DNA of 64,000 bases from Marsupella aquatica (GCA_973895155.1 OZ316897.1:16315838-16379837), one strand, 5' to 3'; shown: positions 1 to 64,000, numbered from the stretch's first letter. Made by a program: numbers and translations. The notes: generated by a model from the sequence alone, not told the origin.

Positions 1-685
1 TGACTGGCGACGATGGAAGACTATTTCAGCACATCTGCGACAATTTTCTTCTAATGTCATCAGTCCAAGGAGACATTTGGTCAGGAAAGGGATGCCACCT
101 AGCATGCTGTATTCGTCATTTTTCCTGCTGAATATGATCGAAGGGCTCAGCTCCACGTTGTACTACAGCGTCCCTATCGACTTCCATTCTTCACCGTTGT
201 GTATCGCACTTGAATAAATCTGCCTTCATCCTGCTAAGATACCCTCGTAGCTGGGGCATATTGTTATGGATTTTAAGCGTGTAAGTGGAATCTGTTGGCA
301 CTCTTCATCACTCGCTGAGTGATAATGGATTTCATAATTTGGTTTTTCTAGGGTCTCCGAGATAGTTTTCTCTGCTCTCTGCTCTTGTCACAAAAGGTGA
401 ATGCCTTTTCCGTGAAGAAGTGGAAGTGGATCTTCCGTCAATCGCCCTTACAACGACGCTTGAGAATGTCGAAAGGGAATCTGTGACTCTTTCTGAATTG
501 TGCAACAAGTGTGTCAGTCCTCAGGGCCAGCCGTTGAAAGGGTCCTCAGTCCGTCAAGGTTGTTTTTCACGTGGACTCTCTCAGGGGCATGTTGTATTCG
601 TGTCTTCGCTTCAGCTTTCTTTTTGCAATTCCCGTACTATGTGAGAACTGAGTCCTTGTTACTTTTCTTGGAGGTGTGCTGCAGG

Positions 686-3600
686 CTCATCTTCAATCAG
701 CGCCAGGAAGCATTAGCAGGAGGCCTTTGTTTGCCAAAATCCCCCAATTTCCTGAGAATTCAATCGTGGCAACGAAACAACTTAGGTCATCCACAACTAG
801 AAGGCATGTTGTGAGACCAGGTACTGCATTTGGACCAGTAGTAGTTGCAGCGGGAGATGAACAGAGGTCATGGAGTCTCGGTAAATTTGTTCAGACATGG
901 CAGTTCTTCAACGAGCCTTTTAATTTTGGAAAGGTACAGCTATTTCTTGTCTGGATCGTTTATAGTTTCATTCATAGGATGTGGTCTTTTGCATCGTTGG
1001 TTCGTAACGAATACTCATTTCTCTATTTGATTGTGTTATTAGTTTGTTGGAAATATCATCGCAAAGGTCTCAGGCTCAGGCTCAGACGAACTACCATCTG
1101 CTCCAGTGAAGGAAATAGTTCTCGTTGCTGGAGCTACTGGCGGTGTTGGGAAGAGAGTAGTCAATGTACTAGTTGACCAAGGCATCCCTGTTCGCGCCCT
1201 TGTAAGTATCGTTCCTTGAGCTTAAAAATATCTGAAGTTCGTTGAAAAGCTGTTCAGGGCGATTAGTTTGGCTGAGTGTGTATGAAAAGTTTTAAATCTT
1301 CGCAAGGTATTGTAGAAGTATGGGGTCGGTGGGTAACAATTGCTAAACCTGATTTTTGCAGGTCAGGAATTTGAAAAAAGCAAGGTCATTACTCGGTCCT
1401 GTTGTTGATGTGGTAAGCATTTAAGGCTAGTGTTTTACAATTCCCAAAGTTCAGCAACGATTAGATCAACAAATGGATGTTCTCCAAAACAAAGATCTGA
1501 GATTGTTAAACGATGGTTTTTTTGGAGCTAACATCTCTTGAGCTTTGGCAGGTCACTGGTGATATAACCCAGAAGGCCACCTTACGTCCGGAGTATTTCA
1601 AGAATGTTAGGGCAGTTGTCAACTGTGTTGCTGTGACTGTAGGTCCAAAGGAAGGTGACACAGCTGATAGGCAGAAATACTTCCAGGGAATTAAGTTCTT
1701 TGATCCAGAGGTAAAGCTGTTCATATTCATTGAAATAGAAATGATATATTGTAAAGGGTACACCATGTGGGATATTTCCGATCTAAGATTTCTTAGATTT
1801 CTTTGATTCTTTCTCATAAGCATGCCACACTAGTGCGAATCACCAGTTAGACTAGAAGTTTCTTATACATGGCTGCCAAAAAACTTCAACCCTTTTTGGT
1901 CTGGTGTTCAAACGAATAGTATATGGTGAAATTCTTGTCGGAAGTATGTTTGACACCCGTATTTTTCATTCCACCCGGAAGAATTTCTGGGATGTGTGAC
2001 CAAGACTTAAGTGCCCTCTTTTCTGCCATCTTTTTTTTCGACAGTGTGCTTTTGAAAAGGACCTCAGTAACTCATCGTGGTATGGTTCATAGGATTTACG
2101 TCAGCTTTGTTTGTCGGGAATGTAATACAGATAAAAGGAGATTCTCCCGAAGCTGTCGAATTCATGGGTGTTCAAAACCTCATTGAAGCTGTGAAGGGGA
2201 GTACCGGAGTTGAAGGCGGTGTTACACTGTTTACTGTCGGTGGTAACGCTCTATAATCTTGAACGCTACCTTTTACATTCTTTTTAATTACCGAGAATGT
2301 AGCAGTCACTAATAAAACATTATCAAGGAGAAACAGTCAAATGAGAGGGATTACGAACGTGATTTAGATTCGGGGATAGTTGCTACATTGCTGTGCAAAT
2401 TGAAGGATGAGTTTGTAGTCGTGAGTTCAAGACAAAATGCATATGTGCTTTGGATTTTCAACTATGCATGAATCTGAAACAAGTATAGTTGTTGGCTGAA
2501 GAATGTCCAAGAAGAGACAGTTGTTTCTCTTACGTCCAGCTCAATTGCCTCAAGTTAACAGTTACATTGGGTTTTTCTGGTGTACAGGTCGTGGCCCAGT
2601 AGGACCAGCTTGGGGTTCTCTCGATGATAATGTCATGGGAGGTGTGAGCGAAAGCTCGTTGCAGATCAGCTCTACTGGAGGTGAAGATGGTGGTCCTGTT
2701 GGAGTATTTAAAGGTAACCTTTTCCTATTCATATCTGAAATGGTAGATTTTGATACGTTATACGATGGATTGCAATTATTCAATAAGATCATTTATGCTG
2801 AGCTCTGCCTGTATCAAGCTTTCTGATCTTGCCGTATTGTGATGGGAAGCTAAAGCTTTTTGCGCTCTTTACAGGCAACATCTCACTTGCCAATAGTGGT
2901 GGCTTTGCCAGTGTCCGAACGAAAGTAAGTGGACATCTTTCGTTTTTGCATAAGTCCATTTGACTGTTCATGTTGTGGTGCCCGTTCTAAATCAAAGTTC
3001 TCCCTCGAAATCTCTTGTTGATGTAATGAAAGTAAAGGGCTTTTGGATAGGGTTTCCAGGCGATCAGGATTTTGGATATCGGATTGTAGGAGTTTAATTT
3101 TTTCCTCAGATTTGAAATATTCGTGTGATGACTTGTGTCATCAGGTCCTTATAGCACTTAAACTGGAAGTCCACTTTCATGTTTCTAATATTTTAGTGTG
3201 GAGCATGCTTTGAGGCAGTGGAAACTATTTTGCACCAGTGACGTTGTAGACTTTACCCGTACAGGTTCTTTTTTGATAGTTGAGGTGGCTGCAGAATTTC
3301 AGTCCTCCCCAGGCTTTGTCCCCCTATGATGGCTTGGAGTTGCGAATCAAAGGGAATGGCAAACGGTTTAAACTTATCATCCGCACTACAAGTGATTGGG
3401 ACGGTATTGCCTACACAGCATTTTTCGACACTACTAATGAATGGCAAACGGTAGGGTGTTCGCCATACATTTCTTCTCTAGTTCTACGTTTGGAAGGGCT
3501 TTGGATGATCTTTAAACTGGTTGTTTCTTTTTATGCCGTGGGGATTTCTTTTACTTGTAGTTGTTTGTGTGGGGATATTGCTGCTATCAATTTCCAACTG

Positions 3601-5596
3601 TGGTTGTTGTCGACGAGGAAAAAATTCCAAAAGGTGTCAGCAGTTATCAGGTTTGTTTTTGGGTTTTTTGGTTGTTCGGTATTTTCGCTTTTCACGTCAT
3701 CGATGCCTTTGGTCCTGCAAATGGCAACTGTACTCTCAGATTTGTCTACCCTTCTGCGAGTTTGTGCCGCTATTTCGTGCCCGTTCTCTTCAAGATGCTG
3801 CCCCACTGGATACCTCAACTATAACCTCCTTGCAGGTAAGCCAGGGTTACTTGAATCACAGTATATCGTGAAATGGACATTGTGATCTGATGTTAAAGTC
3901 CTGAGGGATTAGGTCACATCGAAATTCTTTGTGTTACTAACTTTTCTTTGGTTATGGCCATCTCATAACGATGTGTCTGTGCAGTTGCTATACAGCAAGT
4001 TTGAGTATGATGGAAAGCTAAATCCTTCATTCGAGCCAGGTCCTTTTGAGTTACCAATCGTCAGCATCAAATCATATTTGAAAAAACCGCTCACACCTCG
4101 GTGAGCTGCGTCGTCTCTTTCACACAGCTGACATCACATTCCTTGTTCCAATCTAAGAAATTCGGCTTACAGTGAGCTGAATACTTACTTTACTGTTGTT
4201 TCTGGGCTTGTATCGTAATAACCCTCGGTATGTTGAATGTCTAAATGTGGATTTTAATAATCCGGTGTTATCTGATGATCTCCTCGTTGGTGCAGATTCA
4301 TACATATAGGTTCGGCAGGTGTCACAAGGCCAGACCGACCAGGCCTGGATCTCAGCAAGCAGCCTCCAGCTGTGAGACTGAATAAAGAGCTGGGCTACAT
4401 CCTTACTTACAAACTAAAGGTGCCTCTTTTTTGCCAGACAGTAACGAAGAAGATACTTTGTCCACGTCTCTGAAATGCAACAAACGAATTCTGCTTTTAT
4501 TGGTCCAATTGTATAAGTGGCAATGAGCTTGGCCAAGCAAGCCTGAGGTTCTAGTTCCATAATGAAACTTCTCATGCCGTGGATCAGTTGCACTTGATTG
4601 TATTTTGTTTTCTGAGGACATGTCCCTGAAAACTAAATTAATGGGACTGGCTTGATACGACATGTAAAGAATTTAGCTCTAAAGATGAGATCTGCATCAG
4701 ATTTTGGACAGGAATTGCACAGCTGAGACATATACTTCCCTGCTGCAAGCATGATTGTTATGGCAGAGAAGGTGTAATTGGTGTCTTAATGGTCCGATGC
4801 AGACCCTGATGCTCAGTGCTGTTTTGTATTGGCAGGGGGAGGATGCAGTCAGGGAGAGTGGAATTCCCTTTACAATTGTTCGCCCAGTTGCGCTCACAGA
4901 AGAACCTGCCGGAGCTGATCTTATCTTTGAGCAGGGAGACAATATCACGGTAATGATAACTGTAAAAATCAATCCAGAACAATGGCATTCGATGCGGGAA
5001 TTACAATCGAGAGTCACACTTGGATTTGATGGATGGCCTGAAACAATAAAACAGTTGTTTAAGGAAGAATTTGGTGTCGGTGCCTGATATTTATACCTCC
5101 GGCCTTGTGAACAGGGAAAGATTGCAAGAGAAGAAGTGGCGCGGATTGTTGTAGCAGCTCTAAAATCCCCTGCTGCAGTGGACACTACATTTGAGGTAAA
5201 GACTGACATGCATAAAAGTGATTTTCCTAGTACTACGAATTGGCGATCAAAATCAACAAGCTCACTCCTACACCATGGGAATTAAATTCTCATGATGGAG
5301 TTCAACAAATTCCTTTGAGTGTCATCTTGATTGGTCCGTCAGAAGCACCGATTCTGTGGATTTCTTTGGGGTAATTTGGTATAGAATAAAAACGTTGGGC
5401 CCTACGTTCTATTCCTTTGCACGGTTTCTGATCCTCGAGATTACTTTTATTGCAGGTGAAAAGTACAGTCCCATTTAGCCAACCATTCACAATTGATCCG
5501 AACAACCCTCCTACACAACGAAATTATGCAAACGAGTTTGGGTCACTGAAACCTGGGATAACTGGTAAGGAGGCACTAGAAGCCGTGTCTGTCTGA
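686..5596 (+). CDS. NAD(P)-binding Rossmann-fold protein with CIA30 domain (At4g18810-like, HCF173 family), about 14 exons; true start exon upstream of 686 not resolved
   Basis: Spliced GT-AG exons give SWSLGKFVQTWQFFN, VLVAGATGGVGKRVV, VGPKEGDTADRQKYFQGIKFFDPE, WGSLDDNVMGGVSES, YDGLELRIKGNGKRFKLIIRT, YSKFEYDGKLNP, GSAGVTRPDRPGLDLSKQPPAVRLNKEL, GEDAVRESGIPFTIVRPVALTEEPAGADLIFEQGDNITGK, ending GITGKEALEAVSV* at 5594-5596. Approximate exons: 686-933, ~1067-1201, 1362-1412, 1552-1710, 2131-2242, 2588-2713, 2875-2924, 3295-3450, 3740-3835, 3985-4100, 4296-4419, 4835-4949, 5115-5195, 5456-5596. Confidence 0.93.
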
Positions 5597-6619
5597 CGTT
5601 GATCTCCATCTGTGGTCCTACAAAACGAAAGGGTGAAGTCGTTTTAGAGAGCTTTGCTTTAAAAAGTAGTTTCTGATTGACAATTGAGATGTCTATCTTG
5701 AAGAAGTGCGTCTGGTTCTGCTCTCAATGTGGAGCTAGGATGGATCTGGAAACGATGCAGGACAGAGTGATCTGCTGACAAATACTTACATAATCGTCAA
5801 TGTACTGTAACGGTCGAACCCCAGCATGGGGACTTGTGTATAATGAGAGAAGAAACTCGTAGGTTTGGCTTGTAAGTGTACTGTTGTCCATAGACCTCTG
5901 TTGTTCGTGAGCGAGTTTACATGTACGGTGGCAAACGTAAAGGAGAGAGGGACAACCTTAGCCGGAACAAGTTTCTTCAGTAGTTGTAAACAGTGATTTT
6001 TCTGGTTTAGTGCTTAAACCCTTCTTGCTCGCTATCTTCCTTACTTGGCGTGGAGAAGTTCGGAAAGTCCTCTTTGTGTAGAACAAACTTTCACTTGCTA
6101 GAAAAGACTTGGTTGAAAAACTAGCAAGAGATGGTTTGGGGAAGTCTTTTGGCTCAAATGAAACAAACGACACGATTTAGCTATGTCGTTCAACCAAACA
6201 CATCGTGTGCCCTTCTGCGAAATGACTACCAGAGCAGCTTGCTAGCTTTTGTTACGACCTTTCAACCGCCTCACAGTCCATTCGAAATCATCGGTGACGT
6301 AGTTCGGAAGAAGACAATCCCTATTCGCGTATTTTGTAAGATTTTATTGTGACCTTTTAATGTTTTGTAGTCCGGTGTACTTGGAAAGAAAGGCAATCCC
6401 TACATGCGTACTTGCGAGATTAGATTTTATCTCGACCTTTGAATGTTCTGTAAATCAGTGTTGACCCGCAACGGAAACCACTATATAGCCTTCCCACGAA
6501 ATGGAACTTTTCTCTGCGACGAACGGTTTCAAATTTTGTGTTCCAGGGTTACGTATCACGCGATATAAATTAAATCTCATCCATAAATCCTGAGGCACAC
6601 AAAACGTAGTGAATATTCA

Positions 6620-6845
6620 AACCCAAAAATTGTCACTGTACAGGTGGTCCAGAGCTTATTACAAAAGTGAATTGAATCAGGCGATCTTGGATCTTCGAGA
6701 ATCAGGGTTTTCCTTGAGGCCCTGTGAAATTTGAGCATATTAAAACCCAAACGATTGTCACTGTACAGGTGGCACAGAGCTTTTCTACAAGAGTGATTTG
6801 AAATCAAGAGATCTTGGAGCTTCGTGAATCAGGGTTTTCCTCGCG
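6620..6845. repeat. Diverged ~125-bp tandem duplication covering the PLMT stop codon and proximal 3' UTR
   Basis: aacccaaa..ttgtcactgtacaggtgg..cagagctt...gaatcagggttttcct occurs at ~6621-6716 and ~6745-6841. Confidence 0.8.
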
Positions 6846-8022
6846 TTCCAAAATCATCATATAGAAGTAGCCCAAAATCCACAAAAGAAGAAATTTACGA
6901 GGTATCCAAGTGCTAACACCGAGTAGGCTTAGAATTGAACCCCAATACTGTGGATCCCTGATGTAGCCAAAGGGAAACTTCTCTACCCAAGGGAGCTGCT
7001 TCCCGAAAATTGCTCCGTAATACACTCCTGCCTCTCCTAACAACTCATACGTTCTGTCCCCACACCAACCATCAATATCACAGTCAGTACCATAAGGGCT
7101 AGTTCATGTGCCCAAAACAAATTCCCCAGTCAGGGTCTCCAGATAGCATGTTAAAACCCTAAACCCAGACCGTCTTGTAAAGAGTATGTCAGAGTTTCAG
7201 GTTTTCGTTTGGGACACAGAATAGCCTTTTCATCTCAAGCAAAATCTCTAACAAGCGAACCAATTACCAAGCTCCCATCAATGAGCCTAAAGATTCGAAG
7301 GAGGGATTACAGTTGTGGACCTCGAGTTCTTAATCAGATCTATACTGCAGGGCATATACGTGCATTGGACTCTGTCCAACCAGATACCGTAACCAATAAA
7401 ATCGTCCTTCAACTCTGTAGGGAAGTATTAGAGTGAGTGTTCATAGATAAAGGACAGGATAATTAACCTGTGTTCATATTGACATTTAAGTACGACAGGT
7501 GGTAGCGTGGGTGCTGGGAGGAATGTTTGAAACAAATTGCGGAAAAGCTTGCTACGTTTCCGTCTCCAACGTAGAAGCAGGGCATGTCAGCCCGGGGAGC
7601 ACAATTGAGTGGAGAGCTGTGGGCGATTCTATCCACAGCCTTGCACGCTAGAGTACATAAATTTGAGTTGGATGTTCACATGGGCACTATTGACACAAAT
7701 TCGAAGCCATTGCAGACATCTAAAGACGAGGCACACGATGAGGCGATACTTACTTGAAATTAAGATACTGTCCGGCAATGAAGAAGACCAGAGCGTACCA
7801 AGGCGGCAGCGAGGAGAGATTAGTGGCTACCGACGCTAGAGCAAGGATCTGAAGCAGTTTGAGAGCATGAGAGATTTGTGCCATTCTGTGCGAGGGATCC
7901 ACATTCTTCCCACAGAATCGAACCCACTCTTGTGGCCGTCTCCACAAGTACGTGTAGAACCCGAATGGCAAGGCAATTGCAAGGGCCACTACTGCTCCAT
8001 GCAAGCTGAGGAGAGCCACCAT
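6804..8022 (-). CDS. PLMT: Phosphatidyl-N-methylethanolamine N-methyltransferase (plant PLMT, PEMT family), 2 exons
   Basis: Exon 1 8022-7754 (ATG...DPSHRMAQISHALKLLQ...GQYLNFK), GT-AG intron 7753-7054, exon 2 7053-6804 (YELLGEAGVYYGAIFGKQLPWVEKFPFGYIRDPQYWGSILSLLG). These motifs are characteristic of plant PLMT. Confidence 0.92.
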
Positions 8023-8519
8023 CTTCGAATTGGATCAATTGAGGAAAGTCAGACCAACGGAGCTCACCAACTGGGTCCCAAGCTACTGGGTCGATCAGGC
8101 TCGAGCGCTCTAATACACCTGGAATGGAGCAGAAATGCTGGGGCTCAATCAGAATGTTATGACCTGTAACAAATTTCGTGAGGAGGACGAAGTGGTCTAA
8201 GACTCGTCTTACAGTCGTGCGGTGGGCTGGCGACGTGTCGCCAATGTGCGGGCTGGATTGCTAAAGCACGGATCATGCAATGAGAGCCATAAATCACTAG
8301 AGTATCTTGCCAAAAACCACTCACTAGTTTGTTTACAGACAACATTTTGGGTGAGCAGTTTGGGTGGGAAAGTAATCTTTGCCTTTGGCTAAAGGCCTGT
8401 TTTTTCCTGGAGGTTGAATCTGCCCCAAAACCCCTCTCTCCCCTTGGCTCCTCCCCTTCCTCCCTCTCATGCACACCCTCCCTTTCTGGTATGCCCTGTC
8501 AATGCAGCCGGAGGAGATA

Positions 8520-8580
8520 AAGGGCGAGGGGGGAGGGAGCGGGAGGGAGGCCAGGCAGGGGGGGGGGGGGGGGGGGCTGG
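8520..8580 (+). repeat. G-rich tract with 19-nt poly-G (G-quadruplex-capable)
   Basis: gggcgaggggggagggagcgggagggagg followed by G19 at 8558-8576. Confidence 0.6.
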
Positions 8581-9648
8581 TGAGGGGCTGTGTTCCATTC
8601 CCTGCTCGGCAATGTCTCAGTCAGGTTGTAAGTACATGTGGCTTGAGTTCTAGCCTGGATTCTCCGGTGAGAGAAATTGACAGTAGATGATTGACAAGAA
8701 CCAATTGTGTTCAGTTCACATTTGTGCTCAGGGCTCTCACTATTTAGAGCCCCCCATCACCTGCAAAGTTGTTAGCCTTAGATTCCCTAAAATGTTACAA
8801 TTTTAAAAACTTTTTGCCCCTGTAAAGTTAAAATATTCTTGAAACATTCTAAAAATCACCCTAAAGTTATTACAAGACTCAAAATTGGATTTAATTGACC
8901 CTAAAGTTCTTCCATAAAAATGTTTAAGTTTTCTCCTAGAATCAATAAATGACCCTATTCTTTGTTGCCCGTGATGTGCCAATTAAGTGGAAGTGAAATC
9001 CCCAAGCATTTGTGTTCACCTTCACTAAAGTTGTGGATACAAGTTGATTTGTTCCAGTGGGAGCTGCTCGCCCAAATACCCAAAAAAAATGTGGAACGCA
9101 AAAGCGCCTTGCATATCACAATTGCTACTGAAAATGAATTGACTTCCAAGTTGCAAACCAATACTCAATCCAAAAGGAGCACAATCTCTACAAGTGTTGA
9201 CAACCATGACTGAGAAATTTACTTACTTCTAGCAATGCCATTCTTCACAATTTGTGCCATTGACTGTAAGATATTCTGGGTGTGATGGGGATGAAAAACA
9301 AACTCAGGGTGCGAGATGAGAAATGTGAAAAAGACATTTTCTGTGAAAGCTAGCTCTGTCTAAGAGGCGCGAGGTGTGCAGCATACACAGTCAATCACAA
9401 AACAGGCTAATGTAGGTGAAATGTTCTCTATAACCAGCCCCACCGGTCAAACAAGAGGTGGAACCGCAAACAATAAGGCGCTGGCTGCCTTCCCATTTGG
9501 CCATATGTTCGAGGGTGATAAAAGATGTCAAGTAAAAGTGATGTTGCAAAGAAGAGTTGTTGTTTTGATAATATTGTTGTTGTGGTTCAATCCTGCCTGT
9601 GGGTCCAAACCCCAAAGGGTTATATATGAGAATTATAAGGAGAAAATG

Positions 9649-9817
9649 TTTTATAATCTACCATTTAGCTACAATCTTCCAGCAACCACAGTACTTACTC
9701 TTGAAAACAAAATTTCCACTCAACTCCATTTCCTTTGCAAGTGATTTGTTGGACAATATTTTATAATCTACCATTTAGCTACAATCTTCCAGCAACCACA
9801 CTACTTACTGTTGAAAA
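9649..9817. repeat. Short direct duplication (~58 bp, ~110-bp spacing)
   Basis: ttttataatctaccatttagctacaatcttccagcaaccaca at ~9649 and ~9759. Confidence 0.75.
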
Positions 9818-12800
9818 AACTTCTTCTTTGATAACATTTTAACTTTGTCAACAACACTTCTTAACAACATGAACATAACTTCTCATTTTTTCACATTTCT
9901 CTCCTCTATGGTGAGAATTTGCTCCATAATTTCATGAAAATGTAACTAAAAATTGGTGAAACGTGGTGGATCCAGGTTTTGACATGGACACTGGCCCTTT
10001 GAAGTGATGGTGTAATTGGGGAGGGTGGGGGAGCACAAGATGGGGCAATGGTAGCTGGGGTGTTGTGGGGTGCAAGAGCAGGTGCGTGACAACTTCCCCC
10101 CTATCCCCTCCTCGCCCTCCAGTTTCTCTCCTCCTCCAATCCTTTCTGTGCGAGGGAAACAAAGGGAGTGGCCAGGCCCAGCTTGTGTGGGGGAAGACTA
10201 TCATGCCCGTTGCGTGTTTCATCAAAAAATATCTGAAGGCGCTAACATCGCAAGACCTTCCCGACGTCAAAAAACACCTTTGCAAAAGGGGCCGATATGT
10301 AGTAGTGCAAGCACCCTAGTGCCCCTTGCATCACCAATGGCCCCTCCCATACGAAGCCGCACTTGCTCTCCAACTCGACCGCTACTCAACGGTCTTCACT
10401 ATCTGCACAAGCAACCAAGCGTCTCGGTAAGTAACCCTTCAGGATCTAGATCTCCCCAAGTCTAGCATCTTAACTCAAGCTCAACAGACATTAGTAAGTA
10501 GGTCAGCGATAGGTCCTCCCGATGTCATAAGCCGGAAGCAGAACCCATGCTCACTGTTCGTCCATAATAGCTCCTTCCTTGGGCGCGGCCCGGGTTCCCC
10601 CTCGTACTTATCCATCACCAACTGACCGCCCTTACCCTATGACATGCTCATGGCCCAAATAGCGTAGCTTGTCCTAAAGCTTGTCCCAAGCTTATTTCAA
10701 CGTGCCGGGACCAGAATGGCCCCGACTCTAGCAACCAACTCCTGGTTCTCGCCCCACTGATAGTCTAGGGGCCAAGTGCCCTTGGAACTCAACCTCCATG
10801 CCTACTTGGCCTTGCCTCCCGAATGCAAGTTCCCTTGAGAGACTGAACGCGGCTTGGCTGCTGTTTCGATAGGATTTGGCAAATGGACGTGATAACATCC
10901 ACAAACCTAGAGAAACTACAGTGCCCCAAGACCCAGATGAGCTCAGGAGGATGTAGTCCTCCTCAAGAGCTTTCCAACGCACCCAAGAAGTCCTCAAACG
11001 GACTATCCGTTGGGAAGTTATTGTCATTTTCGTTTGACATTTTTCTTTAGTGTCGCGACCACCGCGGCTCACGACTTCGGTTCGCCCTTAGCCCCCAGGG
11101 AGACACCACTCCCCTCATATATGCTTCTGGAGACCTGCCACCCAGACCAACTTTGGTCCTCAACGTTTTGGGCCACAACCCGGATCCTATCCCACTTGTT
11201 TGGGCGCGTCACCAACTGACAATGTCCATAACTTTCTAATTAGGCGTTCGCAAGCGGAGTGCCTTAGCCCGTTATGATCGGGCCGACCCAGTGCTCATGC
11301 CTAGGCCCTTAGATCTCATCGCCGTTTGGGACCCCAGATCGGGCCATAACTCGCGCCCCAAGCGTCCGTTGCCCATGGTGTCAACTCCATTGACCTTGGG
11401 CCCAAGAGGAGCTCTCACTCAAGCCCTCAGAACTCAAAGTCCGTCCGGGGGTCTGGATGGTCGACCTTGAGCCCGACCCCTTTCCCCTTGAACCTACCAA
11501 CACTCAGCTAGTCTAGGTCCTTAGTGTGTGTCACCAGTTTGGCGTCTTGCCTTCGCTAGTGCCACGTCTCATTGTCCACAAGTCTCCCCATACTAAGTCT
11601 TCCCCGGATAGCCTATCCAGGCCTGGAGCATAAGGGAGCTCAGCGTCGGAGTCAACGACGCCGGAACTAAGTGTTAAGGTAATCGAGTTCCGCGACTGAT
11701 GATCTAAGGATATAAGGCCACTAAAAAGAATTAAAAACTTGCTTTATACATTGGGGAGTTGCCTACCCGGGAGAGAGGTAACTTGACCAATCCACTCAGT
11801 AATTGTTTCTACTTCCACATGACAACATACAATTGATGGTCACTACATTAAAGTATAGGGAACCCCAGCCTTGAACAACCCTATCTTCAAGGCTACCCTA
11901 GGTGGAGGAGCATCGATCTCGATCAAGCCATGGCTCCCCTTTTTTGAGCCTCATATCAATTGCCTCTGCCAATTTCAATTCTCGTTTTACTATTAGTACT
12001 ATTGTTTGGTGCTCTGACTAGCTTAGTACGTGATACAGATTTTTTGAGTTAGAGTTGCCTCATGTCAATTGCCTCTCCCAATTTCAATTCTCGTTTTCCT
12101 ACTAGTACAATTATTGTTTGGTACCTGATCGAGAGTTAGGTTTTCTTTTGGAATATGCTATTCATAGTGGAAGCCCACATCCTATTGTTGGTGTCTACGT
12201 CAAGATCACATGCATCTGTACAATTCTGCTATCACCATAGATCGAAGTTGTGTGCAAGTACAGGATTGACTTTCTGGCTAGAGCGTTGACTACCCTACGT
12301 AAGTATATATGCCCAATAGTTGGGAATTGAATTTCAAGATACTCTCTTAACTTAGTAACGTATATATAGTGGGCAGGCCAGGGGACCATCAAGGCAGGCA
12401 TGGATTGGCATAGGAAGTCCAAGAGAGGGAAGAAATTGCCACAATTTATTTTTTAGCCGCTAGTGTTTTGACATTCTGACTTAGAGCTTGGACATATGAT
12501 CGAGGACAATCACAACAACCAACAACAATAAGTATTCATACCGAGGGATCCAGAGAAGTTAGTGAACCAGATAGTTAAATACACTGCTTGTTTCTTTACA
12601 GTATATAATGCGATTGGCACTGCAATATTGTACCTACGTTGAAAACAACCCCGGCCTAGTGCCACATGATTCCGCACAGGATGACTGAGTGTGTAGACCA
12701 CTCCTGATCTCTCTCTATATATATCATAACCCCTAAAGATAATTAATATCTTCGAATTCATCCCTGGTATATGCCTTCGGCTCACTCTTTCAAAAAAGTT

Positions 12801-12878
12801 GATGTTTCAGACGAACTGCCACCATCCTCGTGCATGGCTCGTGTAGACTAGGGTTTCATAAATTGCCGGGAACTTCGT

Positions 12879-15800
12879 TCACAGGCCGACGGTGCTCGTT
12901 TCTGATACGTACCATCTTGACACCATCTGGTACCATCTGCACAAAAGCGTACCACTAGCTATATTAGCTTACCGTCCCGGCCTTAATTTCTTCTTCGAAA
13001 TAAGTATCATAACAAAACATCTAGCTAGATATTGAATACTGAATTGAATCAAGGAACCTGCAGATGTCTAGGTCATGAAAGCAGTTTCTATGCTATTTAA
13101 TTTGTTTGCACAATTTGAATTTAAATCACACTAACGGTGATTTCTAGCTATAAAAATGAAGGAAACCTTGTTGCATCGCCAAGATTGTCAAACCTCCCCA
13201 AGAATTTCCATCTGAGAAACATGAAAATCGAAAGTAAATTAACAAAATTTGCAGTACAAATTTCTTTGGCTATCGATCTGCTATTCTGGCCACCCGTCAT
13301 GAACTATGTAGGACAGAAGATCTTCAAGAATATGAATCGATGATGGTTTTTGATGTCTCACTTTTTATCAGCTTGTAGCTTGATTTTTACTTCAAACCTG
13401 CCTTCAGGGCATTTAGTCACCCCTTCGTCGACATGAACATGCTTGGAAAGCCTGGCACGTTTATTCAGAAGTTCTCTGAACTGTTTATTGGTCAGTTTAG
13501 CCATCTGCAATAGATTTAAACAGTGTCACTAAATAATATTGCCATTATTTCTTAATTGAGTAAAAAGATTCTTCTCAGAAGATCATTAAAATTAAACGAG
13601 TATTGAGACTACCTCCTCAACATCTACGCTATAATCACAGATGCCTTTGTAGTTCGGCTGGGCAGCTGAAGCATCCAAATGCTTGAGACTTGCTTTATCA
13701 TAGGCTCTGCAGACCGGCCAGTTATCCAAATAAAGAACTGGAGATTAGCGGATATTAGCCATGACGGATGTGATTGTGCACATAAACTCTGAATTACTTA
13801 ATAAAATATATTCGACGACTCACTGCAACGTGAAATTCTATTTCTCAACACAAAAAACTTCACAAAAGAAAACGACTAAGAAATAAAACATTTCAATATA
13901 CTACAACAAATTTTGAGCCTTACCTGGCTGCCTCGGTAGCTGATCCATATGAACCTGGAATAATATATATATATATATATATTATATAACAGCGAATCTC
14001 TTAGAATATATTGTCCTCAAGACACGCAAAATGTCTTGACCAAAATCTTAAACTTATTCGGATTGGAAATTAAATACCTGCTATGAAATGCTACTAACAG
14101 GAAATGAATTACGCGAGGAAAGAATCGCATGATGCGTGTAGAAACATGCTGGGCTCTTAGGCTAGGTAAATACTCGCCTATATAAAATTGCTTTCCGTCC
14201 CTGCAGAATGAGTAACATTACAGTGATTTAGTATTACATTTGAGTACTTCTGATTAGACCTTGATTGAGCCTTAATTACTAGCTGCATGATCGACCTCTA
14301 CAGCGTACATGATTCTTTCCTCTATTCAAAAGTGTATAAAACTTGGATATAATTTGTAGGTCATCCTTCGAAAAGCATCGGCCTGCACAACGCACTAGGG
14401 CGGTGGCCGGGGAAGAAACATTGGAGGAGCTGATCAGAGTTCGTACGTATATGAGTGAGAACTAGCCTTTAGCCATATTAACTCCTGGAAATGCTGCGTA
14501 ATATCCCAGTCACGAGCCCCTTATGATGCATGCATGGACAACAGATAAGATTCAAGTACAAATCTACTGCTAATTGACTGGCAGTTTCGTACCATATGTG
14601 GGCCGTCCAACGACCGATGCGTTTGTAGAAGTTGATACCTAGAAGTCCAAGCTTCGTCGGATCAGGAAGACAAACACCGTTCCGTATCTCCAATAAACCA
14701 GCTCCAGACTTATTACGTGTCGTCACAGAATCACCTCCAGTGTTTTGAGGTATCTTCACGGAATCATCTGTGATATATACATCACAAACAAGCACTTCTA
14801 AGCTAGTGTCTTTGATCAGGACATGCCAAACAGTCTGACCTAAATCTTAAAGTTCTTCCTATTGGAAAACACGTCTCTTATTCAATATCACAGGAAATGA
14901 AGTGCACAAGGAAAGAATTGCATGAAGTGTGTATGTAGAACATGCTGAGCGGACTGTTAATTAAGGTAAGTACTCGCCTATGTAAAATTTCTTTCCATCC
15001 CTGCAGAATCAGTAACATTACAATGAATTAGTATTACGTACGTCTGAGTCGCGCGGGGTTTGAGTAAATGATTAATAAACGTGATTTACTAATCAACTTC
15101 GATCATGGACTCAACAAAATATATATATTAACCACATCGAAAAACTCTTGAGCCCGCTTTGGATGCATGGACAACAAATAAGATTCAGAACTCAGAGAGG
15201 ATATATGTGAAGCAGTACGTTCGTTCAGGTTCAAGTAAAATCCACTGGTAATTGATTGGCATTTTCATATATACCATATGTAGGCAGTCCATCCACAGGT
15301 ACATTCGTTGTAGACAGCGATACCATTAAGGCCAAGCCTTGTTGTAGCTGCAGGAGCACAAACACCCTTGCTTATCTCCAATAAATTAGCTCCAGTGTTT
15401 TCGGGTGTCCTTACAGAATCAGCTGGAACTCTCTCATATGGTACCATCGAGTTTGTTCCACTATTCTGAACCGTCAATTGTTTTTGGGGACGCTGGCGCA
15501 GTTGCACTGCTCCAGTAGTGGTCCCGGTAGTCGTCCCCTTCAATGTTTTTGGGGAACTCTCCTGAGGTTCCACTGCTCCAGCAGTCTTAACCTTCAGTGT
15601 TTTTGGGGGACTCTCCTGAGGTTGCACAGCTCCAGCAGTCTTAACCTTCAATTTTTTTGGGGGACTCGCTTGTAGTTGCACTCGCCTTTTACGAGACGTT
15701 TCATCATTTAGGATGGCCTCTTCCCCTTGAGCCATTCCTATGTAGTGCTGTCCTGACCAAGTTGTATATGCTCGAAAATCGCCACAGGCCTCATTCACCA

Positions 15801-16138
15801 CAAAGTTCTGGGACAGAGGATGAGGAGGATTTCCCTTGACTTTGTTTCCCCTATTTCCCTTTTGTGCCCTGTTCTCTGCAAGGCGAGTGGCGGCCTCTAC
15901 CAATATGTACAAATTGGTAAAGTCAGCATCATCCATCATGGTTATCTCTTCAGTCTTCCAAGGTCGTTTTGCATTCGTCTGCTGCTTCTGGGACTTTCCA
16001 ATTGTCCCAGGATTTCTACCCTGCTTGGACATAAACCTTGTACTGCGGCCTCGGGCGTTCCTCTTAGATACCGACGATAGAATCAAACCTCTCCTTATAG
16101 ACACCAGGTTGGCTCTGTACGTTATAAGCTTGGCGCAC
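12879..16138 (-). CDS. Divergent euAP2 (APETALA2-type) transcription factor, copy A; duplicated first half-domain; second AP2 repeat lacks its helix; 5' and 3' ends uncertain
   Basis: Exons ~16138-15275 (...GWTAYIW), 15000-14978 (DGKKFYI, GC donor), 14767-14593 (...GRWTAHIW), 14200-14178 (DGKQFYIG, GC donor), 13954-13924 (SYGSATEAAR), 13706-13613 (AYDKASLKHL...), 13504-13362 (MAKLTNKQFRELL...GRFEVKI), 13211-13167 (WKFLGRFDNLGDAT). Exon breaks follow the euAP2 pattern WESHIW|DxGKQVYLG|GFDTAxxAAR|AYDRAA...|MxxLTKEEF...|YVYLGLF. Confidence 0.8.
15480..15680 (-). repeat. 48-bp (16-aa) coding tandem repeat in the AP2 copy A N-terminus
   Basis: SPPKKLKVKTAGAVQPQE / SPPKTLKVKTAGAVEPQE / SSPKTLKGTT repeated in ORF 15265-16104. 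Confidence 0.75.
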
Positions 16139-19100
16139 CTATAAAGAACACCGGCAGGACAAGTCAGCTAGCTAGGTTGTGAAGGCTGTCACTTCTAGTT
16201 TCTCAATATATATGTAGATAATCAAATTAATCCATCTTCTAAAACCTTAATTCAGTCCTGTATATCATCAATAGTAATTCCAGTTCTAGCTCTGAAAATG
16301 GATAATCATCTCAGTAGCTAGAATAAGCTTCTTAGAGTATAATGGGGAGACGCCGATATCGCTCACTTGGAAAAGATGATTATATTCACTAAAAAATCCT
16401 ACAGACAAAAGAACAGTGACCTACTTTGTCTGTACGTCCTGATATCAAATGGACGCATCTGAAAATAATTAATGTTGCCTGGTATGTGACTTCCCTGATA
16501 TATATGATCGAACAGTATACCTTTAAATTCAAGGAAAACCAGCACTTCCCTTCAATTATTTGGCAATTAGGGTAGCTTAAAGAGAAGAGATATCAGATCC
16601 CTGAATCATTGACATGCAAGAGAACAGTAAGCAATGGAAATGCTTACCTCTATCTCCTAGGCTTGAATAAGCACCCCAAATCTCGATAGCAATCTTGTAA
16701 GCGTCAATGCTTAGTCAAGTGCACAAAAAAGCATCAGGCACCGAAACACACTGCTGAATGATGCAGGCCAAATGGAGAAGCCAGGCTTAAATGAACATAG
16801 ACGGAGAACGGCGCAATGATAGCCCGGCTCGGTGACTAAGGACAGGCATTGCGGACTTCTTACCAACAGAGTGACCCTGCTTGCATGCTGACTTACAAGG
16901 GACAGTGCCTTTGATGTGTTACTGACTCTTGGAACTGGCTTCACGAGTGAGGAAAGGTAGTTTTAATAACGTGTTACTGGTTATTGGGACTGGGCTCACG
17001 AGTAAGGACCGGTCCGATAATGTGTTACTGACTATTGGCTCACGCCCAAAAGCGAGTGTGACTAATATATTTATCAACTTGTCCCCCACACTATTGAATT
17101 TGCTTCCCTGCCCCCCATACAGTATTGCACCCCATGCACCCCATACGGTCGATCAGTATCTACCCAACTTCGGTTCTCTGGCTATCCTTTGTGGCACCCT
17201 AGGTGTCATTTTTATGAAAGTGAAAGCCCCTTTTAATACAGGGGTCTACAGCCAAACAAGCCAGCTTTTAAGGATTTTATAAAATTACAACATGTACAGG
17301 AATATTTTTTAATTTCATATGGAAAAAAAAGAGAACCAAACCATTTATACTACTTGGAAATTTTTAAAAGTGTAAAACTTAGGTTTTTTCAGATTTTAAT
17401 AATTTTGTATAGCTAGCCAATTTTTCTGTCCATATAAAAATGTAGATCCTAGCTTGTCTATTATACACGAATTGAGTACCCCCCCTGGGTGAGGGCAAGG
17501 AGGTGAAAGTGAGAAGACAAAAAGGCAAATGGCGAATAAGGACTTCAAACCTCCTCAAGCCACTATATGCCTAGATAAGGACATGCGAACGTGTTTGCAA
17601 TCATTCAGCCCTGCCGTGCGTCAGTGAGTCGGTGTTACATAATGCTTTCCGTTTGTGGGTGGGGTCATTCTACTGATTTCATTTTGTTTTCTCGCTCTCC
17701 CTCTCCGTATTATTTCACTGGAAAACTGTATTCCCCACCTTCACAACCTACGAAGATCTAACGGTGCAGAGGAGTGTAAGCTCTGGACAATCTAACAGTG
17801 CTGATCGATGCAAATCCTCTTGAAATTATATATCCAAGTTACAAATTGTACCACCTCACGAGTGCTCAGTGAAGTAGAGATAGTGTAGCTAGCCAATGAC
17901 ATACAGGGAAACAAGTCGGGAATACATGGAGAAAGTGTCTTTGTGGAAGGCCGGATGTTCCTAGCCTTAGAGTGACCATCCAACGGGCTTGAGTATGCCA
18001 TTTGGAAAGTGCTTCACACACTTTCCCCATACTGGTTAGTGAAATCCCCGGGAAAATCAGTCATGTAATATATATACAGATAGGTATGTTACTCTCAGAG
18101 TAGTCGGGAAAGCGTTGAACGTCACGGAGTATGGGAAGCCCAAGGTAGCTAGGGATTGCCTGCAAAAGTGCGTAAGATTTCCCTTGAATGTACCCAACTT
18201 CGTTGTATAAGACAGGGAATTACCAGTAACGTACAGTTAGGGAAGATCAGTTGGCACGACTGTGCACATACTCCTCGTGCCAGATTCGAAGATTTAAGAG
18301 GAAAGGGTGAACGTTCTTATGGTCCAATGGCAGGCTCGAGCTAGAACGATTCACGGCTATATATGGCAATTCCCTATCACGGAGTATAGACTCACAGCAT
18401 ACATATATGGAGAATCCATCCTGGTAATTATAGTATTGTCACTGGGTTTCAGGTCATTCTGTAGATGCCAGCTCAATATCAAAGCTCATCTTCTGTTTCA
18501 ACTGTCTGTGCTATCATGCTGCTCTCTGAGTAGTTACTGGCTCCTCTTCTGTTTTTGGTCTCATGTCTCTTGTCTGGCTCTGTTTGTTATTTAGTATTAT
18601 GAGGGGGATTATGTTGCCCATCAAGGCTTTCTTAATTTCATGGTCCATCTGTAACACAGGAGGGTTTCCTGTGTCCAATAAATTCTGGGGCAGGGTTTGC
18701 CTTTTCCCTAAGGCTTTTATTTTAATAACAGAGAGTAAAGTAAGCCCTACCCAAAAGTTGCCTGGCCTTTGCAAGGCCACTTTAGCATGAACCCAGTCTT
18801 CTAAAGGTTCTCAACTGACCAATCTAACCATAGCATAGCATATCTAACACTATAATAACCGATGCCGCCTTTTTTGCCTTTTGTCCATTTGCAAAATGAG
18901 CTGAGGGCGGGAGTCATGTGTGGCCGTTGGATTACTTGACGTTTTTTAGAAGCCGGTTTGTTTGTGTGCCCCCTCGCTTTCTCCTCTGCCCTCACCCTCC
19001 ATGCCACGGCCTGCCACAATCCTGTATCCCACGGCCTAGCCTTTGTGCTTGCCCTTTGACATCCACCCTTGCCATGGGCCTGGCTCGCCCCCTGGTGCAC

Positions 19101-19529
19101 GGTCCTGCCACGGCCCTGACACGCCCATGGCCCACCCTCCTTCCCACGCTGCCCTCCCCCTGCCATTCTGCCTCTCCGTGGCTTGCTTTGAGTGCTACGG
19201 CCCCCCTGGGCCCTCAGTCTTAACTAATATGTGGAGGACGTGCGAAGGCTTGAAAGGTAGTTTTTATTAATTTTGAACTAATAATTATAATCATTACTGG
19301 CAATAAGGGAACTTTTAATAGTAAAATGGAAATAACAAGGGGTAAACAGGAAAAGGGCCCGATCGCAGGGGGGTCTACTTCTTTTACACGGAGTGAGGGC
19401 CTAGGGTACGGCCCTACCACAGCCAAGCTCTGTCGCCAGTCCAGGCGCAGTCGCTGCCCCCACCCTGCTGATCCAGGCGAAAACCATTGCCCTGTGCTCA
19501 GGTGCTATCGCTGCACACTTGCCCTGCCC

Positions 19530-20290
19530 TGACAGTCCAGGCGTGGCAGTGATAGACAGGCACCGATGGCCACCCACAGTCCAGGTGCGGCTGTGGCGGA
19601 TGGGTTGCCCCAGCCCCGCCTGGACTGTGGGTGGCTGTGACCCGGTGCCCGTCGCTGCCAGTCCGCCCCACCTGCGCCTGGACTATGGGTGCCCGTCGCC
19701 CAGTGGCCATCACTAGCCGTTTGCCCCCAGCCGCGTCTGGACTGAGGGTGGCCGTTGCTGCCCATCCGCCCCCAGCCGCGTCTGGACTGTGGTGCCCATC
19801 CCCCCGTGGCCTTCGCTGGCTGTTTTCCCCCAGCCGCGCCTGGACTATGGTGCCCGTCGCCCGGTGGCCGTCGCTGGCCGTTTGCCCCCAGCCGCGTCTG
19901 GACTGAGGGTGGCTGTTGCTGCCCATCCGCCCCCAGCCGCGTCTGGACTGTGGTGCCCATCCCCCCGTGGCCTTCGCTGGCTGTTTTCCCCCAGCCGCGC
20001 CTGGACTATGGTGCCCGTCGCCCGGTGGCCGTCGCTGGCCGTTTGCCCCCAGCCGCGCCTGGACTATGGGTGCCCGTCGCTGCATGGCCGTTGCTGGCCG
20101 TCCGCCCCCAGCCGCGCCTAGACTGTGGGCCCCCGCCGCCCGGTGCCCGTCGCTGTCCATCCACCCCCAGCCGCGCCTGGACCCGTGGGTCCCCGTCGCC
20201 GGTCGCTCATCGCTGCCTCTCTACCATGGCCGCCCGTCACTGCTCATCGGCCACCACGTACCGCGCCTGGACTGTGGGTGGCTGTTGTCC
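19530..20290. repeat. GC-rich minisatellite (~38-42-bp units, 161-bp higher-order repeat) inside the Helitron
   Basis: ccccagccgcg(c/t)ctggact recurs. The block from ~19717 is repeated almost exactly 161 bp downstream. Confidence 0.9.
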
Positions 20291-20339
20291 ATCGCTGCCT
20301 CTCCGCTGCCGCCGCACCTGAACTGCCACGGCCCTGGTG

Positions 20340-21925
20340 ACCATGCGACAATGGCTCTTGCTCGGGGTTTGTATGAGAACGATGAGGAGTGGGATAGATG
20401 CCTTCAAGAAGCGGCAAGCATGCACACAGGTGCGCAAATTTGGCAACTATTTATTCCAATATTGTTGTTTGGAGGTGTTGCCAAACCGTGCGACCTGTGG
20501 GCACAACATGCATCCAATTTGAGTGATGATTAGGTATCGTTTGCAATCAATGGGTTTCTTAGATTCTACAGAGTAGCAGCAACAAAGCTTTGCTCTACAT
20601 TTGATGGATGAAGTTTTGAAAAGTGTCGGTAAAACATTGTTGGAGTTTGGCCTTCCAGAACCAGGTATGGAGTTTTTCGAAGAGGAAGAAAATAGAAACC
20701 TGTTGAAAAGAGTCTAGGAGACATGTTATCCAATGGATGTACTTCTACAACAACTTGCAGAGCAAGAGCCATTGTTGAATGAGGGTCAAAGGGCAATGTA
20801 CACTTCAATACTTGCAGCGGTGAGGGCTTGAGATGGAGCGACATTCTTTATTGATGGACCAGGGGGGATGGGCAAAACATTTGTGAAAAATGTTCTACTT
20901 TGGAGAGTCCGTGCAGATGGGGACGTCACATAGGCCGTGGCTTCCTCTGGCATTGCAAGTCTTTTGTTAGATGGAGGACGCACCGCGCATTCTTGATTCA
21001 AGCTACCATTGAAACCAATCTCAACATCAACATGCGCCATCCAAAAACAATCTGACCTTGCCGGATTATTGTGGAGGGCAACTTTTACTTTGTGGGATGA
21101 AGCACCCATGATCCATTGGCATGGAGTGGAGGCGTTTGACAGAACTTTACGCGACATACGAGATAATGACCAAATCTTTGGAGGGGTTGTAGTTGTATTT
21201 GCAGGTGATGTTTGTCCAGAGATAGTGGTGTCGTGTTTGAAGAAGTCTTATGTCTGGAGTAGTATACAGACTTTGAAGCTAATTGAAAATATGCGGGCAA
21301 GAGGAACTAATGCCTCTCCTGAATTTGGTGATGTTACTTTTGCGGAGTGGCTACTACAATTGGGCGATGATAAACTCCCAAAAGGAGGGCCTTCGAATAA
21401 TCTTCTTACTTGCCCTGAGTCTATGGTGGTGGATGGAGGACGTGTGGAATCATTGATTCATGCAATTTACCCATCTCTTGCTAATGTAGACGATAGGTTC
21501 TTAGTGAGAGAACTATCCTGGCGCCGACAAATGATGAGGCCCTAAAAATTAATGACTCTATCTTAGAAGGACTTCCCAGGGAATCAAGTGAGTTTTTTAG
21601 CGTTGATCGTTCGGATCAGCTTGAAAGGGAGAATTTCTACCCTACAGAGTTCTTAAATACACTCACGCCAAGTGGTCTTCTGCCTCATAAGTTGGTATTG
21701 AAGGTCGGATGCCCAATCATTTTACTTAGGAATATAGATCACTCTTTGGGGTTGTGTAATGGTACTTGGCTAATTGTGAGAGCAATGAATCGTTGTGTCA
21801 TTGAGGCACGAGTTCTTGCAGGAAAACATGCAGGTACCCTTACATTTATCTCACGGATTCTATTGACATCTAACGAATCACTTCCTTTTTTATTACGTAG
21901 GGCCCAATTTCCCATTTGAGTGGCA
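20340..21925 (+). pseudogene. Helitron RepHel remnant: linker plus PIF1-type helicase with stops and frameshifts
   Basis: ALARGLYENDEEWDRCLQEAA...LFIPILLF..PCDLW; FFIDGPGGMGKTF (Walker A); VASSGIASLLLDGGRTAHS*FKLP; WDEAPM; FGGVVVVFAGD; LKVGCPIILLRNIDHSLGLCNGT; RAQFPI*. Confidence 0.88.
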
Positions 21926-22044
21926 TGTAGTTCTTTATTGAACGCATGAACCTGCGCATGAATAAAGATTGCATCACTTTTGTATTAATATGTTTGACTT
22001 TTTGCCTGAATTATATGTTTGCAATGCACAACCATGTTTGCCTC

Positions 22045-22450
22045 GCCTCAAAATCTTGCCTCACCTTGACATCTTGCCCTCTCCTCGACATCTTGCCCTC
22101 ACCTCCACATCTTGCCCTCACCTCCACATCTTGCCCTCACCTCGACATCTTGCTCTCATCTCGACATCATGTCCTCACCTCGACATGTTGCCCTCTCTTT
22201 GACCTGTTGCCCTCTCCTCGATATCTTGCTCTCGCCTTGACATCTTGCCCTCACCTCGACATCTTGCCCTCTCCTCCAAATCTTGCCCTCTCCTCGATAT
22301 CTTGCCCTCTCCTCGACATCTTGCCCTCTCCTCAATATCTTGCCCTCTCCTCAAAATCTTGCCCTCACCTCGACATCTTGCCCTCTCCTCGAAATCTTGC
22401 CATCTCCTCGACATCTTGTCCTCAACTCGACATCTTGCCCTCTCCTCGAA
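22045..22450. repeat. 19-bp minisatellite in the Helitron 3' subterminal region
   Basis: About 21 copies of tcttgccctc(t/a)cctcgaca. Confidence 0.92.
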
Positions 22451-23043
22451 GTCTTTTGTGCAACGCACGGGCATGGGGCTAGTATATAGTATAAGAAAAC
22501 AAAACCTTAGTGAACCGCAGCCTACATATATTTCTGTTTTGCATCCAAAGAATGAACAAACAGCACAAACCCAGCTATTGTGGAGATATCGAATTAAAGC
22601 AAATACAATCGTAATTAATGAAGTAACTTGAAACCTTAACGAGAAACCTTGCAGACTGAGGAAATGCGAGAAAAACTATCATTTCTGTCAATTGATAGGA
22701 CGAGAGTAAACCCTAATGCTGTGAGCTTTCGAACATGTAGGACGGATCGACACCCCGCACATGTACACTAAAATATATTGCAACAAATTGGAAAGGTGCG
22801 AATGCAGAATATATTGCAAAATGCAAAACAACGAGTTTGAGTGATGGGAGTGAAGATTTTGAGATGACCGAGTATCATCTGTCACTGTAAACTAGTAGTA
22901 GCTAGTGATTCGAAGCATATATTATCTCTCTGAAGTCTCATTGTTTAGGACAACGTGATCGACCAACGCTTCTAGAGTTTAAGTCGGTGCAGACCGTGAA
23001 GAACCATAAAAATCCTCGGCCATTGACTCATGAAATGGTAATC

Positions 23044-23982
23044 TTAGAAGGTATTTTTGCTTACTACCAGTGCGTAACCTGCAGGCGATGAAGCACTTTT
23101 CCAAATTTCAATCCCGTCTCCTTCTCTTAGAGAATGCCACACGAAAAAATCACGTATATTTCGTAACATGTATATTCTTTTTGCTGTCACCTCAGACTTA
23201 AACTTCAACCTCATCGTCCACACGCGTTCGGCCTCCCAGTCAACAAAACTGACTGAATAACCTCCCTTGTCTTCCACATGGGGAAAGTGAGTTTTGACAT
23301 CTTTCTTTCCGAGAAATATTGATCCAGAACATGTCATTCCCAATTTCTCATCCGTCTTGGTCAGTTTCTTTCGAATGATCTGTTTCCAGGCTACGGTGGT
23401 AGCATCTTTCCCTAACGAGGCTGGCATATATTTAATTATTGATTTGTCAAATCTCAGGATATGCCGATTCCCTGACTCTTCTCTATAAATCCGCAGCATG
23501 TGACCTTTCAGTTTATGGTGGTTGGTGTACCTAATAGAGTCCTTCAGTCTGTATTGTGTACATGATGCAGAGGAAGCGGTGGCCGTCAATCTCATGCTCC
23601 ATATCTTTCCAGCTTCCGCTCCATCGTGCAAAGTCAATTGCAGTTGACTTGAAACGGGGCCAAAATTCAATTCAACAGGTTTTTTAGGTAGTAACACCCC
23701 GGTGGCGTCATGCCCAACATCTGTTTTCGTTAATAGCTTCTCCACAAGCAAGAGTTCTGTGGGAAGGTTTCCGCTCCCACCAACAAGTTGACCGGCTGGA
23801 CTTTGGTTCGCTCCTATCCAACCCGGCTCCGTATTGAATTGCTGCGCGTTACCCTGGTCAATCGGCATATCGATCTTCGTATACTGGGTCAACAACATTC
23901 TCGACTTCTTCATTAAACATATCAACCTGGGGGGTTTTCTCGTTGTTGAGGATGCCTGTGTGGAAGACGTGTTCTTGGGCAT
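23044..23982 (-). CDS. Intronless ORF with two tandem divergent B3 DNA-binding domains (ABI3/LAV-like); probable N-terminal part 24736-24000 interrupted by stops
   Basis: LLVEKLLTKTDVG...VLLPKKPVELNFG...KIWSMRL...QYRLK and IIRKKLTKTD...IFLGKKDVKTHFPHVEDKGGYSVSFVDWEAERVWTMRLKF...RIYMLRNIRDFFVWHSLREGDGIEIWK match the B3 consensus (K.L..SDV...+LPKK.AE.H.P...W..R.+FW...Y+LE....F+....L..GD). Confidence 0.8.
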   Translation of the reverse strand: MPKNTSSTQASSTTRKPPRLICLMKKSRMLLTQYTKIDMPIDQGNAQQFNTEPGWIGANQSPAGQLVGGSGNLPTELLLVEKLLTKTDVGHDATGVLLPKKPVELNFGPVSSQLQLTLHDGAEAGKIWSMRLTATASSASCTQYRLKDSIRYTNHHKLKGHMLRIYREESGNRHILRFDKSIIKYMPASLGKDATTVAWKQIIRKKLTKTDEKLGMTCSGSIFLGKKDVKTHFPHVEDKGGYSVSFVDWEAERVWTMRLKFKSEVTAKRIYMLRNIRDFFVWHSLREGDGIEIWKSASSPAGYALVVSKNTF

Positions 23983-24779
23983 CGCATCCGTTGATGTCTG
24001 ATGTCAAATTCTGGCCTTGTCGAGCATGCCATCCTGTAGCTGAGGTAATACTACTTGAAGGTGGGTGACCACTTGGTAGACCAGAGTGCATTATGTCGCT
24101 TGTAGACCTGGCGTCCAGTGTCGATGCAAGGTCTGAGTCGTGCTCCAGTTAACCCATTGGAATATCATTTTGTGTACTTTCTTCTATAATCTGGCAGCCG
24201 ACCTCTTCGCTCAAAGAGTAACTTCTACTACTTGAGATTGAAGGGTGTGCATTTGGAGTCTAGCTCTGAATCCGTAATCACAAGGATTCCATCCTTCACT
24301 TCAGCTGTGGAGATGTCATAGTCGGCAACACTCAGAGGAACGAAGGTTGAGGGACATGAATCTGAGATCTCTGCATCAACTTTCTCCAACTCTGGCTTAT
24401 CTTTCCATATTCCGTCGAAAAACTCTCTGAATTGTTCACCAAACCGATCCCTAACGGGATTTGCTCAGTGCCGACGATCCCTCTTTGAAGGGTGGGCTCG
24501 TGGGTAATCTCAACAGCGGAAGTAGATTGATGTACATTGCCTTCATTGATATCGATTATCAAATTCTGGTCGTGGAATTGAGCGTGCACTGTAGGATTCC
24601 CCGTACGGATGTGGAGCAACGGTGAAATGCCTGGACTGTTCACGTTTCCATTCTCGACATGGGAATTTTCCTGACTATTCTGGGACATGGGAATTTTCCT
24701 GACTATTCTGGTCATAACCAGAGATGAATGATCCATAATGCAGTAGCAGTAGCAGGAATTAAAAACTTGCCTTATAGAA

Positions 24780-25852
24780 TGTGTAGTTCTAGGTAGGGTT
24801 ATGTGCAGCAGGTTGGTTTGTTGGTTTAGGTAAGCACCCTACTTACACTTTAGGTTATTTTTCATAGAAAGGATTAACGGGCCAAGTTGGACCTGCGTGC
24901 AAAAGTACACAGTCAGCAAGACCCGTAAGTAAGGGAGGGAGTGCCAGGCTGGACCAACCAAGTCACCTAGATATAAAAAATATGCTTAGACTTGTTAAAA
25001 ATACCTTGCAAGAGAGGGAGACCAAGCTGGACCCACCAAGCAGCCACGAAAGCGGGGTGTGGGTCATGCTGACCAACCAAGCCAGCTAGGCACACAAGCC
25101 CACTAAGGCGAGGGCTAGTAAGAATGATCGGACGGGAGGCAGGGGAGCTAGGGATGGATGGATCGGATGGAGGAGCCGGTCGGATGGGAAGGGCCAGTAG
25201 GATGGAAGGCCGAGTTTGAACCAACCAAGAAGCCTGGGCACAAAAGCACCTCACACCAAGCCGGGAAGGCACGGATCGAGGGAGAAAGGGAAGATACAGG
25301 ATAGATTAGCTCCACTATATAAAGAGAAAGCCAAACAAAGGGACACTTACAATAGAGGAAACGAAATTTAGGTCAAGTCAACTCGCACACGTGAACTACT
25401 CGCGGCGCAGGACGGTTCGTTCACAGTACTTCAGAGAGGCAGGATTCTTCTAACTCCCTCTTGTGTTGTCATTTTACTTGTTCAGGGGTCTTAATGTAGC
25501 ATCTTGTGAAGCTAGTTAGCCTAGATCGAGCACCAGATCGGAGCACCCCCTACCCGAGTGCCCTCGATAGTCCCTTCTTCAAGTCAAAATAGCCACTGCT
25601 ATGTCGCGGCTAACAATATGGCCTGTTAAGATCCCTCCAATCATAGGTTTTCTCGAAGTAACTGGCGGGGCAACAGGAAGACTCCAGAAAGGCTTCAGCA
25701 GTGACTACTGCACATAAATGTTGATTTCGAGATGTAGCGATGTGTTGCAGAGTGCAGTTCGTCTGTGGAGATGTTTGATTCACTTTTATGTTTCTAGGGA
25801 TCTCCATTCACTTTTGCCCAACTTGTTCTTTACTAGGTTGCCTCTTTACACA
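24780..25852 (+). mobile_element. Possible solo LTR or LTR fragment (unclassified)
   Basis: TGTGTA...TACACA termini, purine-rich block and ctatataaag TATA at ~25315. No TSD found. Confidence 0.3.
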
Positions 25853-26739
25853 GGAGGAGAGATATATATAAACAAGACCGCTCGTGCGCACTGCTTAAAA
25901 GAGGTAAACTTCTTCTATTGATTCCTCCTTCGATCTGTCGTAGCATTTTACTTGTTCAGGTGCCAATTTGATCTATTAATGTGGTTTTCTACTCTTGGGT
26001 TTCTGATTGTGAGTTCACTTTTTGTAAAACTTCCCTTTTAAGTTCCGTTCGTTCCCGTACCCAACGGTTTTCATATATGTTGATTATTTTTTGCTGTGTC
26101 TTAGTTAGCTCTTTACTCGTTGAGGGATCGGAGCACCCCACCCAGTGAGCTAGATAGTCAATTGCATCTCGATCAAAGTAATAGTAAGGAAGTACTGACC
26201 TTGTGGTTCCGGATGTAGTTCCTGCTATGTGGAAACTAGAGGACCCCTTCACAAGTTCTTCCATGTAGTCGCGCTATCCTACAAACAGAGTAGACGGTGC
26301 TCCTAGCCTTAAACTTGGATCTGTAGCTGCAGGCCTAAATGAAGTTTGATTCATATAAGTCTAATGCACAATAATGCTGATATCGAGATTTAGTGCCGTA
26401 TTGCAGAGTACATGTAGTGCCCCTAGCTAAGGAGATGGTCTTAATTTCCAAATTGACATTCATCATGCTGTTAAGCACCGGGTAGTGATTTCATTTACTG
26501 GGTTTAGAAGACATCATAAAATGTTAATTGTTTTCAATCGTTGTTTTCTAGAGAAATAGTAGGAGTAGGCTAGAATGTAGCGAAACCAACGGAGCTAAAT
26601 TGGCATGTGGAGACAAAAACCTATTAAATGTTTTTTTCCGGAATTTCTGATAGTGAATTCTTTGTTTTTCAATGTTCATAGTGGATATGTTTTTCAATGT
26701 TCATAGTCCCCAGAAAAATGACTTTGAAGACTATTGGGG

Positions 26740-29378
26740 CAGATTGAATGGAGACAGTCGAAAACGCTGGAGGTGATTTGTCGGAGATATACAACGTGTT
26801 CTTGATCCAGCTGGGCTTGGCCACCAGCTTGGCCTTCATGGTATTGCAGTCTACAACAAAAACGACAAAAGCCATTCTTGGACAGCTTACATATGGTATG
26901 AAAGTAATGCCGATCATTTATCAGAAGTTTTTTTTTATCTAAATCTGAGCTTAATTACCAAGTGCTGCTAACGTATACTCTCTTGGTCGTCCTTGTATCA
27001 CGAGCTGGTTCATGCATGACCTTTACATTGAGCAGTATTTTCAGTTGTTTTGGGTAAGTGGTTAATTGCAGCTGGTGAAAATTTTCACTAATTAACTCTA
27101 ATATTAATCTTGCCCCTAAGTAGTGCATAGTTTGTTAAGGCCGGCCTATACTTTGGGCACCATGACCTAAAACATATGAATCCAAGATACATAGACTTAC
27201 TAGTTTGTGATCTAAATGGAGTAAAGAATCATGATGTTGAGATCAGGATGCTACTAAAGTATAGTCTAATTGAAGTACTTATATGTAATATTAAATCAGT
27301 GTAATGTTACTCATTCTGCAGGGATGGAACAAAATTTTTCAGAGGCGAGTACTTACCTGAATTAAGGGCCCATCATCATGTTTCTACACGCATCATGCAA
27401 TTAGTTGTTTTTAGTTCAATTCATTTCCTTTAATATTAGATAAGATGTCATGCAATTGTTTTTTGTGCAATACATTTCCTCTAGAAGCTATTTAAGAAGA
27501 GGTCCTGTATGCTTCAATTCAAAAAACCATTTCTTAAGGTAGATTTAGGTCAAACTGTAAGGTATGTCCTTAAGACTGCGTTGTTGTTCTACATTGCCAG
27601 ATGATTCTGTAAAAATACCTGAAAATACTGGAGCTGATTTCTTGGAGATACGCAATGGTGTTTGTCTTCCTGATCCAACCAAACTTGGCCTTCGTGGCAT
27701 CAACTTCTACAAACGCATGGGTGGTTGGACAGCCCACATATGGTATGAAAATCCAGTCATCACAAAAGACCATAGATTTGTTTTGAAACTCAACATAGCG
27801 CTGCTGACATATTCTCTCTGGGTTCTGAATCTTACCTGTGGTCCATGTATAGATTATTAGCGGGCATGGGGACTGAGTGTGATATTCAGCAGCATTTTCA
27901 ATGGTTTTTCGGTGACTGGTTAATTTAGCTTATGACTAATTCTCACTACTATACTACGTATGATCAGCTCCACAAATCTTCCTGCCCCACCCTAGTGCAT
28001 ACGTTTTTTGGGCACCTTAATGTGGAAGGACGACGTACCTACAAATAATATCCAAGATCGATCTATACAATCGGATCCATGCATTATAAGTATCAACTTA
28101 ATGTAATACTAAATCAGTGTAATGTGACTCATTCTGCAGGGACGGAAAGCAGTTTTACATAGGTGAGTACCTACCTTAAGAGTCGAGCGTGATTCAATTT
28201 CATGCAATTGATTTACTTTTAGTACTATTTAATAAGAAGTTTTTACCTTCCAATATAGAAAACTTTAAGATTTGGATCAAGTGTTTTGCATGTCCTGAAT
28301 ACAGTCCTAAATTCTGCTTTGTTGATATATCCCAGGTTTATATGCATCTGCATCAGAGGCAGCCAAGTAAGGTCCAGTATTTTCTTCTTGTGCTGAAGCA
28401 TAGAAGTATACATTGAACTGAGACTCTGAAATATTCAATAACGTACTCACACTTTAATTATATGCACAATACCCATCGGGCCGGGCTAATCTCCAGTTCT
28501 TCGTTTGGGTGAAATGGTCTGCAGAGCCTATGATAAAGCAAGTCTCAAACATTTGGATGCTGCAGCTGCTCTTCCCAACTACAAAGGCATCTATGACTAT
28601 AGCGGAGATATTATGGAGGTAGGAACTGTCGATATTTGTTTGAAATTAGTGATGTTCGGAGGAGGATCTTTTCAAACAAATTTTTCTAGAAGTACGGGCA
28701 GTATTAGTTATTGATATATACTGTACATTTGAATCTATTGCAGATGGCTCCACTTACCAATGACGAGTTCAGAGAACTTTTGAAAGAACGTGCCAGACTT
28801 TCCGAACATGTTCATGTAGGGGAAGGGGTGACTCGATGCCCTGAAGGCAGGTTTGAAGTACGAATCAAGCTCCAAGCTGCTGACAGGTGAGACATCAAAA
28901 TCATCTTCTATCTAACTGTATTCTCAAAGGTTTCCTCTGCTACGTAGTTCACTACGTGTGACCACAATAGCAAATCCATAGCCAAAGAAGATAACATCGG
29001 GAATTCCTGTTTTTGTTACCTAGTCGGACTGCAATTTTAGTGGTTTAATTGAATCGAGGTTTATGTTTTTCAGCTGGAAATTCTTGGGGAGGTTTGACGA
29101 TCTCGAAGATGCAAAAAGGTTTCTTTCATTTCCGTACTAGAATGATTTAACTCCTTTGACCTAGATATCAGCTTCCTTTCTTTCAGTACCTAGATGTGTT
29201 TCATGCACAGTTATTTAATTCGAAAAAGAAACGCCTGCAGGCCGGAAGGTAAGCTAATAATATAGTGGTACTCTTTTGTGCAGATGGTACCAGATGGTAT
29301 CAAGATGGTATCAGAGACAAGCAAATTCAGCCTGAGTGGGAGCCAAGTAGCCTCAAAGGACATGAACCCAGAGATTGA
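26740..29378 (+). CDS. Divergent euAP2-type transcription factor, copy B (inverted paralogue of copy A; first exon frameshifted, possibly a pseudogene)
   Basis: Exons ~26740-26894 (...SWTAYIW, with frameshift), 27322-27344 (GC donor), 27601-27742 (GINFYKRMGGWTAHIW), 28140-28162 (DGKQFYIG, GT donor), 28336-28366, 28525-28618 (AYDKASLKHL), 28744-28886, 29074-29118. The 23/31/94/143/45-nt exon sizes are the same as in copy A. Confidence 0.75.
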
Positions 29379-29548
29379 ACCTACCAGTTAGCTCAGAGCC
29401 ACCTATTTTGAGGAAGGTGGCTAAGCAGGACTATTTGAGTTATTAACTCTCTACGAACCTGTTTATTTGAATTGAATTACGTGATTGTAGCCTAGAGTGA
29501 TTTATTAGGCCTATATATCATGGCAACTTATATATGTGACATTTCGAA

Positions 29549-29850
29549 TAATATCAGACAAGGAACTGAATGAAGGCTTCTAGTCAGAGGTGGATTCAAG
29601 AAATATAAAGATTGTTTGTATCTTTCTGATTGGTCTTTGTTAAATTTCAGAAGGTGCCGTTGAAATTATGTTTCAAGGTCAGGGATTAAGTGACACTTTA
29701 ATATCAGACAAGGAACTGAATGAAGGTTTCTAGTCAGAGGTGGATTCAAGTACTATATATAAAGATTATTTGTACCTCTGATTGGTCTTTGTCAAATATC
29801 AGAAAGTGCCGTTTAAATTATGTTTCAAGGCCAGGGATTAAGTGATACGT
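29549..29850. repeat. ~150-bp tandem duplication
   Basis: taatatcagacaaggaactgaatgaagg...cagggattaagtga at ~29549 and ~29700. Confidence 0.85.
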
Positions 29851-30641
29851 ACTATAAAGTAGAGCATTACCCGGGATATTGGCAAGATTTTGGGACCCTC
29901 CATTCGAGAACTTTTTTAACAATTGGCACTATATCTACCGAGTTAAATTAATTAGATCGAGCTTACATCTGCCTTAACTGCCTTAACGTAATTGATTCGG
30001 TTGATTCGGTTCTTAACAGTTTAGGTGCCTTACATAGTCTTGTATCCCAAGGTGTTGGTTAGGAGTAGACTTGCGTGTATCCCAAAGGTACTGGTTAGGA
30101 AGGATCACTCAAGCCAGTATATAGCATCAAGATATGGTGTGTGTCTTCTTTCTACTATATATAGGCTCTTTTAAGAAACAGCATAATTCCAAGAGACAGA
30201 GTTGAAGGGATACATTCTCCAAGTAGTTTTTCCAGAATCTCAGATCTGTCACTCCCTAAACGCTATAAGTGCTCCCTTATTAATGACAATATAAATTCTT
30301 GGATCTGTGTACTAACGCAACCTAATACTTCACTACATCTCGAAATCTCCAGTTGCTTTTGCAGTAGCAACAAAAGGCAGTAGTGTTGAGCATAGACGAC
30401 GATCGCAACGGCAAGCCCATGAACCATCCAACGCACAATAGTCGACACAAGAGATACGTGGTTCACCTCCTTGAGGCTACGTCCACGGGAACACACAAGA
30501 GAGCTTTACTGAACTCTAAGCCCGTCGGCTATACCGAGTCTCCACAGTGTAAGCTCTCCCTATCTCTCAAGTGGCTCCATAACAATGAGCCTTGGTTCTA
30601 CCTCTCCAAGCACACATGCCTCTTATGATATAGTGTGCAAC

Positions 30642-30822
30642 TTAGTTGTACCTAACCACATAGTTGTACCTAACCACATAGTTGTACCTAATCACGTAGT
30701 TGTACCTAACCACATAGTTGTACCTAATCACGTAGTTGTACCTAACCACATAGTTGTACCTAATCACGTAGTTGTACCTAACCACGTAGTTGTACCAACC
30801 CACGTTGTTGTACCAACCACGT
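30642..30822. repeat. 18-bp minisatellite (~10 copies), possibly inside an LTR fragment ending at 30858
   Basis: (tagttgtacctaa(c/t)cac(a/g))n. The downstream ...cccaaca at 30858 reads TGTTGGG on the minus strand. Confidence 0.85.
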
Positions 30823-31628
30823 CATACCTAACCTAGACGTAAGAGTAAATACCCAACAAGTAGACCACCGAGGGGGCCACCGAGATAAGTGGGTTGGGAA
30901 TGCTCCTATCTTGGTGCTCTTAGCTAGCTTCAAAAGATGCGACCCTAAACCCTATACTCTTGATCATCTAGCAATCTAGTAACTTTAATTACCTCTGGAA
31001 AACTAGCACTGTGGACTAAGGTGACTGTGCTCGAACTAGCTAGCTTCTCCTGTACCTTCTCTTCCTCCCTTTCTCCCTGCCTCCTGTCCCTCTCTACCTT
31101 AATAGCTAAATTAATGGCATTGTGTCAGAATGCTTTAGCTTTGCTGGGTCTCTTGCCCTCCCTTAGGTGGCTTTGGCTGCTTGGCTCCAACTGTCACATG
31201 GGCTGGTGCGAAGAGAGAGAAGTGGACAGTGAGGGAGAATGATGAGAGTCCCTAGTTAATTGCTAGTGCACTTGTCTCCAAGTGTCACATGGGCTTGGAA
31301 AAACTATCACATGCCCCCATAGGAAATAGAATATGTCCTCAATCTACTGAGGGTCTCATTTACGATAAAGGCCAGATAAGATGTTAAGGATATAGATATA
31401 CCTTGAATTTCATCATGTTTATTAAACTCTTAAAAATGGCTAGAGTAACTATTGGGAGAATGAAGCAAAACTCTCAATCAATACTTTGGCCAATTACATT
31501 TAACTATATTTTTTTGATAGAAGTGGAATAGAGTTAGTTATAGGGAAAAAAATTGGACGGAAGTGATGATTTGGTTAGTGGTAGTGTATGCTTTAGACAT
31601 TAATTATGTCTAAGCATATCTTTGTGTT

Positions 31629-31973
31629 GGTCAATTGCAAGCTTGAGGGGGGCAAAAAGGATCTCCAATTTCTCCACCAAAAGGAGTCCAATCCTTCCCA
31701 ATTTACAAGGGGTGGACAGGTGTTACACCAAATGGCTAGGATTAGTTAGTTGAGATTGGAAGGTGAGATCTTGCATGCCAAGTCTTTGGAAGTGTGTCCA
31801 GGATTTTAGGAAGTCTCAATCTTCTTGGAAGTGTGCACAACAATTTGGGAAGTGTGTCCAACCTTTTTGGAAGTGGTGTTCAACTAAACTTTATGATCTT
31901 TCAGTCCTTTGTCTCTCCTTTTTGAGCTAATCCTTTTTGCGTCCTTTTGCCCCCCTCAATCTTGCAATTGACC
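31629..31973. mobile_element. MITE, 345 bp, ~33-bp TIRs, 4-bp TSD TGTT
   Basis: Left ggtcaattgcaagcttgaggggggcaaaaagga; the right end reverse-complements to ggtcaattgcaagattgaggggggcaaaagga. tgtt at 31625-31628 and 31974-31977. Confidence 0.85.
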
Positions 31974-32489
31974 TGTTTTAATCTGACTAGTATATCCATG
32001 CAGGATTGGTTTGTCCATTCATGGCTTCATGGACAACTGCAAGTCCATCAGGTCTTTCATTTTGTTAAGTCCATCAGGTGTTTGATTTTTTGACGATCGT
32101 GATGATTTGTTGACCCGTTTGTTGAGCATATGTTTCACCTCTAGGCAATATCTCAGAATTAAGTGTACTTGCAAAAAATATTTTTCCTAATAGAAACAAA
32201 AATGGTTGAATTTGTATGTACAAGGCATCTAAAGTGTTCATCATGTGCAGTCACAAGGAGGATATGCATGGTATGGGTGCAGGGTATTTCCCAACATTCC
32301 CCCGGGAATTTATCGTTTGATAACAAAGAAGTAGGTATTCCGGCCATCTTGGGGTAATGCACCCAAATTACCTATGTAAGCCCACAGGTACGAGGGTGTA
32401 TCACACTTAGTGTATTTTGACCTCTCCCCTACGTGTCTCCCGGTAATTTACCTATGTATAACCATGCCTCTTTTGTGGGTTGATCCTTG

Positions 32490-33210
32490 GTGTGTTTTGC
32501 CACCATTATCACCCACTGAAGAGTGTCGTCAACCTACATATGTTGGGTTATTGTTGGGGTACTTGGAATGTATTTATCAGATGTGGTCAAATTGGAGGCA
32601 TCCAGGTGTCTACTATGGCGTGCGTGGATCTATTGGCCGATGATGTGCATTGCAACCATGATGCAATTTCCCCATTTGAGGATGGTGTACATTCCACTTG
32701 TGAGGGGGTATTGCTGGGGTTTTCTGATGGATGTGCTCCAATTGCAGGTGTGGAGGTGTATGCTGTGGCGTCCATGGATCTATTGGAGGATAATGTGCAT
32801 TGCAACCATCCAATTTCCCCCCTGGAGGATGGTGAACATCCTACTTGTGAGGGGGTATTGCTAGGGTATTCTGATGGATGTGCTCCAATGGCAGGCGTGC
32901 AGGTGTACATTGTGGCATCCATGAATCTATTGGCGGATGATGTGCATTGCAACCATCCAATTTTCCCCCGTGAGGATGATGTACATCCCACTTGTGAGGG
33001 GGTCTTGCTGGAGTATTCTGACGGTATTTGCCGAATGTGGTCCAATTGGAGGCGTGCAGGTGTACGCTATGGCGTCCGTGGATCTATTGGCGGAGGTATT
33101 GTTGGGGTATTCTGGTGGTATTTGCTGGATGTGTGCCAATTGAAGGCATCCAGGTGTCCACGGTGTGGCATCTGTGGATCTTGTGTGCGGGTATTTTGAA
33201 GGTATTCCGG
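32490..33210. repeat. Tandem array, ~147-150-bp unit
   Basis: gtgcattgcaaccat at ~32645, 32795 and 32942. The ORF 32480-33199 merely mirrors this repeat. Confidence 0.85.
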
Positions 33211-33419
33211 GGATGTAAAGTTATTGGAGGCGTAAATGGAAGGTGGATCCATGGAAAAATTCATGGGGTACTTGGGGTTACTTCATTCAAATTGACAAAC
33301 ATACAAATTTGACAATGTTTGATTATTTAGGAGCTGCACGAGTCACAGAACTAGACATATATAAGTTACCCCAAGCCCCTTCACCAGACGAGCTTCTAGG
33401 TATCTGACTACCTCAGTCT

Positions 33420-34285
33420 TCACCAACATTCTAGACTAACAGCATTCTCAAGGAAGATCCTTTGCTTGCCTTTCGCATGGAGACCGGTAGATCTCAGATA
33501 ATGATTACTCTATTCTACTCTAGAGCCCAACTGGCCACCATGTCTAATAACTCAATCTTCTGAGTGTGTTTAGTGAATGGTTTGGGGGAAGTCTTTGATT
33601 GCTTGTTTGTATCTGCAACGAACATGCATGCGCAGCTTGGCATCCACTTAATTTGCATGTCTTCATCAATCCCATGGCTTTCATGCAGACCACTAATTTG
33701 GCGTCTTTAGTGAGTGTGTCAAAGTCCTGCAAAAGTTCTAGAAATATAGGGTGGATGTTTAAAAGCACAACAACGGCCCTCACATCCAAAAACAACTTAC
33801 ACAACATATGATGTTGAACAGGATTTTTGTATATGTTTACATAACATTTGCGGCTAAACTATGTACTTACTATGTTTGAGTCTTCAACAACGTGTGATTT
33901 GCCACTTAATCTACTCCTGGTTCCATGCGCGCACGGAACTTCTGCCTGGTTTTCCTGAACATATATGTAAAATGGGCAGATCATGAAACCCCAAGACCAT
34001 TATGTTCTAGCTCCACTTCATTGTACACAAATGAATTGCTATTACTTTAAACAAAGAATATCTTGAACGGATGGAATGTGTAATCATACCAAGCATGTTC
34101 TTGCCAGTCAACAACATACCGTTGTTGTGCATCCTCCCGTACTTTTATTGATATTGCCCTAAATGAAGGTTCATTTCTTTGCCTGGATTCGAGACCTTGC
34201 CTCGTTGTCTTCTTGCAAGGGGTGAATTGAGGTTACGTACCAATGCTTCCAAGGACTCCACCTTGTTCTTTATCTTTCTCATCTT
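33420..34285 (-). pseudogene. Diverged partial duplicate of the 3' exons of the SAM-like gene
   Basis: LTKDAKLVVCMKAMGLMKTCK (33660-33720) vs LTKDAKLVLCMRAMGLMKTCK (36350-36410). EQGGVL...RGKVSNPGKE (34170-34270) vs EQGGVL...RGKGPNPGKE (36830-36930). Confidence 0.7.
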
Positions 34286-34394
34286 TACCTACCACAACGC
34301 AAATCATCAATCAAGTCTCAAAAGCAGCTCTAAGAAACTTTTCAAGCATCACTTATAGTAGTACCGAGGGGAGCCTGATCATATATATCCACCT

Positions 34395-34670
34395 GGTAAA
34401 AGGCAAGATTGAGGGGTACCAAAGGAGACAATCAGGACTAAGGACAGCCACTTTAAAAGGACTAAAGGAAAGGACTGAAAATGTCATTAAAATGTGGTTG
34501 AATACCCTCCCCAATAGGTTGGACACACTTCCACAAAATTGGGGGCACTTCCAACAATGTTGTGCACACTTTTAACAATAATGTGCACACTTCCAAAGAC
34601 TTGGTATGCAAACTCTAACCTTTAAATCTTTCCTAAGCAATCCTAAGTTCCATTCCATGTCACATTTTGG
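34395..34670. mobile_element. Degenerate copy of the same MITE family, opposite orientation
   Basis: Starts ggtaaaaggcaagattgagggg. Internal cacacttccaaagacttggtatgcaa is the reverse complement of ttgcatgccaagtctttggaagtgtg (~31771). Confidence 0.6.
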
Positions 34671-34711
34671 TCATTATGGAATATCCTTGGATGGTCGCGC
34701 TCTCCGCAACA

Positions 34712-35545
34712 TCCGTGTGCATATTACCCGCATACCGTGGGGTATCGCTGGGGTATTTGGGATGTCAGCGTCCAATTGCCGCTCTCCAAGTGGCTTCGCT
34801 GAGGTGTGCAGGATGATAGTCATCTCCACCATCCAATTTTGCTGTGGTAAAGTGGGGATTCCGTGTGCATATTACCCGCATACCCATGGGGTATCGCTGG
34901 GGTATTTGGGATGTCAGCGTCCAATTGTCGCTCTCCAAGTGGCTTCGCTGAGGTGTGCAGGATGATATTCATCTCCACCATCCAATTTTGCTGTGGTAAA
35001 GTGGGGATTCCATGTGCATATTACCCGCATACCGTGGGGTATCTCTGGGGTATTTGGGTTGTCAGCGTCCAATTGCCGCTCTCCAAGTGGCTTCGCTGGC
35101 AGCCCTGGAGGTGCGCAGGATGATATGCATCTCCACCGTCCAATTTTGCTGTGGCTAAGTGGGGATTCCGTGTGCATATTACCCGCATACATTAGTGTAT
35201 CTCTGGGGTATTTGGGTTGTCAGCGTCCAATGGCCGCTCTCCAAGTGGCCTCGCTGGCAGCCCTGGAGGTGTGCAGGATGATATGCATCTCCACCATCCA
35301 AATTTCCTGTTGTAAAGTGGGGGTTCTGTGTGCACATTACCCGCATACCCTGGGGTATCGTTGGGGTATTTGGTATGCCACTTCCAATTGCCACTCTCCA
35401 GGTGGCTTCGCTAACAGCCCTGGAGGTTTGCAGGATGATATGCATCTTCACCGTCCAGATTTCCTATGTCGAAGCAGGGATTACTTGTGCATTTTACCTG
35501 CATACCGTGGGGTATTTGTAGGGTATTTTTGATTCCAGGCTTCTT
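34712..35545. repeat. Tandem array, ~148-158-bp unit (~5.5 copies), distantly related to the 32.5-kb array
   Basis: gtgcatattacccgcatacc recurs at ~34717, 34865, 35015, 35172, 35330 and 35488. Confidence 0.9.
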
Positions 35546-36114
35546 GCTGCGTCAAATTGCATCCGCATCGTCAAATTCTAGGATAATGTGCATCCGCATC
35601 TTCCAAATTGCCTACGATGAAGTGGGGATTCACGATGTAACGCCTATGTATTGTGGGGTATTGGGGGATCCTCACGTATTGGGGGATCCTCACGTATTGG
35701 GGTATTAAAAATGTCTGGCGTCCCAAGATGAATTGCATCGAAAACCATCCAGTCATATTGCCAATGAATACCATGAAATGTCGATGGGTATCGTGAATGT
35801 AAGGTTCTTTATTGGGCCCAGCTTACGCAAATCAAATTTCTAATATGGTTTTGAATCATTTCCTCATAGCGTTGTAAATAAGATCACAGTGAGTTAAGTA
35901 GCATTCATTTGTACATTAGAAACTAAGTACGTTAGCAACTCCCATCTCTCTCTCTCTATATATATATATATGTATATATATATGTATATATATATGTGAA
36001 ACACGAAGCAAGTAGTGGTGGCCCTTGGTCAATATATAATGCAATCATATTCATAACCTGTCTAGCTTGTGCTGTTCATAGAGCGATGCAGGTATGCTAT
36101 CTATGTAGTGAGTA

Positions 36115-39100
36115 CTATACCTCTTCCCCGGCTTTCTTCATAGCATTTTTAGGGAAGATCCTTTGCTGGCCATTGGCATTTAAAGCCGGAAGATGTGTAA
36201 CGATCACTACATTCTGCTCTACAATCCACCTGGCCACCATGTCCAATAACTCTGATGCATTCTTCTGAGCGTGTTTGGTGAATGGCTTGGCGGTAGTCTT
36301 TGACTGCTTGTTCGTATCTGCTACAAACGTGCGCAATTTGGCCTCCACTTTGCAGGTCTTCATCAAACCCATGGCTCTCATGCACAATACTAGTTTGGCG
36401 TCTTTGGTGAGCTTTTCAAAATTCTGCAAAAGTTACAGTCTTTGGTGAGCTTTTTAAAATATGGTAGTACACCAATGACAAGCTATAAATGATTATTTAC
36501 AAAATTGTGCAAAACTTCTCAGTATATGCTTACTATATTGGAGTCTCCAGAAGCCTGGGACTTGTTACTTCTCGTCGACCGGGTTCCTTGAGCACACAAA
36601 ACTTCTTCCTGGTTTGCCTGTACATATATAATGACCACATAATGAGACCACAAGAGTACGTTCCACACATACAATTTCTGTCTACACATTGTACACAATG
36701 ATCGCTGCAACCTAATAAAGACTGCTGGCTTACAATGGATGGAAATAAGAAATCATACCATGTTTTTGCCGGTCAACAACCGTTCCCTTGCATCCTCCTG
36801 TACCTTTGTTGAAATAGCTCTAAATGAAGGTACGTTTTCTTTGCCTGGGTTCGGACCCTTGCCTCTTCGTGCTCTACTCAATGGTTGATTTAGGTCCCGA
36901 ATGCTTGCAAGGACTCCACCTTGTTCCTTCTCAGTCTTAACCTGCCATGCATATGTGGATGTGCAAATCATTGTATATATTGGTGAACCTAGGCTCAAAG
37001 TAGAATGAATTGCAAAGTCATTTACATCACTTACAATAGAACTTTTAGGCCATTATAATAATTGCAATATACAAAACTTATACATACAATGATATATGAT
37101 ATATACCTTGGACAGTAGCGGGTTGTTTCCCCCTGCAGGACTGCTCTCAATCTTTTGTCTTTTTACCTGAAAAATAAGTATAAAGCAAACTCGGTGTCTT
37201 AATTATAATTACGTACGTATGATATATAAGAACGCAACTAGGATGACAAAATACTCGTACCTCCGGTTCCGGTTGATCGTTAGGCCTTATATTAGTGTCT
37301 TCATCATCCTCGTCAGATTCAATGTAAAGTTGGGTGGATGTAGTGAAGCAATCAACTTGCAAGTTGATAGTTGATGTTGACGATGTTTTCTCCTGGCTGC
37401 ATGTAGTGGTATCCAGTACTTCAGTATCCTCGCTTGGCTCTCCATCGCTGGACCTGACCGCATCATCTGCTTTGCTTTCCTCTCTATGCTCTACTTCCGC
37501 CCCTCCCTCTGCATCTTCTTCATGGCCAGCTAATGCCAACACTCGCTTCTTCGGTTTTGAAAGAGGGTTTTCCTCAACGTCAGGCATCTCCGGTAACCCC
37601 GCTCCATTGGAGGCCTTTCCTGAGACAGCAGAACCCTCAAGAGAGGGACCTATCTCCGGTTACCCTGCTCTCTTGGAGGTCTTTCCTGAGACAGCAGAAC
37701 CCTGAGGAGAGGGACCTGAATACGATTGGCATACTTTATGAGCCAGATTGGGACTCATGGAACAATATGCTCTCGGAACAAAAATGGACATGTCCTACAA
37801 TATGTACATGCACATCAATAGTGACGGTGCATGAGTGCCAGGGAATCTTGCAATATAAATATATTGTAGAAAACCAGATTCATTCAACATCTCAACCTCT
37901 CGATACATATCGACTGGGCAACATGAAAAAACCTGCAGAACCCGGAGAAGCAGATTCATTCTGATGCAATGAACCTAGGGTTGGTAAATGCATATATTTA
38001 TATATGTATATGGCACCATACTTACTGGCTTTAAGTGCCCAAACTGTACCATCTGCAGACCCTTTGAAGGTGTCATTAATGGCACCCAGTAAGGCGCTAG
38101 CAATGACGGATTACCATCAGACAAGGCCTTCATGAACTTAATCTTCCACCATCTCACTTTCTTAATAACATGGACACTCTCTGGTATTCCACGACCAACG
38201 ACCTCTCCACTGTACTGCCCCCTATACCTTACAGACTTATCGGCGTCTCTCATTTGCAGTTCTACCAAGGTCACCTTGAATGCATACGCACGAAGTTCCA
38301 CAAAAATCTCTGGGTATGATTGTCCATGTCCAATGGCAATCGCTTCATCTGCATCCGGTTCTACCTTCATATCTGCAAAATCAGTCGGCTCCTTTTTTCG
38401 GGCCGTAGGGATGGCACCTGCAATGAAATTCAGTGCAAGTACTTGAGGTTAATTCCAGGGTATTTCCAGGTTATTTCCAAGTTGCGAAAGATAGAACACA
38501 GTTCATTGCCAAAATCAATGGCACTGCGCTAACTAATGAATGGGAATCTGTCAGTACGTACCTTCCTTGATTTTTGCATTTGCTTTCCTCCATTCATGCT
38601 TTCTGTTCTTGACGACCTCAAACAGGAAGCTTTCTGGCCAAGGCATCTCATGTTTAGATCCGGTTTCTGGACACTCAAATTTGAGAGGTCAAAGTTCGTG
38701 CATTCTACTCTGAACATACAATCGACAATTCTCTTTTGTCTTTGTGTCAGACTTGAAATCTGCACTGAGGTATTCATATATCTCCTTGTCGGCGGCGAAA
38801 TTTGCAAACCAATTCCTCACCATTATGTAATTTGCCTTGTGAGCTTGGTGCGCTTCTACATGCTTAGAAGCCAGAATGGACCGTCCTCCAGATTTGTTGG
38901 TCACATTGAAGATGTCCTCTGCCGAAGGATAGAACTATGCACAGCACCGTCGAAACACACATCAGCGTGTATTCAATCAAACAAAGAAACTACCATTGAG
39001 CACTGCATTAGATGCCTTCGCGTGATTATCAGAAGAGGTCCTTGCCGTGGTCGCAATGGATTTCAATAGGCTAATTTAATGTCACGGGAGACAAACAACT

Positions 39101-39544
39101 TACTTGATGATGCTTGGTAGAACCAATCATAGACGTCTCTCTCTCCGGCGCATCAGGAGTGCGGGTATTTTCAGCAGGCCTGATAGACTTGTGCTCTTCT
39201 TCACCAGAGCTCTCCTTTCGATTCGTATCACATTCAGATAGTGTCTTCATTGGCGGCAACGGTGATGGCTGCAGCGGTGATGGCTGTAGCTGTGATGGCT
39301 GTGTGACTCCGGTATTGCTGCTCCCATTGCATTCATTCACCCATCTCCTCAACTTCTTCCTGTGCACCCATGTCTTCATCCCCACACTGTCAAAGAAAAG
39401 TTGCCAATCATCCCCATCCATACAGAAGAAGCTTTCCCTAGTAAGATCCAACTCCTCAATTTTGGAAGTGTACATTGTCGATTCTAAACATCGATCAATG
39501 TTTTCACACAATTCCTTACACGTAAGCCTGCTCCATTCATGCAT
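36115..39544 (-). pseudogene. Uncharacterised multi-exon gene with N-terminal SAM-like domain; at least one premature stop (38689); possibly transposon-associated
   Basis: N-terminus HEWSRLTCKELCENI...YTSKIEELDLTRESFFCMDGDDWQLFFDSVGMKTWVHRKKLRRWV fits the SAM pattern. Collinear coding blocks carry GT donors at ~39103, 38560, 38022, 37260, 36758 and 36118. Confidence 0.55.
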
Positions 39545-42200
39545 TGCAACTCTGTTTCAATCAACGTCGATCAAGTGTAGGAAACTCTGAAGATCGACTT
39601 CACTTTGAAGATCGACTTCACTCCAGGCGTACGCGTAGCAAAAATAGTGAAATACAGAGGGGGACTTAAAACAAAAAGGGAGTATTACACCAAGCGCACT
39701 CATTGCCTCTCTCGTTCATCGTTCGTTTGAATCGCCCGCCCGCGCGTGTTGAAGGTAAAGGCTGCGGGTTCATCGTCCGTTTGAATCGCCCGCCCGCGCA
39801 TGTTCGAGGTAAAGGCTGCAAGGCAAGTAGTGCATGCGTTGCCCGCCTCAAAGCTGGTCCTCGTCAATTTTGAACTGACCGCCCTGGTCCAAATTAATAA
39901 TGTCACTCTTCAAAATGCGATATATCCGCAGTCCATTGTGTCAACCGCATCGCTGATTTTGTTTCTATCCAGCCAATTTAGGCCGGGGATTTAGGAGTTG
40001 CGGTCATGATTATACAGCTGGGAAATTTTCCCTCACTCTACTATTCTAGGCCTAACTCAAAAGTCCACGCAGTTTGGATTACTATGACAAGTTAGGACAA
40101 GATACAAACTATTCCCATGGAGACTAGCGTAGCCTGCGCTTCGGGAAGTAAAGCCGCCAGCTGCGATGACCTTCTGATCAATCAGAAGCCTATGTGGCAA
40201 ATACCCTACATAGGATACCAAGAAGATAAGGCTGGCCTCAGTTTCCCTCCAGTTTTAGAGGGATCGTTTCCGCGGGAACGATTCCAAAGGTACTAAAGAG
40301 TGGAGGTCATTGACCGTAGCTCACACCTCCCACTCTAAGTGTTCGATCCTCCTTTGTGCGAGCTCAGACAACTTCAGAATAAGTTTTACACGTTCGCGCC
40401 CGATAACATCATCCAAAACATGGAAGTCCACAGGCCACCTGCGGATCTTCGTACTACGTGGGAGAATTCTCTGTCAAATCCCATGCCACCTTGTGCGATA
40501 TCCTGTAATGTGTTTTGGATTTGGTAGAAATTATTGGCAGCACTCGGAGTCAATTCTTTTGATTGCAATAGTTTTTGCTTATGATTTGAGTTTGAAATGT
40601 GCTCGCAGGTCAAATACAGGGTTCTCGTATACTTCAAAGCGAAAGCAGATCTTACCTTTACCACCCACTTCTTCCTTAGCCCGGGCTTACTAGTAAATAT
40701 CCTACAGTACCATTTACGCATCCTTGAAACTCGTCATCGATTTCACCGATCCCAAGGCTGGCCAGCCACCCCCTGTACACCGATCCTTAGAAACCAACTA
40801 AACCATATATCTTCTTCATGTCCGGTGTGCTCTGATCGATGGAACAGGTATGAATCTGGATGTTCAATGATACAGACTCCGCGATCTATTTTCATGCAAC
40901 ATGCATCATTAATTATATATGGTATGTGGAATGTTTTGCAGGCTACGCAGGTCATATGAAACAGGTAGAGCATTAATATCAGAGGAAGTGAAGAAGCGGA
41001 TGTGACGTAGTTTGTTCTGCCGGTGCGAGGTATGTGCGAGGTATGTGAGGGGTATGTTTGGGGTATTTGTGGTTATGCTCGTTCCAACACTAATGTTACA
41101 AGGTTAGTATGAGAATGAACTCGGATATTTAGAACAGACCACACTTTTTGAGTCTTTGAGATTACAGTTGAAGCAATATACATCATGAGCGCCATGCTGA
41201 CAAAGGTGTTGTGGCATCGTCCGAGGCTGATGCCTGTTTTGTGGCAACCGCCCGGGTTGCCTTGTCAGGTAACCGGGTTGTTAGTATGCTGTCCACCCCC
41301 CCTTGCCAACCGGTATGCAGTGGTAAGTTGTCGCAAAAGATAATTTTACGACCTATTTTACGCATATGGAAGTTGTCGTCTATTTTTTCATGATTACTTA
41401 CTTCTTCATTGAGTTGCAGGCGTTGCCCCGGCCTTCAAAGCGCAAACTCCATTATTCATTTACATACATTACCCATCAATTCTCCATAAATATAATGAAC
41501 ACCTACTGGAACAAGAACACATCTGCCATAAATGTATTGTTTGGGGTCACGTTGTTTTTACGGTTGTCTGTATGCTTGTGTTTTTTTTCCCTTCCTGGTC
41601 GTTGGGATCGATGGAGCCGCGGATCCGCCCAATGAGTTTCAGGTGTTTCTCTGTTTTTTTGGTCTGTTGATGTCCGGAGATTGGGGAGGGGCCCTTACCC
41701 AATTCTCCGTGAACTATGATGACCCACTACATGATGTCGCTGCAATCCGCAAAAGCGCTATAGTGGCTGAGTTCTACTTGCTGTCCTGTATCAGAGTTTG
41801 AAGTTGGAAGTTTTCCTTGAGAAATTGCGCACAAATTGCAAAATGAAAAATTGCCGAGACCCATTCATCGATTAAACACTAGCCGAGACCCATTCATCGA
41901 TTAAACACCAGCCGATTAACACCCAATTACTTTCTGGTACGTTTTAACAAACGCATCGTGGACATCACAACCTTCATTTAACAGATGCAGGTCTGAGCCC
42001 CCCTTTATTGCACATTGAAAATAAGTCGACCATTCACATACATACATTCTGGTCCCACTTGCCCCACAAACCAAGCATACACGTTATGCCATATCAAACC
42101 AAAATGGCAGGTCATTGCATGGCCTGTAGGAACCTTACAAACTAAAAGACTCCTGCCCAAAATGCCAAACCGTCGTACGTTGTGCTTGCATCTGGTCACA

Positions 42201-42905
42201 TCAGATATGAGTTGCATCCAAACTATCAAGCAGGTCCTGCAATCTACATCTAACAGAACTAAGCTGCGACGCCGTGGCCGGGTCTGAAGCATTAATAGAT
42301 GATCTTGAAGATTCTGCTGTATGCCTCCCTTGTGCAGTATGATAACTTGAAGGTACACTGTCCGTCTTCAACTTCGTCTTCCGTGGAGTGACAGAAGTAG
42401 GCACCACAGAATGCAAGATCTCACAGTCATCATCGCTTACAGGTGACAAGGAATTAATAATGGCCTCACCGTCTTTGCAGTGGATCACTACGTCCACACA
42501 TTCCATCTTTGTTGTAGCTCTATGGACAGTAGCAAACTGGACAAAGTCTTCCTTCTCGCTAAAATCCTGCGGAGGCATCCCTATGAGATCAGTCGCTACA
42601 TCAAAAATCTTAGCTCGCACTGGAGGGAAGTGTGGCCCGATAGTAGAGTCAACCAGGAACACCTCAAAACGATACCTTTCTATCCAGGTCCCAGCAGCAA
42701 CCAAATTATGGGGACATCAACTTGACCCTTCAACAGTGCGATTACACATCCACCCAGGTGTCACAAAGCGAGTACATCCATGGTATAGAAACTTCCGCGG
42801 AAAATCGATTGGAGCATCAAAATTGACCACAAAAACCCTCATCGATGGGAAGGTCCTCGTTTCTCCAGCATTGCAGCAGCCAACGACATCTTTAAGTGTG
42901 GCCAT
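42201..42905 (-). pseudogene. RPA70 C-terminal (DBD-C)-like Zn/OB-fold ssDNA-binding protein, single exon, one in-frame stop at 42717
   Basis: MATLKDV...FLYHGCTRFVTPGWMCNRTVEGSS*CPH...RYRFEVFLVDST...AKIFDVATDLIGMPPQDF resembles the Rep_fac-A_C pattern (Y.AC..C.++V....C....RY.+.+.+.D.T.....F...A..++G). Confidence 0.6.
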
Positions 42906-43025
42906 GTCTTTGAAAAGAGCCGCCCAGCAGAAATCCAAACAATAGTGGCGAAGGGCAGGCACTCAGCCGGGCGCAAGCACTACTCAGGAAGGGATGAATA
43001 CCGATCTGCAATGGTTGCGAATCAA

Positions 43026-46000
43026 TGTGGTGCATCCCATGGCTCCCTAAACCCAAGAAACCCCCAGCTCAAGCCGATTCCCGCAGGTTTCGTGCTTGGC
43101 GAGGCCGTTTCCGCGGCTTAGCGGCATGGGACGCTGCTAACCTTCTACTACTACTATTAACATTTTACACACATATACTGGACAGATCCTTCATCGGGTC
43201 ATGAGATACGTAGTCGGCCTAATATAGGCCTTCCCCTGTCTTCCCCTCCGTCTTGTTAGGTATGTTTGGATTCCGCCGCCGGAATGATCCCCAATAGGCT
43301 TGGTTAAGCCGCTAAGACCTCTCTTAGCTCGACACATCCAACTCTCACTCCCCTGCTTACTTTCCTTCCTTCTGTTGATGTGGGCACTCTTCACACAAGT
43401 TAATGCGACACACAAATAGCAAAATGACTCATTCTGACTGAGTCATACCATGCACTTGCCATACAAATAGTACATCTCATACACAAGTTCTGCGAACTAA
43501 GCCGTGAGGCCAACTCTATTCAACTCTTAGGCATGAGGAAACATGAATATACACAAGGGTCACTGTATGACTAACCGAGAGCTTCTCGTACTACTTGATC
43601 CCAGCCCGGCTGGTGCAAACTAAAAACTTGCTAAAGAAGAGGCCCTGAGCTCCCCGCTGCCCAGGTACTTATCCTGGTAGTGGATCCGCCATTCTTTGCA
43701 TCGTAAGCCTAATCTACTTAACAGTAATCTACTTGCCCGAATCTACCTATGTACAGCAAGGCAGGAGCACAAGTGTTGCTCCTACCAGTGGGACCGCAAT
43801 CCCACTAAGCTAAGTGTCAGGGCCGCTCCTGGTTCTGATCCTAATCCTAAACGTGGAGATCCGCGCCCGCCCTGCCCACTCACGCCTCCTCCCTCCACGT
43901 CCGCCCTCCCTAAAAGGAACGGCGCCCTTGCACCGTCACGACACCGGTGGTGGATCCTTAATGGACGCCCCCAACGCTTCCTCCTCAGCCACTGCCGTAG
44001 GCTCATTCCCTGACAGATTACCTGCCCTTGACTGAGTCAACTCTCCATCGGCCTGACTGGGTCCACCATCGGTGTCGGCTCGAGAATCGGTTACGGCCTC
44101 AGCCTCGGCTACGGTCTCCCCGGCCTGCTCAAGAGGCGGATCTGGAATACTGGCCTCCTTACTGAGTAGTTCGGCTTGGGCCGCACCATCCCTACCTATG
44201 ATCATAGCGGGATCTATTGCCGTATTCATGTCGGAGGATGGTGCTGGTTCTACCTCTTTGGTCACCACGGCTTGTGGAGTCGGATTACTCCTTGACCCTG
44301 AAGGTTTCCGCTTTTTCTTCTTTTTCTGGTTCGGCAGCTGGTCCCTTCCCCTTCCCACTTACCTCCGGCACTGGTGCAGTTGGCGCGGCTTTTTCTTCGG
44401 CCAGTACCACTCCTGGTAACTTGGTTGCCCCAATTGGAGTTGGGCCTGATGAAGACAAGCACCTAAATACTGTGGCTTGTTTCTTCAGCCGCTCCGTTTG
44501 GTTATCGGCCCGCCGCTGGAGGTTCTCCATCTTCCTCGTGATTTCCTCCAACTCCTCCTGGGTCTCATCCAGGTCCTTGCGTGCCTCCTCTAGTTCCTTC
44601 TGGGCTTCCTCCCGTTCTTGTTTCAAGGTAGTCCTCTCCTCCTGGGTTGCTTTTAGCTCCTTGTCGAGCTCTGCAATGATGATAGACTCCATCTGGTTCA
44701 TCTTGGCGTAAGTCTGTTCGAGCATCTCGTCCTTCTCCCTTAGGTCGGCCTTGAAGCTGGCCGTCAGGGACGCAAGCTCCTGCTGCAGCGCCATAATCCC
44801 TTGATAGGATTTCCCTAACTCGGCCTCCTTCTGCTCAAGGGCTCCGCGGATTTTCTCGAGCTCCCCTTTCAATGCCCATTCCTTTCTTTGGGTCTCCGCC
44901 ATGGCCCGGCTGTTGGCTGTTATGTGGGCCTCCTCTGTATTCTTCAGCTCTTGCTTCCACTTCTCCCTCTCTTTGATCGTGTCGGCCAACTCTTCCTGCG
45001 TCTGAGTCAGTTTATCCTTGATATTCTGATTATCAGCCTGCACGGTGTCCAACTGCCCCTGCATGATGTTCAGCTCATGTCGTTTAATCCGCAGTTCATC
45101 TTGGGCTTTCTTGGCCGCCCTTAGATCTTCAATCTCGGCTTCCATCCTCCTAAGCCGCCGAATGACCTCGTCCTTCTTGCTTCTCTCTAAAGCCACCACT
45201 TCTTCTAATTGGTGCTTCTCCAACTGCTCCCTATGGAAAAAGGGTCCTACCTCCAACTCCTCTCCAAAGATGCCGAGCGCAAGTTCCCCACACATCTCAC
45301 CATACTCCATGGCTCTATTCTTAGCGTAGGTGGAGTAAGTAGAAGTGATCGGCATCGCCCATCGCGGCCTCTGCTCCCAAGCCGTCCTGCGGATCTCTTC
45401 AATCGTGGCTAGAGGTTTGCTTCCTTTTTTGGCTAGCCGCCTGATGTCCTCCGGCCAATCTCCTCCTGGTAAATCCTTTTCCTTAGCCAGGGCGGCCTCC
45501 TCCTCCTGCTTGATTCGCTCCTGAAATTCCTACACCGTCTGTTTTATGCCGTCGAAGCTCGGGGGAGCAACATCTGGTGGGGGAGACTCAGGGCTACTCT
45601 GCTGGTTGGGGTCCCCTCGCACTACCCTTGGAAGTGTGGGGACAAACCGGCCACAGGTCCTTACTCCTGGAACGTGATGGTCCGACCCATAGCCGGAATT
45701 ATCATGGCTGCAGTCCTCCACTGCCTCCTCTACCTCTTGGACGTCCGGCTTCTCCCTCTCCTCTTCGTCGGTAGGAGCTTCAGGCAATTCTGCCTCAGAT
45801 TCGGAGCTTGAGGTTCCCACGTACATTCGAACACCTGGCTTGGATTCCGGCCTGATTCTCTCCTTGTCTCCAGCAAAGGGGTTTTCTCTTGTGAGCCGGT
45901 GTAGGCCTACCTCTGTAGTAGTGTCCTGCATTGTTGCCGTTGCCGTTGTTGTTGCCGATGCCGATTTCTTTTCTTTCTCCAGTAGTTTCAGCAGACTCTG

Positions 46001-47678
46001 CATGCCTGGTTGCTGCATCGGCAAGTCCTCCTTCCTGGGCCTAAACACCTGCTTGATCGTAGGACTAACAGGTGGTTGAGGCTTCTCAGCCAACGGCCTC
46101 GGCATTGGAGCTTCCTCGGGTGCCCTTACCTGCAGGGGAAGTACCGGGGCAAAAGTCTGACCTCTGGCATACCGGCACAACAGCGGCATATGATAGCCCA
46201 GCCGCGACACGCTCCCCATGCCGATTACCTGCTGCTCCTCCTTTAAGATCTTCTTCAATTGGTTGAGGAGGTACCCGTTGTAGTCCCGGCTTGGGTCTGG
46301 CCTTTCTGCCAGATAGACCTGTGCCTTGCCGATCTCTGCCCTCGGCAAGTTACAATGCATGGTCACCCGCAAGAAGTCGATCATCTCTCCTATGTGCGGG
46401 TTGGTGCAGGTGTTCCGGAAGAAGCCATTCTTCGTTGATGGCCCGGGGAACGACCGGAACTCCTTGTCAGGCAAGGTCTTCCTGGTATCAACTTTGGTCT
46501 TATTGCCTATCGGCAGGCCAAACACTTCGGCAATTACCTTGGGAGTAAGATAGAAATCCTTCCCATATATCCTCGTGCAATTGGTCTCGGGTTCCCATGA
46601 CCCCACGAATTCTAATAGGTCTGACTCCGGTACCTCCGGCTTCAGCCATGGTAATCTTACAAAGGCCTCCAAGCCGGATCCGGCCATGAAGCCTTGGTAC
46701 TTCTTGGTCTGCATGGCCGTAAAGCATGCATCCTCCTCCCGTGCAAAATGTAGTTGCACCTCCACCGGTAGGGTTGCCGCCCAGCCCTTCCAGGTGTCAT
46801 CCCTGGTTGGAATGGCCTTGATGGGATCGACCTCCTCCTCTTCGGCTTCTCCCTGCCTCCTGTTCTGCTGCTCGGCTGGCTTCTTTGGTGCCGCCGACCT
46901 CGTTCTTTTTGCCGGGGTGGCTTCATCGTTGACGGCTCCCTTCCTCTTCATCTCTGCTGCCGTGGAGGTTTCTCCTAGCACCGTTGCCTGGGTCCACCTT
47001 TCCATGCTACCCTTTAATTCCTAGTGTATGTCATTGCAGTTCTTGATGGCCTCTGGGATGCCGACGACGCTGTCTTTGCAAAACAGAAGATCGTCGAGTT
47101 GATTGGAAGTAGGCGTCCACAGGAACTCGTCCTTGATGAGTTCGCCTCCTAAGAAAGCCGTCTTCTGCAGCTCCCACAATCGAGCGAGCTCCTGCCGTTC
47201 TCGAGCTGCCCTTTTTGACTCCTCGTCCTCGTAAGTCTTGATGTACTCAGTTGCCCGTTCGAACAGGCATCCCCAGAAATGTGCCGCTTGATTGACGTTG
47301 CTCATACCCTCCTTAGGTCGATCGTCAGTATCTACTCTCTCCCCGAGTGCTTGCCTAAGCAGCTGACAGTAGTTGGCCTCCCGTAGTCGTCTGCCTAGTT
47401 CATGCTCGCAAATGAGCCACCATCTCCTGCAAGCGCTCCTTACCCCTCTCCTCCGCCGGTCCTTCTTCCCGTTGATCCTTCCTAGCCACCGACGCTTAAC
47501 GCGCCCTAACCCTAATCGGGTTTTCACCCTCAGCCTTACCTCCGGCCTCGGCCCGGGTTCCATGGTTGCCCCTAATTGTTTATATTTTCCTTGTTTTGTC
47601 CCTATACTAAGGTGTTCCTAGGGTGCCTTCCTGCTTTACCCACTTAACCGGCCGAGTGATTCCTGTCTAGGCATCACA
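43026..47678 (-). repeat. 3' LTR, 4,653 bp, containing a long ORF
   Basis: Begins TGTGATGCCTAGAC 2 nt after the PPT and ends ...GCACCACA. Both ends are shared with the copy at 53901-56464, and the start is also shared with 60324. Confidence 0.92.
43936..47563 (-). pseudogene. LTR-embedded ORF (~1,208 aa reconstructed): basic N-terminus, PMD/transposon-protein-like domain, acidic linker, long coiled coil, KKKKRK patch
   Basis: ORFs 47563-47021, 47005-45530 and 45355-44285 share one frame, separated by single TAG codons that are TGG and CAG in the third copy. A 1-nt insertion at 44321-44325 is absent in the third copy. ATG context is gcaaccATGG. Confidence 0.85.
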
Positions 47679-50600
47679 TAGCTCCCCACTTAATTGTGAA
47701 GCGTCCTCGCGAACAACTTCATCTTCGTCCATATAGTATTTCTTGAGGCGGTCATAATGGATGCGAACTGGATATACCTCTCCCGTAATGTTGGCCAATT
47801 GTACGGAGCCATTGGGGAACATCATGGTTACTCTAAAGGGTCCTAACCAGCGAGTGTAAAGCTTTCCTGGAAACCTACTATACCTACTGTCATAAAGTAG
47901 CACAAGATCACCGGTATGAATACTAACTACTTTTAACCTTTTATCATACTGCTGCTTCATGATATTCTGTCTATATTCTACTCTCTCGGCTGAAATCATT
48001 CTCGCTTCCTCTAAAGCTTCTAACCTATATTCTCGCTCCTTTAGGCTCTCCTCCGCTGAGGCTCTTTCCTCAATTGTAACTTGAAATGTCGGTATCTCAA
48101 GTTGCATGGGTACCAGGGCTTCTTGTCCAAAGGTTAAGAAGAAGGGTGTATGACCGGTAGTGGATTTATAGGCAAGATTGTAAGCAAAAATAGCAGCAAA
48201 CAATTTATCATCCCAATCGAGTTTGTTCTGAGCTACTGTCTTGTTCAATATCTTTCCTATAATTCCGTTTGCTCGTTCTGTCAACCCGTTTGCCTTTGGA
48301 TGGTAGGGAGTAGTAGGCCTATGTTTAACTAAATACTGCTCATTTAAACGACTAATTATATCATTCAAAAAATGGGTTCCTCTATCACTAACTAATTCTA
48401 GGGGTGCTCCATACCTGGTGAAGATCTGCTCATACATGAATCTAGCCGTAGTAATTGCATCATCCTTCGTTGTTGGTCTGGCCTCTACCCATTTAGTTGC
48501 ATAATCCATAGCCAGGATTATGTACTTGTTCCGTCGAGGGTGGGTCAGTGGTTTCAGAGGTCCAATGTAATCAATACCCCACTTCTCGAATGGTGCCAGA
48601 GGTAGAATAGGGTGCAGTGGATGCCTGGTGGACGCCCTTGGTCCTCCCGCTCGTTGACAAGGATCGCATTGTTTGATAAACTGATAGACATCTTTGTGCA
48701 AGGTGGGCCACCAGTAACCGGCATTTAATATCTTTTTAGACGTGGTTACTGGGGCAAAATGTCCTCCGGCCTCCTCTCCATGCATGGCCCATAGGACTCG
48801 TTTTACCTCTCTCTTTTCCAAACATCTTTGAATCGTGCCGTTGATTCCATGCTTGTGCAGTATGCCTTTAATGCACTGATACTGTCTGACCTTCCGCACA
48901 AAGACTGCGGCTTGCTCTCGGCTTAATCCTGGCTGTAATCTGGAAGTGCTGAGAAATTGTAAAATCTCAGGGTACCATGTACCAGCTATTTCCACAACGA
49001 ATAGCTCCTCGTCGGGGAATCGATCATCGATGCAATCCGTGGCAGGTTTACCTGTGATCCTTGAAAAGAAGTCGGCATTGGCATGTAACTTTCCCGGCTT
49101 GATCCTCAGCTCATAGTCAAACTCCTGTAATAGCAAAATCCATCTTGCTACTCTGCCTGTAAGGTCCGGCTTATTGACTAGGTACTTCAAACTTTCATGA
49201 TCAGTATGAAAGATTACCTTGTACCCTAGTAAATAATGCCTAAACTTTTTACAAGAATAAATGACTCCTAATGCTTCTCTTTCCGTGGTAGAGTAGTTCC
49301 GTTCGGCATCGGCAAGCTGACGGCTTGCAAAGTATATGGGATGGTCCCTTCCTTTCTCATCCAACTGACTTAGTACTGAGCCAATACAGAAGCCCGAGAC
49401 ATCTACAAAAACATGAAAATCTTTGTTCCAGTCCGGTGCTATCATGACTGGGGCCTCTACTAACATCTGCTTCAATTCTACCACCGCTGTGACTCGTTCG
49501 GGTGTGGGTTCGAAGTCTGCTCCTGCCTTGAGCATATTGGTTAATGGTAAAGCTAGCTTGGCAAAATCCTTGATGAACCGGCGATAGTAACCAATGCATC
49601 CCAAGAAGGATCTTACATCCTTTATGTTCTTAGGTTGCATGATATCTAGCCATACTGCTAGCTTACCTTTGTCAATCTCAATGCCCTTCCTTGATACCTT
49701 GTGACCTAGTAGCACCCCCTCGGTTACTGCAAAAAAACATTTATCTAGGTGTAACTTGAGACCCACCTCTCTACATCTCATGAAGGTTTTCCTGAGGTAT
49801 TTAGCATGTTTCGATGCCTTCCCGAATACTGCAAAGTCATCAATGAAGATTTCCATGAACTTTCTCAAGTAATCATGAAAAATGTTCACCATTAATCGTT
49901 GGAACATAGCTGGTGCGTTGCAGAGTCCAAACGGCATACGATTGAAGACATAGATCCCCCATTCCATGATGAAGGCCGTCTTGATTTGGTCTTCCTGCCG
50001 AATCCTGATTTGGTTATAACCAGAGTATCCATCCATGAATGAATATAGTTCATGACTGGCTACCATGTCTAGTACCATATCAGTAAACGGTAAAGGAAAA
50101 TGGTCTTTTAATGTTGCTTCATTTAGCTTCCTGTAATCCTGACAAACCCGGATCTTGGGTTTACCATCGGGTCCAGCTTTCTTGGGAACTATCACAATTG
50201 GAGACACCCAGTCTGAATGCAGGACTGGAGTGATGAATCCAGCTTCCACTAGTTTGTCGATTTCTGTTTTGACCAGCAGGGAATACTTCGGGTTCATCCT
50301 TCGAATTGGTTGTCGAAATGATTTGGCTCCTAACATGAGATCAATTCGATGTTCCCCTAGTGTTGGATCTACTCCCTTTAGATCTTGGTGACTCCATGCA
50401 AACACATCCTGAAATTCAATCAATAAGTCACTGATCTCTTTCTCGAGCTCAGGTGCTAGGTTTCTCCCTAAGTTCAGTTCTCTTCCCTCTCCTAAGTCGA
50501 GCTTCCGATATTGCCGTGCTTGGATCATATTAATCTGCTTCTTCAAATTCGGGTCCAGTTCGGCTTCCAGTCTCTCTAATCTCATACCTCCATAAACTGG

Positions 50601-50933
50601 GATCTCGGCTGGACTAGCCGAGTCGGTCCCTTCCTTGGTGTCCATAGATTGTCCCCTTACCGGTCTCTTCGGTTTTGAATTAGTGGTCGGCTCCCCTTCC
50701 TGCCTTGGCTCTGGATCGTGTCTGTCCATCTCATCCACCTCTTGCTCCTGAGAGTTAGGCCGCTGTGCTCTCTCGGCTTCTAATAGGGCCTCAATTTGTT
50801 CTGCCCTCGTAATCGGCTTGTATGCCGATCCCTTGGTATTTAATTCCTTGCCGATGATCGATGGCGTTGTGAACCCTGCCGGCTCTGCCACAACGCCTAC
50901 AGAAAATCCACTGTCCCTGCTACTGCTCCCCAC
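47667..50933 (-). CDS. pol: Pol: reverse transcriptase, RNase H, integrase (uninterrupted 1,088-codon ORF; stop lies inside the LTR)
   Basis: SFMDGYSGYNQI, MPFGLCNAPAMFQR, FIDD; RNase H FVDVSG...YSTTEREALG...TDH; integrase H..GGHF...CDPCQR, WGIDYIGP, VSDRGTHF, NGLTER, WLGPF. Confidence 0.96.
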   Translation of the reverse strand: MGSSSRDSGFSVGVVAEPAGFTTPSIIGKELNTKGSAYKPITRAEQIEALLEAERAQRPNSQEQEVDEMDRHDPEPRQEGEPTTNSKPKRPVRGQSMDTKEGTDSASPAEIPVYGGMRLERLEAELDPNLKKQINMIQARQYRKLDLGEGRELNLGRNLAPELEKEISDLLIEFQDVFAWSHQDLKGVDPTLGEHRIDLMLGAKSFRQPIRRMNPKYSLLVKTEIDKLVEAGFITPVLHSDWVSPIVIVPKKAGPDGKPKIRVCQDYRKLNEATLKDHFPLPFTDMVLDMVASHELYSFMDGYSGYNQIRIRQEDQIKTAFIMEWGIYVFNRMPFGLCNAPAMFQRLMVNIFHDYLRKFMEIFIDDFAVFGKASKHAKYLRKTFMRCREVGLKLHLDKCFFAVTEGVLLGHKVSRKGIEIDKGKLAVWLDIMQPKNIKDVRSFLGCIGYYRRFIKDFAKLALPLTNMLKAGADFEPTPERVTAVVELKQMLVEAPVMIAPDWNKDFHVFVDVSGFCIGSVLSQLDEKGRDHPIYFASRQLADAERNYSTTEREALGVIYSCKKFRHYLLGYKVIFHTDHESLKYLVNKPDLTGRVARWILLLQEFDYELRIKPGKLHANADFFSRITGKPATDCIDDRFPDEELFVVEIAGTWYPEILQFLSTSRLQPGLSREQAAVFVRKVRQYQCIKGILHKHGINGTIQRCLEKREVKRVLWAMHGEEAGGHFAPVTTSKKILNAGYWWPTLHKDVYQFIKQCDPCQRAGGPRASTRHPLHPILPLAPFEKWGIDYIGPLKPLTHPRRNKYIILAMDYATKWVEARPTTKDDAITTARFMYEQIFTRYGAPLELVSDRGTHFLNDIISRLNEQYLVKHRPTTPYHPKANGLTERANGIIGKILNKTVAQNKLDWDDKLFAAIFAYNLAYKSTTGHTPFFLTFGQEALVPMQLEIPTFQVTIEERASAEESLKEREYRLEALEEARMISAERVEYRQNIMKQQYDKRLKVVSIHTGDLVLLYDSRYSRFPGKLYTRWLGPFRVTMMFPNGSVQLANITGEVYPVRIHYDRLKKYYMDEDEVVREDASQLSGELCDA
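47679..47692 (-). other. Polypurine tract
   Basis: TAAGTGGGGAGC-TA immediately before the TG of the 3' LTR. Confidence 0.8.
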
Positions 50934-53831
50934 TTAGCCGTTTCATCCAATTGGTCTACATCCTTTACTTCCTCCGGAATTGCAGCTAAAAAGGTGGATT
51001 CTATTGTAAAGCAGTCCTCGACCTCTTCGTCTTCTTCTTCCAAGTCACCTTCCATTGGTTCTTGCCATAATCCGCTGGGGGCTACCTCTGGTCCAAAGAC
51101 ACCTTCTTCGGTTAGGTTAGTGAGGCATTCTAACCAACGTACTTCATCGGCTGACTCCAGTCCACTGTCGTACCCATCTACTTCCCTTATGCTTTTCCTA
51201 CGGTCATCCTTAGTGTCCCAGGATACCGTGATAGAGGGGGTCCCGAAAGTGAACTGCTTTTTACCCCAATCTTCTATTACCTCGGCTAGGTACAGCCATG
51301 GCCTACCAATCAATAGCCGGAATGACGTAGAATTTACCGGCTTCATTACTACATAGTTAATGCTAAAGAAGATACCTCCTATCTCTATCTTGATGCCGGT
51401 TAACACTCCCGTAGGAATGACCTGATATCCATTGGCCATGTTCAACACTCTTCCAGTCATCTCCGGTGTTAGACCCCACCCTTTTGCTGTTGAATCAATC
51501 ATAATACATACCCCTGATCCTCCATCGATGGGTACCCGTAGTAATAATTCTCCTTGAATCATTAATGGTAATGCTGGGGCTCCTTGATCTTCTTCTATCA
51601 TTAGTACGTCGGATCTGGTTGCTACCTTGGGTAATCTTGGCTTGCCGAGAATAGCCTTCCTTAATTGCTTCCGGAAGTACGGTCTATTTTTCAATAGTTG
51701 ACCTACTGTTGCCGAGACTCTAGATTCTAGTACATCTTTAGCCAGGTCATAGGGAACAATCGGCTTCTCTTCTGGTGGTGTTTCCGTCTTGGATTCGGCC
51801 AGTTTTGCCACGCTAGTCTCCACAGCTGTTGGGTCTTCCGAAGCAAACAATGCTTTTGCTCGTTTTACATCCTTGGCAATGGCTTCGGTATTCTCCATGG
51901 TTTCTAATTCTCTTAGTTGTTCCTTAACACTAGCCGTAACAGAGGGGTAGAACAACTTAGGATGATCTCGATTGAAGTCGCTATCTTGTGAAGGATTGGT
52001 TTCACTGGTGGGCTCATGGCTTACCTGTATTGCCGGAGCCCTCCCTTCTCCTTCTGTTGATGTTGACGAAGAGTCGATCCTTTCCTCCGTAACCTTCCCT
52101 TTATTTTTGGCCAGCCCATCCCACCTTTCCTTCCTTCTGGTAGATCGAGTAGAGACCCGGTAGCAATCATGATCTAAATCCTCCTCTGAGAAGGTTGATA
52201 GGGCTTCGGCCTCATCATCAGATGGTACGAACTCTGCCTCGGCATCCTCTTGCCATCCTAGTTCGATGTGGTTGATTTGAACTCCTCCGGGGGTAGTACC
52301 TGGCGGTAAGATCTTGATCGGCAAAAGCTTATGATTTGCGGCCAGGCCTGCCAACCAAGTAGGACATTGCCCTAGCATATGACCTTCCTGTCGGCATCCC
52401 ATACATAGCTGAGCTGGTTGTCCATCACCCTGTTTGCGTGCATTCGGGCATTCTCTAGCAAAATGGCCAGGTTGACCACAATTATAGCACGCTGCAAATC
52501 TTTGCACATTCGGCCTAGGGGGTACTGACGGGTTCTGAATAATCCGAGGATACATCTCTCCTGGATTGTTCCTTAACCCTGACCACAGAGATGCAGGTCT
52601 GTTGGATAGGTCTCGTGCTCCAGTCTCACTGATGCCGAAAACACTATCAGCGGCATCTCCCAAAAAGTACTCTACTTCTCCCTGACATGGTCTGATCTCG
52701 GCCACATGCCGAACATGATTAGTATTAAGCTTAGGACACGCATCTTTATGGTGTCCGGTTTTATAACATAAGGCACACCATACAGAGCTATCCTCCTGTA
52801 CTACCTTCTTCTTTGGTTTTACCTCTGCAATGATAGCCTTAAGTTGCTCGGTAAGGGCTACGATGTTATCTGGTGGCTTAGCCTCCATCTTGACTTTCGT
52901 CTTCCCTCTCCTTCTGCCCTTCCTTTTCCTAGTTTTTTCTTCTTCAGAACTAGAAGATGACTCACTCTTGCTACTCCCACTATCCGAGCTTGACTTATCA
53001 CTTCTAGACTTCTTGGAATGTTTCTTCTTCTTATCTTTTTTCTTATGGGGTGATCCCTCCTCTGATGAGGAACTCTCAGACTTAAGCTGTTTCTTCCGGC
53101 TTGTGATATCTGCATTAATGTATAATTGAATATCCTTAATTGCTTCGGCTAAAGTCTCCGGGTTCTCCTTCCTAATTGCAAAACTCATCTTCTGTGACAA
53201 AGCATTCACCAACCATTGAAGTTGCATACCTTCAGATGCATTGGTCTTTGTCCGTCTTACCAGTTTCTGAAAGTGTTGCAAGAACTTCCTGAAGGATTTG
53301 TTCTCCTTGAACCGAAGTTGTCCCAACTTCAGCACTGCTAGTTCTGAAGTTCCAATGGGTCGAAACTCCTTAACAAAGAGTGTTTTGAAGATATCCCAAG
53401 GCTTGATCTTCCACATCTAATGCTCTGTACCAAGGCCTAGCCTCACCCTTGAACAGGCCGGGAAGAATCTGCATCTTGATGGCCGATTCTCCATTTGCTG
53501 CAGCGGTTCCCTCGAAATCATCCAACCATTCGTCCGGATCCTCATCTCCTCTCCCATGAAATGCCTTGTAATGTATGCGCGACCGCTGGCTCAATCTGGT
53601 CCCTGGCCTCTCGTCTGGCCGTGCCTCTGGTTCCCCCATGTCGGTTGGAGACTCACTTCTCCTTACCGACTCTTCTTCTGGTATGTCTTCTTCGACGCCA
53701 CTTCCAGTTTCGGAGCTACCAGCTCTTTCTGCCCCTCTCAGTCGCTGTGTATCATGCCACCCGGCGAGCTGCTGCAGTCGAGCTCTCTCCCGTTGAATCA
53801 CTCTTTCTTCCCTCGGCGTAAGGTCAGTCAT
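50897..53831 (-). CDS. gag: Gag-protease (one frameshift near 53400), three CCHC zinc knuckles
   Basis: FHGRGDEDPDEWL...KGEARPWY capsid motif. Knuckles CALCYKTGHHKDAC, CYNCGQPGHFAREC, CMGCRQEGHMLGQC. Protease VPIDGGSGVCIM...LLIGRPWL. Confidence 0.9.
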
Positions 53832-53876
53832 TACCTACGCTTCCGTTCTAACTTCATATCTCACGGCTTAAGAAAT

Positions 53877-53896
53877 GCCCTCTCCATCTAGCGCCA
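53877..53896 (-). other. Primer binding site
   Basis: TGGCGCTAGATGGAGAGGGC begins 4 nt after the 5' LTR's terminal CA. Cognate tRNA not assigned. Confidence 0.75.
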
Positions 53897-53900
53897 AAAA

Positions 53901-56464
53901 TGTGGTGCGTCCCATGGCTCCCTAAACCCAAGAAACCCCCCAGCTCAAGCCGATTCCCGCAGGTTTCGTGCTTGGCGAGGCCGTTTCCGCGGCTTAGCGG
54001 CATGGGACGCTGCTAACCTTCTACTACTACTATTAACATTTTACACACATATACTGGACAGATCCTTCATCGGGTCATGAGATACGTAGCCGGCCTAATA
54101 TAGGCCTTCCCCTGTCTTCCCCTATCTTCCCCTCCGTCTTGTTAGGTATGTTTGGATTCCGCCGCCGAAATGATCCCCAATAGGCTTGGTTAAGCCGCTA
54201 AGACCTCTCTCAGCTCGACACATCCAACTCTCACTCCCCTGCTTACTTTCCTTCCTTCTGTTGATGTGGGCACTCTTCACACAAGTTAATGCGACACACA
54301 AATAGCAAAATGACTCATTCTGACTGAGTCATACCATGCACTTGCCATACAAACAGTACATCTCATACACAAGTTCTGCGAACTAAGCCATGAGGCCAAC
54401 TCTATTCAGCTCTTAGGCATGAGGAAACATGAATATACACAAGGGTCACTGTATGACTAACCGAGAGCTTCTCGTACTACTTGATCCCAGCCCGGCTGGT
54501 GCAAACTAAAAACTTGCTAAAGAAGAGGCCCTGAGCTCCCCGCTGCCCAGGTACTTATCCTGGTAGTGGATCCGCCATTCTTTGCATCGTAAGCCTAATC
54601 TACCTGACAGTAATCTACTTGCCCGAATCTACCTATGTACAGCAAGGCAGGAGCACAAGTGTTGCTCCTACCAGTGGGACCGCAATCCCACTAAGCTAAG
54701 TGTCAAGGCCGCTCCTGGTTCTGATCCTAATCCTAAACGTGGAGATCCGCGCCCGCCCTGCCCACTCACGCCTCCTCCCTCCACGTCCGCCCTCCCTAAA
54801 AGGAACGGCGCCCTTGCACCGTCACGACACCGGTGGTGGATCCTCAATGGACGCCCCCAACACTTCCTCCTCAGCCACTGCCGTTGGCCCGCCTACTGAC
54901 AGATTACCTGCCCTTGACCGAGTCAACTCTCCATCGGCCTGACTGGGTCCACCTTCGGCTTCAGCCTCGACACCGGCCTCGGCAATACCCATGGCTTCGG
55001 CCTCAGCCACTCCCACGGCTTCGGCTTCAGCCACTCCCTCGGCTTCGGCTTCCCCTTCCCCTAGGGTGGTTGGATCCTTAGTCGTGACCCTGTCTGGGGT
55101 CGGTGCTGGGTCTACCTCCTTGATCACCACGGCTTGTGAAGTCGTATTACTCCTTGACCCTGAAGGTTTCCGCTTCTTCTTCGTTGGTGGCTCGGCAGCT
55201 GGTCCCTTCCCCTTCCCACTTACTTCCGGCACTGGTGCAGTTGACGCGGCTTGTCCTTCGGCAATTACCACCCCTGGTAACTGGTTTGTCCCAACGGGAG
55301 ATGGACCTGCTGCAGCTAAGCATTTAAATACTGCGGCTTGTTTCTTCAGCCGCTCTGTTTGGTTGTCGGCCCGCCGCTGTAGGTTCTCCATCTTCCTCGT
55401 GATTTCCTCCAACTCCTCTTGGGTTTCATCCAGGTCCTTACGTGCCCCCTCCAGCTCATTTTTGGCCTCCTCCTGCTCCCTGTGGGCTTCCTCCAATTCC
55501 TTCTTCAAGGTAGCCCTCTCCTCCTGGGTTGCTCTTAGCTCCTTGTCGAGCTCTGCAATGATGACAGACTCCATCTGGTTCATCTTGGCGTAAGTCTGTT
55601 CGAGCATCTCGTCCTTCTCCCTTAGGTCGGCCTTGAAGCTGGCCGTCAGGGACGCAAGCTCCTGCTGCAGCGCCATAATCCCTTGATAGGATTTCCCTAA
55701 CTCGACCTCCTTCTGCTCAAGGGCTCCGCGGATTCTCTCGAGCTCCCCTTTCAACGCCCATTCCTTTCTTTGGGTCTCCGCCATGGCCCGGCTGTTGGCT
55801 GTTATGTGGGCCTCCTCTGTATTCTTCAGCTCTTGCTTCCACTTCTCCCTCTCTTTGATCGTGTCGGCCAACTCTCCCTGCGTCTGAGTTAGTTTATCCT
55901 TGATATTCTGATTATCAGCCTGCGCGGTGTCCAACTGCCCCTGCATGATGTTCAGCTCATGTCGTTTAATCCGCAGTTCATCTTGGGCTTTCTTGGCCGC
56001 CCTTAGATCTTCAATCTCGGCTTCCATCCTCCTAAGTCGCCGAATGACCTCGTCCTTCTTGCTTCTCTCTAAAGCCACCGCTTCTTCTAATTGGTGCTTC
56101 TCCAACTGCTCCCTATGGAAAAAGGGTCCTACCTCCAACTCCTCTCCAAAGATGCCGAGCGCAAGTTCCCCACACATCTCACCATACTCCATGGCTCTAT
56201 TCTTAGCGTAGGTGGAGTAAGTAGAAGTGAACTCTCCTCTGCCGGTCCTTCTTCCCGTTGATCCTTCCTAGCCGCCGACGCTTAACGTGCCCTAACCCTA
56301 ATCGGGTTTTCACCCTTAGCCTTACCTCCGGCCTCGGCCCGGGTTCCATGGTTGCCCCTAATTGTTTATATTTTCCTTGTTTTGTCACTATACTAAGGTG
56401 TTCCTAGGGTGCCTTCCTGCTTTACCCACTTAACCGGCCGAGTGATTCCTGTCTAGGCATCACA
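53901..56464 (-). repeat. 5'-position LTR, 2,564 bp: ~2.1-kb internal deletion and a diverged block
   Basis: Collinear with 43026-45348, then jumps at ~56229 to the equivalent of ~47446-47678. Confidence 0.92.
54822..56192 (-). CDS. Uninterrupted coiled-coil half (456 aa) of the LTR-embedded ORF, variant allele
   Basis: Open ORF from an internal ATG, homologous to 45310-43936, with in-frame indels. Confidence 0.7.
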   Translation of the reverse strand: MEYGEMCGELALGIFGEELEVGPFFHREQLEKHQLEEAVALERSKKDEVIRRLRRMEAEIEDLRAAKKAQDELRIKRHELNIMQGQLDTAQADNQNIKDKLTQTQGELADTIKEREKWKQELKNTEEAHITANSRAMAETQRKEWALKGELERIRGALEQKEVELGKSYQGIMALQQELASLTASFKADLREKDEMLEQTYAKMNQMESVIIAELDKELRATQEERATLKKELEEAHREQEEAKNELEGARKDLDETQEELEEITRKMENLQRRADNQTERLKKQAAVFKCLAAAGPSPVGTNQLPGVVIAEGQAASTAPVPEVSGKGKGPAAEPPTKKKRKPSGSRSNTTSQAVVIKEVDPAPTPDRVTTKDPTTLGEGEAEAEGVAEAEAVGVAEAEAMGIAEAGVEAEAEGGPSQADGELTRSRAGNLSVGGPTAVAEEEVLGASIEDPPPVS

Positions 56465-58984
56465 CATATGCCTCAAACGTGCCACACAAACCCTTGAATG
56501 ATGACAATGCATCAATTCCATGGCGTCCTCCGTCCCACGTCACACCAGCGTGCCTTAGGAGTGCGCCCAGTCCTACATTTGCCATGTCGGATGGAGGGTC
56601 GGGTGAAGGTGTCAAATTTGTAGATGGGGGAATCTGAATCTTCCCGAATAGCATTTTCAAAATGCTATCCTGCAATGCCTGAGGCATTTTAGCCTCGTCA
56701 AGCATTGATTGTAATCTCCAAGTTTGTCGATAAATTGCTTCGTCCACGATCAGTATTCTTTGAGGCATTATGTGGATACCATACTGCATGGGAAGCGTCT
56801 GACCAATCCCATCAACATCCAGGTCCTGCAAATCGTTTCTTCCAACGTCATCATTCCCGTCTCCTCCTGTAAGTGCCCTGTACAACAAAGTGGGGGCTGT
56901 ATATCTGTGTTCTTGTCGGGACATTTGAACACCAAAGAAGCTAGCAGAATGACCGTCTTGATGCGATAGGCCATGGCCATCCGGATGCCCACGGTCCACT
57001 AAAAACTTTGCAGGAATGACCCTGCCTGTCTTGTCATAGTTTGCATGTCGTCTTCGATTCCTTGGGCTCACAAAATCATACCCATCCCATAAGCGCGAAC
57101 ATTTGTACTGACAGGTGCATCGTTCCTGGCTTCGGTTCTGGCGTCATGGTGCACACTGCCGTTCCTGTGTACAAAATATTGCAACGAAGTCGACTCAGAA
57201 TTCCTCAGGAGGTGGATGTGCGCGGTGGGATTGTCGGAAGGACGATTGGAGAAGTTCATTATTATGTTCAAGAATACTGTGCATAATTAGGTGGGGCCCA
57301 CGGCATTCATGACTCCGGGAAAGCATTCAAACGTCCTTGTTGCATGTGAGCGAATGTGCTACAGTAGGTGGGAAACCTTATCGTTGACCCTGCAAGCCCG
57401 GGGCCACTGCCTCTAATCCCTCTAAGGCAGTCACTCACCATGTTGAATTCATGCTTATGCTATTCAAATTTGAAGTTCATGTGTATGGTTTTCTTTCTTG
57501 GGCAGCTTACTCCGGGAGTTTATTGACATTTTTGGTTCAAAGTGCATGTTTTTTATTATTGTTGGGACATTGAAATTGTTGTTGGGCCCTGTCTAGGTCT
57601 TTATTTATTTTGTATCCGACCCATCCTTTCTTACAATATGGTCTATGTAAATAGAATTGTCATCCAAGCTTTTTAATGGCATTCCAGTTCACCAAATGCA
57701 TACCAGCTGGTTATAGGGGCTGGCCACGACATCAGCCATCTCAAATGTCACAAGATTAGTGTCATACATACTAATTATTGTGTGACCCTGAAATACCCTG
57801 CTGCCTCAATCTTACGTGCTCATGTCAATTTGTTTTGGGGTTAAGGACCCCCAATGTACCATTTGAAAATAGGTCATTGGTTGATACCCCCTTCTTAAAT
57901 GAAGATAGAGTAATGGCGCAATATATTGAAGTTTAAATAAGTAATGTAGACTATGGAATATTCCTCTAGGGATATAGTGTAGCCTAATATTCCCTTTGTT
58001 AATTCATTTTAGTACTAGTTTGTTTACCTTCATGAAGTCTATAAGCTACCAGAGTTTTAGACAAATTAACACAGGAAGAACAATAATTTTCTAGTACTAA
58101 TTTACAAAAGGATCTAATGTGATAGGATAAGTAATGTTTTTACATGCATAACAAGGCATTTTTAATGCATCAAACGATATACATGGGGGGGGGTTTGTTC
58201 TCAGGGGGGTTCACTTAATGTAGCAAAAGAGGGAGGGCCGAGGGATTCTACTTTGATTTTGATTTTATAAATACGTACATAATCCGCTTTTCAATTCGTC
58301 AAACTTTAATAAAGTTTGAAATGTAATTCAGCTTCATTTGTCAAATGTTAAGTTACACACATCAATTCAGAGTCTATTTGCTTGTCACCAAAAGTAATCT
58401 AACTTACTTGAATATAGAATGGCATGTATTTACTCTCGATCACTTCTTATATAGTGTCACACTTGTTAATGATGGTCAACCTTCAAAATCCTTAGATTAC
58501 GGATTATTAATCCTTAAATTACCCTTCCATTGACATATCATACTAGCTAGCCTTCATTACCTGTTCTTTGCACAAACATGAATAGAGGATAGTACGTATA
58601 AATCATGACAAATGGCATACATGCTTATTATTTGACATACTGGTCATGAGTTTTCTCATCCACATGATCTACCTTGTAGTTGGCGCTTTATAAGTTCTAT
58701 TGTTAAGGGACTGAGACAATTGGTACCTACCTAGCTACCTCCCAAGTTCACCTTAGGATCACGGAACTTGTTATACATGGATCTGCGAACATGCATGTTT
58801 GATTTAATCACTCTCTCAAAAAGGAATAGGAAGGTCACAAAACCCACCAATCATTTATTGACATGTGGCAACCAATGAATTGTGTGATGAAAAGTGGGAC
58901 TTTTTGAATTGTTACCCCCTTACTTCATCCCTACTTCTAAGCACTTCCTTACAAATTAATAATGACTGAAACGCCCCATACTTT

Positions 58985-59452
58985 GGTGCACATGATGTGA
59001 ACATTTAATTTGTGGAAGTGACCCGCACCCCCACCCACCCTGAGCTACCTCCATACTTCATCCTTAAATTAATTAACCTTCCACATATGCATGCATGCAT
59101 ATATGTGCGCAAGTCTTAGGGTTTAGGGTTTAGGGTTAGGGTAATGAATAAAAGGCCCCTTACTTCGATCATTTGCACATGATGTGAACATTTAATTTGT
59201 GGAAGTGACCCGCACCCCCACCCACCCTGAGCTACCTCCATACTTCATCCTTAAATTAATTAACCTTCCACATATGCATGCATGCATGCATATATGTACG
59301 TGCGCAAGTCTTAGGGTTTAGGGTTAGGGTAATGCATAAAAGGCCCCTTACTTCGATCATTTGCACATGATGTGAACATTTAATGGGTGGAAGTGACCCC
59401 CACCCCCACCCACCCTGAGCTACCTCCATGTTTCATCCTTAAATTAATTAAT
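58985..59452. repeat. ~187-bp tandem repeat (2.5 copies) containing telomere-like TT(T)AGGG runs and CATGCATG repeats
   Basis: tgcacatgatgtgaacatttaa at 58987, 59174 and 59362; ttagggtttagggtttagggttagggt at ~59116. Confidence 0.9.
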
Positions 59453-60323
59453 ACGCCTGCCTAGCTGTATGTTTGGTCGCGTTTCACAGGACTTGGCAAG
59501 GAAATGATAATCATTTCCAATCTTATTTTTATGTTTCTCATATTTATGTAATAATATATACTAAGTGCGTGATGACCCCCCCCCCCCCCCCCTAAAGAAA
59601 AGAAAATAGAGTTTTAAAAAGCAAAATGACCCCTGCCTCACCCAATGCTTTTGTGTCCCTCCTCTTCAAAAACCCTTATAACTTCACCTTAAAAGCAGGA
59701 AAATGTGTTAAAAACTCTCCCCTTGTAAGTCATCATGATGTGACATAAAGTGTGCCAATGGTCCATATAACTGGCAATATAAGGGCCTAGATCCAACATT
59801 TGAAACATGTGGCACATGGCAATGAGAAAGTATTGTAGACATTATTATGGGCCCTGTTTTAGGCCCCTCATCACAAGTTCAGCCATATAGCAACCTCTAT
59901 AAGATTCAATGTATGTAAGGAAAGCTCCCACAAGTTCATCCAATGTCTTCAGAAAATGAAAACTCAGATTTATGTTAGGGGAAGGGTGAGAAATTTAGAA
60001 CGAAAGGAGACAAAGTCTTTTTTTATTTGATTTATTTTGCCGCATATTTACTCCATTAAAACGTGCCCAAGTACACAAAGTGTCCGCCATGTCTCCCAAG
60101 AGAAAAACTCTGCGTCTCTCTAAAATGAACGTCTCCCAAAGCTCCGCTTCCGTAGAGTCAACGTCCCCGTAAAATCAACGTCTCCCAAAACTCGGCCCTA
60201 AACTCCGGGTCTCCCTTCTGGATCCTCTACTTGCATTCACTTTGCGCCCCACGATAATTTACTTATCTAGTGACCCCTCTGCACAATTTGTCGAGTGTTC
60301 TGCAGTCCGGCTTGTCATTTGAT

Positions 60324-63300
60324 TGTGATGCCTAGACAGGAATCACTCGGCCGGTTAAGTGGGTAAAGCAGGAAGGCACCCTAGGAACACCTTAGTATAG
60401 GGACAAAACAAGGAAAATATAAACAATTAGGGGCAACCATGGAACCCGGGCCGAGGCCGGAGGTAAGGCTGAGGGTGAAAACCCGATTAGGGTTAGGGCG
60501 CGTTAAGCGTCGGCGGCTAGGAAGGATCAACGGGAAGAAGGACCGGCAGAGGAGAGGGGTAAGGAGCGCTTGCAGGAGATGGTGGCTCATTTGCGAGCAC
60601 GAACTAGGCAGACGACTACGGGAGGCCAACTACTGTCAGTTGCTTAGGCAAGCACTCGGGGAGACAGTAGATACCGACGATCGACCTAAGGAGGGTATGA
60701 GCAACGTCAATCAAGCGGCACATTTCTGGGGATGCCTGTTCGAACGGGCAACTGAGTACATCAAGACTTACGAGGACGAGGAGTCAGAAAGGGCAGCTCG
60801 AGAACGGCAGGAGCTCGCTCGATTGTGGGAGCTGCAGAAGACGGCTTTCTTAGGAGGCGAACTCATCAAGGACGAGTTCCTGTGGACGCCTACTTCCAAT
60901 CAACTCGACGATCTTCTGTTTTGCAAAGACAGCGTCATCGGCATCCGAGAGGCCATCAAGAACTGCAACGACATACACTGGGAATTAAAGGGTAGCACGG
61001 AAAGGTGGACCCAGGCAACGGTGCTAGGAGAAACCTCCACGGCAACAAAGATGAAGAGGAAGGGAGCCGTCAACGATGAAGCCACCCCGGCAAAAAGAAC
61101 GAGGTCGGCGGCACCAAAGAAGCCAGCCGAGCAGCAGAACAGGAGGCAGGGAGAAGCCGAAGAGGAGGAGGTCGATCCCATCAAGGCCATTCCAACCAGG
61201 GATGACACCTGGAAGGGCTGGGCGGCAACCCTACCGGTGGAGGTGCAACTACATTTTGCATCGTAAGCCTAATCTACTTAACAGTAATCTACTTGCCCGA
61301 ATCTACCTACGTACAGCAAGGCAGGAGCACAAGTGTTGCTCCTACCAGTGGGACCGCAATCCCACTAAGCTAAGTGTCAGGGCCGCTCCTGGTTCTGATC
61401 CTAATCCTAAACGTGGAGATCCGCGCCCGCCCTGCCCACTCACGCCTCCTCCCTCCACGTCCGCCCTCCCTAAAAGGAACGGCGCCCTTGCACCGTCACG
61501 ACACCGGTGGTGGATCCTTAATGGACGCCCCCAACGCTTCCTCCTCAGCCACTGCCGTAGGCTCATTCCCTGACAGATTACCTGCCCTTGACTGAGTCAA
61601 CTCTCCATCGGCCTGACTGGGTCCACCATCGGCGTCGGCATCGGCTCGAGAATCGGTTACGGCCTCAGCCTCGGCTACGGTCTCCCCGGCCTGCTCAAGA
61701 GGCGGATCTGGAATACTGGCCTCCTTACTGAGTAGTTCGGCTTGGGCCGCACCATCCCTACCTGTGATCATAGCGGGATCTATTGCCGTATTCATGTCGG
61801 AGGATGGTGCTGGTTCTACCTCTTTGGTCACCACGGCTTGTGGAGTCGGATTACTCCTTGACCCTGAAGGTTTCCGCTTTTTCTTCTTTTCTGGTTTGGC
61901 AGCTGGTCCCTTCCCCTTCCCACTTACCTCCGGCACTGGTGCAGTTGGCACGGCTTTTTCTTCGGCCAGTACCACTCCTGGTAACTTGGTTGCCCCAATT
62001 GGAGTTGGGCCTGATGAAGACAAGCACCTAAATACTGCGGCTTGTTTCTTCAGCCGCTCCGTTTGGTTGTCGGCCCGCCGCTGGAGGTTCTCCATCTTCC
62101 TCGTGATTTCCTCCAACTCCTCCTGGGTCTCATCCAGGTCCTTGCGTGCCTCCTCTAGTTCCTTATGGGCTTCCTCCCGTTCTTGTTTCAAGGTAGTCCT
62201 CTCCTCCTGGGTTGCTTTTAGCTCCTTGTCGAGCTCTGCAATGATGACAGACTCCATCTGGTTCATCTTGGCGTAAGTCTATTCGAGCATCTCGTCCTTC
62301 TCCCTTAGGTCGGCCTTGAAGCTAGCCGTCAGGGACGCAAGCTCCTGCTGCAGCGCCATAATCCCTTGATAGGATTTCCCTAACTCGGCCTCCTTCTGCT
62401 CAAGGGCTCCGCGGATTTTCTCGAGCTCCCCTTTCAACGCCCATTCCTTTCTTTGGGTCTTCGCCATGGCCCGGCTGTTGGCTGTTATGTGGGCCTCCTC
62501 TGTATTCTTCAGCTCTTGCTTCCACTTCTCCCTCTCTTTGATCGTGTCGGCCAACTCTTCCTGCGTCTGAGTCAGTTTATCCTTGATATTCTGATTATCA
62601 GCCTGCGCGGTGTCCAACTGCCCCTGCATGATGTTCAGCTCATGTCGTTTAATCCGCAGTTCATCTTGGGCTTTCTTGGCCGCCCTTAGATCTTCAATCT
62701 CGGCTTCCATCCTCCTAAGCCGCCGAATGACCTCGTCCTTCTTGCTTCTCTCTAAAGCCACCGCTTCTTCTAATTGGGGCTTCTCCAATTGCTCCCTATG
62801 GAAAAAGGGTCCTACTTCCAACTCCTCTCCAAAGATGCCGAGCGCAAGTTCCCCACACATCTCACCATACTCCATGGCTCTATTCCTAGCGTAGGTGGAG
62901 TAAGTAGAAGTGATCGGCATCGCCCATCGCGGCCTCTGCTCCCAAGCCGTCCTACGGATCTCTTCAATCGTGGCTAGAGGTTTGCTTCCTTTTTTGGCTA
63001 GCCGCCTGATGTCCTCCGGCCAATCTCCTCCTGGTAAATCCTTTTCCTTAGCCAGGGCGGCCTCCTCCTCCTGCTTGATTCGCTCCTGAAATTCCTGCAC
63101 CGTCTGTTTTATGCCGTCGAAGCTCGGGGGAGCAACATCTGGTGGGGGAGACTCAGAGGGCTACTCTGCTGGTTGGGGTCCCCTCGCACTACCCTTGGAA
63201 GTGTGGGGACAAACCGGCCACAGGTCCTTACTCCTGGAACGTGATGGTCCGACCCATAGCCGGAATTATCATGGCTGCAGTCCTCCACTGCCTCCTCTAC

Positions 63301-64000
63301 CTCTTGGACGTCCGGCTTCTCCCTCTCCTCTTCGTCGGTAGGAGCTTCAGGCAATTCTGCCTCAGATTCGGAGCTTGAGGTTTCCCACGTACATTCGAAC
63401 ACCTGGCTTGGATTCCGGCCTGATTCTCTCCTTGTCTCCAGCAAAGGGGTTTTCTCTTGTGAGCCGGTGTAGGCCTACCTCTGTAGTAGTGTCCTGCATT
63501 GTTGCCGTTGCCGTTGTTGTTGCCGATGCCGATTTCTTTTCTTTCTCCAGTAGTTTCAGCAGACTCTGCATGCCTGGTTGCTGCATCGGCAAGTCTTCCT
63601 TCCTGGGCCTAAACACCTGCTCGATTGTAGGACTAACAGGTGGTTGAGGCTTCTCAGCCAACGGCCTCGGTGTTGGAGCTTCCTCGGGTGCCCTTACCTG
63701 CAGGGGAAGTACCGGGGCAAAAGTCTGAACCTCTGGCATACCGGCAACAACAGCGGCATGTGATAGCCCAGCCGCGACATGCTCCCCATGCCGATTACCT
63801 GCTGCTCCTCCTTTAAGATCTTCTTCAATTGGTTGAGGAGGTACCCGTTGTAGTCCCGGCTTGGGTCTGGCCTTTCTGCCAGATAGACCTGTGCCTTGCC
63901 GATCTCTGCCCTCGGCAAGTTACAATGCATGGTCACCCGCAAGAAGTCGATCATCTCTCCTATGTGCGGGTTGGTGCAGGTGTTCCGGAAGAAGCCATTC
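60324..64000 (+). mobile_element. Third LTR copy of the same family, starting in + orientation, with an internal inversion from ~61255; runs off the window
   Basis: 60324-61260 is the reverse complement of 47678-46742. 61255-64000 is a direct copy of 43695-~46430. Preceded by TTGAT. Confidence 0.92.
60439..61266 (+). pseudogene. N-terminal 275 aa of the LTR-embedded ORF, truncated at the inversion junction
   Basis: Reads through IHWELKGSTERW where the left LTR has a stop; ends VQLHFAS* at the junction. Confidence 0.8.

Follow-up and report, generated by a model that had tools for sequence, protein, structure and literature searches.

An Athila-like retrotransposon of Marsupella aquatica with its accessory gene inside a 4.65-kb LTR

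The stretch of Marsupella aquatica DNA analyzed here (64,000 nucleotides, GCA_973895155.1 OZ316897.1:16315838-16379837; hereafter the window) carries three copies, A, B, and C, of the LTR of a retrotransposon, with an internal region between B and A (Table 1). In copy A, the LTR begins with TGTGATGCC at 47678, adjoining the PPT (47692-47679) without a gap, and closes with ...GCACCACA at 43026, a unit of 4,653 bp bounded by TG...CA whose ends match as an inverted repeat at seven of eight bases. The same start sequence is found again at 56464 and 60324 with differing flanks. The preliminary description had placed the LTR boundary next to this PPT and at these two further positions, and all of these coordinates hold. 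No second significant PPT was detected when matches to the PPT block were scored against shuffles. Elsewhere, the window holds a CIA30-domain exon (3280-3885, +, E 2e-10), a PIF1 helicase piece that is likely a Helitron relic (20997-21545, +, E 2e-26), a B3 DNA-binding-like frame (23044-24003, -, E 4e-4), an old inverted repeat of more than 1.4 kb (12882-15426 versus 26753-29334, 67-83% identity), and tandem arrays at 19605-20200 (59/161-bp units), 22041-22449 (19 bp), 32580-33094 (147 bp), 34712-35528 (158-bp units), and 58987-59451 (188 bp). Searches for Rfam matches and for tRNA genes returned none.

Table 1. Features of the element and its surroundings (positions counted from the first letter of the window)
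Feature	Coordinates	Strand	Basis or remark
Target-site duplication after copy A	43021..43025		identical 5 bases at 60319-60323 ahead of copy C
Copy A, full-length 3' LTR	43026..47678	-	PPT before, 5-bp duplication after
LTR-borne sense ORF, ~1,208 codons	43936..47563	-	in copy A broken at 47023, 45532, and near 44321-44326
Extended helical region rich in charge, probable coiled coil (inferred, limits approximate)	44444..45226	-	sequence
Conserved unnamed globular domain, residues ~247-471	46151..46825	-	weak link to Transposase_32 and VANC21
Bipartite NLS-like motif	46898..46948	-	pattern scan
TATA-like box, the only one in the LTR, candidate own promoter	47577..47584	-	~20 nt before ATG
RT-RNase H-integrase frame	47667..50933	-	crosses PPT, stops 12 nt inside LTR
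PPT	47679..47692	-	block and first LTR bases match relative L001 (0/200 shuffles reach score)
gag (two zinc knuckles) and protease	50897..53831	-	frame interrupted here close to 53,400 and 50,900
PBS, begins TGG	53879..53896	-	4 nt past LTR end
Copy B, 5' LTR of second insertion	53901..56464	-	without LTR positions 234-2330
Low-copy spacer between two insertions, inferred inverted	56465..60323		depth, alignment
Copy C part 1	60324..61260	+	LTR positions 1-937, 1.5% from copy A
Copy C part 2	61255..64000	-	LTR positions 1249-3984, inverted, 1.0% from copy A, leaves window

Since the pol frame crosses the PPT and ends within the LTR, the element has no 3' internal region. The order gag-PR-RT-RH-INT, the TG...CA LTRs, the PBS, the PPT, and the short target duplication are those of Ty3/gypsy elements. 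Athila elements have a PBS for tRNA-Asp or tRNA-Asn. The PBS here may resemble the Asn type and is unlike the Asp type printed in the accessible text of PMC2844528. A Pfam scan of pol revealed neither a chromodomain nor an additional RNase H, and these absences, together with the 5-bp target duplication, agree with the Athila entry in the lineage table of REXdb. Phygy is described there with a 4-bp NCGN duplication and no extra ORF, in contrast to the 5-bp duplication and the long extra ORF of this element. The pol also lacks the additional RNase H of Tat/Ogre/Retand; a liverwort Tat clade without this domain has been described (PMC13468544, accessible part). The closest named pol relatives are from Calypogeia (66-67%), followed by Riccia (52-59%) and Marchantia (50%). 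In a midpoint-rooted RT-RH tree of the 97 of 121 sequences that were long enough, built from sequences other than the REXdb references, the element stands beside Calypogeia and environmental elements in a bryophyte clade, separated by a long branch from angiosperm Athila-type hits. Judged by these relatives, the host is likely a leafy liverwort. The element is best described as Athila-like, its accessory gene having probably moved into a very long LTR.

Copy B consists of LTR positions 1-233 and 2331-4653 followed by the PBS. The 2.1-kb deletion is out of frame; its reading as an intron is ruled out, as the ends are not GT-AG and the frame is not kept. What remains of the ORF in copy B (the tail, 56228-54822) is open and represents a diverged allele: B and A are about 1% apart on both sides but differ by 9-23% per 200 bp over LTR positions 3001-3600, and the divergent stretch (54822-55560 versus 43936-44680) contains 24-bp repeats as well as indels that, taken together, preserve the frame. 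Within the family, recombination is mixing two alleles of the protein tail. In copy C, a 6-bp microhomology (61255-61260) forms the junction of an inversion of about 3 kb (LTR positions ~937 and 3984). Between A and C, 42 of 3,672 sites are different (K2P 0.012), and, read on the element strand, the 5 bases ahead of C are identical to those that follow A. A and C would be the LTR pair of a single insertion, and B would be part of a second insertion in the opposite orientation, 3.9 kb away. Recombination between the internal regions of the two insertions may have inverted the DNA in between, which would explain why B, the internal region, and A follow one another without a matching duplication. 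This pairing of A with C, combined with inversion by recombination, is the simplest reading, and under it the shared duplication marks both LTR ends independently. The low-copy DNA next to copy B contains a 227-codon open frame (56460-57143, -) without a Pfam match that is cut by the copy B insertion.

Part of the element is present in at least ten public runs (eight studies), in five of them with more than half of its words, and one of the ten may be the window's own source. Across 42600-54200, the median summed contig depth of the LTR relative to the internal region was 3.3, 4.3, 2.1, and 2.0 in runs X1, X2, X4, and X6, respectively, and relative to the gag-side bins, a second baseline chosen because other families affect it less, 3.8, 4.3, 2.5, and 2.7; summed contig depths are not copy numbers and are therefore used solely as a contrast. 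The step in depth is located at the PPT, LTR-level depth spans the ORF in all four runs, and the non-coding tail is not consistently deeper than the ORF (ratios 1.43, 0.71, 1.64, and 0.76). Ratios above 2 suggest that solo LTRs are present. Within 53600-58100, four X4 contigs exit the LTR start into unlike flanks, as do two X6 contigs at the LTR end. One X1 contig tracks the spacer to exactly 56465 and continues with 258 unlike bases, and appears to represent the empty site of copy B. At the copy B deletion, X1, X3, X4, and X6 carry on with copy A sequence, and none of the joints listed (15 of 27) crosses the deletion. In X1 and X3, the spacer has a depth some 50 to 80 times below that of the internal region, which marks the family as high-copy. 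On the question raised in the preliminary description, both the depth and the varied flanks show that a 4.6-kb LTR with the ORF is the usual form in this family, and the excess of short LTRs that would have pointed to a local rearrangement is absent. The ORF-bearing LTR is characteristic of the family and not a chance product of this locus.

The ORF, which makes up 78% of the LTR, a type of repeat usually taken as non-coding, starts with an ATG at 47563, 115 nt inside the LTR, and stops at 43938-43936, 910 nt before the LTR end. Its location wholly within the LTR, as previously claimed, is thus confirmed by the coordinates. The complementary lesions reported earlier are also found: copy A has stops at 47023-47021 and 45532-45530 and an extra base in a run near 44321-44326, and copy C has a stop at 62281-62279 as well as four frame-breaking indels (63747, 63729, 63383, and 63158). 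Three long open pieces succeed each other in one frame, the longest spanning 496 codons, whereas 300 shuffled sequences averaged 176 and reached 433 at most. At the two stops of copy A, 97.5-100% of the depth in X1, X2, X4, and X6 has another letter. The support of the runs against the extra base is weaker (the shorter form accounts for 21-26% of depth in X1, X2, and X4 and for 100% in X6), but both copy B and copy C lack it. Over the open tail of copy B, the indels listed (12 of 16) include one frameshift, in one X4 contig. In the diverged tail, comparison of natural copies gave dN/dS values of 0.28 (117 codons, p 1.6e-4) and 0.44 (238 codons, p 6e-5), and the value for A versus C (0.55) was not significant. 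Hence, dN/dS is well below 1 wherever it is measurable, not about 1 as expected for an ORF that is not selected. The ORF is a real gene, and its tail is under purifying selection. The ATG downstream of the TATA-like box has a strong Kozak-like context. Third-position GC is 0.64-0.65 in the LTR ORF (43936-47563) versus 0.44-0.46 in gag/pol (47670-53416), a contrast suggestive of another history or another mutation regime.

A HMMER search of 1.84 billion proteins with the encoded protein gave 20 matches (best, 41% identity, E 4e-49). In 19 of them the match falls inside residues 66-290 of the middle piece or overlaps this stretch, and the other, a repeat-rich protein, was left out; four of the ten match clusters looked up are Calypogeia fissa annotations. 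At curated cut-offs, Pfam, including Transposase_32 and the plant mobile domain, matched neither the ORF pieces nor the 19 homologs. Likewise, the middle piece had no match in JGI metagenome contigs or in a word-indexed search among longer or near-length proteins, PDB sequences yielded chance-level rows only, and Foldseek searches of viral and PDB libraries, like a second look at 25 chains with VIA, yielded nothing. A single-sequence fold was useless (pLDDT 33). The helical region has weak coiled-coil matches in Pfam, and the alignment reveals a second basic run near the C terminus in copies B and C. Comparison of the globular domain with Transposase_32, Athila ORF1, and the plant mobile domain by hhalign gave E 0.008 at a probability of only 5%, and its profile did not match one angiosperm PF20167 protein significantly. 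As a weak hint, the nearest fold is the solved structure of VANC21, a member of a protein class with a DUF1985-type fold. In the LTR tail, a 7-bp word occurs three times within 30 bp (43717-43746) and is missing from the internal region, at a count that does not exceed chance; no 7-mer is enriched there as a candidate binding motif for a VANC-type protein.

The relatives of the element shed light on the origin of the gene. The closest of 79 loci gathered by pol similarity, in a scan that took in 9 of 64 parts, is L001, a metagenome contig with 58% pol identity. L001 has the order pol, PPT look-alike, 745-aa ORF, true PPT, and an LTR of ~990 bp, which is non-coding (no ORF above 64 aa) and has no DNA match to the window LTR by blastn. 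The best match in the window to the upstream PPT look-alike of L001 lies directly after the ORF stop but lacks significance, as 19 of 200 shuffles did as well. When 1,482 targets were searched with a profile made from the window domain plus its homologs, all locus ORFs being excluded, it matched the L001 ORF (E 1.6e-6) and the Athila-type accessory frames of L028 (E 1e-4) and L024 (E 0.08), the last of which also matches Transposase_32, below the curated cut-off. Given these matches, the LTR gene is best seen as a relocated member of the ordinary stock of 3' accessory ORFs. The earlier idea of an accessory gene peculiar to this family stands, therefore, as far as position is concerned; the gene itself is not of a new kind, being homologous to the internal ORF of L001. 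Taken jointly, the LTR boundaries, the family-wide long LTR, the selection on the ORF tail, and the homology with L001 leave us with little doubt.

Since the true PPT block and the LTR start sit at the end of pol, inclusion of the ORF would have occurred through priming or insertion. Plus-strand priming may have come to use a duplicate of the PPT block that lay upstream of the ORF; alternatively, insertion may have placed the ORF just inside the old LTR start. PPT look-alikes between pol and the accessory ORF (L001, 3735-3790; L024, 14784; L015, 6869) offer raw material in Athila-type relatives for such shifted priming. By either route, we consider it probable that 3.6 kb of coding DNA was taken into the repeat from an internal position. 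Each new insertion would then have two gene copies and each solo LTR one. A second case seemed at hand in L004, where a 1,267-aa ORF lies in a 6.2-kb repeat (1-6190 and 12557-18746). Its PPT and PBS, however, delimit a 1.4-kb LTR with the ORF internal, and we rejected it as an assembly overrun: a contig that overruns the assembly cycle mimics an ORF-bearing giant LTR, a trap for findings of this type.

With respect to function, the gene might be expressed from a promoter at the 5' tip of the LTR or as a spliced message from the 3' LTR, and the protein would combine a DNA-binding domain of the plant-mobile-domain or VANC type with a coiled-coil scaffold and act in the nucleus on the family's own copies; it may help the element to evade silencing by the host. 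Such a DNA-binding function directed at its own family, suggested by remote similarity, is a tentative proposal to which we give somewhat less than even chances, whereas we regard the whole explanation, a relocated LTR-borne gene with a nuclear function of the plant-mobile-domain/VANC type, as evenly poised. A bolder version, in which a VANC-like anti-silencing gene moved into the LTR with its own promoter and every solo LTR left by the host's deletion machinery would stay an anti-silencing gene for 1,200 residues, acting in trans on the family, we consider distinctly unlikely; if true, solo-LTR formation, the main removal route, would amplify counter-defence. Conceivably, the protein has its role within the particle or during integration and does not counter silencing, be it in nuclear import of the pre-integration complex, in chromatin tethering, or as a scaffold or chaperone. 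The long coiled-coil-like region, the NLS-like motifs, the lack of a chromodomain, and the methylation-type mutations in both dated copies are consistent with such roles, which the accessible text of PMC7264820 proposes for plant additional ORFs. However, the sole structural hint concerns a DNA-binding anti-silencing protein, and the fast-changing tail with its short repeats resembles the variable regions of VANC proteins (PMC5735166, accessible text), which makes a particle or integration role somewhat unlikely. A protein of env-like type, acting at membranes or in movement from cell to cell, would fit the sense orientation downstream of pol, as in the "env-like" ORFs of Athila (PMC7264820, in part), but is very improbable: the highest 19-residue hydropathy mean among the four ORF pieces is 0.86, so that a transmembrane helix is lacking, the hydropathy scan gives no sign of a signal peptide either, and no viral fold matches.

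Two further alternatives concern the gene as such. The ORF might be a decaying passenger that was functional in the internal region of an ancestor, was then taken into the LTR, and has ceased to be expressed. All window copies are broken, the transcription start may lie past the first ATG if the TATA-like box is used, and the low dN/dS seen between old alleles may have been set before the gene moved. Against this, the checkable lesions are private to single copies, copies about 1% apart stay in frame for long distances, and an insert of 3.6 kb could easily have been lost, and we deem a passenger improbable. Alternatively, the long "LTR" might reflect local nesting, tandem duplication, or an assembly error in a family with short LTRs and an internal ORF. 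This would not be strange in a window rearranged by two inversions and a deletion, given that assemblies can fake giant LTRs, as L004 does, and that L001 has exactly the short-LTR layout. Yet the 5-bp duplication common to the outer ends of C and A, the lack of a second significant PPT, the LTR-level depth of the ORF in each of the four runs, and the several unlike flanks at both LTR ends leave very little room for it.

Placement of the gene in the LTR has several consequences. Gene dosage is altered, with two copies per insertion and one per solo LTR, and replication requires multi-kilobase plus-strand strong-stop DNA. Insertion dating by LTR divergence assumes neutral LTRs, an assumption that a selected ORF breaks. 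Length-capped LTR tools such as ATHILAfinder would miss a family with 4.65-kb LTRs. Among animal retroviruses, MMTV sag and HIV/SIV nef are genes in or overlapping U3, in ORFs and LTRs that are much shorter. As in the window element, the gene is carried by the LTR and doubled at integration; there, the U3 position has been mapped, whereas the ORF here, wholly inside both LTRs, may lie in U3, as proposed earlier, or in a long R. The preprint on ATHILAfinder gives, in its accessible text, a default LTR length of 1-2 kb. Long LTRs are in themselves not exceptional in plants: rice Retrosat2, RIRE3, and RIRE8, Ogre, BAGY-1, and soybean Diaspora have LTRs of 2.5-5 kb (PMC3485330 and PMC1142308, accessible parts). 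However, the extra ORF0 of Retrosat2 is described as preceding gag-pol, and the searches for it and for the LTR were separate (PMC3485330), and Diaspora, in which pol nearly adjoins the PPT as well, is reported in that text without another long frame (PMC1142308). In the largely open full-text literature we found no plant element whose LTR holds a long ORF; a precedent may exist elsewhere. The survey and review consulted, as far as accessible, place plant accessory ORFs in the internal region (PMC6317226 and PMC7264820; for further comparison, see also the accessible parts of PMC12885004 and PMC3601003).

VANC21, from the Mutator-type DNA transposon VANDAL21, has proven DNA-binding and demethylation activity (PMC5735166; for comparison with it and with the plant-mobile-domain proteins MAIN/MAIL1, PMC5735166, PMC5418596, and 10.1101/2024.09.27.615353, all in their accessible parts). 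In contrast, the window ORF has no sequence match to VANC21 and no enriched target motif, and its function is a prediction. The role of Athila-type accessory ORFs is a long-standing question, and the VANC21 hint, weak as it is, offers anti-silencing DNA binding as a specific and testable candidate. With Athila itself (REXdb non-chromovirus|OTA|Athila; accessory Athila ORF1/Transposase_32, PF20167; PMC6317226, PMC7264820, PMC11728184, accessible text), the window element shares the domain order, the lack of a chromodomain and an additional RNase H, the 5-bp duplication, a sense accessory ORF after pol, and NLS-like motifs, and its globular domain may be weakly related to ORFs of the Transposase_32 type. 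Athila ORFs, however, lie between pol and the PPT, whereas in the window element pol enters the PPT and the ORF is wholly within the 4.65-kb LTR. The PPT block and the LTR start of L001 match those of the window element, and its accessory domain is homologous, but its ORF is internal and its LTR is about 990 bp. Together, L001 and the window family provide a before-and-after view of how an LTR may take up a gene.
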